A program made the position numbers and the translations under genes. The notes beneath the pieces are model-generated. The model saw nothing but the letters and a program-made list of their open reading frames with translations, was not told the origin of the DNA and did not search any database. A stretch of 64,000 nt of DNA, taken from the IMG/VR virus record IMGVR_UViG_3300027804_002057. One strand, 5' to 3'. The stretch is from a virus. The number at the start of each line of letters is the position of its first letter. Within the stretch, counting starts at the first letter, position 1. This document shows, piece after piece, positions 1-64,000 of the stretch.

Positions 1-1
1 A

Positions 2-937
2 AGGATTAGTTCCCCAATCTTTATCGTTTGATAAGTAGATACCAGGTTCACCAGCTCCACTTGCCTCAATTCTTTTCCAAAGGTCTAAGAAATACTCTTT
101 AGTAATTTTATGTCTCATCAATACTGCTGAGTTATTTGCTCTACCTCTTTGTGGGTTTGTTTCCCACCATGCACCACTTTTACAACTAATCATTTTCTCA
201 TCGGTTGCTGAGAATAATGAGATAAGTGCTGCTCTACGAATACCACCTGCTAATACTGCATCAGCAATGTGGCAAATAATATCATGTACTTCGATTGGTT
301 CTAATTTGTCACCATCGTTCTTTGAATCTAAGATACCTTCTACTTTAATCAAACACTCTTTAAGAGGTTGAGGACCCGGTGCTTTACCGCCTGATGTAAT
401 CAAACGAGCTCCTTTTGGTCTAATATCTCTAAAATCAAATTGTGGTTTACTTCCACCAAAGAAATATGCTTTCATTAATACTAATACTGCATCAGCCCAT
501 CCTTCAATAGAATCACCAATAAGAAATCTTCTTGTCTTATCTGCATTTGGTTTTCTAATTTCAGGCAATTGGTCAACGTGATGCTTTTGTACAGAGTAAC
601 CTACACCAGTTCCACCCAATAGTAAGAACATAATTTCTGAAAACACTCTCCAATCATCTGCTGGAGCGAATGCGCAGTTGTAAATTCTATTTGGTGAAAT
701 TTCAATTGGTTTACCAGCAAACTGCATTGAACGCATAGATGGTAATACCTTTTTATCATACACGAATTTGTAGTTCTCTCTAATTTCTTTTTCTAATTTT
801 GGAAACTTCTTAATATGCATATCCATATTACGAGTAACCAATTCTTCCCATGTTTCTCTCCTTTGCAATTCCGGTTGGTACTTAGCGTACTTCATATACA
901 CCGTAATGTCTGATAAAATTCGTGTTGAAATGTCCAT
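2..937 (-). CDS. nrdJ: Class II (adenosylcobalamin-dependent) ribonucleotide reductase, N-terminal part; runs off the window edge
   Basis: Not in the ORF track; translated by hand from ATG at 937: MDISTRILSDITVYMKYAKY...RRETWEE...VLPSMRSMQFAG...IYNCAF...LLLGGTGVGYSVQ...TSGGKAPGPQPL...VLAGGIRRAALISL...RANNS...GAGEPG...WGTNP. These are monomeric RTPR-type motifs. Confidence 0.92.
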   Translation of the reverse strand, partial: MDISTRILSDITVYMKYAKYQPELQRRETWEELVTRNMDMHIKKFPKLEKEIRENYKFVYDKKVLPSMRSMQFAGKPIEISPNRIYNCAFAPADDWRVFSEIMFLLLGGTGVGYSVQKHHVDQLPEIRKPNADKTRRFLIGDSIEGWADAVLVLMKAYFFGGSKPQFDFRDIRPKGARLITSGGKAPGPQPLKECLIKVEGILDSKNDGDKLEPIEVHDIICHIADAVLAGGIRRAALISLFSATDEKMISCKSGAWWETNPQRGRANNSAVLMRHKITKEYFLDLWKRIEASGAGEPGIYLSNDKDWGTNP

Positions 938-1100
938 TGTTTTGTAAAAATTTAAATGTTTGTGAGTTTGATTTTTTTCAGGAAAACCTGAAAATAAAAA
1001 AATAAATATAAGGTCTCTCACCAAACGATTCAATTTTGTGGATAAAAAATCCACTTTTCTTTAATTTTTTTGGTGTCAAAATTCTAACCTATTAAAACAT

Positions 1101-1130
1101 ATGAAAAGGGGAGATATACTCCCCTATCAT
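1101..1130 (-). terminator. Intrinsic terminator after the Hc1-like gene
   Basis: Minus strand aGGGGAG-tatat-CTCCCCt followed by ttt, directly after the stop codon at 1132. Confidence 0.7.
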
Positions 1131-1131
1131 A

Positions 1132-1305
1132 TTAAGCTGCTTTTTGCTCTTCTGTTGAAGCTTTCTTATAAGCAGTTACTAATTTTTTCAACTCACCAAT
1201 TGCTTTTCTAGCTCTTGATTTGTTTACTTTCTTAGTTCCATTGTGCTCTGTTTCAAATGTTGTAAACAAAGCTTTCATTTGCTCAAATAATTCTTGACTT
1301 GTCAT
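1132..1305 (-). CDS. Small basic histone H1-like (Hc1 family) nucleoid protein, 57 aa
   Basis: Not in the ORF track. MTSQELFEQMKALFTTFETEHNGTKKVNKSRARKAIGELKKLVTAYKKASTEEQKAA*. The RARKA..EL.KL....KAS pattern resembles Hc1-family proteins of Bacteroidota. Confidence 0.75.
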   Translation of the reverse strand: MTSQELFEQMKALFTTFETEHNGTKKVNKSRARKAIGELKKLVTAYKKASTEEQKAA

Positions 1306-1324
1306 AGTTTTTATTTTTTAATTG

Positions 1325-2719
1325 TTATCCTAAACCCGTATTGGTATTTGGTTTACTACCAACCGGCATTGCTTCCATATATTTCTTATGTAATAGCTGT
1401 CTTTCCATTTCGGCTCCATTAGCACTTTCTTTAGTTGCCATCATTCCATCTGCTGATGTTGCTGTATAAACATCCAAAGTACCATGCGTTGTATCCATCT
1501 TCGCTGGGAAGGTAATACCATCTTGTCCGAAACGATTCTTCATAACATGCACCCTAGCGGTGTTGTTTAATTTATCTTTTGCCTTTCTACTCAAACTCAT
1601 AATGAAATCGGCATTCATTACTTTAGCGTAAGAATCTGCAATCTTATCCGCTTCAATAACTTCCGAATCAATTGCTGAACGATTAGTTTGTGATGCTGTC
1701 CAAACCGGTAATCCTAACTCACCACCCAATCCTCTTAAATCAATATACACACCACCTTGCTCAGCGTATGTACTATCGGTTTTATTTGAATGGGATAATA
1801 ACAAATCAGCGTAATCCACAATAACTAAATCGGGTTTATTACCGGCTGCTATCATCTTTTCTAAGTGAGCTTGAATTGTTTTTGAACTTGCGGCTTTTGG
1901 TGGGAAGTATTTAATTTTAAGTTTACCTTTTAGTTTCTTTAAAGATGTTAATACTTCTTCTTTCTTATCAGATAATTGATGTGATGCGATATGTGAGAAT
2001 ACGGTATCGTATCTTAATCCGACATACTCTTGCGATAATTCTAATGAGTAATGTACCACAGTCTTTCCAGCTTTTACAGCTGCTGCTCCCAAAGCACATA
2101 ATACCCAAGTCTTACCAACACCAGAAGGTGCTACCACAACTCCCAATTCGCCAGGTCCTAATCCACCATTCATCAATTCATTAATACATTCCCAATCAGT
2201 ACCAACAGTATCTCTTTTTGTTTCATCATATCTTCTTTCAAAGTCTATGAGATAATCCATACCTAAATCAGAATCAACACCAACCTTCATTGCCTTATCA
2301 ACCAACTCTTTGATTTTATCATAGTTGCCTGATTTTAGTAAATCAATTGATTGTACAATTACATTCTTTAAGTTTTGATTAATACAAAAAGCTGTAAACT
2401 CATCTTTAATATATTCCAAATCAGTATTGCCAATTTGAGAATATACTTCTTTAAGTTGCCCTACTATTGTTTTTTGTAGAGATTGATTTTCAAGCTTAGA
2501 TACTTGAACTTTAAATACATCCAACGAAGGTACTTTATTGTAATCCTTATGATGCGATACAATTTCATCCACTATCCACTTATTAGCTTCGGATTCAAAG
2601 AACTTTTTATGGATTACATCTGATAATGTATCCATCATTCTTTCATCCGTAAGTAAAGCAGATATTACTTTGGTCTGAAATGATTGCCCATATTTTGAGA
2701 GTGTATCTTCGTTATGCAT
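1325..2719 (-). CDS. Replicative DnaB-like SF4 helicase (T4 gp41-like)
   Basis: Walker A APSGVGKT, YSLEL, Walker B IVDYAD, WTASQTNR, IADSYAK, KNRFG. Confidence 0.93.
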   Translation of the reverse strand: MHNEDTLSKYGQSFQTKVISALLTDERMMDTLSDVIHKKFFESEANKWIVDEIVSHHKDYNKVPSLDVFKVQVSKLENQSLQKTIVGQLKEVYSQIGNTDLEYIKDEFTAFCINQNLKNVIVQSIDLLKSGNYDKIKELVDKAMKVGVDSDLGMDYLIDFERRYDETKRDTVGTDWECINELMNGGLGPGELGVVVAPSGVGKTWVLCALGAAAVKAGKTVVHYSLELSQEYVGLRYDTVFSHIASHQLSDKKEEVLTSLKKLKGKLKIKYFPPKAASSKTIQAHLEKMIAAGNKPDLVIVDYADLLLSHSNKTDSTYAEQGGVYIDLRGLGGELGLPVWTASQTNRSAIDSEVIEADKIADSYAKVMNADFIMSLSRKAKDKLNNTARVHVMKNRFGQDGITFPAKMDTTHGTLDVYTATSADGMMATKESANGAEMERQLLHKKYMEAMPVGSKPNTNTGLG

Positions 2720-2736
2720 TTATCTTTATTGGTTTA

Positions 2737-2768
2737 CAAATATACAACAATTTAGTGAAATCACCAAA
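2737..2768 (-). promoter_or_regulatory. Bacteroidota-type primary-sigma promoter upstream of the helicase
   Basis: TTTG (2765-2768), 20-nt spacer, TATATTTG (2737-2744); matches the -33 TTTG / -7 TAnnTTTG consensus. Confidence 0.8.
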
Positions 2769-3812
2769 TTATTTTACTATAATATTTGTATAGGTTGATT
2801 TAAGCCAATCGTTTATATCTTTCCAATTTTGAAGAATTTTATACTTCATAGCGGCTTTGATGAATTCCATCTTATCAAACTTTTTATTTGGTTCGGCAAA
2901 ACGGTCATTGATTTTCAACTTTGTATTTGTATTGATATGTGGTTCTTGCAATTGCATGATTTGTCTATTTCTCAAAACATCATCTTTAGCTGCAAGTATA
3001 TCATCATAGATTTTAGCTTCTCCTTTCTTATCTTCACATATTTGAAAGAACTCATCAAAAGTAATTTCTCTATCTTCAGATAATTCAGGAAATCTTTTAA
3101 GAACAGTCTTTAATCCACATCCTTTAACACCAGGTACATTATCTGAATTATCTCCATCTAATGTTCTGAATAGTAAAAGATTTTGTGGATACATTCCCCA
3201 TTCTTCTTTAACCAATTCTCTATTATACAATTTCTTTTTAGTTGGTGAATAAACAAAAGTTTTTTCATCTACTAATTGTAAGAAATCTTTATCGGTAGAA
3301 ACAATATAACATTCTTCATCTTCACCAAGCACATGCTTAGCTATGTGTCCAATTACATCGTCTGCCTCTATACCATCATATATCATTGTAGTAATTGGTA
3401 AACTATCTAACAAGTCTACTAACCACACAAATTGTCTTTTCATTGAAAGTTGTTCGTCTTCTTGAGTCATCATTTCAGGATACTGACGATTAACTCTAAA
3501 ACGATTCTTACCTCTATCAGCTTTATAGCCTTCAAATAATTCTTTCCTACCTTTAGAACCACCCTTACCATCAAAGGTTAAGATAACTCTAGTTGGATTG
3601 AATTGGCGGATTTGATACCCGATTGAATTTAACGAACCAATAACTCCACCCGTATGCTCACCATCCTCATTCATAATGGGGTTGGTAGTCCAGCTACGGA
3701 TGAAGGTATTTAGTCCATCTATGATAAGAACTCTACCATTCCTTACCCTTTGGGCATTAGATTCATGTTCAGATTCTACTTCATTGAGTAATTTTTTGTA
3801 TAATTCTTTCAT
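2769..3812 (-). CDS. 5'-3' exonuclease/flap endonuclease (T4 RNase H / PolI N-terminal family)
   Basis: LIIDGLNTF, FDGKGG, YKADR, EADDVIG, STDKDFLQL, GDNSDNVPGVKGCGLKT. Confidence 0.93.
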   Translation of the reverse strand: MKELYKKLLNEVESEHESNAQRVRNGRVLIIDGLNTFIRSWTTNPIMNEDGEHTGGVIGSLNSIGYQIRQFNPTRVILTFDGKGGSKGRKELFEGYKADRGKNRFRVNRQYPEMMTQEDEQLSMKRQFVWLVDLLDSLPITTMIYDGIEADDVIGHIAKHVLGEDEECYIVSTDKDFLQLVDEKTFVYSPTKKKLYNRELVKEEWGMYPQNLLLFRTLDGDNSDNVPGVKGCGLKTVLKRFPELSEDREITFDEFFQICEDKKGEAKIYDDILAAKDDVLRNRQIMQLQEPHINTNTKLKINDRFAEPNKKFDKMEFIKAAMKYKILQNWKDINDWLKSTYTNIIVK

Positions 3813-3829
3813 ATTGTTTGTAACATTTA

Positions 3830-4951
3830 TTAATCACCGATTACTTCTGAGTCTGTCACCAAACTATCAGTATCCAATGAATCTTTTTTGTATTGTAAAA
3901 TTGTTGCTTCACAAATCCTTTTATAGATTTGTTCTTTTACTTCTTGATTAGTTTCTAATGTAGAAGGGAAATCTTTCGCTTGAAACTTAATCACTTCGCC
4001 TGAATCAATATCAATATATTCATACCAAGCTCCTGATTGTTTTACGATGCTATTCTCTTTCATCATACCTAACCAAGCTCCATAGTTATCAATACCTCTG
4101 TCAAAGAAAATATCGAAATCAGCGGAACGTAACGGCGGTCCCATCCTATTCTTTACTACCTGACAACGAACTTTGATACCTACGATTCTTTCGTTACCAT
4201 TCTCTTTAGCCTTAATCGTTCCCATACTCTTTAATCTTAAACGAACCGATGCATGGAAAGCAATTGCTTTACCACCAGAAGTTGTCCAAGGGTCAGAGAA
4301 TGGCATTGCGTTCATCTTCTGTCTTAATTGGTTTGTGAAAACCAAAGTGATTTTCTGTCTACCAATTAAGTTAGTAATTTTACGCATTGCTTTGGAAATG
4401 ATAATTGCTTTATCGGTAGCGTAACCATCTTTACCATAATCAGCTTCCATCTCCTTTTCAGTTGATGCTGCTGCTACTGAATCCACAACGATTGTTACAT
4501 ACTTATCCTTTGAGTTAGTTCTCACTTTCTCAATAATAGTTTCAGTATATTCGAAACATTGTTCAACAGTCTCAGCTGCTACATAAAGTAATTTGGTTGT
4601 ATCTACTCCAATGGCTTCTAAGAATTCTCTACTTACGGCGTTTTCAGTATCAATCAACACAGCGATACCACCTAACTTTTGAGTTTCGGCAAGTAAGTGT
4701 GCTGAAAGTAATGATTTACCACTTTGTTCCAATCCTGTCACTTCGGTAATTCTACCAACAGGCAAACCACCATACGGGCGATTTGAGATAGCCACATCTA
4801 ACATTGATGCTCCGGTTGAAATCCATCCCTCTACATTTGTGGGAGCTTCATCCGAGTCCAAAAAGAATGCTACCTTTTGGTCTTTTGATTGTTTGTTAAG
4901 GGACTCCGCTAGCACTTCTGCTAAGTCCACTTCCTTAGTTGCTTTAGCCAT
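3830..4951 (-). CDS. recA: RecA/UvsX recombinase
   Basis: GGLPVGRITEVTGLEQSGKS, IDTENA, VVDSVAA, FTNQLR, SGGKAIAFHASVRL, VVKNRMGPP, QSGAWY. Confidence 0.95.
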   Translation of the reverse strand: MAKATKEVDLAEVLAESLNKQSKDQKVAFFLDSDEAPTNVEGWISTGASMLDVAISNRPYGGLPVGRITEVTGLEQSGKSLLSAHLLAETQKLGGIAVLIDTENAVSREFLEAIGVDTTKLLYVAAETVEQCFEYTETIIEKVRTNSKDKYVTIVVDSVAAASTEKEMEADYGKDGYATDKAIIISKAMRKITNLIGRQKITLVFTNQLRQKMNAMPFSDPWTTSGGKAIAFHASVRLRLKSMGTIKAKENGNERIVGIKVRCQVVKNRMGPPLRSADFDIFFDRGIDNYGAWLGMMKENSIVKQSGAWYEYIDIDSGEVIKFQAKDFPSTLETNQEVKEQIYKRICEATILQYKKDSLDTDSLVTDSEVIGD

Positions 4952-4967
4952 ATATTAACTTATTATT

Positions 4968-5786
4968 TTATGAATTGAAAAGGTCATCAAATGCTGCTGC
5001 TACATCATCTAATTTCTTAGCTGGTGCTGCCGCCGGCTTTGATGGAGTTGTATCGAAAGGTGCTTCATCATCATCGTTAGCAGTTGATGAAAGAGTTTCA
5101 GCTGATACTGATTTTTCATCTTCTGATGTTGCTGATGGGTTTAACCAACCTTCTAATACATTTTTCAATTCTGCATAAGTTAATTCTGAATAAAGTTCAG
5201 TAATTTCTTTTTGAGAATTTAAGTACTTGTCCGTTTCTTCTTTAGATGTTGCTAAAGGAGTTTCTTTTGGTTTAACACGGATTGTTGTTACAGGGTAAGA
5301 AGTACCACTGTCTTCTGCTGATACTACTTCAACGGTAATATCTCTACCTTCATTTGGGTCAGTAATATCACCATAATCAGGATCTGCCATATAACCAAGA
5401 ATCTCTTGATATACAGTTTTTCCAAAGCCCCAAAAACGAACACCTTCACCTTCTTCACCTCTTACCAATACTGGTACGAAAGTTCTAAGTTTCGGCTCCA
5501 TTTTCTTTGCAGCTTTCCAATCTTCCTTATCACCCATTCTTTTAAGTTTGTCAGCAAACTCAACAATTGGGTCAGGTCTGCCAAAACTCATCGGAGATAA
5601 GTAAGTTTTGTTGTTAATGTTGTAGTGAAAATAAAGTTCAATAAAAGGATTTTCTTTATTGAATTTGTACGGCACCAATCTGATTGTGTGTTTGCCTGGT
5701 GCTGGCTTCCAAAGTTCTACTGTGGTTCTTTGGGTGTTCTGCAGTTTGTTAAGTCTGCTCTTAATCGCGTCTAAATTAATAGCCAT
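4968..5786 (-). CDS. Single-stranded DNA-binding protein (T4 gp32-like)
   Basis: WKP..GKHTIRLVP, FWGFGKTVY, DITDPNEGRD, acidic tail ending AFDDLFNS; adjacent to recA. Confidence 0.8.
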   Translation of the reverse strand: MAINLDAIKSRLNKLQNTQRTTVELWKPAPGKHTIRLVPYKFNKENPFIELYFHYNINNKTYLSPMSFGRPDPIVEFADKLKRMGDKEDWKAAKKMEPKLRTFVPVLVRGEEGEGVRFWGFGKTVYQEILGYMADPDYGDITDPNEGRDITVEVVSAEDSGTSYPVTTIRVKPKETPLATSKEETDKYLNSQKEITELYSELTYAELKNVLEGWLNPSATSEDEKSVSAETLSSTANDDDEAPFDTTPSKPAAAPAKKLDDVAAAFDDLFNS

Positions 5787-5892
5787 TTTCTTTTAAATTT
5801 TAAGAGTTTAAGGTTTAAAACGTTTATGTTTTAAGGTTGGATTATAGTGTCTTTCCTACACTTCCGTTACATTAATAAATATAAAGGAGATA

Positions 5893-5924
5893 CAAATATA
5901 CAACAAATTCCTGATATTTCCAAA
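5893..5924 (-). promoter_or_regulatory. Bacteroidota-type promoter (proximal) upstream of the SSB gene
   Basis: TTTG-N20-TATATTTG. Confidence 0.78.
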
Positions 5925-5962
5925 TCTTTTTTTGAGTATATTTTTGTCCTCATAATTTGTAA

Positions 5963-5994
5963 CAAATATACGAAAAATATGTTACAAAACCAAA
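5963..5994 (-). promoter_or_regulatory. Bacteroidota-type promoter (distal) upstream of the SSB gene
   Basis: TTTG-N20-TATATTTG. Confidence 0.78.
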
Positions 5995-5995
5995 T

Positions 5996-6023
5996 AAAAA
6001 AGGGAGTTTTTATACTCCCTTTT
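5996..6023 (-). terminator. Intrinsic terminator after the endolysin, possibly bidirectional
   Basis: Stem aaaagggagt / actccctttt, with T-runs available on both strands. Confidence 0.8.
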
Positions 6024-6026
6024 GTT

Positions 6027-6863
6027 TTATGCTAATAAATGATAATATTCTTTAAAGTGTTTAATTCTATCAGGCAATCCGATAGTTCCACCATTTACTC
6101 TTTTTGTGATTTTAGTTACAACCACATCACTTGCACCTTCATCAGCCATCTTATGCAATCCGTTTTTAGAGAAGAACCAAGCTGCTGATAATAAAGCGTA
6201 TTGAGATGCTACCTTATCAGGATTAGCTGTCATATCTTCACCAATTGATTTACCAAATGCAGTGTAGTTATCTTTACCCGTTAATTGGATATAACCACGG
6301 CCTCTGAATTTGTAGCCTTCACCACTTGCTTCAGTCCCATTACCCATACGGTTTGCATATACTTTAGATGCAATCTTTTGTGGGTTTCTTTGATAAGCGT
6401 TTGCAATCGCTTCGGTTGGGAAATACTTTTTGAATATACCCATTAAACCTTTAGCTGAATAGTTTAAGTTTTCTTGTGTTGCTCTAAATCCGCCACTCTC
6501 ATGTCCACATTGTGCTAAGAAATGTGCTAATCTTAATGGAGTATTAATTTGGAACTTAGCCGCCGTATCAGGAATCATAGCGATTACTGCATCAGGAATG
6601 TGTCCTTTTAATTTATCCAATTTTAATCCACCTACTGGTGCTATTGTTTGAACTGGTGGCGCTGGTAAAGGTTCTCCTTCTCCCATAATTTTTGCCCAAG
6701 TTCCTGGTCCTACGATACCATCTGCAACCAAACCATGCTTAGCTTGGAATTCTTTTACTGCCGCTTCGGTTTTAGGTCCAAAGTTAGTTACTGCTGGAGA
6801 AATTCCTAACTTCTCCTGCATTAATTTTACGTTTTCGTTATTATCACCTTTTTTTAATAACAT
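6027..6863 (-). CDS. Endolysin: N-terminal peptidoglycan-binding domain plus GH19 lysozyme/chitinase-like domain
   Basis: LLKKGD..V...Q..LG...FGPKTEAAVKEFQ..HGLVADGIVGPGTW (PG-binding); HFLAQCGHESGGF, FRGRGYIQLTGKDNY, TKRVNGGTIGL (GH19). Confidence 0.92.
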   Translation of the reverse strand: MLLKKGDNNENVKLMQEKLGISPAVTNFGPKTEAAVKEFQAKHGLVADGIVGPGTWAKIMGEGEPLPAPPVQTIAPVGGLKLDKLKGHIPDAVIAMIPDTAAKFQINTPLRLAHFLAQCGHESGGFRATQENLNYSAKGLMGIFKKYFPTEAIANAYQRNPQKIASKVYANRMGNGTEASGEGYKFRGRGYIQLTGKDNYTAFGKSIGEDMTANPDKVASQYALLSAAWFFSKNGLHKMADEGASDVVVTKITKRVNGGTIGLPDRIKHFKEYYHLLA

Positions 6864-6867
6864 AGTT

Positions 6868-7638
6868 TTAATATTTTTTAATTTCTTTGTACATTATAAC
6901 TTGTTTAGGTTTCATAACTATTTCATTCCATAGAGATGTCTTATTATCTCTACAATCTTCTACATTTCTGCAAAGATTACTTTCGTTACCAGGGTATGAT
7001 AATCTGAACATATTAACTGCTTTATTACCCTTATCAGTTGCGAATGTTTTTGCATCTGATTTGAATGCAGCTACCAATGTTCCGCTTAATTTTACCAATA
7101 TATTACTTTCCGGTCTGAAAAACTCTTTAGCCTGTGTTGTAAATCCAGATATTGAAAATCCATATCCATTTTGTACACTATCTATTAAGTTAATCAATCC
7201 TTCTTTAGATGTCCAATGTAATACAGTCACTTCTTCATCAACAGTACCATAAGTATCCATTGTGAATTCTTTATTTAACAAAAGATATGGTTCTATTGCT
7301 CCTCTAGAGTAGAAAAAAGCAATCTTATCATTATCTATATTAACTATATAATCTTTATAATCTTTTTTTAATGACCAAACTCTATGATTTACAAAGTCTT
7401 CTATAAAGTCCAATACTTTCTTTCTTGTTAAATCAGGAAATTGCTCAGTTTCAATAAATAATTGATATGAAAAGTATTTGTTAATTAAATCTATAAGTTT
7501 TGGGCTATAATCAATCGTACCGCCCCTAGTATCAAATCCATCTTTTTCTAAGGCAAGGAATTCATTACAAATGGTTTCCCATTCGGATATTGTGTGAAAT
7601 GAGCTTTCTGGTTTAAAATATCCTCTAACCTTATACAT
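6868..7638 (-). CDS. Hypothetical protein, 256 aa; possible ADP-ribosyltransferase-like fold in the C-terminal half
   Basis: ORF in operon with the lysin. VLHWTSKEGL..L and a late WNEIVM are only weakly suggestive of an ART fold. Confidence 0.6.
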   Translation of the reverse strand: MYKVRGYFKPESSFHTISEWETICNEFLALEKDGFDTRGGTIDYSPKLIDLINKYFSYQLFIETEQFPDLTRKKVLDFIEDFVNHRVWSLKKDYKDYIVNIDNDKIAFFYSRGAIEPYLLLNKEFTMDTYGTVDEEVTVLHWTSKEGLINLIDSVQNGYGFSISGFTTQAKEFFRPESNILVKLSGTLVAAFKSDAKTFATDKGNKAVNMFRLSYPGNESNLCRNVEDCRDNKTSLWNEIVMKPKQVIMYKEIKKY

Positions 7639-7652
7639 AGTAATTATAAATA

Positions 7653-8069
7653 TTACTGCTCTTTATTTTCACCCTCACCGAAATCAATTACTTCAAAAAC
7701 TCTTGTCTGAATCTTTTTTGTACCTTCGGCATTTGTTAATATGATTGAATTTTTGAATTTTTGCCAATTGATGACAAATGATGTATCCAACACACCACCA
7801 TTTTCTTCTTTAACTAATTCGTTAAGAGCATTAATAGTGTATAATGTATTAGATTCTTTCTTTCTGTGTATTAAAATTGTATTTTCCAACGGAGTTTCAG
7901 GTTGGAAAGCTGTATCAATGTTGTACGTGATGAATAATTCATCTAAATTCCCCTTATTTTGAAGAATATAAATGTAATTATAAACGATGTGATAAATTTC
8001 TCTAATTTGTTGTAGAGTGTTGTGTAACTCACCTTTCGTTGTAAACGTACATAGTAACTGTGTTTTCAT
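7653..8069 (-). CDS. Hypothetical phage protein, 138 aa
   Basis: Clean ORF MKTQLLCTFT...IHRKKESNTLYTINALN; ATATTTATA motif upstream. Confidence 0.75.
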   Translation of the reverse strand: MKTQLLCTFTTKGELHNTLQQIREIYHIVYNYIYILQNKGNLDELFITYNIDTAFQPETPLENTILIHRKKESNTLYTINALNELVKEENGGVLDTSFVINWQKFKNSIILTNAEGTKKIQTRVFEVIDFGEGENKEQ

Positions 8070-8133
8070 CCGCTTTTCCTTTTCTTTTATATCATCTATA
8101 AATATGAAAAAACGGATGAAAGGGTATTTTTAC

Positions 8134-11100
8134 TTAATTTCCGTATATGTTCTTATTAGCAAGTTCAAGTATTTTAGCAAATCGTTTATCAAGCTGCATT
8201 TCAAACTTAATTTGTCCACCATATCCAACACCATCTTCTCTTGCTACAATAGTTGCAATAGGAATAACTCTACCCTTTTTACCAGCTTTATATGCTAAGT
8301 AAGGTGGTTCTTCATTTGTTACTGCAAATAAACCTTGCTTAATTTCTTCAAAGTTGGATGTTTCAAATATATTCTTCAATACTGCTCTATCTAATGAGTT
8401 AGGTCCAATTGCCATAGATTCTTCGCCCTCACCAACTGCTTTTAATGGAAATTCCTCTCTAATAGCACCCAACATACCTTGCTTTAATTTAGGATTAGTA
8501 CCCAATGCTGTAATTACTGCTTTTTGATGAGTTTTATGAGTATCTTGTACACCCTGTAAATACTTTAACGCACCTTTATCACCTTTCTTAGCTGCTGCAG
8601 TTATTGCTGATAGGACAACTTTATTTATATCTCTAGAACCTTTTCCAGCTTTCAATTTATCTAAAGCTTGTTCTAATGTTATTTTTTTAGCCTTTACTAT
8701 TGATTGAAATTCTGAATCTTTTGCTACCAAACTTTGTAATTTTTTCATATTCTTTGAACCAAAATCATATAATGATTTTCTCTGATTCTTTTGATATACG
8801 TTTGGATTAATATCATCGGAAATATTTGCATCCCACTCAAATAATTTACCAGTACCAGAATTTAAAAAGTTTACAGCAGTTGATTTCTTTAAAGATACTT
8901 CATCTAAGATTTCTTGTCCATCTTTGGTTTTAACTTTAAAGTACGCATCGGTTGAAAATCCTTTATTCTTTTTATAATCTTTCAATCCCATTGCTTCAAC
9001 TTCACCTTCCGTATCCCAAGAACCAGCTATAATTTGTGCACCAGGATATTCTTTTGACAATCTATTTCTGATTGCTTTCCTATTGTTCATTGCGGCTTGA
9101 ATCCAACTTTTAGTTACGATTCTTTTTCCTTCAATTTTTAAATCAGGATTTGCTTGAATTTGTGCTTGCTCATGTGCTAATAAAGAATCAAAGAAAGCCT
9201 GAGCTTGCTTATCATCTAATGTAGTACTAATCATAGTCATCAACTCACCAGATTGTGCTGAAATTTGTCCAGCCCCACCAGGTAAATTTGAAAAGTGTGA
9301 CCATTTAGCAGTTTCATTTGTTGCTTTAGTATTCATCATTCTTTCCAAAGCTTTCAAATGTCTTGGTGGAACTTTTGTACCAGCATATAATTCTTTTGGT
9401 AATTTATATGGTGGTGGTGGAGGTCCCACTTCATATTTTTTATTTTTGATAGCAAATTCATTATCATCTGGAATTTGCTTTTGTGTAAATTGTTTTGATT
9501 TTAAAGTATCTATCTTAGTAAGTGTTTTATCTTTGCCACCAATTATTCTAGAACCTTTAGCTGGTTTAGCAGCTGGTGTTGGTTCTGATACGGGTTGTGG
9601 TTTTGCTGCAGGTTTTTCTTTACTTAATCTTTTTTGATATTCCGCATCGCCGGTAAACATATTTTGAGTTGCTGCTTGCGGTTTAGCTTGACCTTTTTTA
9701 GCTTTAGGGTCTTCGTGAGTACCACCTTTAATAGCTGCATCTTTTGATTGCTTACTTTTAAAGTAAACTAACTTTCCAGTTTCTTTACTTCTAGCTGCCA
9801 ACTTAGGGTCACCTGTTGCTTCATCAATGAAACCATAAATCATTTCTAACATTAATTCATTTGATAAATCCAAATGTTCTTCTTTCATTTGCGGAGTTTC
9901 CATATTATCTTCCCCTTGTGTTTTTTTCTTTTGTTCATATGAATCAATCATATCTTCCATTTGCTCAGGACTGATTTCCATTTCTTCTAAACCTTTTGAA
10001 ATCATTTCAGCAAATTTTTCCATATTTGCATCCATTTCCGCATCACCATCTGCATCAGCAAATAACGCTGCTCTACCAGCTCCCTTCAATATAGTTTCAC
10101 CAACAACGTGTGGTATAAATTCCATAGCAACGTGCTTACCAAATGCGGCCGCACCATGTCCTAATCCACCCATTGCTGCTCCAAAAATTGCAGTAGTTGC
10201 TATCTTAATACCAACTGCTTTAAGTGCATCTTTTTCGTGGTCATTAAGTTTTTTACCACTAAAGAATTTACCAACACCTTCTCCAGCAGTTTTGAATTCA
10301 TGTACTTCATGCTTCATTCCATCTTTTACTGCTTTCCATGCTCCCTTAGCTTTATCTTTAATAGCTTGTGCTAAAGTTCTTCTTGGTTCTGACCCAGCTT
10401 TGTAATATCCTTTTTCAAAGTATTCTTTTTCTTCTGCTGTCCATTTTTCAATCTTACTCTTAATTTTATCAGTAATACCAGTCTTATCTAAAGATGATAC
10501 TTGCTTTGGTGCCGCATCAGGAGTTTCTTTATTAGCATCTGCTTTTTTAGCTGCTATACCCATATCTTCTGCAAACTTATTTGCCATTGGAATAGCATCT
10601 TTAATATCTTGGTCTAACACCTGAACTTTCATCGGAATTTGTTTTTCCGGATGTTTAGCGTTGTAAGCTGCTACTGCCGCCCAACGGTGATGTCCATCAA
10701 TTACATATCCATCTCTACTCACATATATTGGTGCGGTAATTTTTTCGTGTTGTGGGTCTTTCTCTAATGCCCCCATCATTCCTACTACTTTAGCACCAAC
10801 CAATTCGGATTGAGTTGCTTTTAATTTATCAGCAGGAACTTCAGTTTGAGTTACCTTAATATTTTTTTGCTTCAACATTTCTCTAAACACAGGCTCAGTA
10901 TCTACTTCACCACTCTTATCAACTGGCATATTTGCTGCTTTAGTTCCAGGTTGTGCAGTTCCTTTAAATTGTGGCATTTCTGAACGTGGAATACCTAAGT
11001 TATCATCACAATATAAGTTAGTACCAGGTACAGTTATTTGACATAAATTAATGTTTGGTGCTTTCTCACCTTTAGAGATTGCATCATCAACCATTTTTTG

Positions 11101-12249
11101 TACCTTAGTAATATCCGTATTGAATTTTTCTAAATCTTTTGAGTCAACTCCATCTGGAATATCAGATTGTCCGCCAAATGTTTCTGGGTCAGCTTGTGGT
11201 ATTTCCTTTTGAACATCTTGAGTTGGAATTGGATTAAACTCTTTTGAATCTGATTTTGCTTTATCTTTACTTAAATCAAATTCATCTTCAGGTTGTTCAC
11301 CATATTTGTTTTCATATTCACCTCTCTTACTAACATATTCATCAGACCACATTTGCTCTGCTTCTTTATCACCTTCTTTTTTAGCTCTAGCAATTCTTGT
11401 TTGAGTATATTTCAATGCAGCTGCTTCAGCTCCCTTTTCATCACCAGCAGCCTTAGCATCTGCTACCGCATTTCTTTCTTTATCTTCTTCTGCTTTAAGT
11501 TCATCTGCATTTAATGATAATTTATAAAAATCATATCCCTTTGCTTTAGCTTTTTGAACCTTATCGCCGGCTTGAGCTTTGAAATCAGATTGTGCTTTAT
11601 CAGCTTGTGCTTTAAAATCATCTTGAGCTTTTTGAGCTTGTGCTTTAAAATCAGCTTGTGCCTTTTCAGCATCTTTTGCAAATTGAGCTTGTAATTCTTT
11701 TTCTTTATCTAAACGAGCTCCCATAGCAGGGTCTGCTTTTGGGTCATACATTGGTGCTGCTTTTTTGATTGGGTCTTCTTTTGGAGCTTCTTCACCACCA
11801 CCTTTACCATCCTTTGGTTCTTCCGGTTTTTTAGGTTGACCCTCACCACCCAAATCTTTATTAATAGCATCTCTTTCCGGTGTACCATCTGCTGGTAAAG
11901 TTCTTTCTGCAGCCTGTCTACCAGGGTGGTCAGCCGGTAATCTTAAAAGATTTCCAACCAATCCTTCCGCATCTTCACCTTTTGTATTTTTATATTTAAT
12001 AGATTTATTTAAAGCAGGATTTGAGAAGTTTCCTTTTTCAGCTTCAACAACTTTTTCTGGAGTTTTTCCCTTTTCCATCAAAAGGTTTTCTACCAACACA
12101 TCTTCGATATGAGATAATCCCATTTCAGAAAGTACAAATCCCAACTCCTTTAAGTGGGTTGGGTTCTTTGGATTTGGCATCCCATCATCAACTCGGAACG
12201 CCCATTCGGAAAGTATTTCGTTTATTAATTCAGATAAATTCATATTCAT
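8134..12249 (-). CDS. Large multidomain protein (1371 aa) with a ParB/Srx-like domain and a possible C-terminal PD-(D/E)xK nuclease domain
   Basis: KLKATQSEL...APIYVSRDGYVIDGHHRWAA (ParB-like); STDAYF...DEVSLKK (nuclease-like); K/E/P-rich linkers. Confidence 0.7.
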   Translation of the reverse strand: MNMNLSELINEILSEWAFRVDDGMPNPKNPTHLKELGFVLSEMGLSHIEDVLVENLLMEKGKTPEKVVEAEKGNFSNPALNKSIKYKNTKGEDAEGLVGNLLRLPADHPGRQAAERTLPADGTPERDAINKDLGGEGQPKKPEEPKDGKGGGEEAPKEDPIKKAAPMYDPKADPAMGARLDKEKELQAQFAKDAEKAQADFKAQAQKAQDDFKAQADKAQSDFKAQAGDKVQKAKAKGYDFYKLSLNADELKAEEDKERNAVADAKAAGDEKGAEAAALKYTQTRIARAKKEGDKEAEQMWSDEYVSKRGEYENKYGEQPEDEFDLSKDKAKSDSKEFNPIPTQDVQKEIPQADPETFGGQSDIPDGVDSKDLEKFNTDITKVQKMVDDAISKGEKAPNINLCQITVPGTNLYCDDNLGIPRSEMPQFKGTAQPGTKAANMPVDKSGEVDTEPVFREMLKQKNIKVTQTEVPADKLKATQSELVGAKVVGMMGALEKDPQHEKITAPIYVSRDGYVIDGHHRWAAVAAYNAKHPEKQIPMKVQVLDQDIKDAIPMANKFAEDMGIAAKKADANKETPDAAPKQVSSLDKTGITDKIKSKIEKWTAEEKEYFEKGYYKAGSEPRRTLAQAIKDKAKGAWKAVKDGMKHEVHEFKTAGEGVGKFFSGKKLNDHEKDALKAVGIKIATTAIFGAAMGGLGHGAAAFGKHVAMEFIPHVVGETILKGAGRAALFADADGDAEMDANMEKFAEMISKGLEEMEISPEQMEDMIDSYEQKKKTQGEDNMETPQMKEEHLDLSNELMLEMIYGFIDEATGDPKLAARSKETGKLVYFKSKQSKDAAIKGGTHEDPKAKKGQAKPQAATQNMFTGDAEYQKRLSKEKPAAKPQPVSEPTPAAKPAKGSRIIGGKDKTLTKIDTLKSKQFTQKQIPDDNEFAIKNKKYEVGPPPPPYKLPKELYAGTKVPPRHLKALERMMNTKATNETAKWSHFSNLPGGAGQISAQSGELMTMISTTLDDKQAQAFFDSLLAHEQAQIQANPDLKIEGKRIVTKSWIQAAMNNRKAIRNRLSKEYPGAQIIAGSWDTEGEVEAMGLKDYKKNKGFSTDAYFKVKTKDGQEILDEVSLKKSTAVNFLNSGTGKLFEWDANISDDINPNVYQKNQRKSLYDFGSKNMKKLQSLVAKDSEFQSIVKAKKITLEQALDKLKAGKGSRDINKVVLSAITAAAKKGDKGALKYLQGVQDTHKTHQKAVITALGTNPKLKQGMLGAIREEFPLKAVGEGEESMAIGPNSLDRAVLKNIFETSNFEEIKQGLFAVTNEEPPYLAYKAGKKGRVIPIATIVAREDGVGYGGQIKFEMQLDKRFAKILELANKNIYGN
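11570..11680 (-). repeat. Three 33-nt (11-aa) tandem repeats, KAQxDFKAQAx
   Basis: KAQADFKAQAQ-KAQDDFKAQAD-KAQSDFKAQAG in the translation. Confidence 0.85.
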
Positions 12250-12857
12250 TAAAATTTGTGGTCAGCTGGTTCACATACCATTTCTAATTCGTCCCAATGA
12301 AATTTTGGTCTTTCATTTAGAAATACAAAACATTTCCATTTGTTTGATTTTTCAAAATAAACGTGTTTTTGTAAATGTGATGGGATTGCTGCCCCAGTTG
12401 GTACTCTTTTAACCGGAGTATCAAAGAAAGTTTTTACTAAAACGGTGATTGGTTCTACATCATCCCACTTACGAATTTGTTCTTCTAACATTCTCCACTC
12501 ACCTCTATTAAGATATTGATTTTGCATTATTGAATTTAGGTATGAAAACGTCTGCTTCAAATTAGCTTCATTATCAGAAAATGTTGCTGCCGGTGCTCCA
12601 TGTCCTTTATCGTAAATGTTACCTTTGTAATCTTCACCATCTGAAGTTTTGATTCCCTTTTCAGTATAGAAATCCATATGACCTCTATTAACATTTGTAG
12701 GTCTATTGGTTGAACGATATTTAATAATTAGTGGTTGCTCTAAAGATTGTGAATAAAGTATATCAAACACTTCATTTTTTACTCTCACATCAGGCAATTG
12801 TCCAAATGATGTTAAGGAAACGATTAAAAACGATAAAAGGAACATTAATTTCTTCAT
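12249..12857 (-). CDS. DNA/RNA non-specific endonuclease (NucA/EndA beta-beta-alpha-Me family) with signal peptide
   Basis: YDKGHGAPAA, TFSYLNSIMQNQYLNRGEWRMLEEQIRKW, IPSHLQK. Likely start is ATG 12857 (MKKLMFLLSFLIVSLTSFGQ, signal-peptide-like), not the track start at 12923. Confidence 0.85.
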   Translation of the reverse strand: MKKLMFLLSFLIVSLTSFGQLPDVRVKNEVFDILYSQSLEQPLIIKYRSTNRPTNVNRGHMDFYTEKGIKTSDGEDYKGNIYDKGHGAPAATFSDNEANLKQTFSYLNSIMQNQYLNRGEWRMLEEQIRKWDDVEPITVLVKTFFDTPVKRVPTGAAIPSHLQKHVYFEKSNKWKCFVFLNERPKFHWDELEMVCEPADHKF

Positions 12858-12895
12858 ATTATAGCATATTTTTGTATATACTATAAATATACTTC

Positions 12896-14179
12896 TTAAA
12901 GGTTTCCGTAAGTTTTTCCCCAACTTGCTTTAACAGGAAACCCACCTTCTTCGATTATCTCTTTTAATCCCTTAATTGATTCCTTATCAACATCAGCAGG
13001 TACATCAAATAGAAACGAGTCATAAGTGTACAAGTCTAATGTAATATCAGTACCCTTAATGTAATCCAATATCCTTCTCATTTTCTCTACATTCATCTCA
13101 GTCTCAACGGCTTGTAGTAGATAGTTAAATACTTTTTGAGGATTAGCCCCTTCAATCCACTCCAACGGAATCTCTCTATGTGGTGTTTGTAGGAATCCCC
13201 TCTTTTGAGTTTCCATCCACATCTCATCAATATAATCAGCTACGGCTTTAAAATAAGGAATTTGTTTGAAATCATCATCAATACCACCATACAATAATTG
13301 GAATGTAACTCCTTTAGATTCCTCAACACTACATCCATATTGGTCAGCTAACCATTGGTGTACATTACCATCCGGCATATCAAACTTTACTAACTTACCA
13401 ATTAGTCTTGGGTGGTATGCGTTATAATCCATTTGTAGATAAATACCATCGGATACAAAACAATCTCTACTACCATCCGATTTATTGAGAGCGGCATAGT
13501 TCACACCACCATGTCTATTGGATGGTCTACCAGTTACAGTGAACGGATTGTATTCGGTGTACACTAAGTTATCTTTGGATACTTGCTTTTGGGCTTGAGG
13601 CCATCTATCAATAAATTTTTCCCTATCGACACGAATCCCAAATCGTTCAATTTCTGAAAGGGTGGGAATGAAAATATCGTTGTACCAATTGTAAGTTTTA
13701 GTTTTTTGTCTATACGTTTTTCTTAATTCGGGTTCTATTGCTTCCGCAAGTTTAAGAATGGGAATAGATTGAATGATGTCTTCTTTGTAACCCTTATGAA
13801 TAAAGGGAGCTACTAAGTGTTGTATTGGTTGTTGATAGTCTATTGTTTCACCATGCTTTAAGAAGTAAGCGGTGTCAACATCATTCAATCCTTCCCTAAG
13901 TGTAACAAAAGATTGTAGTAGCTTTTTCTTTTGGAATACCCACTTTTCACCGGCAGTATTCAACAACCCAGCTATTTGCTCATTAGAGAGTGATAGAGCG
14001 TCTGTGTGTTGTTGTGGTACAATATACTTGTCCGATTGGGTTCTAACGAATATAAACGAAATAGGAGTGTTTTGCGGATGCTTATCATTATCCACCCACA
14101 AAGGATACCAAATAGAAACTTCAGTTTCCAGCTTTTCCTTTAGTTCGTTCAATTCATCAATAGACTCAACAATTCTCAT
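12896..14179 (-). CDS. Minimal family A DNA polymerase-like protein without a 5' nuclease domain
   Basis: TGRPSN, motif A MDYNAYHPRL, motif B SKGVTFQLLYGG, NYLLQAVETE, motif C YTYDSFLFDV. Likely start is ATG 14179 (MRIVES). Confidence 0.85.
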   Translation of the reverse strand: MRIVESIDELNELKEKLETEVSIWYPLWVDNDKHPQNTPISFIFVRTQSDKYIVPQQHTDALSLSNEQIAGLLNTAGEKWVFQKKKLLQSFVTLREGLNDVDTAYFLKHGETIDYQQPIQHLVAPFIHKGYKEDIIQSIPILKLAEAIEPELRKTYRQKTKTYNWYNDIFIPTLSEIERFGIRVDREKFIDRWPQAQKQVSKDNLVYTEYNPFTVTGRPSNRHGGVNYAALNKSDGSRDCFVSDGIYLQMDYNAYHPRLIGKLVKFDMPDGNVHQWLADQYGCSVEESKGVTFQLLYGGIDDDFKQIPYFKAVADYIDEMWMETQKRGFLQTPHREIPLEWIEGANPQKVFNYLLQAVETEMNVEKMRRILDYIKGTDITLDLYTYDSFLFDVPADVDKESIKGLKEIIEEGGFPVKASWGKTYGNL

Positions 14180-14184
14180 ATACA

Positions 14185-14215
14185 CAAATATACGAAAATT
14201 AGTTCAATTGGCAAA
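14185..14215 (-). promoter_or_regulatory. Bacteroidota-type promoter immediately upstream of the polA-like gene
   Basis: TTTG (14212-14215), 19-nt spacer, TATATTTG (14185-14192). Confidence 0.75.
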
Positions 14216-14216
14216 A

Positions 14217-14615
14217 TTATTTTTGAAATATATCGGATATATCAACTACCCATAGCTTTGGGTCATATCCAAACTTTACTAAACCAGAGAGTCTAGTATT
14301 ACCAGCTACCAAATCATAATCGGTATCTGAAAACTTAACTACGATTGGATATTCTACCAAACCATCGTTAATATATTGAAGAACGAACTTTTTCTTTTTT
14401 GCATTAAGTTCATCAAAGTTTAAGTCTACATTTCCTAATACATTTTTTATATCAGAAAATTTTACTATGTATCCTTTTTTACCTCTCTTAATCCATTCAA
14501 GTCTTCCCATTTCAACAAATTCAGGATAGCGTTCAGCTTCTTCCCATTCCGAATCAAAATTTGGATGGATATATCTTATTTCCTTTTGTTCAGGTAAAAG
14601 TGATTTTAATTTCAT
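14217..14615 (-). CDS. Small ParB/Srx-like domain protein, 132 aa
   Basis: YPIVVKFSDTDYDLVAGNTRL resembles the ParB core PIxV...G(N/H)xR. Start reassigned to ATG 14615 (MKLKSLL) because the track start overlaps the tmRNA. Confidence 0.6.
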   Translation of the reverse strand: MKLKSLLPEQKEIRYIHPNFDSEWEEAERYPEFVEMGRLEWIKRGKKGYIVKFSDIKNVLGNVDLNFDELNAKKKKFVLQYINDGLVEYPIVVKFSDTDYDLVAGNTRLSGLVKFGYDPKLWVVDISDIFQK

Positions 14616-14627
14616 ATCAATAAATAT

Positions 14628-14664
14628 AAAAAATCCCAAACTACCAAATAATAGTTCGGGATTT
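14628..14664 (-). terminator. Intrinsic terminator after the tmRNA
   Basis: Minus strand aaatcccgaacta-ttatttgg-tagtttgggattt followed by a T-run. Confidence 0.8.
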
Positions 14665-15037
14665 TGGTGGAGATGACCGGAGTCGAACCGGTGTCTTACG
14701 AAGTAATCATAATACCAGCATATCACACGTTTAGGATAAGGTTTAATCTTATTCACCTTCCAAAATAATTGGGGCCGAATGGTTAGTTCAGCGCTTCCAC
14801 CAACCGATTTAAAGTTTCGGTAAACTTAATGTTCACTTCTTTTTAAATTCCACGAGTGATGCGGAAGGGATTAGGCTGCTACAGCGTAATCAGCACCTAC
14901 GAATGCCATAAGGTCATCGAAGGTCCAAGTAGATAATTCTACGTCATTTATTGTTTTGCGCAGATTTAAAGAGCTCTAGCACATCTCTCTACGTGTGGTA
15001 CTACCATTCGCATCGCAATCAATACCAAGGCATCCCC
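14665..15037 (-). ncRNA. ssrA: tmRNA (transfer-messenger RNA), 373 nt
   Basis: 5' GGGGAUG pairs with CAUCUCC-ACCA 3' (G3:U alanine identity, encoded CCA). T-arm ACCGG-UUCGACU-CCGGU; ACACGU/ACGUGU helix; internal tag ORF at 14871-14945 ends YAVAA-stop. Confidence 0.96.
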
Positions 15038-15050
15038 ATATTAATAAATA

Positions 15051-15082
15051 CAAATATACGAAAAAATAATTAGATTTCCAAA
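15051..15082 (-). promoter_or_regulatory. Bacteroidota-type promoter for the tmRNA
   Basis: TTTG (15079-15082), 20-nt spacer, TATATTTG (15051-15058). Confidence 0.8.
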
Positions 15083-15441
15083 TCTTTCTTTTGTTTGAAT
15101 TGTAAAAGATTTGGTAGATACAATACTAATTTAGGAATTTTAGGAGAAACTAATTTAATTGCTTTTGAATTAGAATCTTTAATTTGGTCATCAGTTCCTT
15201 TCAATCTCCAATTAAGATTTACTTTTGCAAAAAAAGGATTATCAATAACTTTACTAAATCCAATATAATCAACTTCATATATTTCTGATTCGGTATCATT
15301 TGCTTTTTGAACAAAGTATCTAACAATATATCCTCTTTTATAATCAATTTCCGCAGGAGTTGGTATATGTGTTTTTACTTTAACACTTTGATAAATGGAA
15401 TCTGGCTTACCAACTTTCTTATATCTGTTTAAATCAATCAT
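15070..15441 (-). CDS. Hypothetical protein at the end of the baseplate operon
   Basis: Clean 123-aa ORF (DYKRGYIVRYF...NWRLKG); no function recognised. Confidence 0.7.
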   Translation of the reverse strand: MIDLNRYKKVGKPDSIYQSVKVKTHIPTPAEIDYKRGYIVRYFVQKANDTESEIYEVDYIGFSKVIDNPFFAKVNLNWRLKGTDDQIKDSNSKAIKLVSPKIPKLVLYLPNLLQFKQKKDLEI

Positions 15442-15449
15442 ATTAATAA

Positions 15450-17726
15450 TTATCTCGATAATCTAAATCCACCTTCGATTTCGGTTTTCCAAAGCATTCC
15501 ATCAATTACATGCTTTACCGATGTTACTTGGAAAAATCCATTTGAATATCCAGCTGGTAATCCTGTAACCATAAACTTATCACCTCTTTTTATTCCACTA
15601 ACACCATGTATACTAAAACTAAATTTTATTGGCATTAATGGACCAGTACCCCCAGATTCGGTTCTTACTGCCTTTACATCATTTTGTTTTTTAAAGAATT
15701 CAAATACGGCTTGGTCATTATATGCAACAATAAAACAGCTTTCACTAAGATTTGCCGAAAAATCAAATTTATCATCCTTATCGGGTCTAGGCATAAATCC
15801 AACTTTATCTAAAAAGAGTTGTAAATTTTTTCTTTTTGCTTCTTCAACTTCTTCTTCAGATGGCCCTTCAGCTGGCGTTGATGGTTGTGCAGGTGGTTCT
15901 TCTCTTTTTCTTATTTCTTTTAAAATTTGGTCATCTTTATCCGTAAACAAACCTTTCTTTTTTGATTTAATATCCTTTTGGCTTCCGTTTATACTTTGCC
16001 CCAATCTATTACCTATAATTTGGTTCATTTTTGCACCACTAATATCTAAATCTAAAGATGCATCAATGAATATAGAATTGTATCCATATAAATCAAACGT
16101 AAATGGAGTATCATTACCAGTTGCAGTTAAATTTAAATCTACAACTTTTAATTCTTCTTGATTTTCATCTGGTATAATTTGGAAATCCCAAAGTCCACCA
16201 GCTGCCCCAGCCATACCATTTAATATTTGATACAAACCATCCTTTATTGAAAAGTTTTTGGTTTCCAATATACCTTTAGCAAAATCTAAATTTACATAAA
16301 GGTCTTCCAAAAATCCCCACTGTCCTTGCTCTTTATTCAAACCTATAAAAGTACCATCTATTTTTTTCTGAACATTCTTTCCAGCAGCAACACCATCTGA
16401 TATAGTTCCTAATGCTGGGAATTGTATAACAGTTCCAGAAGGGTCTTTTACAGAACAATCATCTGTTGCTTCATCACTAACACCATTATCTGTTTCACTA
16501 TTTGCTGCTTTAACAATATCAAATTTAGGAGCTGTTTGGTTTGGTATAAATAATTTTTTCTTATCAGTACTAAATATTTTTCCAAATGCAGTACATACAC
16601 TATTTTCTGTATTTATTTGGGTTTTCAAAACTTTACCACCAATTACAAATCCTTCCATACCAATTTGATTTATAATTTTCATTAGTGTACCAAATTTGAT
16701 AAAAGCATCATCTTTAATAATTTCAGTTCCCGATGGAAATTCTACATTAGCCGTACCACCACCACTTTCAAAAGTGGCTTCTTCATCATTCAACGAAAAT
16801 CCTAACAATTCAGTACCAGCCGTACACTCATTAACTTTTGCTTTTACAGTTTCATCAACATTAATAAAATTTGCGGCATTTGCAACTGTTGGGTCATCTA
16901 TCAAAGACTGAACTCTAAGTGTTCTTCTATTTGATGGTAATCTATTGAATGCCATCATAAAACGTTTCCTACCCAAATCAGATTCAGCAGATATTTGTGA
17001 TGTACTATATTCAGGTGCTGTTTTTTTATTTTCTTCAGAACCTTCTTCTTCCGAATTATCAGCTCCCATAAAGTATGCAGGTAATTCGGTAAATCCAGTA
17101 CATTTTACTGTTATCTCATATGTATCACCATTTATTGAAATACTTCCACCCGTTATAAATCCCAAATAGTTATCGTACATACCACCACAAGATTCCCTAG
17201 CTTTGTTTACGTTATCAAATGTTTGATAATTTGCTATGGTGTTTACATTTAATTTTGAAGAATATGCTTTTAGTGAACGAGCAACATTAAATCCCCATTC
17301 AATAAAAATAGAATAACCAGGTTCTAAAAAATATTCACACAAAGTATCAAGTTGTCCTTTGGTATAAGCTACTATTGTGAATGTTGCTTTTCTACTTAAA
17401 GTACCAGCTCCCTCATCTATTTCCATAGATGAAATATTTGGTTTTGGTCTAAATACAGAATCATTTGCAGCTGCATTTACTGCAGCCCCACCCCAAGTAG
17501 TACCCAATGTACCACTACTCTTACCACCACCATAAATTGAAGCCTCGCCAGCTGCACCAAATAATTTAAAATTTGGATTTGATAATATAACAAGTCCATT
17601 CCCAACTCCAGAAGAAACTCTTACCCAAGCATTAAGCTCTGATATTTTTTGTATATTTTGTTTTCTGGAGTTAAGTTCGGTTTTTACATAACCAGCTATG
17701 TTTGAAAAATTAGGAAAACTACTCAT
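15450..17726 (-). CDS. Probable baseplate hub protein (gp27/Mu gp44/P2 gpD-like)
   Basis: C-terminal FSIHGVSGIKRGDKF.V..LP...GFFQVTSVKHVIDG..WKTEIEG is typical of hub proteins; synteny after tape measure, tube initiator and LysM-like gene. Confidence 0.65.
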   Translation of the reverse strand: MSSFPNFSNIAGYVKTELNSRKQNIQKISELNAWVRVSSGVGNGLVILSNPNFKLFGAAGEASIYGGGKSSGTLGTTWGGAAVNAAANDSVFRPKPNISSMEIDEGAGTLSRKATFTIVAYTKGQLDTLCEYFLEPGYSIFIEWGFNVARSLKAYSSKLNVNTIANYQTFDNVNKARESCGGMYDNYLGFITGGSISINGDTYEITVKCTGFTELPAYFMGADNSEEEGSEENKKTAPEYSTSQISAESDLGRKRFMMAFNRLPSNRRTLRVQSLIDDPTVANAANFINVDETVKAKVNECTAGTELLGFSLNDEEATFESGGGTANVEFPSGTEIIKDDAFIKFGTLMKIINQIGMEGFVIGGKVLKTQINTENSVCTAFGKIFSTDKKKLFIPNQTAPKFDIVKAANSETDNGVSDEATDDCSVKDPSGTVIQFPALGTISDGVAAGKNVQKKIDGTFIGLNKEQGQWGFLEDLYVNLDFAKGILETKNFSIKDGLYQILNGMAGAAGGLWDFQIIPDENQEELKVVDLNLTATGNDTPFTFDLYGYNSIFIDASLDLDISGAKMNQIIGNRLGQSINGSQKDIKSKKKGLFTDKDDQILKEIRKREEPPAQPSTPAEGPSEEEVEEAKRKNLQLFLDKVGFMPRPDKDDKFDFSANLSESCFIVAYNDQAVFEFFKKQNDVKAVRTESGGTGPLMPIKFSFSIHGVSGIKRGDKFMVTGLPAGYSNGFFQVTSVKHVIDGMLWKTEIEGGFRLSR

Positions 17727-17729
17727 AGT

Positions 17730-18017
17730 TTATTTTGTAAAATTATTTTCTATTTGAATATAGTTTAAAGGTATTCTTAATATAGTACCATCTTTTAATC
17801 CCATAGGAGCATCATGTATATTATTTGCAGCTGCTATAACCCACCAAAGAGATGCATCTTCATAATATTCAAACGCAAGAGTATCCAATCTATCTCCAGT
17901 TTCTGTCATTACATATACATCACTATCTGTCAATGGAATATTTGGGTATATTTTTGGTCTAAATACCTCTCTACCATCAAAAGTTTTTTTCGTTGTATTA
18001 TTTGTATATCTACCCAT
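17730..18017 (-). CDS. LysM-like baseplate wedge protein (tail X/gp53-like)
   Basis: GDRLDTLAFEYYEDASLWWVIAAANNI...GTILRIP. Confidence 0.85.
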   Translation of the reverse strand: MGRYTNNTTKKTFDGREVFRPKIYPNIPLTDSDVYVMTETGDRLDTLAFEYYEDASLWWVIAAANNIHDAPMGLKDGTILRIPLNYIQIENNFTK

Positions 18018-18018
18018 A

Positions 18019-20436
18019 TTAACTTACATTTGAACTTGCTTCATAAAATTTACCTTCTTCATCCGAATAATATCCCATTCTACTTAATTGCCATTTTAAA
18101 GATGCCTTTACCGCTGGTTCTCCTTCTGTTAAAGTATATTTTCCATTTTCGTCTGTAAAGCTATTAGTGAACCCAAGGTAATATCCTTTTTCGCCAATTT
18201 TTTTGCCATCAGCATATATTTGACCATAAATAGTATCACCCTGAACATAGGTTTCTACTTTATAAGAAGGTAATTTTGGTTTTTCTATTGCTGATTCATT
18301 TTCTTTTTTATTTGTTGAATTTGTTGTAGTTGTATTATCACCAGAATTAGTTACACCTTTACCAGAATTAAGTTCAGAACTATTTGGATTTTTAAGTTGT
18401 TTTGGTTTTAATTTCTTAACCTTTGTATTTACTTCTTCATCATTTGTAGTGGATAATTCTTCTGTATTATTAGCATCATCTAACTTTTGTGAATTTGTTG
18501 TTGCTGCTCCAGCACCAGATTGTGCTTTTGGTAATTTATCAAATCCGTAAAAATTACCAGCAGAAGATGTACTAACAGATTCAACAAATTTTAATGTAAT
18601 ACTTACATCTACAATTATTGGTAATTTGTAATCTTTCATTAAAGCCGTACTTCCATTTATTCCAACCGGTGAATCTTCACCAACACCAATAGAACCAATT
18701 TCCCAACCACCATTATCATCCATAGTATAACTTAATGATTCTATAAATGCATTTTTGTTTTTATATAAATTTCCCAACGTAAATGTTACAAATGGTGGTA
18801 TAGCATATGCACCACTATAACCTTGTGGATATGTTAGACTTGTTAAAAAATTCAACCTTTGCCATGCAGCAACATGCTGTAATGGTGTTGTTGAATATAC
18901 TTTAAAATTAAAACTTACACTTCTTTCTATACCACTATATGTGTAATAACTATATGGATTTCCTATAAATTTTGCAGAATCCCAAGATGGTGATACCGTT
19001 TCACTAATACCAGTTACAGTTGCTCTAAAATTAACGCTCTGCCCCGTTCCCTTTGACCTAAACTTTAATGTTATAAAATCATAATCATCTAATATTGTAC
19101 CATCTTTAAGTTTCAAAGTTTCGCCAGCATATTGTGTTTTTTCATTCAAAAAATCAAGTTTGTCTTTACTCTCAATACCATATCTTGTTTTTAAAGTTTG
19201 ACCTTTTTTATCTATTTTTTTATTTTTAAAAATAGAATATTGATTTTTTGATACATTTGTTCTTGAAAGTGGCGATAATCCTTTTCTATCACCTTCAGCC
19301 AATTCTTCTCTAGCAGTTAATAGACTATCTAAATAAGTTGATAAATCATTTCTTAATTCTATATCATCCGATGTTTCATCTACTGTACCAGAATATGTTA
19401 TTGTTGGGTTTGGTGTTGTTTCTGTTGCTCCTTCTTTAGTATCACCAATTTTTTTACCAATACCTAAAGATTGTTGACCTTCTTTTTTAGCTTGAGATAA
19501 TTTATTTTCAGTTTTTTCTTTTAAATTACCGAGCGAATCTCCCAACTTAGAAAAAGGATTTTTTGCTTTTTCTATACCCTTTCCTTTTGGTACTAATTCA
19601 TCTATTCTTTTATTAACAGCAGGCCCACCACCCAATTCTTTTGTTTCTTGAGCAACTAAAATAGATGAAAGGTCATTTCTACTAAAATAATCTTCATCAT
19701 AAGGATTTATAGTATTTGAATATTTTGCACTACTATCGTATTGTACTTCACTATCACTTTTTTTAGCTAAATTTTGTGCACCTTCTTTTGCTGCCCCAAA
19801 TAATTTTTTCTTAACTGTACTTTTTAGTACATTTATACCAGCACCTAAAACTTGGTTTCCTATTTGTTTTGGAGTACCTTTAGCATTTTGTGCTAATAAT
19901 TTACCAACTAAATTTCCAGCACCATCTCTTTTAATTTTTGCTAAAGTAGCCATTGTATCAGGTTCTTTACCTGCTTTAAAATCAGAATTTAAAGATATAC
20001 GAGTTGGTATTAGTTTTGTAGGAAGTTGTATTCCTATTTTATTTAATAATTCCTGTCCTTTTGCTTTACCCTTTTCAAATAAATTACCAAGCAAACCATT
20101 ATCAGCTGAATTGTTTGGGTTTACGGAATCTTTCATAGCCGTAACCATTTCAGTTTTTTGTGTACTTAATTTAAAAATATCAGTACCATATATTACAGGC
20201 CCAGAAAGTTTTGATATTATTCTTAATCCCGTTACTTCTTCTTCAATTCTTGTTTCTCTTAATCTAGATGATAAATTTCTTCTTGCTACTTGCGCCAACT
20301 TAAATGGTAAATCCATAGCACCAGTAGATGAACGTAACATCATCTCTTTGGCATCACGAATTTCATATTTTTCAGCAGCTGTTTTACCATCCGCTAATTT
20401 TTTCGTCTTAAATAATTCTTCTATTGTTTTTCCCAT
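18019..20436 (-). CDS. Baseplate tail-tube initiator-like protein (gp48/gp54-type tube fold) with long extensions
   Basis: FRATVTGISETVSPSW....IG....YTYSGIERSVSFNFKV...PPFVTFTLGNLY...FIESLSY; synteny. Confidence 0.6.
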   Translation of the reverse strand: MGKTIEELFKTKKLADGKTAAEKYEIRDAKEMMLRSSTGAMDLPFKLAQVARRNLSSRLRETRIEEEVTGLRIISKLSGPVIYGTDIFKLSTQKTEMVTAMKDSVNPNNSADNGLLGNLFEKGKAKGQELLNKIGIQLPTKLIPTRISLNSDFKAGKEPDTMATLAKIKRDGAGNLVGKLLAQNAKGTPKQIGNQVLGAGINVLKSTVKKKLFGAAKEGAQNLAKKSDSEVQYDSSAKYSNTINPYDEDYFSRNDLSSILVAQETKELGGGPAVNKRIDELVPKGKGIEKAKNPFSKLGDSLGNLKEKTENKLSQAKKEGQQSLGIGKKIGDTKEGATETTPNPTITYSGTVDETSDDIELRNDLSTYLDSLLTAREELAEGDRKGLSPLSRTNVSKNQYSIFKNKKIDKKGQTLKTRYGIESKDKLDFLNEKTQYAGETLKLKDGTILDDYDFITLKFRSKGTGQSVNFRATVTGISETVSPSWDSAKFIGNPYSYYTYSGIERSVSFNFKVYSTTPLQHVAAWQRLNFLTSLTYPQGYSGAYAIPPFVTFTLGNLYKNKNAFIESLSYTMDDNGGWEIGSIGVGEDSPVGINGSTALMKDYKLPIIVDVSITLKFVESVSTSSAGNFYGFDKLPKAQSGAGAATTNSQKLDDANNTEELSTTNDEEVNTKVKKLKPKQLKNPNSSELNSGKGVTNSGDNTTTTNSTNKKENESAIEKPKLPSYKVETYVQGDTIYGQIYADGKKIGEKGYYLGFTNSFTDENGKYTLTEGEPAVKASLKWQLSRMGYYSDEEGKFYEASSNVS

Positions 20437-20438
20437 CT

Positions 20439-22961
20439 TTAAGTTTTAGCGTATGAATTTGTACTTAATCTAGAAACTACTTTTCCTATATTAGATGTAA
20501 CTTTTTGTCCATCAATATTAACCGCTATCTTACCAGAATTTAAATCAGTTCTTAATCCTTTTATTTCCGCAATCAATTCATCTGTCTTACTATCACCTTC
20601 ACCTTCACCACCACCCATAATTGCTGCTGCGCCACCTGCTATTAATCCTAAAGCAAGTAATGCTGGAAGTGCTAACATACCAGTAACAGCTACTGCTGCT
20701 AATGCTCCCGATAATACCGTTAGTGCAGTAGCCAAACCAAATATAGGCATAAAGTTAATTTGAGATAATGCGGATATTTGTTCCATTATTATAGGAATTG
20801 TTGGTGCTAATGCGTTTAATGCATTTGTTACCATCATCAATCCTGCTCCAGCCAACATCATAAATGGAGCTGCTGCGCCTAATACAAGCATAGATGCTGC
20901 TAATCCAACCATTCCCAATCCAAATTGAATATATGGTGCATCAGCAAATGCCGTCATACCTGCTGCAAATAATGGTAATGCTTCTCCCATCATTGCCATA
21001 CCTTTTGCTACTTCTTGCGAAGCTATTCCAAACACATAAAATGCTGCGGATGCAACTAATAATGCTGCTGCTCCAATTAATATCATTGGACCAACTGCTC
21101 CTAATATTGCAGCAACACCACCTAATAATGTCATAGCTCCAATACCAATAAATACATTTGCCCAATTTATATCATCACCAAATGCATTAGCTGCTTTAGC
21201 AAATACATAAAGTGCTGCTCCTAATATTAATAATGCTGCTGCTCCTTTAAGTAATGCAGTTGTATTCATTTTACCAAATGCTCCAGCTTTATCTGCTCCA
21301 GGTGCCCCACCACCAGCTGGCGGAGTTGGTGCAGTTGATGGTGCTGCTCCAGGTGCTCCACCACCTTTAAATAATTTTCCTATAACCGGAATCTTAGAAG
21401 CCATTCCCTTCACATCCATACCCATTTGTGCAAAAGAACCGCCCATTTGTGCAGCTCCTAACACCATACCACCCATAGTTTTTAAGAATCCACCAGAAGC
21501 AGTTGCTGCTCCAGTTATAGATTCCCATATAGTACTCCATTGTGATTGCTGAACACTACCATCATCATTTAACTTATCAGAGTTAGCTGCCATCTTTTGG
21601 AATTCATCAACCGATAATCCTAACAATTCGGCTGCTTTTCTCTTTTGGAAAATATCCATTTTATTGAATGCTTCAATACCGCCTAAACTTTGTAATGTTT
21701 CTTTTACAGCTCCACCAATGTTACCTTCATATGCTAATGCTCTTGCTCTATCTAAATTAATATTTTTGCCAAGCATAGCACCCAATTCCATCTCTTGATT
21801 TATTGATGTTTCAAAATCTAGTAGAGAATCAGTAACTTTTGTTAAGGAATCCATACCCACACCAAGCTTAGCTGCTGATACAGCTGCTTTAGCTATATTG
21901 ATACCACCATCCTTGCCATATTCAGCAAATTTCTCAGCTGAACCAGCAACATCTTTCATTACCTGGTCAACAGGAACTCCAGCTGCTTTAGCCATTGATT
22001 TGGTAGTTGCTGCCATATCCATAGCAGTATCTGCTGACATATTATTTAATCTAGCAAAACTACCAACTACATTTGCAGCTTCTTCACCACTAATACCCAT
22101 ATTAGTAGCCATTAAATTGGTATTTAATTGCGTACTAAGGGATACATCCTTTAATCCACCAAATTGTTTAGATAATGATTTTGCAGTTTCTTCTGCATCC
22201 TCAAATATAAAACTAAGTCCTAATGCTGAAAATTGTGCTGAATCAATAAATCCACCAAAACTTCTAATATTTTTTCCTAACTTATCTGCTGCAAATCCAG
22301 CACCTATCAATCCCATACCCAATGCTCCCATTGGTCCAGATGTTAAAATGGATAATGTATCAAAAATACCACCTATGGATTTTTTTATTGATTCATACAC
22401 TTCAACTTGTGCTTCAAGTTGTTCCTTTTGTCCTTCTGTTAGATTTGATATATTTTTTGCAAATTCAAATTGTTGTTTTAAATTTTTTACAATGTGAGAA
22501 TGAATTCCTCTTGACCCTTCTAAATCTGCTAACTCACTTTCTATTTGTTTTTGTATTAATTGTCTTGAAATACTATCTTCCGCCGATAACTGAGCTAATT
22601 GTTGATTTAGGTCCGATATTTTTTCAAACTGCTTAACTTTATCAGCATCCATTTTAAGGTTCTTAGCTTGCTTTTCTACTCTTTGTAAATCGAGCTTTCC
22701 AAGCTGAGTATAGATACCTTTTAACTCTTTTGCTTTTGATTGTTGTTGAGTTAAACTATCGACATAATCTTGAGTTGTTTGTTTTACTTCTAATACTTGA
22801 GAGTTTATTTCTTTCAATTGAACGATAAGCGCTTTATACTCAGGTTTTGCTTTTATGGCAGCTCTAGCCAAAGCATCGCCGCCAGCATCCTTAAGCATTT
22901 CATTCATCTGTTTTTTTAAATCAGATATTTGCTTTTTAAAATCGTTAATATTATCTGCCAT
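20439..22961 (-). CDS. Tail tape measure protein
   Basis: N-terminal coiled coil, LLDFETSI..EME...LGKNINLDRARALA, long Ala/Gly/hydrophobic C-terminal half; lies downstream of the tube and chaperone genes. Confidence 0.88.
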   Translation of the reverse strand: MADNINDFKKQISDLKKQMNEMLKDAGGDALARAAIKAKPEYKALIVQLKEINSQVLEVKQTTQDYVDSLTQQQSKAKELKGIYTQLGKLDLQRVEKQAKNLKMDADKVKQFEKISDLNQQLAQLSAEDSISRQLIQKQIESELADLEGSRGIHSHIVKNLKQQFEFAKNISNLTEGQKEQLEAQVEVYESIKKSIGGIFDTLSILTSGPMGALGMGLIGAGFAADKLGKNIRSFGGFIDSAQFSALGLSFIFEDAEETAKSLSKQFGGLKDVSLSTQLNTNLMATNMGISGEEAANVVGSFARLNNMSADTAMDMAATTKSMAKAAGVPVDQVMKDVAGSAEKFAEYGKDGGINIAKAAVSAAKLGVGMDSLTKVTDSLLDFETSINQEMELGAMLGKNINLDRARALAYEGNIGGAVKETLQSLGGIEAFNKMDIFQKRKAAELLGLSVDEFQKMAANSDKLNDDGSVQQSQWSTIWESITGAATASGGFLKTMGGMVLGAAQMGGSFAQMGMDVKGMASKIPVIGKLFKGGGAPGAAPSTAPTPPAGGGAPGADKAGAFGKMNTTALLKGAAALLILGAALYVFAKAANAFGDDINWANVFIGIGAMTLLGGVAAILGAVGPMILIGAAALLVASAAFYVFGIASQEVAKGMAMMGEALPLFAAGMTAFADAPYIQFGLGMVGLAASMLVLGAAAPFMMLAGAGLMMVTNALNALAPTIPIIMEQISALSQINFMPIFGLATALTVLSGALAAVAVTGMLALPALLALGLIAGGAAAIMGGGEGEGDSKTDELIAEIKGLRTDLNSGKIAVNIDGQKVTSNIGKVVSRLSTNSYAKT

Positions 22962-22969
22962 TTTTTAGA

Positions 22970-23182
22970 TTATTCGTAATCTTTTAACATTTTTTGCAAT
23001 TCCTTAGCAAGTTTATCAATATCATCCATTTTCTTAACAATTGGAATTGGCATATCTTTGCTTTTCTTTGCTTTTTGTAATGCTGAATTTATAGCATTTG
23101 TTTTTAAACCATCAAAAAATGCATCTGAAAATTTTTTAGCCGTTCCAAATAATCCTTCTTGTTGTATTTCTTTGTTAGACAT
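22970..23182 (-). CDS. Hypothetical protein, 70 aa
   Basis: ORF with ATATTTATA motif about 20 nt upstream. Confidence 0.65.
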   Translation of the reverse strand: MSNKEIQQEGLFGTAKKFSDAFFDGLKTNAINSALQKAKKSKDMPIPIVKKMDDIDKLAKELQKMLKDYE

Positions 23183-23218
23183 AGTTTTATTAGTTATATT
23201 CTATAAATATTGGCAAAT

Positions 23219-23251
23219 AAAAAAGTGAGGATATTAACGCATCCTCACTTT
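23219..23251 (-). terminator. Intrinsic terminator overlapping the chaperone stop codon
   Basis: aagtgaggat / atcctcactt stem followed by a T-run on the minus strand. Confidence 0.8.
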
Positions 23252-23446
23252 CGGTGTTTTCATTTTAGATTGAGCTTTTTTAGCTTCTTCAGCTTCTTTT
23301 TTCTTCAATTCTAACAACTTATTGAAATAGAATTTACGAAGATACGTTGGCATGTAATAAACCTCTGACCAAGTAAATCCATTACTAAACTGAACCATTT
23401 CCCAAATTTGGGTATGAAGTTGAGTTCTATAATCAGTTGGAAGGGT
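23234..23446 (-). CDS. Tail/hub assembly chaperone, downstream part (T4 gp51-like); probably reached by frameshift
   Basis: LHTQIWEMV...GFTWSEVYYMPTYLRKFYFNKLLE; overlaps the upstream gene at a T7 run. First ATG is at 23398. Confidence 0.65.
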   Translation of the reverse strand, partial: TLPTDYRTQLHTQIWEMVQFSNGFTWSEVYYMPTYLRKFYFNKLLELKKKEAEEAKKAQSKMKTPKVRMR

Positions 23447-24248
23447 AAAAAAAGGAAACCCCAAATGGTATATCCAGCGCCTCCGTTTCGCCAGATAAAT
23501 CTGATGTGAATTGGAATTTCATATCCAAATCAGGTGATATTTCTTTTACATATGCTCTAAATGCTTTAGTATCCTTTGCTAAGAAAGAATTTACTACCCA
23601 TCTATTTACAAATCCTCTATCTTCATTTCCATCAACTGATACAATCATATATTTTAATCGAGTTGTTACATCAAAAGAATTTCCAGAGTTTTTATTTAAT
23701 TTTTCCAAAGCTTGTACTTCTTTTGTAATCTCTTGCTCATCACCATGAGTTAAAAGCTTAAATACAATTTCTTTTCCGTTTGATGGTAATTTAAATGTAT
23801 ATTTATTTTTAGAATTTAAAACACTCTCATCAATATCTTTTGTTTGTACCTTACCCAAATCAATTACTGTATCTTGCTTTTCTAAAGTAAATGGGTCAGT
23901 AATTTCAACATGATAATCAGCACCATATCCTAAAATACGAGTAGCCATTAAAATAGCGTTTTTATCACCAATGAAAACGTCATTAGGATTAACACCAGGT
24001 TCAACTAATACTGATTCAAATAATTTGTCTAATACAATACCTTTTTTAATAAGGTTTTGGTTTGCAAGAATATCTTCTTCTCTTGCTGTCATATACTTTA
24101 TCTCACAAGTACCCTTTCTTAATGGGTGTCCTTCTGGATAAACCAATCCTTTAGATGGTAACTCAATTACTTCCGTAGGGAAATCAAATTTAGGAGTTTC
24201 AACCTGTCTAGGTGTTGGATTTTGTTGTGCAATATTAACTTCTGCCAT
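23433..24248 (-). CDS. Baseplate hub/tail assembly chaperone (T4 gp26-like)
   Basis: IELPSKGLVYP, IKYMTAREEDIL, GDKNAILMATRILGYG, ends SFFYPSN; lies between tube and tape measure genes. Confidence 0.78.
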   Translation of the reverse strand: MAEVNIAQQNPTPRQVETPKFDFPTEVIELPSKGLVYPEGHPLRKGTCEIKYMTAREEDILANQNLIKKGIVLDKLFESVLVEPGVNPNDVFIGDKNAILMATRILGYGADYHVEITDPFTLEKQDTVIDLGKVQTKDIDESVLNSKNKYTFKLPSNGKEIVFKLLTHGDEQEITKEVQALEKLNKNSGNSFDVTTRLKYMIVSVDGNEDRGFVNRWVVNSFLAKDTKAFRAYVKEISPDLDMKFQFTSDLSGETEALDIPFGVSFFYPSN

Positions 24249-24306
24249 AACTTTCTATCTTTTTAGTTTGTATATATAAATACATAAATCTAAAAAAATT
24301 GGAAAT

Positions 24307-24335
24307 AAAAAAGGGATACCTTTTGAGTATCCCTT
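24307..24335 (-). terminator. Intrinsic terminator after the tail tube gene
   Basis: aagggatac / gtatccctt stem followed by a T-run on the minus strand. Confidence 0.8.
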
Positions 24336-24356
24336 AGTTTTATAGTTTTTCTTAGA

Positions 24357-24845
24357 TTAGAATTCAAGAATTGCGTAATCGTAAGCCAATGATAATTCAA
24401 TTGTTGCGGGTTCATTAGAATCGAAAGAAACATCACCAAAGTTTGCAGATACGATAAATGCACCTTTTAGTTTCCATTGTTCAATCTTATCACCAACAGG
24501 ACCTAGCATATAGAAATCAATATCTTTTTTATAGAAATCTGCATATCCACGTCTACCAGTGATTGATTCGTGTCCTAAACGTACCCACTCCATTACCGCT
24601 TGTGCTCCAGATGGAACAATTGGGTCATATAGAGTAATGGTAATATCTTGCCACTCACCTTTACCTTGTAATTTTCTTTTGATATTGATGTGGTCTAACA
24701 CAACCGGCTCAAATTGAATTGAAGGTCTAGCTGCCGCCTTTACCATATATGAAGGAATTCCATCGATTTCCATCACATATCTATTTTTCATCTTAGGTTC
24801 GAAGTTCGTATAGAACATCTTGTCAAACTCTAGTATTTCTGCCAT
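24357..24845 (-). CDS. Tail tube protein (gp19-like)
   Basis: FEPKMKNRY, GKGEWQDITITLYDP, EQWKLKGAF, IELSLAYDYA; immediately follows the sheath gene. Confidence 0.9.
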   Translation of the reverse strand: MAEILEFDKMFYTNFEPKMKNRYVMEIDGIPSYMVKAAARPSIQFEPVVLDHINIKRKLQGKGEWQDITITLYDPIVPSGAQAVMEWVRLGHESITGRRGYADFYKKDIDFYMLGPVGDKIEQWKLKGAFIVSANFGDVSFDSNEPATIELSLAYDYAILEF

Positions 24846-24898
24846 TTTATTGTCCTTTTATTTTATATTAATAAATATCAGTTTGCTTCAAATTCATA

Positions 24899-27241
24899 TT
24901 AAGCGTTAAAACTTGCCCCAGTTGGAAGAATGTTGAAATCAATTACGATGAATTCAGCTGTCTTCGCAGGTTGTAGGAATATTTGTCCTGCTAATATGTT
25001 TCTATCAATTACATCAGGTGTGTTATTTGATTCATCCATCACAACTCTGAATGCGTATAAACCTTGTCTTTGTTGGATTCCCTCTAAGTAAGGATTTACA
25101 GTATTCAAGAATCTTGCTCTAGTTGTAGAAGTATTTTGTTCGAACACTAAGTAACGAGATGTAGATGCGATGTACTTCTTAACAGTGATAAGTAATCTTC
25201 TTACGTTGATTCTATCTAATGCTGAAGCCTTATCTTGCAATGTCTTCTGTCCGAATGCTACAATACCTTGTCCAGGGAATGCTGCGATTGGGTTTACTTT
25301 GTTCTCATATAGAGTATCTCTTTCAGCATGTGTAAGTCTATTCAATACACTTACTGCTCCAGTGATACCACCTCTATTCAAACCAGCAGGTGCGAACCAT
25401 TCAGCTGCTAATCTATCGTTAGAAGCGAATACAGCCGGTAATAATACTGATGGTGGAACTGATGTTATTTTGTTTGTATTAGTATCCACTGTCTTAACCC
25501 AAGGATAGTAAGTACCAACATAGTTTGAATCTACTGCGTTTGCTTGCTCAGTTGCTTCAGTTATTGTTGAATTTACTTCAGTAAAGTCAGCGATATAGAA
25601 TGCATCTTGTCTATCTTCTACCATATCAATTACTTTTGTAGTAATAGATGGATGTAAAGAACGAATGATACCAGGAGTTACAACTAAGTTAATATCCCAC
25701 TCATCAGGATTTCCAACAGCGTTAATTGCTTTATTATATGCAATAGAACCACTTGCTGTTGATTTAGAACAGTCAAATCCTTGCGTATTTGCTGCTGATA
25801 TGTTACTTCCTAAGTTTGCTTTAGTTCCAGGGAATAAACCATCGAATCCATATTGGAATCCTAAAGTAAATTGTCTCTTAACCATATCAGATGCAGCCGA
25901 ACCTGTCATCTTATAAGTTAATTGAGAATCAAATGCGAATAGTACGTTTGCACCAGCTGCTGCTCCAACAGGAATAGGTGATAAGTATTGTACGTTATCA
26001 TCAGCTATACCAACAGATTCAAAATCAAATCCACTATAATAAATTGGAGATGAAGATGAGTTGTTTGCTGAACCAGTTTGGTAAACAACTGCAGGTACAT
26101 AAGAATCTTGTGTTGAGTTATTTGTTTGTATTGGATTCACATAAGCTGCATGTCCAAATGGTGCTGCTGAAATTGGGAATGAACCTGCTTCAGATACAAC
26201 TACTCTTACATATTTTGATTTGTTTGAGTAATCACCATTTTCAGTAATCTTACCATCGTTATCGATAGTTAAATATCTATCACCAATTCTTCTAGCAATA
26301 TAGTTTGGAGAAGAAGGGTCTAAGTTTACATTATTAAATGTTTCTACAACTACTTTTCTCTTATCAGTATCACTATAAGAACGAATTGTTACAGTAAATA
26401 CAGAATAATCAGTTGCACCATCTTCACCAGCTGCTTTCACATTTGAAATACCAACTTTGAATTTAGTGTTATATGGAGTACCATGTCCTAAAGTTACAAA
26501 TTTAAATAATTCGTATCTAACATTATTATCATCTTTTTGAGAAATAACCCAAGGTGTTTCAGCTGAAGAAATATCACCATACTTTTGAGTAGGTAATTGT
26601 AATTCACTAACTACCGCTAAAGCCGTATCAGTATTTGAACCGGTAAAGTTTAATGCTACGTTTTCAAAGTATCTATAAACATAAGCTGCTTTAGCACCAA
26701 ATACAGATTCACCAAAAGTATCTGCTAAATCATTTGTTGCAGTGTTTATAATAGATGCAGATATACCAGTAGTAAATGCAGATGCAGAACTTAAAAGTCC
26801 TGATACAACGAAGTTACCACCACCTTCTAAACTACTTGAAATGTTAGTAGATGCGTTTGCAAATCCAACTCCTTTATTTCCGTTAGCTGTTGAGTAAAGA
26901 ACTCCAACTATTTTAGTTCCAACTGATGCAACAGAACCACTAGCTACAATAGCCAAAGGAGCTACTTGGTGATAACCACCAATACCACCAACTCTTACGA
27001 TGGTAGCGCTTCCTGCTTCTTGCAAATATCTTTGTACCGCATATTCGGTATAATAAGTTCCATCAGGTGTTCCGAAAATTTCTTCGAATTCTGATTGTGT
27101 TCTCACAATAGTTGGGATAAACGCTGGTCCTTGCTTAAAAGGTCCTATAAACGCTGCTCCAATTTCTCCTACTCCTTGTGCTAAGAATGATAGGTCATTT
27201 TCTCTTGTGAATACGCCAGGTGATACGATTCTTTCTGCCAT
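24899..27241 (-). CDS. Contractile tail sheath protein (gp18-like)
   Basis: SPGVFTRENDLS, WFAPAGLNRG, LYENKVNPI, GQKTLQ..ASALDRINVRRL, FEQN, QPAKTAEFI. Confidence 0.96.
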   Translation of the reverse strand: MAERIVSPGVFTRENDLSFLAQGVGEIGAAFIGPFKQGPAFIPTIVRTQSEFEEIFGTPDGTYYTEYAVQRYLQEAGSATIVRVGGIGGYHQVAPLAIVASGSVASVGTKIVGVLYSTANGNKGVGFANASTNISSSLEGGGNFVVSGLLSSASAFTTGISASIINTATNDLADTFGESVFGAKAAYVYRYFENVALNFTGSNTDTALAVVSELQLPTQKYGDISSAETPWVISQKDDNNVRYELFKFVTLGHGTPYNTKFKVGISNVKAAGEDGATDYSVFTVTIRSYSDTDKRKVVVETFNNVNLDPSSPNYIARRIGDRYLTIDNDGKITENGDYSNKSKYVRVVVSEAGSFPISAAPFGHAAYVNPIQTNNSTQDSYVPAVVYQTGSANNSSSSPIYYSGFDFESVGIADDNVQYLSPIPVGAAAGANVLFAFDSQLTYKMTGSAASDMVKRQFTLGFQYGFDGLFPGTKANLGSNISAANTQGFDCSKSTASGSIAYNKAINAVGNPDEWDINLVVTPGIIRSLHPSITTKVIDMVEDRQDAFYIADFTEVNSTITEATEQANAVDSNYVGTYYPWVKTVDTNTNKITSVPPSVLLPAVFASNDRLAAEWFAPAGLNRGGITGAVSVLNRLTHAERDTLYENKVNPIAAFPGQGIVAFGQKTLQDKASALDRINVRRLLITVKKYIASTSRYLVFEQNTSTTRARFLNTVNPYLEGIQQRQGLYAFRVVMDESNNTPDVIDRNILAGQIFLQPAKTAEFIVIDFNILPTGASFNA

Positions 27242-27317
27242 TTTATTTCTCCAATTTGTATTTTAGGTTTTGTATTTGTTATTAGTTGTAAAAATACACA
27301 TATAAATATAAAGAAAA

Positions 27318-27359
27318 TGTCCAAAACACAAATCTATTTACTAAACTATGTTTTGGACA
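27318..27359 (-). terminator. 11-bp inverted repeat with 20-nt loop; probable terminator between the fibre and sheath operons
   Basis: tgtccaaaaca ... tgttttggaca, followed by tttt on the minus strand. Confidence 0.5.
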
Positions 27360-27387
27360 CTAAATTATAAAAATATTTCAAATTACC

Positions 27388-27786
27388 TTATACAGGCTGC
27401 GGGTCTACCCCATACATATTACTTCCAGATGTTGGAGCCCAAGGCAAATCTGCTTCCATTACCATTACTCTATGGTACTTATTTACATTGATTTGCTTAT
27501 CTATTTGGCCTTGTATATGGTCCCAATAATTTAATCCACGATTTGAACCACTAACTATATCCTTTACCCAACCTATAACTTGCTCTTCTGTCAAATTTTG
27601 ATATTCGGTAAAATTGTTAGTATCTACTGAATTTAAACTTAGAGGTGTTGCTCCGGTAAAACTACCAGAATAACCATTTTCATCAACTCCTACCAAGTTC
27701 CAATAGGTATTTACCACAACGTTTGATAATTCGTCTGTGTTTTGCTTTTTTATACCTGTTAATTTCCACTCGTATGTATATCCCAT
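27388..27786 (-). CDS. Hypothetical fibre-associated protein, 132 aa
   Basis: YEWKLTG...VVVNTYW...F..YQNLTEEQVIGWV...LPW; a type often found beside phage fibre genes. Confidence 0.7.
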   Translation of the reverse strand: MGYTYEWKLTGIKKQNTDELSNVVVNTYWNLVGVDENGYSGSFTGATPLSLNSVDTNNFTEYQNLTEEQVIGWVKDIVSGSNRGLNYWDHIQGQIDKQINVNKYHRVMVMEADLPWAPTSGSNMYGVDPQPV

Positions 27787-27823
27787 AATGTCTATTTTTT
27801 AATAAATATTTAATTTTATTATT

Positions 27824-28255
27824 TTAATCTTCCAACGAACCACTATAATAGTCTGTTGTTAATAAATGTCTATAAGCTTGCTGAAAATGATTAAGTTCGG
27901 ATGGTACTTCTAACATAAAAATACATTTGTGGTCCATGCCTTGTGTACCAATAGAAACATCATATTTGTTATCTGATGAATTGTTTCCTATAAATCCTAT
28001 CGGTCTAGCATCAGCTTCTCTAGCTGCTTTGTTTTTCCAAATTGTAACAGCAATTTGTGCAGTATATCCAGCTTGCCAATAAACTTCGGTGCCAGGTGTT
28101 GTATCTCTCACAGTTAATTTATCTGGTCTAGAATTATCTACCGGTGGTGCTATATCTGCTATTCTTTTTTTAATAGCTACATCTGTTACAACATGGTATG
28201 CATCTTCAACAACAACTCCAGTACCTGGTATTTCGTAATCTTTTATTAATGCCAT
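27824..28255 (-). CDS. Hypothetical fibre-associated protein, 143 aa
   Basis: MALIKDYEIPGTGVVVEDAYHVV...QAYRHLLT; directly downstream of the fibre gene. Confidence 0.7.
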   Translation of the reverse strand: MALIKDYEIPGTGVVVEDAYHVVTDVAIKKRIADIAPPVDNSRPDKLTVRDTTPGTEVYWQAGYTAQIAVTIWKNKAAREADARPIGFIGNNSSDNKYDVSIGTQGMDHKCIFMLEVPSELNHFQQAYRHLLTTDYYSGSLED

Positions 28256-28258
28256 AAT

Positions 28259-31200
28259 TTATCCTTTATTATTAAATATTAATTTGTTTACAATTTCTTT
28301 CAATTGTTCTATTTCTTTTTGTTGATTTTTTATAATTTCGTTCTGTTCTTTTATTGCTTCTATGAACAAACCAGAGAATTTACCATAATCAACACCATAT
28401 TCATCCACATCTTCTGCGTATGTTACTACTTCAGGAACAACGTTAATTACTTCTTGTGCAATTACACCTATGTTTCTTGTTTTAGTTTCATCATCTTTTC
28501 TATTAAAGTAAACACCTCTTATTCCTAATACTTTATCTAAAGCATTATCAACAGTAATAATGTTTTCCTTTTTACGTTCATCGGAATATGCTACGATATT
28601 ACCTTCCGCATAAATACCACCACCAACATACATTCTATATGCACCGGATGTAGCAGATGTTCCTATACCTAAACAGTTATTGCCTAATGAATGATATAAA
28701 TACCATCTACCATATCCCTCACTATATATACCACCATTACCACTACCATCAAACATCAAGTGTGGGCTATTACCAGTACCAATACTAATACCATACCAAC
28801 CACTTCTACTTCCATCAGCTCTCCAAGAACCATATGATGTAGCGTAGTTTGGATACCAGTGTGCACCATTGTAATCCGAATAGAAGCCCGATGTGGATGT
28901 GTACATCCAACGATATTTGTAGATGTATTCAGAACCACCATTTACTTGCATAATTAACGAACCCATTGGGTAATCGTTATAGAATCTCATACCTTCATAA
29001 GATGGGTTAGCACCTAATTTAATACCAGTATGATATGCAATTCTTAAGTCAGGATAAGGATAGCCCCATCCACCAGCCTCTTGGAACATATTATATGCTT
29101 CAGCACCTATTCCAGAATCACCACCAGGGTAACGGAAACCATATCTTCTACATTCAATAAATTGTAAGTTTGAGTTACTATTAGGGTCACTATACCAAGA
29201 TGTATCATTGTAGTCATATACAATAGGGAATTGGGATTGACCACCAATATCCATTAGGGCTACTCTACTATTGTTGAATCTCCATTCTAAAATATCACCA
29301 CTATCATCACCCCAGTTAATAAGAAGGTTGTAATCATTATAACCACCACCTCTAGTCACCATACCAATTGAAGCACCATCAGATGAACGTTGGAAGTGAA
29401 CTCCAAACATAGCTGCCGGTGAGTACATTGGATATGAACCTTGAACTTGGTCGTATCTACCCAACCATGCAACGTCACTCCAGTTAGGGAAACCATTTGG
29501 TGAGAAATAATCAACTATACGAACTGCACCTCTAAAACTTGCGGAAAGACCAGAAGTACTTGGGTCTATATACCAATAAGTGTCATCTGAATCGTAGAAT
29601 ATTGGTGCTCTGAATGAACCATTTGCCCAAACAGTACTACCATTGTCCCAACGTAAGTTCCAACCATACATTGATGTAGTTGCACCCCAACCTAATCTCC
29701 AATCGTTTGTTGTTTGGTTACCAATCAATCCCCAATATGTAGATGGGTTATTGAATGCAATAAATCCACCAGAGTTATTAGCTCCATTCATTTGAATAGA
29801 GTTACCACCCCATACAACCATATAACGAATTTGTGAAGTTCCGTTAGGGTCTAAGTAGAATGTAGTATCATCTCTATCGTAAATGAAGTTTGTACGAATT
29901 TCATACAAATATGTTCTATTTCCAGAATAGTGGTTAATATAAGTTTCGTATCCGTTTTGGCAATCTAAGTGTAAGTTACCATTCGTTACAACCGCAGACC
30001 CCCAGCTATTTGGTCTACCATTAGAACCCACATACATATATGCTCCCCAAGACGGGTTTGGTCCATGCAATGCCCCACCTCTAATTCTTAAAGCATCATT
30101 ATCAGTTGAGTTAGGGTCTAATTTATATCCAGTATCATTTGAATCATAGAATATTGGTGCTCTTAAAGAGTTAGCTGCCTCTAAGTAGTTATAAACATAA
30201 GTGTAGTTAATACCCCAATATTGGTTTGTATAACGAGTACCAGATGTATTAGTATTATAAAGAACGATACCACCATCTTGCTCAAAACGGAAATAACCTT
30301 GTCCATGGCTAGTATTCATTCTACCCCAATAATATGTATTGGTATTAGCGTTTAAGTTATTATCAACATTATATCCAAATCCAGCACCATTCCAAGTGTT
30401 ACCAGGTTCAGATACCCAAGCCTGTAAACTAACTTCACCTTGTCCAGAACCATTGTATGCAGAACCTAAAGATAATCTCCAAGAAGAACTTCCGTGGTCA
30501 CCAATTACATGCAATCTTTTTGATGGCAATGCGTAACCAACTCCCAAATACCAAAGTCGAGAATCACCATTAGGGTCAACACGATAGTTAGCATCGTTTG
30601 CATCATAGAAAATTGGTGCTCTCATTTCACCAGCAGCATATATGGTACTATTTGACCAAATATATCCCGTATAATGTGAAATCATTGCAGCAATTCTACT
30701 ACTACTATTATATCCAACCCAACCTGGCATTGAAGGTCCATTTGATTGACCTACAAAGAATGTTTCTGCGCCTACAGTTGAATATGTACCATACGTTTGT
30801 CCAGATTGAGAACCTTTATTAAAATAGAATATACCCCAACCTCTAGCATTCTCTTGGAATATCCAGTTATTTGCTTCGGATGTGTTAGATACTAAGAATG
30901 TACCACCATCGTTATTTTGAATTACATATGAATTTACAATTAATTCATTTAAACGAGATGTTCCATTAAAATCTAAATAATAAGAACCATCAGTACTATC
31001 CTGAATATATGGAAGATATAAGTTATTTGAAATTCTTACATGTTGGTCACCTCTACCAATACTCATTAATATTGTACTACTTACACCAGGTGAATCGTTA
31101 AATATTGTAGTACCACCATATGATGCATTACCACCCAATTCTAAACCAGTGTGCCATCCTAAAGAAAGTCTTGTATATGTAGAGTATCCATTGTTATATG

Positions 31201-34200
31201 GAGATTTTACATACATCATATAGTACGGTTGGCTATCAGTTCGTTGTCCTGATGAAATACCAGTTGCAGAACCTACTGCCGATGGGTCAGTTGTACTATT
31301 TGCTAAGTTAATATGTCTTGTATTACCACTTGTCTGCCCAGTTCTAAAGAAGAATGTACCATCATCATCATAAAAACGGTCACCCCAAATTTCAGGTGCT
31401 CTAAATGAAGATGCTGCGGTTGTGTTACCAGTGTTTGTTACATAAAATACTCTGTTACCATTATTATTTCCTTGCCATATAGTAAAATGGTCAAATGAGT
31501 TTTCACCAGCACCAACACCACCATCCGTATTAAGAACAATATGAACACCACCAGCTGAGCCTAACTCCACCCAATACCTAGTACCATCGGAGTTTGCATA
31601 TCCTTGAGCTGGATAACCATTTGCTCTTATATAAGTTCCATAATCTCCACTTGCTCTACGGAATCCTAAAGTACCATCCAAGTTTAAGTTAGTAAATCTA
31701 GAAGTACCAGTTGGGTCAGCTAAGAAGTTACCATCATTGTTATCTATAAATTGAGTTGCGTAAATAGGACCTAATACAGTTGTATTTGATGCTAAAGTAT
31801 TATCAACTTCTTCAATCTTAAATCCAATAAATTCAGCATTTCCACTATATCCACTATACAAATAGTTGTGTAAAAATCCTAACTGCATGAATCTTGCGTA
31901 TGAATACCAAGTATATCCAGCACCAGACCCAGCAGGTCCAATAGTCATTGTGTATTCTGTCCAAGAAGATGGTGCTACACCACTCCAATAATAAGGTTGT
32001 CCCCAACCACCATTATCAGGTTGAGAATAATCATATGCAGCTTGCGTAAATGAAAGATAGCAATATGGATTACCAGATGTTGTTCTTATCCAAGCAGAAA
32101 CTTTATATGTTTTTGTTCTATCAATTGGCACCCATCCGTTTTGTCTCCATCCTGCCCAAGCGGCAAAGTTTCCACTATGTGCATATGAACCAATTGGAGA
32201 ATCCGTTAGACCTGTTCTATACTGCATACCACCCCAAACATATCCACCATCACCAGCATGCCAATTACGAGTTTGGTATTTACCATCCGGCACAAACATA
32301 CCAAATATCTTAGAACCATTTGAAGTGTTAGTTGATATATCACCACCAAATTCCATTATATCAACAATAGATGTACTATTAGGGTCTAAATAATACCCAG
32401 TATTATCTCTATCATATAAAATAGGTGTATCAATTCTACCAGAAGCATATACTAAAAATCTTTCAGTATCACCACTATATCCAAATCCGAAGTAATCATT
32501 AGTACCATTATCATCAGATACAGAGAAATACATTCTAGCCGTATTTGATGATTCATAGTGTCTAATATAACCAGGATCGTTTGATTGTGCATTAAAGTTT
32601 ATGTAAGAGTTTGTTCCACTTTTACTAATTGTAATATTTCCACCAGTTGCATAGAAGTTACCAGAACCATCAATTACTCTTGTTGTAGAATATGTACTAC
32701 TATTTGCACCAAAATCATTATTACCAATATAATAACCAATAGCTGAGTTTACAAATCCACCATTGGTTGCATTTATAATTCTTGCTTGTAAAAATCCACC
32801 ATTAACATCTCCATCTGCACCAAATCTTTGTCCACCACCAACATAAATGCCATTTATTGTTGGATTTTCATCTGAGTAGTTCCAAGAAGCACCATCGCCA
32901 TCAGGGTTTATTGGGATATAAACACCATCGGTTACTTGACTTCTAAAATGTGCAGGTGTTGATTTTCTTAAATAGTTATCTCCTGTACTTTGAGTCCATA
33001 TTTGTCCAATAGTAGGATTCTCAGAGTTACCTGCTGAAAAGTTTGCGTATGTACCAAAAACATATTGGAATGAAACGTTATCAGATGTTCTAACGTTTTG
33101 GTTCATATTAGCTGCATATGAATACGTTGTTGTATCCATTATACGTTTCCATGAACCATATGATGATAATCCACCACCACTACCTCTTATCCAAAGGTTA
33201 TCGTTATCAGTAAATCCTAATTGTCTTGTACCACCACCAGAAGAATCACCCCATTGTTGGAATGTTAATACTCCGTGATATGTACCACCATCACTTAATC
33301 CATCAGTACTATTTGCTAAGAAATCTGCTCTTACTTTTCTACCACCTGTTTGAGGACCTGTTACAGAACTTCTTGTATCAAATACATTTAATTGGTCTGT
33401 TGATGTTGAATTACCAGTTAGTGGTCCAGTGATACCTGCAAAAGTTACTGAATCAGTTGTTCTGATGTTTTGATTCATTAAATATACTTCGGTAGCTCCA
33501 ATTCCTGTATCAATTGTACCACTTAAAGTTACATTACCTTCTACTCTAAAGTTTGTATCTGCTGTCCATCTACTATTTGCCTCACTCCAATAAAATTGTC
33601 TTGTTGCTGAAGCGTTTCTTACAACTTCAATACCAGAGTTTACGTTTATAGGTGAACCACTTCCAGTTGCATAACCTGTAAGAGTTATCATACTATCATT
33701 TGTAGAAAGAGTTACGGTATTAATTGAAGTTGTTGTACCACTAACAGTTAAGTTACCAGTAATTGTTGCATTACCAGTTACTCTAAGGTTTGTACCATCA
33801 AACGTTAAATTACTTTCAACAGTTCCGTTTGGAGCAGTTCCGTTTAATGTGATTACACCATTATCAGTTGTACCACTTAATGATAATAAACCAGAAGTAC
33901 CACCACTACCAGAAGTACCTGCTGTACCACCAGAACCAGACGTTCCAGAAGAACCACCGCTACCAGATGTTCCACCACTACCAGAAGTTCCTGATGTGCC
34001 AGAAGTTCCCGAAGTACCCGATGTACCACCTGAACCAGCAGTACCTCTAGTTCCCGATGAACCACCACTACCAGACGTTCCCGATGTACCGCTTGTACCA
34101 GAAGTTCCAGAAGAACCACCAGAACCAGAAGTTCCACCACTACCAGAAGTTCCCGATGAACCCCCAGAACCAGAAGTTCCTGAAGTACCACCACTACCGC

Positions 34201-36565
34201 TTGTACCGGATGTACCGCTCGTACCCGATGTACCAGAAGTTCCCGATGTGCCAGAAGTTCCCGATGTACCACCCGTTCCAGCAGTTGCAGATGTACCGCC
34301 ACTACCGCTTGTACCAGAAGAACCACCACTACCGCTTGTACCAGATGTACCAGAAGTTCCTGATGTACCTGATGTACCTGATGTACCAGACGAACCCCCA
34401 CTACCAGAAGTTGATGATGTACCAGCACTACCAGATGTTCCAGAAGAACCAGCAGAGCCAGATGAACCGGCACTTCCACTATTACCTGTTCTAGAGAATG
34501 TTACAACCAATTGTGCACCATTTACAGCAGGTAAAGTTCCACTAATCCAAGAAACAGGAATTTTATAATATCCAGTTGCTGCAGTTACAGCTCCGGTAAC
34601 TAAAAATATATTATTAATTGTACCACTATCTCTACTTGAAATAGTTAAATATCCTCTTGCTGTTGTAGTTGTACTATCATCCCAAGTATCATACCAAGCC
34701 GTTTGAGTATTTGAACTTTGGTCAATATTATCAATGAATATTTGAGATATAGCACCCGGTGATGTATTGTTATATGCAATAGAACCATTACCAGGATCTG
34801 CATCAGAGTTTGATGTATTGAAATTATATTTTATTCCGCCAGCTTGTCCGCTTGTACCAGACGTTCCACTTGTACCAGCACTACCAGCACTACCAGAACT
34901 ACCCTGAGCTCCAGAAGTTCCTGATGTACCACTTGTACCAGAAGTTCCACTTGTGCCAGAAGTTCCAGAAGAACCAGCCGAACCAGTTGAACCAGCTGAA
35001 CCAGATGTTCCTGAAACTCCGCTTGTTCCACTAGTACCATTTGTACCAGAAGTTCCAGAAGTTCCTGATGTACCCGATGTACCACTACTTCCCGAAGAAC
35101 CACTAGCTCCACCAATACCGCTTGTACCAGAAGTTCCCGATGTTCCAGATGAACCAGAAGTTCCAGATGAACCAGATGAACCCGATGTACCAGCACTACC
35201 TGTTGTACCACTAGAACCACCAGCACCACTAATACCACCACTACCAGAAGTTCCCGATGTACCAGAAGTTCCTGATGTTCCAGAAGTTCCAGATGTACCT
35301 GAAGAACCACTTATACCAGATGAACCAGTTGTACCAGCAGAACCGGTTGTACCAGCAGAACCGGTTGTACCACTACTACCACTTATTCCACTTGTACCAC
35401 TACTACCACTCTGTCCGCTTGTACCAGAAGAACCACCCGTACCAGAAGAACCAGCTGACCCAGCCGTACCAGAAGTTCCACTTATTCCTGATGTACCAGA
35501 CGAACCCGAAGAACCTGTTGAACCACTTGTACCAGAAGTTCCAGATGTACCACTTTGTCCGCTTGTACCAGAAGAACCCGTGCTACCAGATGTTCCAGAT
35601 GTTCCTGATGAACCACCACTACCAGAAGTACCAGCCGAACCTCTTGTACCAGATGTTCCCGATGTTCCAGATGAACCACCACTACCAGAAGTACCAGAAG
35701 TTCCACCACTTCCAGAAGTTCCTGAAGTTCCAGATGAACCCCCACTACCAGATGTACCAGAAGTTCCACCACTACCAGATGTACCACTTGAGCCGGATGT
35801 ACCACCACTACCAGAAGTTCCAGATGTTCCAGAAGTTCCTGAAGTACCACTACTTCCGCTTGTGCCCGATGTACCAGATGTACCAGATGTTGCTGCGGCA
35901 AATCTTCTGCTAATTCTACCTGTTGTTGTATTCAATACCAACACCTCATTTGTTGTATTATCGGTTGGAATTGAATCACCAGTTACTAAAATAGAACCAC
36001 TTACAGAAAGAGAACCAGTTATTTCTTGCTTATCATTTGTTCTATCTCCAAATTTGTTAGAACCAGATGCATAAATTATAGAAGATGAAATATATTGTGC
36101 AAAAAATTCAGTTGTTTGAATTCTTCCAGCTACATTTAAATTTTGAGAAATTTGCACAGAACCAGTTACACCCAAACTACTACTAATTGTAGTTGGTACA
36201 TTTATTTCCAATCCTCTATTTGGGGAAATTATAGCTTCAGCTGAACCTGATTTTAATCTATCTATATTACCAATAGATGATGCTTGTATATTAAATAATC
36301 CACTACCATCACCTCTAAATAATGATGCTGTGATTGAAGATGAAATTGCTAAAGACCCACTAATTTGAGTATTTGCTTTTAATTCCAAAGGCAATGTACC
36401 AAATGAATCAATTTCATATGTTTGTACACCAGAAGCAGTAATTTTTCCAACTACATTCATTGATGCAGATGAAAAATCTATTATTCTACTTCCACTTACA
36501 AATAAAGCAACTAAGGATGAACTTAATTGATTTAATCCATTAGGACTTTTACCCAAATACTCCAT
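28259..36565 (-). CDS. Long tail fibre (2768 aa) with Gly-X-Y tracts, modular distal region and C-terminal S74-type intramolecular chaperone
   Basis: C-terminal YSDERKKENI...LDKVLGIRGVYF...IGVIAQEV...VDYGKFSGLFIEAIKE plus coiled coil; GTS/GSS triplet tracts; repeated APIFYD..D..Y..DP linkers. Confidence 0.88.
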   Translation of the reverse strand: MEYLGKSPNGLNQLSSSLVALFVSGSRIIDFSSASMNVVGKITASGVQTYEIDSFGTLPLELKANTQISGSLAISSSITASLFRGDGSGLFNIQASSIGNIDRLKSGSAEAIISPNRGLEINVPTTISSSLGVTGSVQISQNLNVAGRIQTTEFFAQYISSSIIYASGSNKFGDRTNDKQEITGSLSVSGSILVTGDSIPTDNTTNEVLVLNTTTGRISRRFAAATSGTSGTSGTSGSSGTSGTSGTSGTSGSGGTSGSSGTSGSGGTSGTSGSGGSSGTSGTSGSGGTSGTSGSGGSSGTSGTSGTRGSAGTSGSGGSSGTSGTSGSTGSSGTSGQSGTSGTSGTSGSTGSSGSSGTSGISGTSGTAGSAGSSGTGGSSGTSGQSGSSGTSGISGSSGTTGSAGTTGSAGTTGSSGISGSSGTSGTSGTSGTSGTSGTSGSGGISGAGGSSGTTGSAGTSGSSGSSGTSGSSGTSGTSGTSGIGGASGSSGSSGTSGTSGTSGTSGTNGTSGTSGVSGTSGSAGSTGSAGSSGTSGTSGTSGTSGTSGTSGAQGSSGSAGSAGTSGTSGTSGQAGGIKYNFNTSNSDADPGNGSIAYNNTSPGAISQIFIDNIDQSSNTQTAWYDTWDDSTTTTARGYLTISSRDSGTINNIFLVTGAVTAATGYYKIPVSWISGTLPAVNGAQLVVTFSRTGNSGSAGSSGSAGSSGTSGSAGTSSTSGSGGSSGTSGTSGTSGTSGTSGTSGSGGSSGTSGSGGTSATAGTGGTSGTSGTSGTSGTSGTSGTSGTSGSGGTSGTSGSGGSSGTSGSGGTSGSGGSSGTSGTSGTSGTSGSGGSSGTRGTAGSGGTSGTSGTSGTSGTSGSGGTSGSGGSSGTSGSGGTAGTSGSGGTSGLLSLSGTTDNGVITLNGTAPNGTVESNLTFDGTNLRVTGNATITGNLTVSGTTTSINTVTLSTNDSMITLTGYATGSGSPINVNSGIEVVRNASATRQFYWSEANSRWTADTNFRVEGNVTLSGTIDTGIGATEVYLMNQNIRTTDSVTFAGITGPLTGNSTSTDQLNVFDTRSSVTGPQTGGRKVRADFLANSTDGLSDGGTYHGVLTFQQWGDSSGGGTRQLGFTDNDNLWIRGSGGGLSSYGSWKRIMDTTTYSYAANMNQNVRTSDNVSFQYVFGTYANFSAGNSENPTIGQIWTQSTGDNYLRKSTPAHFRSQVTDGVYIPINPDGDGASWNYSDENPTINGIYVGGGQRFGADGDVNGGFLQARIINATNGGFVNSAIGYYIGNNDFGANSSTYSTTRVIDGSGNFYATGGNITISKSGTNSYINFNAQSNDPGYIRHYESSNTARMYFSVSDDNGTNDYFGFGYSGDTERFLVYASGRIDTPILYDRDNTGYYLDPNSTSIVDIMEFGGDISTNTSNGSKIFGMFVPDGKYQTRNWHAGDGGYVWGGMQYRTGLTDSPIGSYAHSGNFAAWAGWRQNGWVPIDRTKTYKVSAWIRTTSGNPYCYLSFTQAAYDYSQPDNGGWGQPYYWSGVAPSSWTEYTMTIGPAGSGAGYTWYSYARFMQLGFLHNYLYSGYSGNAEFIGFKIEEVDNTLASNTTVLGPIYATQFIDNNDGNFLADPTGTSRFTNLNLDGTLGFRRASGDYGTYIRANGYPAQGYANSDGTRYWVELGSAGGVHIVLNTDGGVGAGENSFDHFTIWQGNNNGNRVFYVTNTGNTTAASSFRAPEIWGDRFYDDDGTFFFRTGQTSGNTRHINLANSTTDPSAVGSATGISSGQRTDSQPYYMMYVKSPYNNGYSTYTRLSLGWHTGLELGGNASYGGTTIFNDSPGVSSTILMSIGRGDQHVRISNNLYLPYIQDSTDGSYYLDFNGTSRLNELIVNSYVIQNNDGGTFLVSNTSEANNWIFQENARGWGIFYFNKGSQSGQTYGTYSTVGAETFFVGQSNGPSMPGWVGYNSSSRIAAMISHYTGYIWSNSTIYAAGEMRAPIFYDANDANYRVDPNGDSRLWYLGVGYALPSKRLHVIGDHGSSSWRLSLGSAYNGSGQGEVSLQAWVSEPGNTWNGAGFGYNVDNNLNANTNTYYWGRMNTSHGQGYFRFEQDGGIVLYNTNTSGTRYTNQYWGINYTYVYNYLEAANSLRAPIFYDSNDTGYKLDPNSTDNDALRIRGGALHGPNPSWGAYMYVGSNGRPNSWGSAVVTNGNLHLDCQNGYETYINHYSGNRTYLYEIRTNFIYDRDDTTFYLDPNGTSQIRYMVVWGGNSIQMNGANNSGGFIAFNNPSTYWGLIGNQTTNDWRLGWGATTSMYGWNLRWDNGSTVWANGSFRAPIFYDSDDTYWYIDPSTSGLSASFRGAVRIVDYFSPNGFPNWSDVAWLGRYDQVQGSYPMYSPAAMFGVHFQRSSDGASIGMVTRGGGYNDYNLLINWGDDSGDILEWRFNNSRVALMDIGGQSQFPIVYDYNDTSWYSDPNSNSNLQFIECRRYGFRYPGGDSGIGAEAYNMFQEAGGWGYPYPDLRIAYHTGIKLGANPSYEGMRFYNDYPMGSLIMQVNGGSEYIYKYRWMYTSTSGFYSDYNGAHWYPNYATSYGSWRADGSRSGWYGISIGTGNSPHLMFDGSGNGGIYSEGYGRWYLYHSLGNNCLGIGTSATSGAYRMYVGGGIYAEGNIVAYSDERKKENIITVDNALDKVLGIRGVYFNRKDDETKTRNIGVIAQEVINVVPEVVTYAEDVDEYGVDYGKFSGLFIEAIKEQNEIIKNQQKEIEQLKEIVNKLIFNNKG
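33894..34485 (-). repeat. Gly-Ser/Thr triplet tract 2 of the 2768-aa fibre
   Basis: About 200 aa of (GTS/GSS/GSG)n. Confidence 0.9.
34843..35890 (-). repeat. Gly-Ser/Thr triplet tract 1 of the 2768-aa fibre
   Basis: About 350 aa of (GTS/GSS/GSA)n. Confidence 0.9.
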
Positions 36566-36577
36566 TCATTACAACTT

Positions 36578-36910
36578 TTATGTTATCTCCAATACTGAAA
36601 CAATTACATCTGCCGAATTAGCCAATGATGATGTTACTGAAAGAAAATCTCCAGTTTCCAAAACTAACTTTTGTTCACCACCAACCAAAACTTCAGAACT
36701 GCCAGGCACAATTAATGCATCTTTAACTAAATAAGCAGCTTTATTTGCTGATGTATCTCTAATCATTACACTAACTGAAATATTATTTGAATTTACATTA
36801 GCAACACCAACTCCAATTACAGTTGTAGATGTGTTAGCAGGTGCTTCATAAACTTTAACACCCGTTGTTCCAATTGAACCTGTTATACTATTTTTAAATG
36901 AGTTTGCCAT
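36578..36910 (-). CDS. Small virion adaptor-like beta protein, 110 aa
   Basis: MANSFKN...VYEAPANTSTTVIG..VANV...KLVLETGDFL.V...DVIVSVLEIT; paralogous to the two ends of 49882-50796. Confidence 0.7.
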   Translation of the reverse strand: MANSFKNSITGSIGTTGVKVYEAPANTSTTVIGVGVANVNSNNISVSVMIRDTSANKAAYLVKDALIVPGSSEVLVGGEQKLVLETGDFLSVTSSLANSADVIVSVLEIT

Positions 36911-36924
36911 TTATTTTTATTTTT

Positions 36925-37206
36925 TTATCCCAATGCTATTGCAAAGGCTATCGCTGAATCTAAAACGTTTACACCATCAACCAAATAACCACCTGCTGTC
37001 AAATAAATAGAACCAGTTATAATTTGTGAACCACTTACGTTTAGTTTATTTGTTACATTCAAATCAGCAAAAGTAGCTTGTTGCACTTCAATTGTACCTT
37101 TAAACGAACCTGTAAGAGAACCAGTAAATGAACCACTTAAGTCCGCATATGCGTTCACTCTATCTTGAATAATTGAACCTGAAAATATTGGACTGTGTAT
37201 TACCAT
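36925..37206 (-). CDS. Short fibre-root-like protein, 93 aa, ending AIAFAIALG
   Basis: SGSFTGSLTGSFKG motif shared with the N-terminus of the 3730-aa fibre; hydrophobic C-terminal plug. Confidence 0.7.
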   Translation of the reverse strand: MVIHSPIFSGSIIQDRVNAYADLSGSFTGSLTGSFKGTIEVQQATFADLNVTNKLNVSGSQIITGSIYLTAGGYLVDGVNVLDSAIAFAIALG

Positions 37207-37255
37207 TTTACCTGCTTATTTTTCGTATAGGTATAAATATAAACCAATCCTTCTT

Positions 37256-37699
37256 TTAAGGTTTTACAGGCCATACTATACTAAAAGGGTTTGATTGTGT
37301 TGTAACATCTCTTAATTCTTGTCTATATGATTGCCAAATAGTTTTTGTTTCATTTGGAATATCACCCAATTGAGTCCAATCACATTCTTGAAGTAATTCA
37401 GTTCTTATTTGTCTAATTTCTTCCCATTTCAAATCAATTCTACTACTTATTTCAGAATCACTTGCATTTGTTTGTTCCCAATTTTGATAGTAAACACCAT
37501 CTACTAATATCGGAGTTCCTTCTACAATATTTTTTGTATAATCATTTGGTTTAGGTGTTTGTCTTACTTCGTAAATATCAAACTCACCCATTAAATTTTC
37601 TGTCATTTCTGATGGGAAGCTTGTACGTGGATTATCCTCTCTTAATTTTTCCAAAGAGTATGGATAAGTAATTGTGTTATTTATAATTCTTAAATACAT
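37256..37699 (-). CDS. Tail fibre assembly chaperone-like protein
   Basis: IRQIRTELLQECDWTQLGD...WQSYRQELRDVT.Q...IVWPVKP. Confidence 0.8.
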   Translation of the reverse strand: MYLRIINNTITYPYSLEKLREDNPRTSFPSEMTENLMGEFDIYEVRQTPKPNDYTKNIVEGTPILVDGVYYQNWEQTNASDSEISSRIDLKWEEIRQIRTELLQECDWTQLGDIPNETKTIWQSYRQELRDVTTQSNPFSIVWPVKP

Positions 37700-37702
37700 A
37701 TT

Positions 37703-38608
37703 TTATTTCCAAGTTGATGGTATTGATGCAAAGTTTGATAAACCAGTACAATTTCTAAATGCAGCTGTCCCAGCTGGCGTTGGTGTTCTATTCCAAAGTT
37801 CTGGAGCAGTACCAGTTAATGCATTTGAAGTTGAACTCATATTATAAACGTTGTTAAAAATTGTTACATTAGTATTATATGTAAATTGTAATACGTTTGT
37901 TAATGATAAGCAGTTTCTAAACGTACCAGAAAAGTTTGTTGCATTTACATTCAAATCAAATAAAGTAGATGGTACGGATGTCAACGCAGTACATGCAAAG
38001 AAACAAGATGAAAATGTTGTTGCATTTGGTACATTATCAAACAATCCATTAGGTACACTAGTTAATGTCAATATTGATGCAAATGTATTTGAAAATGTTG
38101 TTGCACTTGGTGAGTAATCAAAAAGGTCAGATGGTATTGATGATAATTTAGTAGCTTGAAATGCAGAGTTAAAACTTACTACTTCTGCTAATCCGGTGTA
38201 ACCACCCACTCCACTCAAAGTACCACTACCAGGTATCGCTGTTAAATTACCACAGCCATAAAAATTAATTGTTCTTAATCCAACAATACCCCATTGTACC
38301 AATTCGGTAATTAAACTTCTAATAGCTGAGTTGTTGTTTACTGTAAATCCTGGCATAAACCCACTAATAGTAACCGTATATGTTCCGGGTGAAACGTATG
38401 TATGAATTCTATTTACAGAAGATGATGAAGTTATTAATGGTGAATTGGCAGTACCATCACCCCAACTAATTATTACAGATGGAGTCAATGAACCATAATC
38501 CGATAAGGGCACAGTAAAAACAGTATTTGCAGCAGTTGTTGTTACTTTAAATACAAATGGAAATACTTGTGCCGAATCTGAAGGTATTAATTTTCTTGCT
38601 ATACTCAT
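37703..38608 (-). CDS. Putative fibre-tip/receptor-binding protein: PKD-like domain plus BspA-like leucine-rich repeats
   Basis: ISWGDG...HTYVSPGTYTVTISG; repeats of about 25 aa, LTSVP.GLFD....AT.FS..F..C. Confidence 0.75.
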   Translation of the reverse strand: MSIARKLIPSDSAQVFPFVFKVTTTAANTVFTVPLSDYGSLTPSVIISWGDGTANSPLITSSSSVNRIHTYVSPGTYTVTISGFMPGFTVNNNSAIRSLITELVQWGIVGLRTINFYGCGNLTAIPGSGTLSGVGGYTGLAEVVSFNSAFQATKLSSIPSDLFDYSPSATTFSNTFASILTLTSVPNGLFDNVPNATTFSSCFFACTALTSVPSTLFDLNVNATNFSGTFRNCLSLTNVLQFTYNTNVTIFNNVYNMSSTSNALTGTAPELWNRTPTPAGTAAFRNCTGLSNFASIPSTWK

Positions 38609-38619
38609 AACTATAATTA

Positions 38620-41600
38620 TTAACTCATATTTTTACCAACTACAAATCCATAATAAGTAGTACCACCATCAAATGTAAAGAATGTCAATACATCTATACC
38701 AGTTGATGTTAATATAGGTGCACTTCCACCAGCCCAATCCAAATTAACTGGCCATGTTAATGCGTATGTACCAGCATTAACCATAGTAAATGTAAATCCG
38801 AATGAATTTGATGCAGGTGCGTTACTAAATGCAATTGTTGAAGTTGCGTTAAATTGTCTTCTAAAATTATTTCCTAATGAAAGGTCTATTGTTACACTTC
38901 CACCTGTACCATAATCATAATAAGTTTCTCTATATGTGGTTGATGCTACATTTCCAGTTACAGACATTGTAGTTCCATCAAAAGTTAAATTACTTTCAAC
39001 GATTGCAGCCACAGGGGTTACTTGGTATGTCAATAAACCATTATCAGTTGCTCCAGTCAAACTAAATCCGTTTGTACCAGAAGTTCCAGATGTAAAGTTT
39101 GGTGGAGTTGTACCAGAAGTACCAGAAGTACCAGTTAAACCAGCAGTTCCGGATGTACCAGAAGTAAAGCCAGGAGGCGTAGTACCAGATGTACCAGAAG
39201 AACCTGTTTCGCCTGAAGTTCCAGCAGTACCCGATGTAAAGTTTGGTGGAGTTGTACCCGAAGTACCCGATGTGCCAGTTTCTCCACTAGTACCACCACT
39301 ACCGCTTGTACCAGATGTAAAGCCCGGAGGTGTAGTACCAGAAGTACCAGAAGAACCAGCCGAACCCGTAGCTCCAGGTGCACCACTACTTCCGCTTGTA
39401 CCAGACGAACCAAAGAATGTACCATCTAACCCACTTGTACCAGAAGTACCATTTGTACCCGTAGAACCTGATGTTCCGTTTGAGCCCGATGTTCCGTTTG
39501 AGCCCGATGTACCAGAAGTTCCAGAAGTTCCCGATGAACCAAAGTAAGTTCCATCAAATCCAGAAGTACCACTTATACCAGAAGTTCCCGATGTACCCGA
39601 TGTACCATTCGTACCCGTAGAGCCAGATGTACCAGAAGTTCCTGATGTACCAGAAGAACCAAAGTAAGTTCCATCAAATCCAGATGAACCGCTACTTCCA
39701 GAAGTTCCTGATGTACCCGATGTACCACTACTTCCAGCAGTTCCAGAAGAACCAGAAGTTCCTGATGAACCAAAGTAAGTTCCATCAAAACCAGAAGTAC
39801 CACTACTTCCAGAAGTACCATTTGAACCAGCTATACCGCTTGTACCAGAACTTCCTGAAGTGCCATTTGTACCGCTACTTCCAGAAGTACCACTACTTCC
39901 AAAGAATGTACCATCTAAACCAGAAGTTCCTGATGAACCAGCCGTACCAGTAGTACCACTTGAACCAGAAGTACCAGCTCCAGATGTACCGGATGTACCA
40001 CTACTTCCTGAAGAACCAAAATAAGTTCCATCTAAACCAGACGTACCAGACGAACCGCTTGAACCAGACGTACCAGACGAACCTGCGCCCGAAGTTCCAG
40101 AAGAACCACTACTTCCAGAAGAACCAAAATAAGTTCCATCTAAACCAGAAGTTCCTGAAGAACCGCTTGAGCCACTACTTCCAGAAGTTCCATCCGTACC
40201 AGAAGTACCATTTGAACCAGATGTACCAGAAGTTCCTGAAGAACCGAAGAATGTACCATCTAAACCAGAAGTTCCAGATGAACCAGACGTTCCAGCAGTT
40301 CCATTACTACCAGAAGTTCCGCTTGTGCCGCTTGTACCAGAAGAACCAGAAGTTCCTGATGAACCAAAGTAAGTTCCATCTAAACCACTTGTACCAGAAG
40401 TTCCGGAAGTTCCGCCTGTACCATTTGTTCCGCTTGAACCACTTGTACCAGCAGTACCAGTGCTTCCGCTTGTACCAGACGTTCCAGAAGTTCCTGAAGA
40501 ACCGAAGAATGTACCATCTAAACCAGAAGTTCCAGACGTTCCTGATGTACCGCTTGTACCAGACGAACCAGAAGTTCCCGATGTACCAGAAGTACCTGAA
40601 GAACCAAAATAAGTTCCATCTAAACCGCTTGTACCAGAAGTTCCTGATGTACCATCTGAACCAGAAGTACCTTGCGTTCCAGAAGTTCCAGAAGTGCCAG
40701 ATGAGCCCGATGTACCATCCGAGCCACTTGTGCCCGATGTACCATCAATACCACTTGTACCAGAAGAACCAGTTGAACCACTTGAACCAGATGTTCCAGA
40801 AGTTCCCGAAGTTCCGCTTGTACCATCACTTCCAGATGTACCACTACTACCGCTTGTACCAGACGAACCAGTTGTACCCGATGTACCTTCAGAACCATCC
40901 GTACCACTTGTACCACTCGAACCAGATGTTCCGCTTGTACCATCTGAACCAGAAGTTCCCGATGTACCAGATGTACCATCCGAACCCGTAGTTCCAGAAG
41001 AACCCGTAGTTCCAGAAGACCCAGCTGAACCAGAAGAGCCAGAAGAACCAGCCGTTCCAGAAGTACCATCACTACCAGAAGTTCCAGAAGAACCAGAAGA
41101 ACCAGACGTTCCAGAAGAACCTGTTGTGCCAGATGTACCACTTGAACCGGATGTACCACTACTACCGCTTGTACCATCCGTACCAGAAGTTCCCGAAGAA
41201 CCACTACTTCCAGAAGTTCCGCTTGTTCCAGAAGAACCGCTTGAACCAGAAGTTCCTGATGTACCATCCGTACCAGAAGTTCCAGAAGTTCCGCTTGTAC
41301 CAGAAGAACCAGAAGAACCTGTTGTACCGCTTGAACCGCTTGAACCAGAAGTACCCGATGTACCATCTTCTCCAGAAGTACCTGATGTACCACTTGTACC
41401 AGAAGTTCCGCTTGTACCAGAAGTTCCCGAAGAACCTGTTGTACCAGAAGTACCACTTGTGCCAGAAGAACCAGAAGTTCCCGATGTACCAGAAGTACCA
41501 CTTATACCATCCGAACCAGAAGTTCCAGATGTTCCCGATGAACCACCACTACCAGAAGTTCCTGATGTGCCACTTGTACCAGAAGTTCCACCACTACCGG

Positions 41601-44600
41601 ATGAACCACTTGAACCAGCAGAACCACCACTACCAGCTGAGCCGGATGTACCACCACTACCAGAAGTTCCAGATGTTCCAGAAGTTCCTGAAGTACCCCC
41701 GCTACCTGCTGTACCAGCTGTTCCGCTTGTTCCAGAAGAACCAGAAGTTCCAGAAGTACCTGAACTTCCACCAGAACCAGAAGTACCCGATGTACCACCA
41801 CTACCAGAAGTTCCCGATGTACCGCTTGTACCAGAAGTTCCAGAAGAACCACCACTACCAGCCGTACCACTTGTACCGCTTGTACCAGAAGAACCACCAC
41901 TACCAGATGAGCCTGATGTACCAGACGTTCCCGATGTACCAGACGTTCCTGATGTACCAGACGTTCCTGATGTACCGCTTGAACCAGACGTTCCACTACT
42001 ACCACTTGTTCCAGAAGAACCAGAAGTTCCCGATGAACCAGTTGTACCAGATGTTCCCGCTGAACCGCTTGTTCCAGAAGTTCCTGATGTACCAGAAGTT
42101 CCAGAAGTTCCTGATGAACCAGACGAACCAGAACTTCCTGATGAACCGCTTGAACCAGAAGTTCCTGAAGTACCACTTGTTCCAGAAGTTCCTGATGAAC
42201 CGCTTGAACCAGATGAACCAGAAGAACCTGAACTACCGCTTGAACCGCTTGAACCAGATGAACCACTACTTCCGCTTGAACCAGATGAACCATCCGAACC
42301 TGAAGTTCCAGAAGACCCAGAAGAACCAGCACTTCCAGATGTACCAGAAGAACCAGATGAACCAGCACTTCCAGACGAACCTGAACTACCACTTGTACCA
42401 GAAGAACCACCCGTACCAGCAGTACCAGATGAACCAACTGCTGCTACTATATTTCTTCTTTCTAATTTTTTAGTTATACTATTCCAAATAACAACATCTT
42501 CAGATGAACCAGAAGGTAAATTACCTAATAATAAACTTCCACTAACACCTAAACTTCCACTAATAGTTAAATTAGCGTTAATACTACTATCTTTGTTTAC
42601 TTGTAAGAATGATGCCGTATTTACTCCTTCCGCATTTAGAGCGTAAAGAGCGTATGATGCGGTGTATGCTAATGAAGCAGTACCAACCAACATTGATGAA
42701 GTTGCTGATGAAAGTACAAAGTTACTAACATCTACATTTGCTGCGTTTGCTGCGTACAATGCGTAAGATGCAGTTCTAGCATAAGATGCCGATAGAACTG
42801 TCATAGATGCAGTTGCACTATTCTTAACATAATCGGTTAATTCTAAACCTTGTAAACTAGCTACATATGATGCGGTTAATGCGTAAGAAGAACTTACTGC
42901 ACCAAACACATTCATTGATGATGTTTGGTCATTTCTTACATATGCATTTGCATTTGCTAATGATGCCGATAATGCTACTAATGATGCAGAATCAAATCCA
43001 GTTACTGCGTCTGCTATTCCAGCTCTACGAGCATAAGATGATGATAAAACCTCACCAAATACTCTATCACCAGTTATAGTTCCATTAATTAAAGAACCAC
43101 CACTACCAATTACAACATGTCCAGAAGTTAATCCGGCAAATTTAATTTGTATTGTATCTTCATCAATTGATTTAACAGTACCAGGCAAAATTTGGTCCTC
43201 AGAACCAGTTGCGTAAACCTGAACCATTGGGTATCTAATTCCCAAATTGTGTACAATTGTTAAATCACTAACATTATTGAATGATACAGTTTCAGTTAAT
43301 GATGTTTCAGGTTGAGGTACAAAATATCCTCTACTTTCATCAAATCTTAAAATATCATATTCCGCAGATGCAGTAGGCCCAACCCCTTGGAAATTATAAG
43401 TTCCCAAGAATGAACCAGTAAAGAATGGTGCAAACACATATTGTGATGCAGTAACTTTATTTAAATATGCAGTGTTCGATACATTATAAAAATCACCCCA
43501 AATGAATGAAGATGTATTAACTACAAATCCTTTATCAGGTGAAATTGATGCGGTTATTGAACCACTCTTTAATATGAATGTTTCAAATGATAAATTAGCA
43601 ATGTTAATATTGTATAATCCACTACCATCACCTACATATGTAGAACCACTTTGTAGTATAACATTACCACCACTTACAAACACAGAACCACTAATAGTTG
43701 CAGACCCAGAGAATATTCTTAATGAAGTATTAACTTCTAAACCTTTATCAGGAGATATTACAGCTTGAGCAGAACCAGATTGGATTCTATCCAATTTAAG
43801 GTCTTGTAATGCGTTTGCAGGGATGTTAAATAATCCACCACCATCACCACTATAACGTGCTGCTGTTATTTCAGTACTTACATCTAAAATTTCAGGTCTT
43901 TGAATTGTTGTAGCCGAACCAGATTGAATTCTATCTAACTGAAGGTCTTGAAGTGCTGATGCCGGAATATCAAATAAGTTTGCTCCAGAACCAGAGAATG
44001 AACCTGTGTAAAGTTTTACATCACCATAGAAAGTAGAACCACTACTATATGATGTTACAATAAATCCTTCATTTGGTGCTACTGAAGCTGTTACACTACC
44101 ACTTACAATTCTTGGTGCTGCAGCCGCTGCTACGTTTGTAATTTGAGAACCATCACCAATAAATGCAAATGCTCTTACACTTCCACTAACATCAACTGAA
44201 CCGGTAAATAATGAACCATATGCTGAGCCGGTTTGTGAAGTTGTTACTACAAATTGTTTACCACTTGCTACCGATGCCGTTGCTGAACCACTAGCGATAA
44301 ATGGTGCTGCTGCCGCTTGTACATTGGTGATTTGCGAACCATCACCAACAAAGAATTGCGCATATACCGAACCACTAACTGAAACAGAGCCTGTAAATTC
44401 TATACCAACATCAGAACCAGTGTATGCGGTTGTTACTATTAACTTATCACCACTTGCTACGGATGCCGTTGCCGAACCACTAGCGATAAATGGTGCTGCT
44501 GCCGCTTGTACATTTGTAATATATCTACCATCACCATAGAAGAAATCAGTTACAGTCAATGAACCACTAACTGAAACAGAACCAGTAAATCTACTTCCTA

Positions 44601-47600
44601 TTTCAGAACCAGTAAATGGAGTTATTACATTAAATCCATAATCAGGTGAAACCGATGCGGTTACTGAACCAGATTTAATTTCGGTTGAGATTAATGCATC
44701 TTCAGTCAATGCTGAACGAGGTATTCTTCTAAGATATGTACCTTCTGCGTAAATAAATGATGATGAACCTATAAACAATCCACCACTTACATCATTCAAA
44801 TACAAGCTACCACTTATATCAACAGAACCAGTAAATTGTGAACCGATTTGTGTACTAAAGAAATCAGTATCTATTGATGATGTGAATGGAGTTATAACTT
44901 TAAATCCATAATCAGGTGCTACTGAAGCAGTTACAGAACCTGATTTAATTTCCGTAGATATTAACGCATCTTCAGTAAGAGCTGAACGAGGTATTCTTCT
45001 TAAGTATTGTCCTTCTGCAAATATATAAGAACCAGAATCTATATAAACACTACCAGTTATATCCAATGAACCAGTAAATCTAGAACCAACTTGAGAACCT
45101 GTGAATGGAGTAATTACATTAAACCCATAATCAGGTGCTACCGATGCTGTTACACTACCACTTTTAATTTCAGTACTAATTAAAGCATCTTCAGTTAATG
45201 CTGAACGAGGTATTCTTCTTAAGTATTGTCCTTCTGCGTAAATAAATGATGATGAATCAATGTAAACTGCTCCACTTATTGCGTTTACATATAAGCTTCC
45301 ACTCATATCAACATCACCCAACAATGATATTTGTGCGGATGCAGATACCGCATCTACTACATTTATAATTCCCTGCATTGCAGAGTGCATTTGACAAATA
45401 TAGTATAATGTATTTGGTGCACTTCCAGAAACTAAGAAAGTTATTGTACCAACATCATCACCATTATTTGTTACCCAACTATTATATTGTTGTGTAAGTC
45501 CAGTTACTGCCGTATCTTTAATCCAAAACGGATGACCAGATGCATTAACATTAAATGTGTATTCAGTATTTCTTACTAAAGTAATGGTTGGATTTGAACC
45601 ACTTGCTGCTCCACTAAACACATAAGCGTTACTACCATCATTGGTAACATCAAATACTCTATTAAGGTCTTGCGGATTTATAATTCTAGCAGATGATGAT
45701 ACTATAAAACTACCTGTAATTGTAGAGAATGTATTTACTACAAATCCATAGTTAGGAGAAATTGATGCAGTTACAGAACCAGATGCCAATCTTACCGCAT
45801 CTTCAACTATTGCTGAACGAGGTATATTAACTAAACCAGCACCACTACCACTAAATACAGATGCAGATACACCACTATTAAAGAAAGAAGTTCCATCGAC
45901 AGATAAGCTTGAACTTAATATTGTTTTTGAACCACTTACAAATACACTTCCAGTGAATTGAGAACCACTTGCTAAAGATTGTACTTTAAATCCAAATACA
46001 GGCGAAACTGATGCAGTTACCGAACCTGATTTTATTTCAGTTGATATTAATGCATCTTCACTTAATGCGTTTCTAGGAATATTTCTCAAATAAGTACCTT
46101 CACCAAAATATGCAGATGAAGAACCAAGCATTAATGCTCCACTAATAGCACTTATAATTACACTACCAGATATATAAACACTACCACTAATTCTTGAACC
46201 ACTATATGGAGATTCTACAATAAATCCTCTATCAGGTAAAGCTGAGGCAGTTACACTACCACTTGCAATTCTAAATAATTCTTGCGAAAGTGCTGAGAAT
46301 GGAATATCTGTCAATCCAGCACCACTACCACTAAATACAGATGCAGATACACCAGATTGGAATCTAGTAAATCCACTAACTGATAAACTTCCACTAAAAG
46401 TAGAACCACTTGCTACCGAAGTAACAACAAATCCAAAATTAGGAGATACTGATGCAGTTACGCTACCACTAAATATTTTTGATGTATCCAAATCAGATAT
46501 TGCCGCAACCGGAATATCAAATAATTGTCTACCACTACCACTAAATGAGCCTGTTCTTAAAAATACAGAACCACTTAAAAATAATGAACCCGTAAATTGA
46601 GAACCCTTTTCAGTTGATTCTACTCTAAATCCAAATGTAGGTGAAACCGATGCGGTTACTGACCCAGAAAGGATTCTATTTGTATCCAATGCATCAGGTG
46701 CTAACGCTGTTCTGGGAATGTTAAATAATCTTTCACCACTACCACTATATGAAGAACCAGATGTTAATTCGATACCTCTAGCACCACTAATAAATAATGA
46801 ACCAGTTAATTGAGTACCCAACTCACCAGATTGTACAATAAATCCTTTATCAGGTAATGCAGAAGCTGTTACCGAACCACTAGCTATTTTTGTTGTCTCT
46901 AATGGTGGTATAAATATATTTGTTAATCTACTACCATCTCCAACAAATGAACCACTAATTTCGTATCCACTCATTGATACGGCAGTAATATTTTGTGCGG
47001 TTAAAGAGCCACTAATACTAACACTACCAGATATTTCAGAACCTTTTTCTGCAGATTCTACTCTAAATCCATAAACAGGAGAAACTGATGCCGTTACTGA
47101 ACCAGAAGAAATTCTAAACGAATCTCCAGTGAAAGCTGAACGAGGTATGTTAAATAATCCACTACCGTCACCTTGAATAAATGATGCACTTATCGATGCG
47201 GTAACTTCTCTAGCTACAATTCTATCTGATACAAATAAACTACCACTAATAACCACATCAGGTCCTCTTTGTAAAATAGCATCTACAATATTAATTGTAC
47301 CAGCCATTATACTATGAACTTGGCATATGTAATATAAAGTAGAAGGAGAACCTACCTCTGGAGTAAATGTTATTACACCAACATCATCACCATTGTTTGT
47401 TACGCCTGTATTGTATGCATTACCAGTACCAGTTGTTTGTGCTGTCTTAATCCAGAAAGGATGCCCCGTAGCATTTACATTAAATGTATATGTTATTCCT
47501 CTTACTAAAGTTAAAGTTGGATTTAATCCATTTGCTGCTCCACTAAATAAATAAGCAGATGCCCCACTATTAGTTACATTAAATACAGTTTGTATAGATT

Positions 47601-49812
47601 CACTTGGTAAGTATGTAGCTGATGCTGATATAATCATACTACCAGTGAATGTAGAGAATGTATTTACTCTAAATCCTTCATTTGGTCTAATAGATGCCGT
47701 TACAGAACCACTACCAATTTTTGAAAGGTCTAAATCAGGAATAGCATCAATAGGAATTTCTCTTAATAATTTACCACTACCAGAGAAAGAACCAGTAAAT
47801 AATTCTATATTTCCACTTACAAATAATGAACCAGTAAATTGAGAACCACTATTTGGAGAATATACAACAAATCCCTTTTCAAGACTAACCGAAGCACTTA
47901 CTGAAGCAGTTACACTTCCAGTTGCCATTAAAGTAACTTTAAGGGCATCAACAGCTAAAGCAGATAATGGTACGTTTCTTAAATATGTACCATCCGCAAA
48001 TAAGAATGATGATGATTCTATATAAACACTACCACTAAATTTAGAACCACTTTGAACAGAAGTTACAACAAATCCTTCATTTGGTGCTACTGAAGCTGTT
48101 ACACTACCACTAGCTATAAATGTAGAAAGTAATGCATCAGGTGCTAGTGCTGAACGAGGTATATCAAATAATCCTTTACCACTACCAGAGAAAACACCAG
48201 AACCGCTTGGTATGAATATACTACCACTAACATCCACACTTCCGGTAAATTCAGAACCACTATTTAATGATTCCACTCTAAATCCATAAACAGGAGAAAC
48301 GGATGCAGTTACCGAACCAGATTCAATTCTTGGTGCGGCTGCTGCTTGTACATTTGTAAGTTGAGAACCATCTCCAATAAAAGTAAATGCTCTAACACTA
48401 CCGCTTACATCAACACTTCCAGTAAATTGAGAACCAAATGCAGAACTCGTAAATGGAGTTTGTACTCTAAATCCAAAATTAGGAGAAACAGATGCGGTTA
48501 CACTACCACTTTTAATTTCAGCAGAAATAAGAGCATCTTCAGTAAGAGCCGTTCTAGGAATATTTCTAAGATTAGTACCATCACCATAATATGTAGAACC
48601 AGATGCTAATCGTATTGAACCACTATTAGGATTTACAAATAAACTACCCGTAATAGAAACACTTCCAGTAAATTGTGAACCGCTTGTAGTTGATGTTACT
48701 ACAAATCCTTGATTTGGTGAAACAGATGCTGTCACACTACCACTAGCAATTAATGGAGAAAGTAATGCATCAGGTGCTAATGCCGAACGTGGAATATTAA
48801 ATAATTTTTCACCACTACCAGAGAATGAACCACTATAAATTCCAATTATAGCTCCACTAACAATTAATGAACCTGTAAATTGAGAACCGCTTGCTAAAGA
48901 TTCAACTCTAAATCCAAAATCAGGAGATGTTGATGCCGTTACCGAACCACTACCAATTAAACTAGCAACTTCTGCATCCGGTGTTAAAGCTGAACGAGGA
49001 ATATTTCTAAGATATGTACCCTCACCATAATAAACCGATGATGATTCTAAAATTAATGCACCAGAAGTAGCTGTTATAACTAAACTTCCACTTAGGTAAA
49101 TACTACCAGTAAATTGTGAACCACTTTCAGATGATATTACTTTAAATCCATCACCAGGACTTACAGATGCTGTTACCGAACCAGTTGCTATTTTTACAGC
49201 TTGCGGTAAATTAAATAAATTTGCACCATCTCCAAAGAATGAACCAGTAAATGAACCAGTAAATGATGAACCGCTAATATTATTACCTATAAATTCACTT
49301 TGTACTCTTACTGAACCCGTAAATTGTTGTATATCAGAATCATCATTTCCAAAAATATTTGAACCCGATGAATAAATTATTGAAGAAGATACAATATTAA
49401 CAATAATTTGGTCAGCATAGATTGATTCATCAACTACCAAATTACCATGAATATATGTATTAGTATTTACATCTAAATTTCCTTCTACAAAAGATGCGGT
49501 TGCAGAACCACTAGCTATTTTAGTTGCTGATGGTAAATTAAATAATTCAGAACCATCTCCAGTAAAAGAACCTGTAAATGAGCCAGTAAATCTACCAGAA
49601 GCTCTATCTAAATCTAAACTACGAACAAATCCTCTATTACCCTGGTCATCAGAAACTACGATAGCAGGAGAACCAGAAAGTGAAGCGCTAAAGTTTGGTA
49701 CACCCAAATTAGGTTCAACTTGAGATAAATCAATAAATTGATACCTGTCCTGCGTTACATTTTTTGGGTTTACAACCCTTACCCTTCCTGTTAATAGATT
49801 ACTAATTGCCAT
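38620..49812 (-). CDS. Giant fibre protein (3730 aa): about 25 SGSVTAS-type repeats, two cupredoxin-like inserts, about 1100-aa Gly-X-Y tract, C-terminal fibre-tip domain
   Basis: Repeat G.G..L..IP.SAL....I.SGSVTASVSP..GF.V....GSQFTGS; GHPFWIK...YYICQ.HS.M.G twice; VHNLGIRYPMVQVY; C-terminal TIDLSLGNNF...TWP...WAGGSAP.LT..GIDV..F.T.DGGTTYYG. Confidence 0.85.
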   Translation of the reverse strand: MAISNLLTGRVRVVNPKNVTQDRYQFIDLSQVEPNLGVPNFSASLSGSPAIVVSDDQGNRGFVRSLDLDRASGRFTGSFTGSFTGDGSELFNLPSATKIASGSATASFVEGNLDVNTNTYIHGNLVVDESIYADQIIVNIVSSSIIYSSGSNIFGNDDSDIQQFTGSVRVQSEFIGNNISGSSFTGSFTGSFFGDGANLFNLPQAVKIATGSVTASVSPGDGFKVISSESGSQFTGSIYLSGSLVITATSGALILESSSVYYGEGTYLRNIPRSALTPDAEVASLIGSGSVTASTSPDFGFRVESLASGSQFTGSLIVSGAIIGIYSGSFSGSGEKLFNIPRSALAPDALLSPLIASGSVTASVSPNQGFVVTSTTSGSQFTGSVSITGSLFVNPNSGSIRLASGSTYYGDGTNLRNIPRTALTEDALISAEIKSGSVTASVSPNFGFRVQTPFTSSAFGSQFTGSVDVSGSVRAFTFIGDGSQLTNVQAAAAPRIESGSVTASVSPVYGFRVESLNSGSEFTGSVDVSGSIFIPSGSGVFSGSGKGLFDIPRSALAPDALLSTFIASGSVTASVAPNEGFVVTSVQSGSKFSGSVYIESSSFLFADGTYLRNVPLSALAVDALKVTLMATGSVTASVSASVSLEKGFVVYSPNSGSQFTGSLFVSGNIELFTGSFSGSGKLLREIPIDAIPDLDLSKIGSGSVTASIRPNEGFRVNTFSTFTGSMIISASATYLPSESIQTVFNVTNSGASAYLFSGAANGLNPTLTLVRGITYTFNVNATGHPFWIKTAQTTGTGNAYNTGVTNNGDDVGVITFTPEVGSPSTLYYICQVHSIMAGTINIVDAILQRGPDVVISGSLFVSDRIVAREVTASISASFIQGDGSGLFNIPRSAFTGDSFRISSGSVTASVSPVYGFRVESAEKGSEISGSVSISGSLTAQNITAVSMSGYEISGSFVGDGSRLTNIFIPPLETTKIASGSVTASALPDKGFIVQSGELGTQLTGSLFISGARGIELTSGSSYSGSGERLFNIPRTALAPDALDTNRILSGSVTASVSPTFGFRVESTEKGSQFTGSLFLSGSVFLRTGSFSGSGRQLFDIPVAAISDLDTSKIFSGSVTASVSPNFGFVVTSVASGSTFSGSLSVSGFTRFQSGVSASVFSGSGAGLTDIPFSALSQELFRIASGSVTASALPDRGFIVESPYSGSRISGSVYISGSVIISAISGALMLGSSSAYFGEGTYLRNIPRNALSEDALISTEIKSGSVTASVSPVFGFKVQSLASGSQFTGSVFVSGSKTILSSSLSVDGTSFFNSGVSASVFSGSGAGLVNIPRSAIVEDAVRLASGSVTASISPNYGFVVNTFSTITGSFIVSSSARIINPQDLNRVFDVTNDGSNAYVFSGAASGSNPTITLVRNTEYTFNVNASGHPFWIKDTAVTGLTQQYNSWVTNNGDDVGTITFLVSGSAPNTLYYICQMHSAMQGIINVVDAVSASAQISLLGDVDMSGSLYVNAISGAVYIDSSSFIYAEGQYLRRIPRSALTEDALISTEIKSGSVTASVAPDYGFNVITPFTGSQVGSRFTGSLDITGSVYIDSGSYIFAEGQYLRRIPRSALTEDALISTEIKSGSVTASVAPDYGFKVITPFTSSIDTDFFSTQIGSQFTGSVDISGSLYLNDVSGGLFIGSSSFIYAEGTYLRRIPRSALTEDALISTEIKSGSVTASVSPDYGFNVITPFTGSEIGSRFTGSVSVSGSLTVTDFFYGDGRYITNVQAAAAPFIASGSATASVASGDKLIVTTAYTGSDVGIEFTGSVSVSGSVYAQFFVGDGSQITNVQAAAAPFIASGSATASVASGKQFVVTTSQTGSAYGSLFTGSVDVSGSVRAFAFIGDGSQITNVAAAAAPRIVSGSVTASVAPNEGFIVTSYSSGSTFYGDVKLYTGSFSGSGANLFDIPASALQDLQLDRIQSGSATTIQRPEILDVSTEITAARYSGDGGGLFNIPANALQDLKLDRIQSGSAQAVISPDKGLEVNTSLRIFSGSATISGSVFVSGGNVILQSGSTYVGDGSGLYNINIANLSFETFILKSGSITASISPDKGFVVNTSSFIWGDFYNVSNTAYLNKVTASQYVFAPFFTGSFLGTYNFQGVGPTASAEYDILRFDESRGYFVPQPETSLTETVSFNNVSDLTIVHNLGIRYPMVQVYATGSEDQILPGTVKSIDEDTIQIKFAGLTSGHVVIGSGGSLINGTITGDRVFGEVLSSSYARRAGIADAVTGFDSASLVALSASLANANAYVRNDQTSSMNVFGAVSSSYALTASYVASLQGLELTDYVKNSATASMTVLSASYARTASYALYAANAANVDVSNFVLSSATSSMLVGTASLAYTASYALYALNAEGVNTASFLQVNKDSSINANLTISGSLGVSGSLLLGNLPSGSSEDVVIWNSITKKLERRNIVAAVGSSGTAGTGGSSGTSGSSGSSGSAGSSGSSGTSGSAGSSGSSGTSGSDGSSGSSGSSGSSGSSGSSGSSGSSGSSGSSGSSGTSGTSGTSGTSGSSGSSGSSGSSGSSGTSGTSGTSGTSGTSGSAGTSGTTGSSGTSGSSGTSGSSGTSGSSGTSGTSGTSGTSGTSGTSGTSGSSGSGGSSGTSGTSGTAGSGGSSGTSGTSGTSGTSGSGGTSGTSGSGGSSGTSGTSGSSGTSGTAGTAGSGGTSGTSGTSGTSGSGGTSGSAGSGGSAGSSGSSGSGGTSGTSGTSGTSGSGGSSGTSGTSGSDGISGTSGTSGTSGSSGTSGTSGTTGSSGTSGTSGTSGTSGTSGTSGEDGTSGTSGSSGSSGTTGSSGSSGTSGTSGTSGTDGTSGTSGSSGSSGTSGTSGSSGSSGTSGTDGTSGSSGTSGSSGTSGTTGSSGTSGSSGSSGTSGSDGTSGTAGSSGSSGSAGSSGTTGSSGTTGSDGTSGTSGTSGSDGTSGTSGSSGTSGTDGSEGTSGTTGSSGTSGSSGTSGSDGTSGTSGTSGTSGSSGSTGSSGTSGIDGTSGTSGSDGTSGSSGTSGTSGTQGTSGSDGTSGTSGTSGLDGTYFGSSGTSGTSGTSGSSGTSGTSGTSGTSGLDGTFFGSSGTSGTSGTSGSTGTAGTSGSSGTNGTGGTSGTSGTSGLDGTYFGSSGTSGSSGTSGTSGTSGSNGTAGTSGSSGTSGLDGTFFGSSGTSGTSGSNGTSGTDGTSGSSGSSGSSGTSGLDGTYFGSSGSSGSSGTSGAGSSGTSGSSGSSGTSGLDGTYFGSSGSSGTSGTSGAGTSGSSGTTGTAGSSGTSGLDGTFFGSSGTSGSSGTNGTSGSSGTSGIAGSNGTSGSSGTSGFDGTYFGSSGTSGSSGTAGSSGTSGTSGTSGSSGSSGFDGTYFGSSGTSGTSGTSGSTGTNGTSGTSGTSGISGTSGFDGTYFGSSGTSGTSGTSGSNGTSGSNGTSGSTGTNGTSGTSGLDGTFFGSSGTSGSSGAPGATGSAGSSGTSGTTPPGFTSGTSGSGGTSGETGTSGTSGTTPPNFTSGTAGTSGETGSSGTSGTTPPGFTSGTSGTAGLTGTSGTSGTTPPNFTSGTSGTNGFSLTGATDNGLLTYQVTPVAAIVESNLTFDGTTMSVTGNVASTTYRETYYDYGTGGSVTIDLSLGNNFRRQFNATSTIAFSNAPASNSFGFTFTMVNAGTYALTWPVNLDWAGGSAPILTSTGIDVLTFFTFDGGTTYYGFVVGKNMS
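39068..42435 (-). repeat. About 1100-aa Gly-Ser/Thr triplet tract with 11 (L/F)DGT(Y/F)F and 4 TTPP(G/N)F interruptions
   Basis: Read directly from the translation. Confidence 0.92.
43450..49600 (-). repeat. About 25 tandem repeats of roughly 65-80 aa, SGS(V/A)TAS type
   Basis: Hand count of (S/T)GS(V/A/I)TAS-like cores; the last three are divergent. Confidence 0.8.
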
Positions 49813-49842
49813 TCGTACTTTCCAGCTTTGTTATAAATATTC

Positions 49843-49873
49843 AAAAAATCACCTATAAATATTATAGGATGAT
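49843..49873 (-). terminator. Probable intrinsic terminator after the 304-aa gene
   Basis: Minus strand atca(t)cctata-atatt-tataggtgat followed by a T-run. Confidence 0.6.
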
Positions 49874-49881
49874 ATATATCG

Positions 49882-50796
49882 TTATTCATTCGCAGATTCT
49901 AGTAGTGATAGAACTACTGATAAATCTGTTGAGCCGGAAACTATGAATCCATAACCTTCTTCCAACACCAATTTACCAGAAACAACCGGTGAAAGTGAAT
50001 CTGCTGGCGGTATTGTTACATTTGTTACTAATTGAATTGCTTCTTGAGCTGCAAAGTTTGGCGTTTCTATTGTAGATTTTATTACATTCAATAATCCATC
50101 GATTACATACATAGATTGTGAAACTTCTTGTATGCTTGAACTAAATGAAGTATTAAATGATTGAGTTGTTGCACTTTGATATAGTCTGGATACAAGTTGA
50201 GAACCTGTAATTGAATTATTAGCTATAATTTGCTTTGATAAAACAGATATGTAATCTATTGCTTGCAAAGATGCACTATACTCTGTTGAATCTATTAAAG
50301 ATATTCCATTTTTAGTATAATATGCTTTTGCTGCTTTATTTGTTCTTATAATTTTATCATTTGATATATCATATGATATAGCATCTACATTATCTAATGT
50401 ATAATTTTCAAAGAAAGAAGAAATAAATGTAAATGGTGTTTCTGATAATGAGTTTTGAAATTGAGTATATGCTGCAACTTCTTTTCTTATAAATTGTCTA
50501 TTCAAAGAAAGTAATGCAGATGCACTATCAAAACTTCCACTGTAATTTGCTAAAGATGTAGAGCCACTAATAAAAGAACTACCACTATACACTGTTTCAA
50601 AATTAGGTATAGGTAATTCTCTATTAGATGTAACTAATATAGTAACAGGTTGTACTACCAAACTATTATTTGTTATTTGTGCGGATAACACAATAGATGA
50701 TACACCTGTTGGTGTTATATAAATTTCATCTTGTTCACCAGTCAGATTTGTTACAACTGACTGGAATCGATTTAACGGTACAAAAACTTCTGCCAT
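49882..50796 (-). CDS. Adaptor-like virion protein, 304 aa, with an inserted helical repeat unit
   Basis: Termini resemble 36578-36910 (SIVLSAQITN; KLVLEEGYGFIV...VVLSLLE). The middle resembles one repeat of the giant upstream protein (LLSLNRQFIRKEVAAY...VDAISYDI). Confidence 0.75.
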   Translation of the reverse strand: MAEVFVPLNRFQSVVTNLTGEQDEIYITPTGVSSIVLSAQITNNSLVVQPVTILVTSNRELPIPNFETVYSGSSFISGSTSLANYSGSFDSASALLSLNRQFIRKEVAAYTQFQNSLSETPFTFISSFFENYTLDNVDAISYDISNDKIIRTNKAAKAYYTKNGISLIDSTEYSASLQAIDYISVLSKQIIANNSITGSQLVSRLYQSATTQSFNTSFSSSIQEVSQSMYVIDGLLNVIKSTIETPNFAAQEAIQLVTNVTIPPADSLSPVVSGKLVLEEGYGFIVSGSTDLSVVLSLLESANE

Positions 50797-50813
50797 TTTA
50801 TTTTATTTTCCTT

Positions 50814-53800
50814 TTATATTTGTAGAGCCAATGAGAACGGAGTTACTAATGAGAATAGAGATTTACTAAATGTTCTACCCACAAGAGTACCAGTTGCCTG
50901 ATTAATACTTAAACCCGTACCAATTCTAAAGTCACCATCTTGGTTACCAGAGGTAAAGAAGATTCTACCACCACCCAATTCCGTAATCTCATAAATTGGG
51001 TTTGCCACACCACTACCACCCTGATTTGGTGGAAGTGCTTTAAATGTAACACCACTACCATTATAAGAGTAGTCAATACCAGTTGCCACAATCAATGAAC
51101 CAAATGATTCTAATGGTGCACCAGCTGCAACAAACTCTGCTCTTGTTCTTAAATATCTATTAGTTTCCAAAGTCTCTAATTTTTGAGAACTAATTACTGC
51201 TTGAGCGCTTCCGTATTGGCCCGTATAGTATGAAGATGCTGCTGCTATTGCTCTTTCATTTCCACCATACAATAAATCCGTTGCACAAGCATCTACAATC
51301 AATCCAGTATCACGAGAACAAGACGCCTCATTATATACTAAATATGGGAATGCTCCATTTGTATATCCAATTGCTCTTTGTTTTAATTCTTCTTTAGCTG
51401 CTACTAATCTTACTGCTGCTTGTCTTCTCTTAGTAGATGGTGCTAAATAAGTTAATAAAGTATTTGCAACAACTTTTTCAGAAAGTCCTCTTGCGAAGTT
51501 TATACCATCAACAGTTTGTTTTTTCTGTCCAATTGTACCATTATCAGTATAACTATCGTAAATAGCTACTGAAGGTATTCTATAATAGTAAGAACCTGCT
51601 TCAATACTTCTTTCGTTACCACCATAAACTAAATCAGTTCTAATAGCATCTATGATAAATCCTAAGTCACGAGAACAACTTACTTCATTATACTTTAATG
51701 TACTCCAAGAAGAACTTAAGAATGTTATAGTTTCTTTTTGAATTAAAGATTTATTGTATTTTAACAAATCAACAGTAGTTACTAACGATGAAGATGGTAA
51801 TTGGAATGTTGGGTTTGTAATAACTTTAGTTGCCAATCTACCAGCCCATCTTACACCCGTAATTGTTGGGTCTAATTGTGATGCTTCAGATGGTACACCA
51901 GCTACCGTTGCTTTTGATGGGAATGCAAAGTAATAAGTACCAGCCGTTACACTTCTTTCAGTACCACCATATAGTAAATCAGTTGCTGTCGCATCTATTA
52001 AGTAACCAACATCACGAGAACAACTTGCTTGGTTATAATAAACACCGCTCCAAGAAGAACTTACATATGCTATTGTTTCTGCTGCTATAAATGTTTTATT
52101 TTTTCTTAATAAATCAAATGATGCTGATACTTGAAGTGATGCAGTTTGGAATACTACATTTTGAATTACTTTTTGTGCAATTCTACTTGCGTAGTTAATA
52201 CCTTCAACAGTTTGTTTTAATTGACCTTCACCATCACCATCTCCTAGCAATGTTGCTTTAGATGGATACTTAAAGTAGAAATCAGCACTCATATAAGTTC
52301 TTTCATTTCCACCATATAATAGGTCAGTTGCCACACCATCAATAATATATCCAACATCACGTCTACATTTTTCTTTATTATAATCAAATGTACTCCAACT
52401 AGCAGTTAAATATTGTATTGTTTCTTCTTGTATGAATTGTCTATTGTTTCTAAGTAATTCAACTGAAGCAGAAACTGCTTGAGATGCTGTTGTAAATGTT
52501 GTATTTTTAATTATGTTTACAGCTACATCTTTTGCGAAATTAACTGCGTTTATAGTTTGTTCTACTTGCGAACCAGTTGCTTTAGATGGATATGTATAAT
52601 AGTAAGTACCAGCTTTAGTACTTCTTTCGTTACCACCATAAAGAACATCAGTTGCTACAGCGTCTATAATCAATCCAACATCTCTCTTACACTTGTCTAA
52701 ACTATATGTAAATTCATTCCAAGAAGAAGTAATATAAGAAAGAACTTCTGCTTGTATAAATCCTTTGTTTTGCTTCATTAAAGCATGTGATGCTGAAGCG
52801 TGTGCTGAAGCCGTTACAAATTGTGTATTTACAATTAATTTTTGTGCCAATTGTCCAGCATATCTAATACCATCTAATGTTTCATCTAATTGTGAACCAG
52901 TTGCTGATGATGGGTATAAGAAGTAATATCTTCCAGCTTCTCTAACTCTTTCGTTACCACCATAATATACATCAGTTGCTACCGCATCTAAGATGTATCC
53001 CAAATCTCTTTCACACTTAGATTGGCTGTATAAGAATGGTGTATCGGTATTTGAGCCCGTTACCCAAGAAGAGCTTAAATATGCTATTGTTTCTTTTTGT
53101 ATAAATGATTTGTTTTGATTCAATAATGTCCAAGCAGTTGTTCTTTCTAAAGATGCAGTTTGATATTGGATATTTTGAAGAACTTTTTGTGCCATTCTAC
53201 TTGCGAAGAATATACCATCTAAAGTAAAGTTTAATTGAGATGTAGTTGCTTGAGATGCTGATTCAAAGTAGAACTTACCATTTACGATAGATGCCGAATC
53301 AACACCAAATAACATATCTTCCGCTGCTCCACTTATAATCAACCCAACATCTCTCTTACACTTAGATTCATCGTAAGAAGCCGTACTCCAAGAAGAACTA
53401 ATATATGCAATAGTTTCGTTTTGAATGAATCCAATGTTTTCTTTCAATAAATTATATGCGTAGTAAACATTTGATGCAGTTGATGGAGTTGAATAATTAA
53501 CAGGAGTTCCTGCTACCCCAATTCCATTTGCTATAATATTAGTTACAATTGAAATAGATGCTGATATTAAAGATGCTTCATAATCAGTACCATAAGATGA
53601 ACTTAGATATTGATTTGTTGTTGTAAATTTAATACTTTGAGATACATTTGATACCAATGATGGTATTACACCAATACCATTTTCAATTATATTAGTTACA
53701 ACAGCAAATGATGAACTTACTCTATTTACTTCATAAGCTGATGCCGAATTTGAAGATGTATATTGAGTTTGTGAAGTTACTTTAATATTATTTGCTGTAT

Positions 53801-56800
53801 TCAATATTGGTTGTGGTTCACTTATGTAAACACTATTAACAATCGATTGTGCCAATCTTCTAGCATAATCTATTGCTGTTGTTGTTTCATCTAATTGAAC
53901 TCCAGTTGCTAATGAAGGATATAAATAATAGAACTCTCCAGCTTTATTGCTTCTTTCATTTCCACCATATAATAAATCAGTTGCTACCGCATCTACAATA
54001 TATCCAACATCTCTTTTACATTTAGATTCAATATAATCCAATTCAGGATACTTAGCGTTTACAAATGCTAAAGTTTCTTCTTGTATGAATGTTTTATTAG
54101 ATTTTAATAAATTATAAGCGTATTGAGTTGCTGCATCGGTTGATGTTAATAATGAACCAGAAACAACTCTCATAGCCAGTCCTTTAGCGTATCTAACACC
54201 AGTTAATGTTGGTTCTAATTGAGCCGAAGTAGCTTGTGAAGGATAATCATAATAATATCTACCAGCTACAATACTTCTTTCGTTTCCACCATATAAAAGG
54301 TCAGTTGCTACCGCATCTACGATATAACCAATATCTCTACTACAACTTAATTCATTATAATCAAATCCTTGCCAAGAAGAACTAACATATGCAATTGATT
54401 CAGATTGTATAAATCCTTTATTTTTAATTAAAGATGTATAAGATGCTGATGTAGCTTGTGAATACCAAGCCGATTCCGATATGTGGTACATTAATGTACT
54501 CTTTACAGCTTTTTGTGCAATTCCACTAGCAAACTTTAACGCTGTTATAGTTTGGTCTAATTGAGTTGTAGTTGCTTGAGATGGATAATCATAGTAGTAT
54601 TTACCATTTGTCAATGATGCTGAGTTACCACCAAATAAAAGGTCAAATGCTGCTCCACTTACAATCAATCCAACATCACGTCTACACTTAGCTTCATCAT
54701 AATAGAATGAAGACCAAGAAGAACTCATATATGCGATTGTTTCATTTACAATTAAATCAGTATTATTGATTAATAAATTGTAAGATGAAGTTATCTTTGT
54801 ATTTGTATTAGCTACCGCTTGTGGACCAACATATGAAATTGAACTTGTTCCACTATTTAGTAAAACATCTATTACAACACCAAATGATGATGAAACTAAT
54901 TTAGATTGTAAATCTCTATTAACACCATCAGTTAATCTAATTTGCTGAGTGTTTGTTACTTTGAAACTTGCGGAAGTATTAAGTATTGGAGTTGGTATTA
55001 CTGTTGTTCCATTTTCTACAATATTCAATACATTTCCAAATAGATTAGAAATTCTATTCTTTTGATATTCAGAGCCACTTAATATTGGTAGTATTTGAGT
55101 AGCTGATGTTATTTTTACAGATGATGATACATTTGTGACAACATTAGGTATTACATTTGTTCCATTTTTTATAATATTAATAACATTTCCAAAAGATGAA
55201 CTTATTGAGCTAGTTTGTGAATTGTAACTTCCACTTCCTAATATTTGCGTATGAGATGAAATATGTAATAAAGTTGGAGTTAATAATTCAAATCCATAAT
55301 TAAAATTACTAGCTAATGCATCAGGTAATGAAGCACTACCATTGTAAATAATATCTTTTATCAATTCAAAAGAAGAAGTAGTTATACCGATTTCTACCAC
55401 ACTTGCTGAAATTGATGATGATACTATTGGTTCTGATGTTACTTTTATTGCATTTACACCATTTCCTACAAATGTTGGTAATGCGGTCAATCCACTTTCT
55501 ATTACTTTTGTTACAGTAGAGAAAGATGAACTTACTTCTGATATTTTTGTACTTCCAACATTTATTGATGATGTATATTGGTTAATATTTCCTACTTTAA
55601 TATTATTATCAACATTACTTGTAGTTGTTGGAGATACTAATTTAATATTTTGAACTATTTTTTTACTTAATGCTTTTACATAATCAACTCCAGCTACAGT
55701 TTCTTTTACTTGTTCAGTTTTTGTAGCTTTTGATGGATAACGGTAATAGTAATCTCCGGCGATAATACTTCTTTGATTACCACCATACCATAAATCAGTT
55801 GCAACATTGTTTACAATATATCCAACATCACGTCTACACTTTTCTCTATTGTAAACTAAATATGGATAAAACGCATCTATAAATTGAATAGTTTCATTTT
55901 GAATAAATTGTCTATTTGAAACCATTAATGAATAAGCGGATTGTACATATTCAGTTGGATATGATAATAATTGATTAGATATTACTTTTTGTGAAACTCC
56001 TGCTGCAAATGTTATACCATCTAAAGTAGGTCCTTTTTGTGCATCAGTTGTTGGTGATACGGATGATGTTACAGTTGCTGCTGAAGGATATAGGTAATAG
56101 TATTCTCCTGCTTTAGAACTTCTTTCATTTCCACCATATACTAAATCAGTTGCTACATTATCAATAATATATGCAACATCTCTACTACAACTTGCTTCGT
56201 TAAATTGGAAGTTATTAATCCCAACCCAAGAAGAACTTAAGAATGCAATAGTTTCTTTTTGAACAAATTGTTTATTTTTATTAAGTAATTCCCAAGCTGT
56301 TATTTCAGATATTGTTGGTTTTTGTAAAAGTATGTTTCTTGCTATTTTTTCAGAAATACCTTTAGCGTATTTAATACCATCTAAAGTTTGTCCTAATTGT
56401 CCAGCCGAATCACCATCACCATCCACAGTTGCTAATGAAGGATATAAATAATAATATTCACCTGCTCTAGCTGATGATTCGTTACCACTATATAAAATAT
56501 CCGTTGCTACTGCATCTACAATATATCCCACGTCACGTCTACACTTAGCTTCATTGTATTCAAAGAAACTCCATGCTGAATTTAAGAATCCAATAGTTTC
56601 AGTTTGGATAAGTTCTTTATTATCAACCAATAATTGATATACCGTTTGTCTAGATAATGAACTTGATACAAATACATTATTACTCAATACTTGCTCAAGC
56701 ATATGTTTAGCGTGCCCAATACCACTTAATGTTGGTCCTAATTGAGTTGAAGTTGCAGTTGATGGTTCTATGTAATAATATCTACCAGCCTCTATACTTC

Positions 56801-59800
56801 TTTCATTTCCACCATAAACAATATCAGTTGCTACCGCATCTAAGATATATCCTACATCTCTCTTACAAGTATCTTCATTGTATTGGAATCCATTCCAACT
56901 AGCAGAAACATAAGCAATTACTTCATTTGCTATAAAGTTTTTATTACTTACAATAAGCTCTTTTGCTTGTAATTTATTTTGAGAAACTTTAATAAATTGT
57001 TGGTTTCTTAATAATTTATCTGCTAAGTTTTTAGCGTAAGTTACTCCAGTTACAGTTTCTTTTAATTGAGAACCAGTTGCTGCCGATGGATATAGGTAAT
57101 AGTAAACTCCAGACTTAACACTTCTTTCATTACCACCCCATTTAATATCAGTTGCCACAGAATCAATAATATATCCTACATCTCTACGGCAAGTTGTTTC
57201 ATCATATTGCTTAGTACTCCAAGAAGAACTAATATATGCAATAGTTTCGTTTTGTATAAATTGCTTATTATACTTTAATAAATCATAAGCAACATTTGAT
57301 TGTGAAGTAGGTAAACTAAACTGAACACCTCTTACTACTTTTTGTGCTAATTGAGATGCGTATATAATACCATCTAAAGTTTGATTTAATTGTGCACCTT
57401 GCGCTTGAGATGGATATTCATAATAGAACTTACCATTTACAACCGAAGCAGAGTTACTATTAAATACCAAATCTTCAGCTGCTCCACTAATAATTAATCC
57501 AACATCACGTCTACACTTAGTTTCATCATATGATGCAGTACTCCAAGAAGATGATAAGTAAGCTATTACTTCATTTTGTATAAATGGAATGTTATTTTTA
57601 AGAATTCCATAAGCTATCCATTTATTATCATTACTTAAAGGTGATGTATATGATGATGTAGATAATCCAGTTATTATAGAACCAGTTCCATTAGCTATAA
57701 TATTGGTTACAATAGAAATTGATGCTGATATTAAATTACTTTCAGTAATAGTTGCTGATGATGCTGAAATGTATTGTTGTGTACCAGTAACTTTAATATT
57801 ATTGTTTGTATTTGAAACTATTGTTGGTACTACATTTAATCCGTTTTCTAAAATATTAATTATAGTGTTGAAACTTGCGCTTACACTATTTAACGGATTT
57901 CCAAAATAAGATGAAGATAAAGCTACTGATGATGAATACTGATTAGTATCAGTTATTTTTACTAATGCAGCTGTATTTTTAACCAATGATGGAATTGAGC
58001 CTGTTCCATTTTCTACAATATCTAAAACAATATCAAATGAAGTATTTGATGTAGTTTTATATGTTTGAGATATTGATGCGGTTGATATAAATTGATTTAC
58101 ATTTGTTCTCTTAACCAATCCACTAGCATTATTAACTATTGTTGGTATTGAACCTGTGCCATTATCAATAATATCAATAACAATATCAAATGAATTTTTT
58201 ACTTTTAAATAATCAGCAGGTTGTGGAGTTATAGATGATGTATGTTGTGTATAAACATATTGATTACTTACAACACTATTTGCTAAAGTTCTAGCATAAT
58301 TGATTCCTTCTAAAGTTTGCTCTAACTGAGAACCAGTTGCTTGTGATGGGTATAAGAAATAAAATCTACCAGCTTCAATACTTCTTTCGTTACCACCATA
58401 TAAAATATCAGTAGCAACATTATCAATAATATAACCAACATCTCTTTTACATTTATCTTCGTTATAAGATACTGTTGAAAGATTTGCATTAATCTTAGCT
58501 ATTGTTTGATTTTGAATCCAATATTTGTTATCTAATAGTAAATCATATGCAGTTTGCTTAGATAAAGATGCAGTTTGGAATATTACATTTTGTACAATTT
58601 TTTGAGCAAGTCCACTAGCATATCTAATACCATCTAAAGTTTGATTTAATTGTGCACCTTGTGCTTGTGATGGATATTCATAATAGAATTTACCATTTAT
58701 AGCAGATGCTGATATAGAATTGAAGATTAAATCTTCCGCTGCTCCACTTACTATTAATCCAACATCACGTCTACATTTACTTTCATCATATGAAGCTGTA
58801 CTCCAAGAAGATGATAAGTAAGCGATAGTTTCATCTTGTATAAATTTAATATTTTGCTTTAATAAATTATAAGCGTAATATGCATTAGATGCAGATGTTG
58901 CTGAACTATAAACTGATACAGATGGTACTGCTGAAAGCCCATTTGCTACAATATTCATTACCAATCCAAATGAAGAAGAAAGTATATTTGCTTCATTTGA
59001 TGTACCAATATATGATGATGTAATGTATTGCTGAGTGGTTGTTGCTTTAATATTATTAGTTGTATTTAAAACAACAGAAGGTATAGAACCAGTTCCGTTT
59101 TCTACAACATCCAAAACTATTGCAAATGATGAACTTACATTTTGTACATCTATTGTATCTACATTATTTGAAGAAGTTATTTGAGAACCTGCTATTCTTG
59201 CAACACCTTTTAATGAAGATGATACTATTGTTGGAATAACTGCAACCCCTTTATCAATAATATTGATTACATTACCAAATGATGATGATATTATTAACTT
59301 ATCAGAATCATTTGTAGAATTATTTATTTTATATTGTATAGAATTTGTCTTTTTTATACCAGCATCAGTATTAGATACTAATGATGGGTATGCAGAGCTT
59401 CCACTTTCTATTATTTTAGAGACTGTATCAAATCCATCTTCTATTGCTTTACCACCAATTGCTATTAGTTTTGATAAATCTCTACCAAAATTAATAGCAT
59501 CAATTGTTTCCTCACTTTGGTCAGATGTTGCTAAATTTGGATATTTGTAATAGAATCTTCCAGAAATTATACTTCTTTCATTACCACCATATACCAAGTC
59601 AGTAAGAACACCATCAAGTATAAATCCAACATCTCTATAACACTTAGAAGTATTATATTTTAATGAAGGATATACTTCACTTACATAATCAATTACATTT
59701 TGTTGTATTAATGCTCTTTGCTCTTTAACTAATTGTCTAGCGTTTAATACTAATGTTGTTGGTTGTACTAAAACTTTATTTAAAATAATGTTTTGTGCTA

Positions 59801-62800
59801 ATCTATTAGCGTATTCAACACCAGTTGTAGTTGGGTCTAATTGTGCAGTTGTAGAAGGTACACCACCAACAGTTGCTGATGATGGGAATTTATAATAAAA
59901 CTCGCCCGCAATAGATGTTCTCTCATTACCACCATACACTAAATCGGTTCTTACTGCATCAATAATATACCCTACATCTCGCTTACATTTATCTTCATTG
60001 TATAATACACCACTCCAAGAAGAACTTACATATTCAACAACTTCATTTGCTATAAGTTGTTTGTTCTCGCTCATCAATCTACTTGCTTCTAATTTATCAG
60101 AATTAGCTGATTGGAATATCGAACCACTTACAATATTTTGTGCAATTCTACTAGCATATTTTACACCATCGGTTGTTTGTAGTAATTGAGAACCAGTTGC
60201 CTGTGATGGGTATAAGAAATAATACAAACCTGCTACTCTACTTCTTTCGTTACCACCATAAACTAAGTCAGTTCGTACCGCATCAATAATATAACCCACA
60301 TCTCTCTTACAAGTTGTTTCGTTATAATCAAATCCACCCCAAGAAGAACTTAAATATGCAATAGTTTCATTTTGTATAAACTCTTTGTTATTAAATAATA
60401 AAGCGTTTGATGCAGAAACATTTGTTGATGGTAAACTAAATGTTATACCTTGTGTAATTACTTTTTGTGCCAATCTACTTGCGTAGTTGATACCATCTAA
60501 AGTTTGATTTAATTGTCCACCAGTATCACCATCATTACCAATAGTTGCTTGTGATGGATATTCATAATAGAATTGTCCGTTTACAATAGATGCGGAGTTA
60601 GCACCAAATAAAAGGTCTTCAGCTGCTCCACTTATTATTAAACCAATATCTCTCTTACATTTAACTTCATCATATTGGAATCCACTCCAAGAAGAACTTA
60701 AATATGCAATAGTTTCATTTTGTATAAATGGAATGTTAGCTTTTAATATTTGATATACACCAACTTTAGTAGAAATACTTGCGGTATAAATTGTTTTTGC
60801 AAAAAGGTCTACATTTCCAGTTTCAACTATTTGAGTTACTTTAGAAATAGATTGAGAAATAAATGATATATCTTCCAAACTACCACTATAAGATGCTGAT
60901 ATAAATTGTGAAGTTGACGTTACTTTGATATTTCCTGCAGTATTTTGAACTAATGTTGGTAATACTGAAGTTCCGTTTGTTATTGCATTTATTATTGTAC
61001 CAAAAGAAGAACTTATACTAGCGGTTTGATTATTCGTACCAACATTTGCACTAATCCATTGTGGAGTTGATGTTACTTTAATACTTGCCGATGTGTTTGA
61101 AACAAATGTATCTAATTGAGATAATCCACCACTAATAATTTCAACAACATACGCAAATGATTGTGAAATAGATGAAGTTAAATTAGAAGAAACAGTTGAA
61201 CCAAATACTTGCTCAATATCGGTTACTTTAATTAAATTTTCTACAGAAGATGTAAATACAGGCTCTGCTACAATTCCACCACCAATAATAGAAGTAACAA
61301 TATTAAAGTTTCTATCAATAGTATTAACTTCATTTGGTGTTACATATGATGATGTTATTTGTGAACCACTTGTTACATTTAATGGATTTGCAACATTCCA
61401 GTTTTGTCCAGTGTTTTGTGCTAAAATAGATGGAATTGCTGATAATCCTCTTTTAATAATTCCTTCCATTATTGAGAAAGAACTACTAATTATATTTTGT
61501 TGTGTTTTAGTTCCACTTACAGATGATGTAACATTTGTATTAGATGTTACTTTAATATTTTTTTCATCATTGTTTACAATTCTTGGTGTATCTAAAATAA
61601 TATTTTGTACAATATAATCTCCAATAATTTTAGAATACTTTATACCACCAATTGTTTCTTTTCTTTGAATAGAAGTTGCAACAGATGGATAATCGTAATA
61701 ATATCTACCAGCAGTTACAGCTCTTTCGTTACCACCATATAATAAATCGGTTGCTACATTATCAATGATGTACCCAACATCACGTCTACACTTATCAGTA
61801 TTATATTTTAATTGTGGATACGCAACATTGATATATTCTATGGTTTCGTTTTGAATTAAAGATTTATTTTGTTTAAGTAAATCATAAGCAGCTTGTGTTG
61901 ATGCATTTGGTTGATTAAATGTTTTATTTTTAACCAAATTTGTTGCTACACCAGCAGCATATCTTATACCATCTAATGTTTGTCCTAATTGTCCTTCTGA
62001 ATCACCATCACCTCTTACAATTGCTAATGATGGGTATAAATAATAAAATCTACCCGCCTCTCTAGCTCTTTCATTACCACCATATTTTAAATCGGTAATT
62101 ACAGCATCTACAATATATCCAATATCTCTACGGCATTTAGTTTCATTATAATAGAAATTAGACCAAGACGAACTTAAGAATGTTATAGTTTCTTCTTGTA
62201 TAAATTTTTTATTTTCAAATAAATTATCAGCTACATTTTTCTTTTGTTGCAAATATGCATTATCTAAAATATTAGTGAAGTTTGAATTTTTAACTAAATT
62301 TATAGCTAATCCAGCTGCATATTTTACTGCTGTTTTTGTTGGGTCTTTTTGTACAGTTGTTGCTTCAGATGGATATTCGTAATAGAATCTACCAGCAGTA
62401 ATACTATTATTGTTACCACCATAAATAAGGTCTTGACAAACAGCATTAACTAAGTAACCAACATCTCTACGGCAAGTTGCTTCATCATAACTAAAATCAG
62501 ACCAAGATGAAGATACATATTGAATTACTTCTTCTTGTATAAATGTCTTACTTCCAGTTAAAATTTCATAAGCATTTAATATATCAACATCATTTGTGGA
62601 TTGATTACTTCCAGATATTGTTTGTGGATATGTTAATGTATTTGAAATTAAATAGAATGGTGTTTCTGAATTATTTACAATATCAAACTTACCACTTAAT
62701 GTATTATTAATTTGTGCAGTATAATATAATGTGTTTGGTGCATCATATGGGACAGTAAATGTTATATTACCAACACTATCACCATTGTTTACAACACCTT

Positions 62801-64000
62801 TATTATAATCATATCTATCATCAATTCCTTCATATAATTCTGTTCTAATAAAGAATGGATAATCTATACCACCCTGTCCTTCCGATGCACTTATGTAAAA
62901 TTTATAAGTTTCCCCTCTATACAATCTAATTGTTGCATTTGGACCAACACCATCCCAATTATAAGATGAACTATTTACATTAGTTACTGTATAACTTCTT
63001 CTATGGTCATTTGGAATACTTAATACGTTACTACCAGTACCATTTGCTAATATGTTATAAATTATACTAAAGCTTGAACTTACTTTATTAACCACATTTA
63101 ATGATGAAGATACGCCTGTACTAAATGGTTCTAAATTACCAACATATATACTAGCACTATTTGATGATGTTAATTGAGGAATTGCCGATATTCCATTTTT
63201 TATAATATTAACTACGGTTTCAAATGATGATGATACACTTGATGATAAATAAGATGGTGCCCCTAATTGACTAATTGCTTCATCACTAATTCTTACACCC
63301 AAATCAGCTGAGGCTGTAAATTTGAACGAACCAGTACCATTATTGAATATACTTAATATTACTCCGTATGAAGAACTTATACTATTTAAATCTTCTAAAG
63401 ATGCAGATAATGATGATGTTATTTGCTCAGCTCCTAAAATATTATATGGAGAATCTGCACTATATCCTTTATTAGAACTTCTTGCTAATAAAGTTGGAAA
63501 ATCAGATGTTCCATTTTCAACAATTGCACTAATTAATTTAAAATCAGATGATATTTCTTCTGCTGCTGTTGTTGATAAAGTTACATTCGATGAAGTTGTA
63601 TATTGTGGAAATTGTGAAGGTGATGATAAACGAATACCTTCCGCAGTATTTAATGTAGTTACTTCAGGTAAAGCATCTAAACCTCTATTCAATACATCAA
63701 CAACCACACTCCAACTTGCTCTTACTCTATTTCTAGCATCAACGTTACCACCACTACCAGAAATAAAACGAGAACCAGACGCATACATACCATACAAACC
63801 AAACGAAATGTTTGAGTTGTTTAGGGTAGCATGTCCACCATTATTTACTCTAATAGCATAGTATGAGAAGTTATTAAAGAAAGATACCAGCTGAATAAAT
63901 CCTCTACCATTTACCAAACATCCCACACCATTTGGAGAAATCTGCGTATAAGCATCCAATACCATTGAAGCCAATGGAGAATCTGGGTCTATCACATCAC
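50814..64000 (-). CDS. Giant virion structural protein (>4393 aa, true start beyond the window): beta-helix-like scaffold carrying 25 CxRD helical repeats and 25 partner helices
   Basis: The frame stays open to the window edge (the GTG at 63995 is internal). Beta-helix-like SMVLDAYTQISPNGVG...QLVSFF...NSNISFGLYG at the start; ITELGGGRIFFTSGNQDGDFRIG...INQATGT at the end; repeats in between. Confidence 0.85.
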   Translation of the reverse strand, partial: DVIDPDSPLASMVLDAYTQISPNGVGCLVNGRGFIQLVSFFNNFSYYAIRVNNGGHATLNNSNISFGLYGMYASGSRFISGSGGNVDARNRVRASWSVVVDVLNRGLDALPEVTTLNTAEGIRLSSPSQFPQYTTSSNVTLSTTAAEEISSDFKLISAIVENGTSDFPTLLARSSNKGYSADSPYNILGAEQITSSLSASLEDLNSISSSYGVILSIFNNGTGSFKFTASADLGVRISDEAISQLGAPSYLSSSVSSSFETVVNIIKNGISAIPQLTSSNSASIYVGNLEPFSTGVSSSLNVVNKVSSSFSIIYNILANGTGSNVLSIPNDHRRSYTVTNVNSSSYNWDGVGPNATIRLYRGETYKFYISASEGQGGIDYPFFIRTELYEGIDDRYDYNKGVVNNGDSVGNITFTVPYDAPNTLYYTAQINNTLSGKFDIVNNSETPFYLISNTLTYPQTISGSNQSTNDVDILNAYEILTGSKTFIQEEVIQYVSSSWSDFSYDEATCRRDVGYLVNAVCQDLIYGGNNNSITAGRFYYEYPSEATTVQKDPTKTAVKYAAGLAINLVKNSNFTNILDNAYLQQKKNVADNLFENKKFIQEETITFLSSSWSNFYYNETKCRRDIGYIVDAVITDLKYGGNERAREAGRFYYLYPSLAIVRGDGDSEGQLGQTLDGIRYAAGVATNLVKNKTFNQPNASTQAAYDLLKQNKSLIQNETIEYINVAYPQLKYNTDKCRRDVGYIIDNVATDLLYGGNERAVTAGRYYYDYPSVATSIQRKETIGGIKYSKIIGDYIVQNIILDTPRIVNNDEKNIKVTSNTNVTSSVSGTKTQQNIISSSFSIMEGIIKRGLSAIPSILAQNTGQNWNVANPLNVTSGSQITSSYVTPNEVNTIDRNFNIVTSIIGGGIVAEPVFTSSVENLIKVTDIEQVFGSTVSSNLTSSISQSFAYVVEIISGGLSQLDTFVSNTSASIKVTSTPQWISANVGTNNQTASISSSFGTIINAITNGTSVLPTLVQNTAGNIKVTSTSQFISASYSGSLEDISFISQSISKVTQIVETGNVDLFAKTIYTASISTKVGVYQILKANIPFIQNETIAYLSSSWSGFQYDEVKCKRDIGLIISGAAEDLLFGANSASIVNGQFYYEYPSQATIGNDGDTGGQLNQTLDGINYASRLAQKVITQGITFSLPSTNVSASNALLFNNKEFIQNETIAYLSSSWGGFDYNETTCKRDVGYIIDAVRTDLVYGGNERSRVAGLYYFLYPSQATGSQLLQTTDGVKYASRIAQNIVSGSIFQSANSDKLEASRLMSENKQLIANEVVEYVSSSWSGVLYNEDKCKRDVGYIIDAVRTDLVYGGNERTSIAGEFYYKFPSSATVGGVPSTTAQLDPTTTGVEYANRLAQNIILNKVLVQPTTLVLNARQLVKEQRALIQQNVIDYVSEVYPSLKYNTSKCYRDVGFILDGVLTDLVYGGNERSIISGRFYYKYPNLATSDQSEETIDAINFGRDLSKLIAIGGKAIEDGFDTVSKIIESGSSAYPSLVSNTDAGIKKTNSIQYKINNSTNDSDKLIISSSFGNVINIIDKGVAVIPTIVSSSLKGVARIAGSQITSSNNVDTIDVQNVSSSFAIVLDVVENGTGSIPSVVLNTTNNIKATTTQQYITSSYIGTSNEANILSSSFGLVMNIVANGLSAVPSVSVYSSATSASNAYYAYNLLKQNIKFIQDETIAYLSSSWSTASYDESKCRRDVGLIVSGAAEDLIFNSISASAINGKFYYEYPSQAQGAQLNQTLDGIRYASGLAQKIVQNVIFQTASLSKQTAYDLLLDNKYWIQNQTIAKINANLSTVSYNEDKCKRDVGYIIDNVATDILYGGNERSIEAGRFYFLYPSQATGSQLEQTLEGINYARTLANSVVSNQYVYTQHTSSITPQPADYLKVKNSFDIVIDIIDNGTGSIPTIVNNASGLVKRTNVNQFISTASISQTYKTTSNTSFDIVLDIVENGTGSIPSLVKNTAALVKITDTNQYSSSVALSSSYFGNPLNSVSASFNTIINILENGLNVVPTIVSNTNNNIKVTGTQQYISASSATITESNLISASISIVTNIIANGTGSIITGLSTSSYTSPLSNDNKWIAYGILKNNIPFIQNEVIAYLSSSWSTASYDETKCRRDVGLIISGAAEDLVFNSNSASVVNGKFYYEYPSQAQGAQLNQTLDGIIYASQLAQKVVRGVQFSLPTSQSNVAYDLLKYNKQFIQNETIAYISSSWSTKQYDETTCRRDVGYIIDSVATDIKWGGNERSVKSGVYYYLYPSAATGSQLKETVTGVTYAKNLADKLLRNQQFIKVSQNKLQAKELIVSNKNFIANEVIAYVSASWNGFQYNEDTCKRDVGYILDAVATDIVYGGNERSIEAGRYYYIEPSTATSTQLGPTLSGIGHAKHMLEQVLSNNVFVSSSLSRQTVYQLLVDNKELIQTETIGFLNSAWSFFEYNEAKCRRDVGYIVDAVATDILYSGNESSARAGEYYYLYPSLATVDGDGDSAGQLGQTLDGIKYAKGISEKIARNILLQKPTISEITAWELLNKNKQFVQKETIAFLSSSWVGINNFQFNEASCSRDVAYIIDNVATDLVYGGNERSSKAGEYYYLYPSAATVTSSVSPTTDAQKGPTLDGITFAAGVSQKVISNQLLSYPTEYVQSAYSLMVSNRQFIQNETIQFIDAFYPYLVYNREKCRRDVGYIVNNVATDLWYGGNQRSIIAGDYYYRYPSKATKTEQVKETVAGVDYVKALSKKIVQNIKLVSPTTTSNVDNNIKVGNINQYTSSINVGSTKISEVSSSFSTVTKVIESGLTALPTFVGNGVNAIKVTSEPIVSSSISASVVEIGITTSSFELIKDIIYNGSASLPDALASNFNYGFELLTPTLLHISSHTQILGSGSYNSQTSSISSSFGNVINIIKNGTNVIPNVVTNVSSSVKITSATQILPILSGSEYQKNRISNLFGNVLNIVENGTTVIPTPILNTSASFKVTNTQQIRLTDGVNRDLQSKLVSSSFGVVIDVLLNSGTSSISYVGPQAVANTNTKITSSYNLLINNTDLIVNETIAYMSSSWSSFYYDEAKCRRDVGLIVSGAAFDLLFGGNSASLTNGKYYYDYPSQATTTQLDQTITALKFASGIAQKAVKSTLMYHISESAWYSQATSASYTSLIKNKGFIQSESIAYVSSSWQGFDYNELSCSRDIGYIVDAVATDLLYGGNERSIVAGRYYYDYPSQATSAQLEPTLTGVRYAKGLAMRVVSGSLLTSTDAATQYAYNLLKSNKTFIQEETLAFVNAKYPELDYIESKCKRDVGYIVDAVATDLLYGGNERSNKAGEFYYLYPSLATGVQLDETTTAIDYARRLAQSIVNSVYISEPQPILNTANNIKVTSQTQYTSSNSASAYEVNRVSSSFAVVTNIIENGIGVIPSLVSNVSQSIKFTTTNQYLSSSYGTDYEASLISASISIVTNIIANGIGVAGTPVNYSTPSTASNVYYAYNLLKENIGFIQNETIAYISSSWSTASYDESKCKRDVGLIISGAAEDMLFGVDSASIVNGKFYFESASQATTSQLNFTLDGIFFASRMAQKVLQNIQYQTASLERTTAWTLLNQNKSFIQKETIAYLSSSWVTGSNTDTPFLYSQSKCERDLGYILDAVATDVYYGGNERVREAGRYYFLYPSSATGSQLDETLDGIRYAGQLAQKLIVNTQFVTASAHASASHALMKQNKGFIQAEVLSYITSSWNEFTYSLDKCKRDVGLIIDAVATDVLYGGNERSTKAGTYYYTYPSKATGSQVEQTINAVNFAKDVAVNIIKNTTFTTASQAVSASVELLRNNRQFIQEETIQYLTASWSTFDYNKEKCRRDVGYIIDGVATDLLYGGNERTYMSADFYFKYPSKATLLGDGDGEGQLKQTVEGINYASRIAQKVIQNVVFQTASLQVSASFDLLRKNKTFIAAETIAYVSSSWSGVYYNQASCSRDVGYLIDATATDLLYGGTERSVTAGTYYFAFPSKATVAGVPSEASQLDPTITGVRWAGRLATKVITNPTFQLPSSSLVTTVDLLKYNKSLIQKETITFLSSSWSTLKYNEVSCSRDLGFIIDAIRTDLVYGGNERSIEAGSYYYRIPSVAIYDSYTDNGTIGQKKQTVDGINFARGLSEKVVANTLLTYLAPSTKRRQAAVRLVAAKEELKQRAIGYTNGAFPYLVYNEASCSRDTGLIVDACATDLLYGGNERAIAAASSYYTGQYGSAQAVISSQKLETLETNRYLRTRAEFVAAGAPLESFGSLIVATGIDYSYNGSGVTFKALPPNQGGSGVANPIYEITELGGGRIFFTSGNQDGDFRIGTGLSINQATGTLVGRTFSKSLFSLVTPFSLALQI

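What the first reader, a model, noticed from the sequence alone, without database searches (positions are those of the whole stretch)
50814..63730. Balanced-bracket repeat grammar: a single polypeptide that may fold into a branched tree
Seen: two repeat types. A is about 100 aa (N..FIQ.E.I.Y....W....Y.E.KC.RDVG.I.DAV.TDL.YGGN...QL..T..GI.YA). B is about 45-50 aa and centres on an amphipathic helix (ISSSF..V..IIENG...IP). By hand count the N-to-C order is B5 A3 B5 A4 B4 A2 B4 A6 B5 A3 B2 A7, giving 25 B and 25 A. With B as open and A as close, the running depth is 5,2,7,3,7,5,9,3,8,5,7,0, so it never goes negative and ends at zero. Sub-types track the nesting: (1) the first A of five runs is a distinct GAA(E/F)D variant, the predicted tips; (2) the last A of five runs is a (Y/F)P.L.Y variant, the predicted branch bases; (3) three of the four B units at predicted branch nodes (B2, B6, B20) are followed by longer 'LA' linkers; (4) B3, B7 and B13, which open branches, are each preceded by QITSS. 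Inference: each domain is an A unit completed by a distant B helix, so the chain runs out and back to form a six-tipped branched appendage inserted into a beta-helix scaffold. Caveat: B11 and B15 directly follow an A unit and could pair locally instead.
Basis: partly seen in the sequence, partly recalled or inferred. Interest (0 to 1): 0.95.

Follow-up and report, generated by a model that had tools for sequence, protein, structure and literature searches.

The report
Nested pigment-fold domains in phage fibre
A giant phage tail-fibre protein is built from 25 copies of a phycobiliprotein-like domain inserted one inside another up to nine deep, so one chain should fold into a six-tipped tree; every copy keeps the pigment-attachment motif, and related phages carry pigment-synthesis genes whose purpose has been unexplained.

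Summary
The minus-strand ORF (50814..63998, N-terminus cut by the window edge) has 25 A units (~108 aa) and 25 B units (~50 aa) in the order B5 A3 B5 A4 B4 A2 B4 A6 B5 A3 B2 A7.

The balance is selected, not chance. Of 101 full-length homologues with 15-28 units of each type, all have nA = nB or nB one short, the missing B being a weak one.

One B plus one A form a single six-helix domain (AlphaFold pLDDT 93). Its nearest solved folds are phycobiliproteins.

Nested pairing has three supports: the predicted structure of a 990-aa branched fragment, partner-specific co-evolution (0.38 against 0.05 for first-in-first-out pairing), and indels that remove whole balanced sub-branches. The "grammar" is therefore recursive domain insertion, nine levels deep with six tips.

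C-x-R-D is kept in 2633 of 2640 units and aligns with the bilin-binding Cys84 of phycocyanin. All four long related phage genomes (134-274 kb, 70-100% complete) carry a heme oxygenase and bilin reductase cassette, but no psbA and no lyase.

Pigment binding itself is inferred, not shown. This scan found smaller versions (12-13 domains, six deep) in cyanophages; this lineage is probably not a cyanophage.

The parts
50814..63998 (-). Giant fibre ORF, 4394 aa in the window. The N-terminal ~281 aa lie beyond the window end.
   Evidence: PHROG 4527/5342 'tail fiber'
63777..63998 (-). End of the N-terminal, possibly beta-helix-like, region (aa 1-74)
   Evidence: weak pectate-lyase-like match in P0005:1-420, E 0.056
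63009..63776 (-). B run 1: B1-B5 (aa 75-330). B1 is divergent.
62589..63008 (-). 140-aa non-globin domain inserted at the first tip between B5 and A1 (aa 331-470). Weakly CBM_4_9-like.
   Evidence: present in nearly all homologues
61587..62585 (-). A run 1: A1-A3 (aa 472-804)
60783..61562 (-). B run 2: B6-B10 (aa 813-1072)
59451..60770 (-). A run 2: A4-A7 (aa 1077-1516)
58908..59456 (-). B run 3: B11-B14 (aa 1515-1697)
58245..58889 (-). A run 3: A8-A9 (aa 1704-1918)
57657..58250 (-). B run 4: B15-B18 (aa 1917-2114)
55632..57632 (-). A run 4: A10-A15 (aa 2123-2789)
54828..55607 (-). B run 5: B19-B23 (aa 2798-3057)
   Evidence: B20-B23 are in the AlphaFold model
53817..54803 (-). A run 5: A16-A18 (aa 3066-3394)
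53490..53792 (-). B run 6: B24-B25 (aa 3403-3503)
51111..53474 (-). A run 6: A19-A25 (aa 3509-4296). B25 plus A19 is the contiguous tip domain that was modelled (aa 3450-3620).
50817..51110 (-). Conserved C-terminal domain (aa 4297-4394), ending SLALQI
   Evidence: (phrog_3442)
49882..50796 (-). Downstream 304-aa gene with one degenerate A-like unit (aa 91-196) that lacks Cys, Arg and Asp

Best explanation
The gene encodes a giant virion fibre of a myovirus.

The building block is one ~160-aa six-helix domain of the phycobiliprotein / bilin-binding-globin type. Its first helix, with a short leading strand, is the 'B' unit. Its other five helices, which carry an invariant Cys-x-Arg-Asp, are the 'A' unit. 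The loop between B and A accepts a whole further copy of the same domain, and this has happened recursively.

The chain therefore runs outward through successive B helices and returns through the matching A units. Where two or three copies sit in the same loop, the structure forks.

In this protein, 25 domains form a tree up to nine domains deep with six tips. It is rooted between an N-terminal region and a ~100-aa C-terminal domain. One tip carries a small carbohydrate-binding-like module.

Shown here: the counts, the balance across homologues, the single-domain fold of B+A, the nested pairing in the model and in co-evolution, and the motif conservation.

Inferred: each domain covalently binds a bilin at the Cys. 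The bilin would be made by the phage's own heme oxygenase and bilin reductase and attached without a lyase, as in the bilin biosynthesis-associated globins (BBAGs). Also inferred: the tree acts as a rigid, pigmented scaffold that presents host-binding modules.
For: Counts and order.

Balance in homologues. 101 full-length homologues in 29 architectures have totals of 15-28. 48 are exactly balanced and 53 are short by one weak B. Further balanced relatives have 12/12 and 18/18.

Indels are whole balanced sub-branches, [B2A2], [B4A4] or [BA], or one B-length gap plus one A-length gap.

B+A is one domain. The contiguous tip domain has pLDDT 93.2 and pTM 0.89, with its N- and C-terminal strands bridged. 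In distant relatives the same domain occurs un-nested in tandem, with A-to-A spacing of 134-170 aa.

Nested pairing in a model. The 990-aa fragment B4 A3 B2 A3 has pLDDT 86.9 and pTM 0.73. Single-domain-sized structural alignments span B20+A21 (1..986, 13..986), B21+A18 (106..543, 77..545) and B22+A17 (157..438, 110..434). Their offsets equal those seen on the tip domain.

Co-evolution in 42 homologues. Mean residual distance correlation is 0.38 for nested partners, 0.05 for first-in-first-out pairing, and 0.11-0.14 for partners shifted by one. The nested partner ranks first for 12 of 22 B units and first or second for 19 of 22. Pairs seven or more units apart score 0.34 against -0.07 +/- 0.15 (0 of 100,000 permutations reach this). 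B6-A20 (33 units apart) and B2-A21 (41 units apart) both rank first.

Fold. The top eight solved-structure matches are all phycobiliproteins or bilin-binding globins, Z 7.5-8.3 on the tip domain, with the top phycobiliprotein rows reaching Z 9.6 on the fragment.

Sequence. PF00502 passes its cut-off in homologues P0012 (36.4 bits) and P0083 (27.2 bits). One A unit of P0012 hits C-phycocyanin alpha (E 0.004), aligning its Cys, Arg, Asp, Gly-Tyr and Gly-Gly with Cys84, Arg86, Asp87, Gly89-Tyr90 and Gly102-Gly103.

Motif. C-x-R-D is kept in 2633 of 2640 units, and 25 of the 28 Cys in the protein are this one.

Bilin supply. An overlapping hemO + Fe_bilin_red cassette is present in all four long related genomes. 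CXRD globins linked to HO and FDBR genes self-attach bilins without lyases (PMC10151467).

Fibre context. PHROG tail-fibre families match, and the gene sits beside sheath, tube, baseplate, fibre-chaperone and two other giant fibre genes.
Against: No model coordinates could be inspected. Pairing in the model is read only from the first and last aligned residues of structural alignments.

Fold-search Z of 8-10 is middling for helical proteins by the tool's own note. Foldseek E-values are only ~0.3.

The window's own protein gives no PF00502 hit. Its own A18 and three family profiles give no hit in the Protein Data Bank.

The co-evolution signal could also arise if whole sub-branches are exchanged by recombination. 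That still implies nested modules, but not residue contact.

For bilin binding:
- The window's own genome is not held, so its cassette is unverified.
- The four genomes belong to one lineage, and two share an identical reductase.
- Five reductase-bearing fragments (37-79% complete) show no fibre.
- No lyase is present.
- No pigment has been observed.
Confidence: 0.75

Rival explanations
1. The architecture is nested as described, but the domains carry no pigment. C-x-R-D would be retained for structural reasons, such as helix capping or a buried salt bridge, in a globin-like scaffold. The heme oxygenase / bilin reductase cassette of related phages would serve host metabolism or iron supply.
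For: No lyase genes were found. The window's protein does not reach PF00502. Reductase-bearing fragments lack the fibre. The literature offers other roles for the cassette, such as iron supply or a phytochrome (PMC11480375).
Against: A single Cys per domain is kept in 99.7% of 2640 units of an otherwise almost Cys-free protein. It aligns with Cys84, Arg86 and Asp87 of phycocyanin. The cassette is present in 4 of 4 long fibre-bearing genomes that lack psbA. BBAG globins with CXRD self-attach bilins.
Confidence: 0.4
2. The protein is a linear rod. A units fold by themselves as five-helix bundles, B runs form separate spacer segments, and equal numbers reflect segmental duplication history, not pairing.
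For: A and B units each tile tightly in runs. Structural alignments to phycobiliproteins cover only the A part.
Against: Balance holds over 29 architectures, including B5A5, B6A6 and B7A7, which need coordinated changes. The B helix is an integral part of a pTM 0.89 domain. Co-evolution is partner-specific between units up to 41 positions apart. Long-range single-domain alignments appear in the model.
Confidence: 0.06
3. A and B pair one to one but in parallel order (first B with first A), or promiscuously, so there is no defined tree.
For: Equal counts and a non-negative running depth alone do not distinguish nested from first-in-first-out pairing.
Against: First-in-first-out pairs show no co-evolution (0.05 against 0.38). 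Partners shifted by one drop to 0.11-0.14. The model pairs B20 with A21, B21 with A18 and B22 with A17. Indels remove nested partners together.
Confidence: 0.03

Closest known systems
Phycobiliproteins and bilin biosynthesis-associated globins (BBAGs); Pfam PF00502; PMC10151467
   Same: All-helical globin-like fold. These are the top structural matches. The C-x-R-D motif aligns with the Cys84 bilin site. PF00502 passes its cut-off in homologues. The fibre co-occurs with HO and FDBR genes, as BBAGs do.
   Different: The domain is not a free ~160-aa subunit that forms alpha-beta rings. It is repeated 25 times in one chain, split into a one-helix part and a five-helix part, and nested. It sits in a virion fibre of a phage that is probably not a cyanophage. 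Bilin binding is untested. Which phycobiliprotein helix the B helix replaces was not resolved.
Si3 insertion of cyanobacterial RNA polymerase: six-level nested domains, the deepest case in the survey of 48,551 insertions (PMC13114784)
   Same: The same kind of domain is inserted recursively into itself, so the sequence order is a balanced bracket string.
   Different: The fold differs (sandwich-barrel hybrid there, globin-like here). This protein reaches nine levels (ten by count in homologues such as P0109), has 25 domains, and has forks that make a tree.
Giant 'tail fibre / short tail fibre / virion structural' genes of T4-like cyanophages (S-PM2, S-RSM4, S-RIM32; PHROG 4527, 5342, 701), including this scan's earlier cases e1-5348681, e1-5631978 and e1-5631972
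   Same: Same repeat family. Earlier follow-ups in this scan reported 12-13 nested phycobiliprotein-like domains, six deep.
   Different: Only 22-37% identity. Here there are twice as many domains, deeper nesting and branching. Related genomes have no psbA or CpeT, and the window has Bacteroidota-type promoters. Many distant members carry the domains in simple tandem.
Phage hemO + pcyX/pcyA bilin cassettes (PMC11480375)
   Same: An overlapping two-gene heme oxygenase + ferredoxin-dependent bilin reductase cassette is present in the related genomes.
   Different: The published work names no phage-encoded acceptor protein and calls the purpose 'still enigmatic' in non-cyanobacterial hosts. The fibre is a candidate acceptor. 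Which reductase class these enzymes belong to was not determined.

Membership tests
Phycobiliprotein / bilin-binding globin superfamily (PF00502, BBAGs) | Globin-like all-alpha fold superposable on phycobiliproteins | tested here: met
   Tip domain: the top eight solved matches are all phycobiliproteins or bilin-binding globins, Z 7.5-8.3, 99-112 residues, rmsd 2.8-3.9. Fragment model: the top phycobiliprotein rows reach Z 9.6. These Z values are middling for helical folds.
Phycobiliprotein / bilin-binding globin superfamily (PF00502, BBAGs) | Significant sequence match to the family model | tested here: inconclusive
   PF00502 passes its cut-off in homologues P0012 (36.4 bits) and P0083 (27.2 bits). 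A P0012 unit hits CpcA at E 0.004. The window's protein, its A18 and profiles A2, A3 and A4 give no hit.
Phycobiliprotein / bilin-binding globin superfamily (PF00502, BBAGs) | C-x-R-D chromophore motif at the Cys84-equivalent position | tested here: met
   Present in 2633 of 2640 A units. The alignment to CpcA places it on Cys84, Arg86 and Asp87.
Phycobiliprotein / bilin-binding globin superfamily (PF00502, BBAGs) | Covalently bound bilin | not testable with these tools
   Needs expression with HO and FDBR, or virion spectroscopy or mass spectrometry.
Nested (recursive) domain insertion architecture | The two sequence-distant halves of the host domain reunite as one fold around the insert | tested here: met
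   In the AlphaFold model, single-domain alignments span B20+A21, B21+A18 and B22+A17 with the same offsets as on the contiguous tip domain. This is a prediction, not an experiment.
Nested (recursive) domain insertion architecture | N and C termini of the inserted domain lie together | tested here: met
   Strand 7-8 bridges strand 164-165 in the tip model.
Nested (recursive) domain insertion architecture | Halves are gained, lost and evolve together in nested order | tested here: met
   Balance in 101 homologues, balanced indels, partner-specific co-evolution.
Phage tail fibre (PHROG 4527 / 5342) | Match to the family profiles | tested here: met
   E 1e-222 and 1e-173. The PHROG names are annotations, not tested functions.
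Phage tail fibre (PHROG 4527 / 5342) | Located in the tail/fibre gene module | tested here: met
   Neighbours are two collagen-like giant fibre genes, a tail-fibre chaperone (PF16778), sheath, gp19-like tube and a baseplate-like gene.
Phage tail fibre (PHROG 4527 / 5342) | Present in the virion; oligomeric state; binds the host | not testable with these tools
   No isolate or proteome is available.
T4-like cyanophage | Photosynthesis and phycobilisome auxiliary genes (psbA, cpeT) | tested here: not met
   psbA, CpeT and CpeS are absent from three 97-100% complete related genomes. Bacteroidota-type promoters are enriched in the window. The window's own genome could not be searched.

The most novel reading that the evidence does not exclude
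The virion of a phage of non-photosynthetic (probably Bacteroidota) hosts carries dendritic fibres, each loaded with about 25 covalently bound bilins made by the phage's own heme oxygenase / bilin reductase cassette. This would be a pigmented, possibly light-responsive, attachment organelle. It would give the 'enigmatic' bilin genes of non-cyanobacterial phages their missing acceptor, and would be the deepest self-nested protein known.
Probability: 0.35. Interest if true: 0.95.

Novelty: new variant of a known kind. Interest (0 to 1): 0.86.

Why it matters
Protein architecture. This is recursion of one domain inside itself, nine levels deep with forks. A survey of 48,551 insertion events lists six levels as its extreme (PMC13114784). 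It shows how a single chain can encode a branched object and how such a tree grows and shrinks by whole sub-branches. That makes it a natural model for folding-order and design studies.

Phage biology. It proposes a concrete acceptor for bilins made by phage hemO and FDBR cassettes in hosts that have no phycobilisomes. Published work calls the purpose of these cassettes enigmatic (PMC11480375). The idea can be tested with one co-expression experiment.

Distribution. The family is large, at least 1106 clusters at 50% identity. It is currently annotated only as 'tail fiber' or 'hypothetical'.

Tried and rejected
- Foldseek against the Protein Data Bank: nothing significant on the 990-aa model or the tip domain, though phycocyanins head the tip list at E ~0.3.
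- ESM Atlas shape search: only TM below 0.4 to unrelated families.
- HMMER profiles of tip domains and A units against solved structures: no hits. The window's own A18 alone: no hit. Pfam on the window's protein and tip domains: no PF00502.
The outermost pair therefore rests on counts and co-evolution only (rank 2, r 0.37).
- Window's own assembly: not held. The nearest record, G001, ends 175 bases past the window and shows no PF00502 signal.
- Nucleotide search of the phage collection: no match.
- Reverse association: five reductase-bearing fragments show no fibre, but they are only 37-79% complete, so this is uninformative.
- The lineage-specific B model loses sensitivity in distant family members, so balance could not be scored there.
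- Literature searches found no published description of this architecture.
- Rejected: first-in-first-out pairing and the A-only linear rod (see rival explanations).
Full report
**What is there.** The finding lies in one ORF on the minus strand, 50814..63998, which runs off the window at its 5' end. The window holds 4394 residues. The close homologue P0005 (75% identical overall, near-identical over the first 120 aligned residues) has 281 more N-terminal residues, so the full protein is about 4675 aa. Pfam finds nothing in it. PHROGs places it in giant 'tail fiber' and 'virion structural protein' families.

The surrounding genes are those of a myovirus. They include tail sheath, a gp19-like tube protein, a baseplate-like protein, a tail-fibre assembly chaperone, two other giant collagen-like fibre genes, UvsX, a DnaB-like helicase, SSB and an endolysin.

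**Checking the count.** A regular expression for C.RD finds 25 A units. HMMs built from the sequence find 25 A units that tile without gaps, and 25 B units. The first B (aa 75-114) is weak, at 11 bits.

The four sub-type observations also hold:
- SGAA(E/F)D in the first A of five runs.
- (Y/F)P.L.Y in the last A of five runs.
- Longer linkers after B2, B6 and B20.
- QITSS before B3, B7 and B13.

**Is the balance more than chance?** A search of 5.8 billion proteins returned 335 homologues of 2400-7700 aa, from contigs up to 300 kb. With iterated HMMs, 101 full-length homologues fall into 29 architectures with 15 to 28 units of each type. Of these, 48 are exactly balanced and never go negative. 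The other 53 have one B fewer, usually the divergent first B. None deviates further. Closer relatives found later add 12/12 and 18/18.

The variants are telling. B5A5, B6A6 and B7A7 occupy the same place; so do B6A6, B4A2B4A6 and B6A4B4A6; so do B5A8, B5A3B1A6 and B5A3B2A7. Pairwise alignments show that the differences are whole balanced blocks:
- [B13 B14 A8 A9].
- A 613-aa [B4A4] block.
- A ~149-aa [BA] block.
- One B-length gap plus one A-length gap.

A one-to-one A:B stoichiometry is therefore under selection.

**What one B plus one A is.** At each of the six B-to-A junctions the two units are contiguous. I folded one such tip (aa 3450-3620) with an alignment of 129 tip domains. It gave pLDDT 93.2 and pTM 0.89. 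The model is a compact six-helix domain in which the B helix (23-42) is integral. An N-terminal strand (7-8) bridges a C-terminal strand (164-165), so the two ends lie together, as an insertable domain requires.

A search of 48,161 solved chains put phycobiliproteins and bilin-binding globins in all of the top eight places: ApcE, photocobilin, allophycocyanin, phycoerythrin and phycobilisome core chains. Z was 7.5-8.3 over 99-112 residues. Colicin pore domains and sensor globins followed. These Z values are middling for helical proteins, and Foldseek E-values are only about 0.3, although phycocyanins head that list too.

Sequence gives independent support. PF00502 passes its curated cut-off in homologues P0012 and P0083. 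One A unit of P0012 hits 24 C-phycocyanin alpha chains, best E 0.004. Its K-C-x-R-D-I-G-Y...G-G aligns with residues 83-90 and 102-103 of the chain, so the Cys falls on the bilin-attachment Cys84. The window's own units do not reach significance.

C-x-R-D is present in 2633 of 2640 A units from 121 proteins. In the window's protein, 25 of the 28 cysteines are this one. In distant family members the A-to-A spacing is 134-170 aa, meaning complete B+A domains in plain tandem. This confirms that B+A is the evolutionary unit.

**Is the pairing nested?** I folded aa 2849-3838 (B4 A3 B2 A3), which the bracket model predicts to be a stem with two branches, using 119 orthologous segments. The result was pLDDT 86.9 and pTM 0.73.

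Alignments of single-domain size (92-115 residues) that cover 'B helix + A unit' on the tip model reappear on the large model. They span residues 1 or 13 or 16 to 986, which is B20 plus A21, 830 residues apart. Their offsets are exactly those on the tip model. Alignments that start nine residues after the B helix on the tip model start nine residues after the B21 helix and end in A18 (106..543), or nine residues after the B22 helix and end in A17 (157..438). No alignment spans a non-nested pair. The rows that run 549..990 fit the linker between the two branches lying on the stem domain.

A test that uses no structure agrees. In 42 homologues of identical architecture I computed, for each unit, the pairwise distances between homologues. 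I removed the protein-wide trend and correlated every B with every A.
- Nested partners average 0.38, first-in-first-out pairs 0.05, and partners shifted by one 0.11-0.14.
- The nested partner ranks first of 22 for 12 B units, and first or second for 19.
- For the nine pairs seven or more units apart the mean is 0.34, against -0.07 +/- 0.15 for non-partners; none of 100,000 permutations reached it.
- B6-A20 (33 units apart) and B2-A21 (41 units apart) both rank first.

Exchange of whole sub-branches by recombination could add to this signal, but that also presupposes nested modules.

**The resulting picture.** The 'grammar' is recursive domain insertion into the loop after the first helix. For this protein the tree, with '>' meaning 'contains', is:

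(B1,A25) > (B2,A24) > two children.
- First child: (B3,A3) > (B4,A2) > (B5,A1).
- Second child: (B6,A23), which holds three branches:
  - (B7,A7) > (B8,A6) > (B9,A5) > (B10,A4).
  - (B11,A15) > (B12,A14), which forks into (B13,A9) > (B14,A8) and (B15,A13) > (B16,A12) > (B17,A11) > (B18,A10).
  - (B19,A22) > (B20,A21), which forks into (B21,A18) > (B22,A17) > (B23,A16) and (B24,A20) > (B25,A19).

That gives six tips and a maximum depth of nine.

The first tip holds a conserved 140-aa module that is weakly like a carbohydrate-binding module (CBM_4_9, E 3.5e-4, below the cut-off). Some homologues carry 157- or 420-aa foreign inserts between two B units, which makes them side branches. The N-terminal region is only faintly pectate-lyase-like. 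The true spatial shape and the oligomeric state are unknown.

**Pigment.** The window's own genome is not held. Four long related phage genomes encode the fibre, with a C-terminal domain 90-91% identical: 274, 207, 188 and 134 kb, at 100, 100, 97 and 70% completeness. All four carry a heme oxygenase and a ferredoxin-dependent bilin reductase as an overlapping two-gene cassette. None has psbA, CpeT or CpeS.

The window is enriched in Bacteroidota-type promoters, TTTG-N19/20-TAnnTTTG: 8 found against 1.4 expected, five of them just upstream of genes. The host is therefore probably not a cyanobacterium.

Published work calls the purpose of such cassettes in phages of non-cyanobacterial hosts 'still enigmatic' and mentions bilin-binding globins as one possibility (PMC11480375). 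CXRD globins associated with HO and FDBR genes in heterotrophic bacteria attach bilins by themselves, without lyases (PMC10151467). I therefore think it more likely than not, but unproven, that the fibre domains are the acceptors.

Caveats on the pigment reading:
- The four genomes are one lineage, and two share an identical reductase.
- Five reductase-bearing fragments lack the fibre, but they are only 37-79% complete.
- No pigment has been observed.

**Relation to what is known.** The fold and the motif are those of phycobiliproteins and BBAGs. Nested insertion is known, with six levels in cyanobacterial RNA polymerase as the extreme of a 48,551-event survey (PMC13114784). The repeat family is large, at least 1106 clusters at 50% identity. 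It includes giant fibre genes of T4-like cyanophages at 22-37% identity.

This scan had already found nested phycobiliprotein-like domains (12-13 domains, six deep) in cyanophage fibres on other DNA (e1-5348681, e1-5631978, e1-5631972). Those notes gave me the lead to the fold, which I then tested here. I found no published description.

New in this case:
- The size (25 domains), the depth (nine) and the branching.
- The quantitative proof of balance and of nested co-evolution.
- The likely non-cyanobacterial host.
- The link to the hemO/FDBR cassette.

Noticed in passing
window 49882-50796 (-): The 304-aa gene just downstream of the fibre has no PHROG or Pfam hit. It contains one degenerate A-like unit (aa 91-196, 21.5 bits) without the Cys, Arg or Asp. 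The same is seen next to the fibre in G002, G003 and G004.
   Followed up: partly
window 14665-15037 (-): A phage-encoded tmRNA with a long 24-residue tag, DVELSTWTFDDLMAFVGADYAVAA (ARAGORN).
   Followed up: partly
window 2737-2768, 5893-5994, 14185-14215, 15051-15082 (-): The Bacteroidota-type promoter motif TTTG-N19/20-TATATTTG lies just upstream of gene starts: 8 matches in the window against 1.4 expected by chance. This points to a Bacteroidota host.
   Followed up: partly
window 38620-49812 and 28259-36565 (-): Two more giant genes (3730 and 2768 aa) carry collagen-like tail-fibre repeats. Local G+C peaks at 0.47-0.49 in an otherwise ~0.33 window. A 147-aa tail-fibre assembly chaperone (PF16778) lies at 37256-37699.
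   Followed up: partly
L089 (G002:C1:92000-100500): In the related 274-kb phage, the hemO + bilin reductase cassette sits beside an S-adenosylmethionine decarboxylase-like gene, a SAM-lyase-like gene, a PAP2-like gene and a sugar epimerase.
   Followed up: no
homologues P0049, P0053, P0055, P0057, P0073 and others; P0018, P0028, P0038, P0079: Some homologues carry 420-aa or 157-aa foreign inserts between two B units. Those with the 157-aa insert have precomputed F5/8 type C (discoidin) hits. These look like swappable binding modules on side branches.
   Followed up: partly
P0129, P0134, P0137, P0149, P0152 (distant family members): The same B+A domain occurs as long plain tandem arrays, with A-to-A spacing of ~135-165 aa. 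Nesting is therefore a lineage-specific elaboration of a beads-on-a-string fibre.
   Followed up: partly
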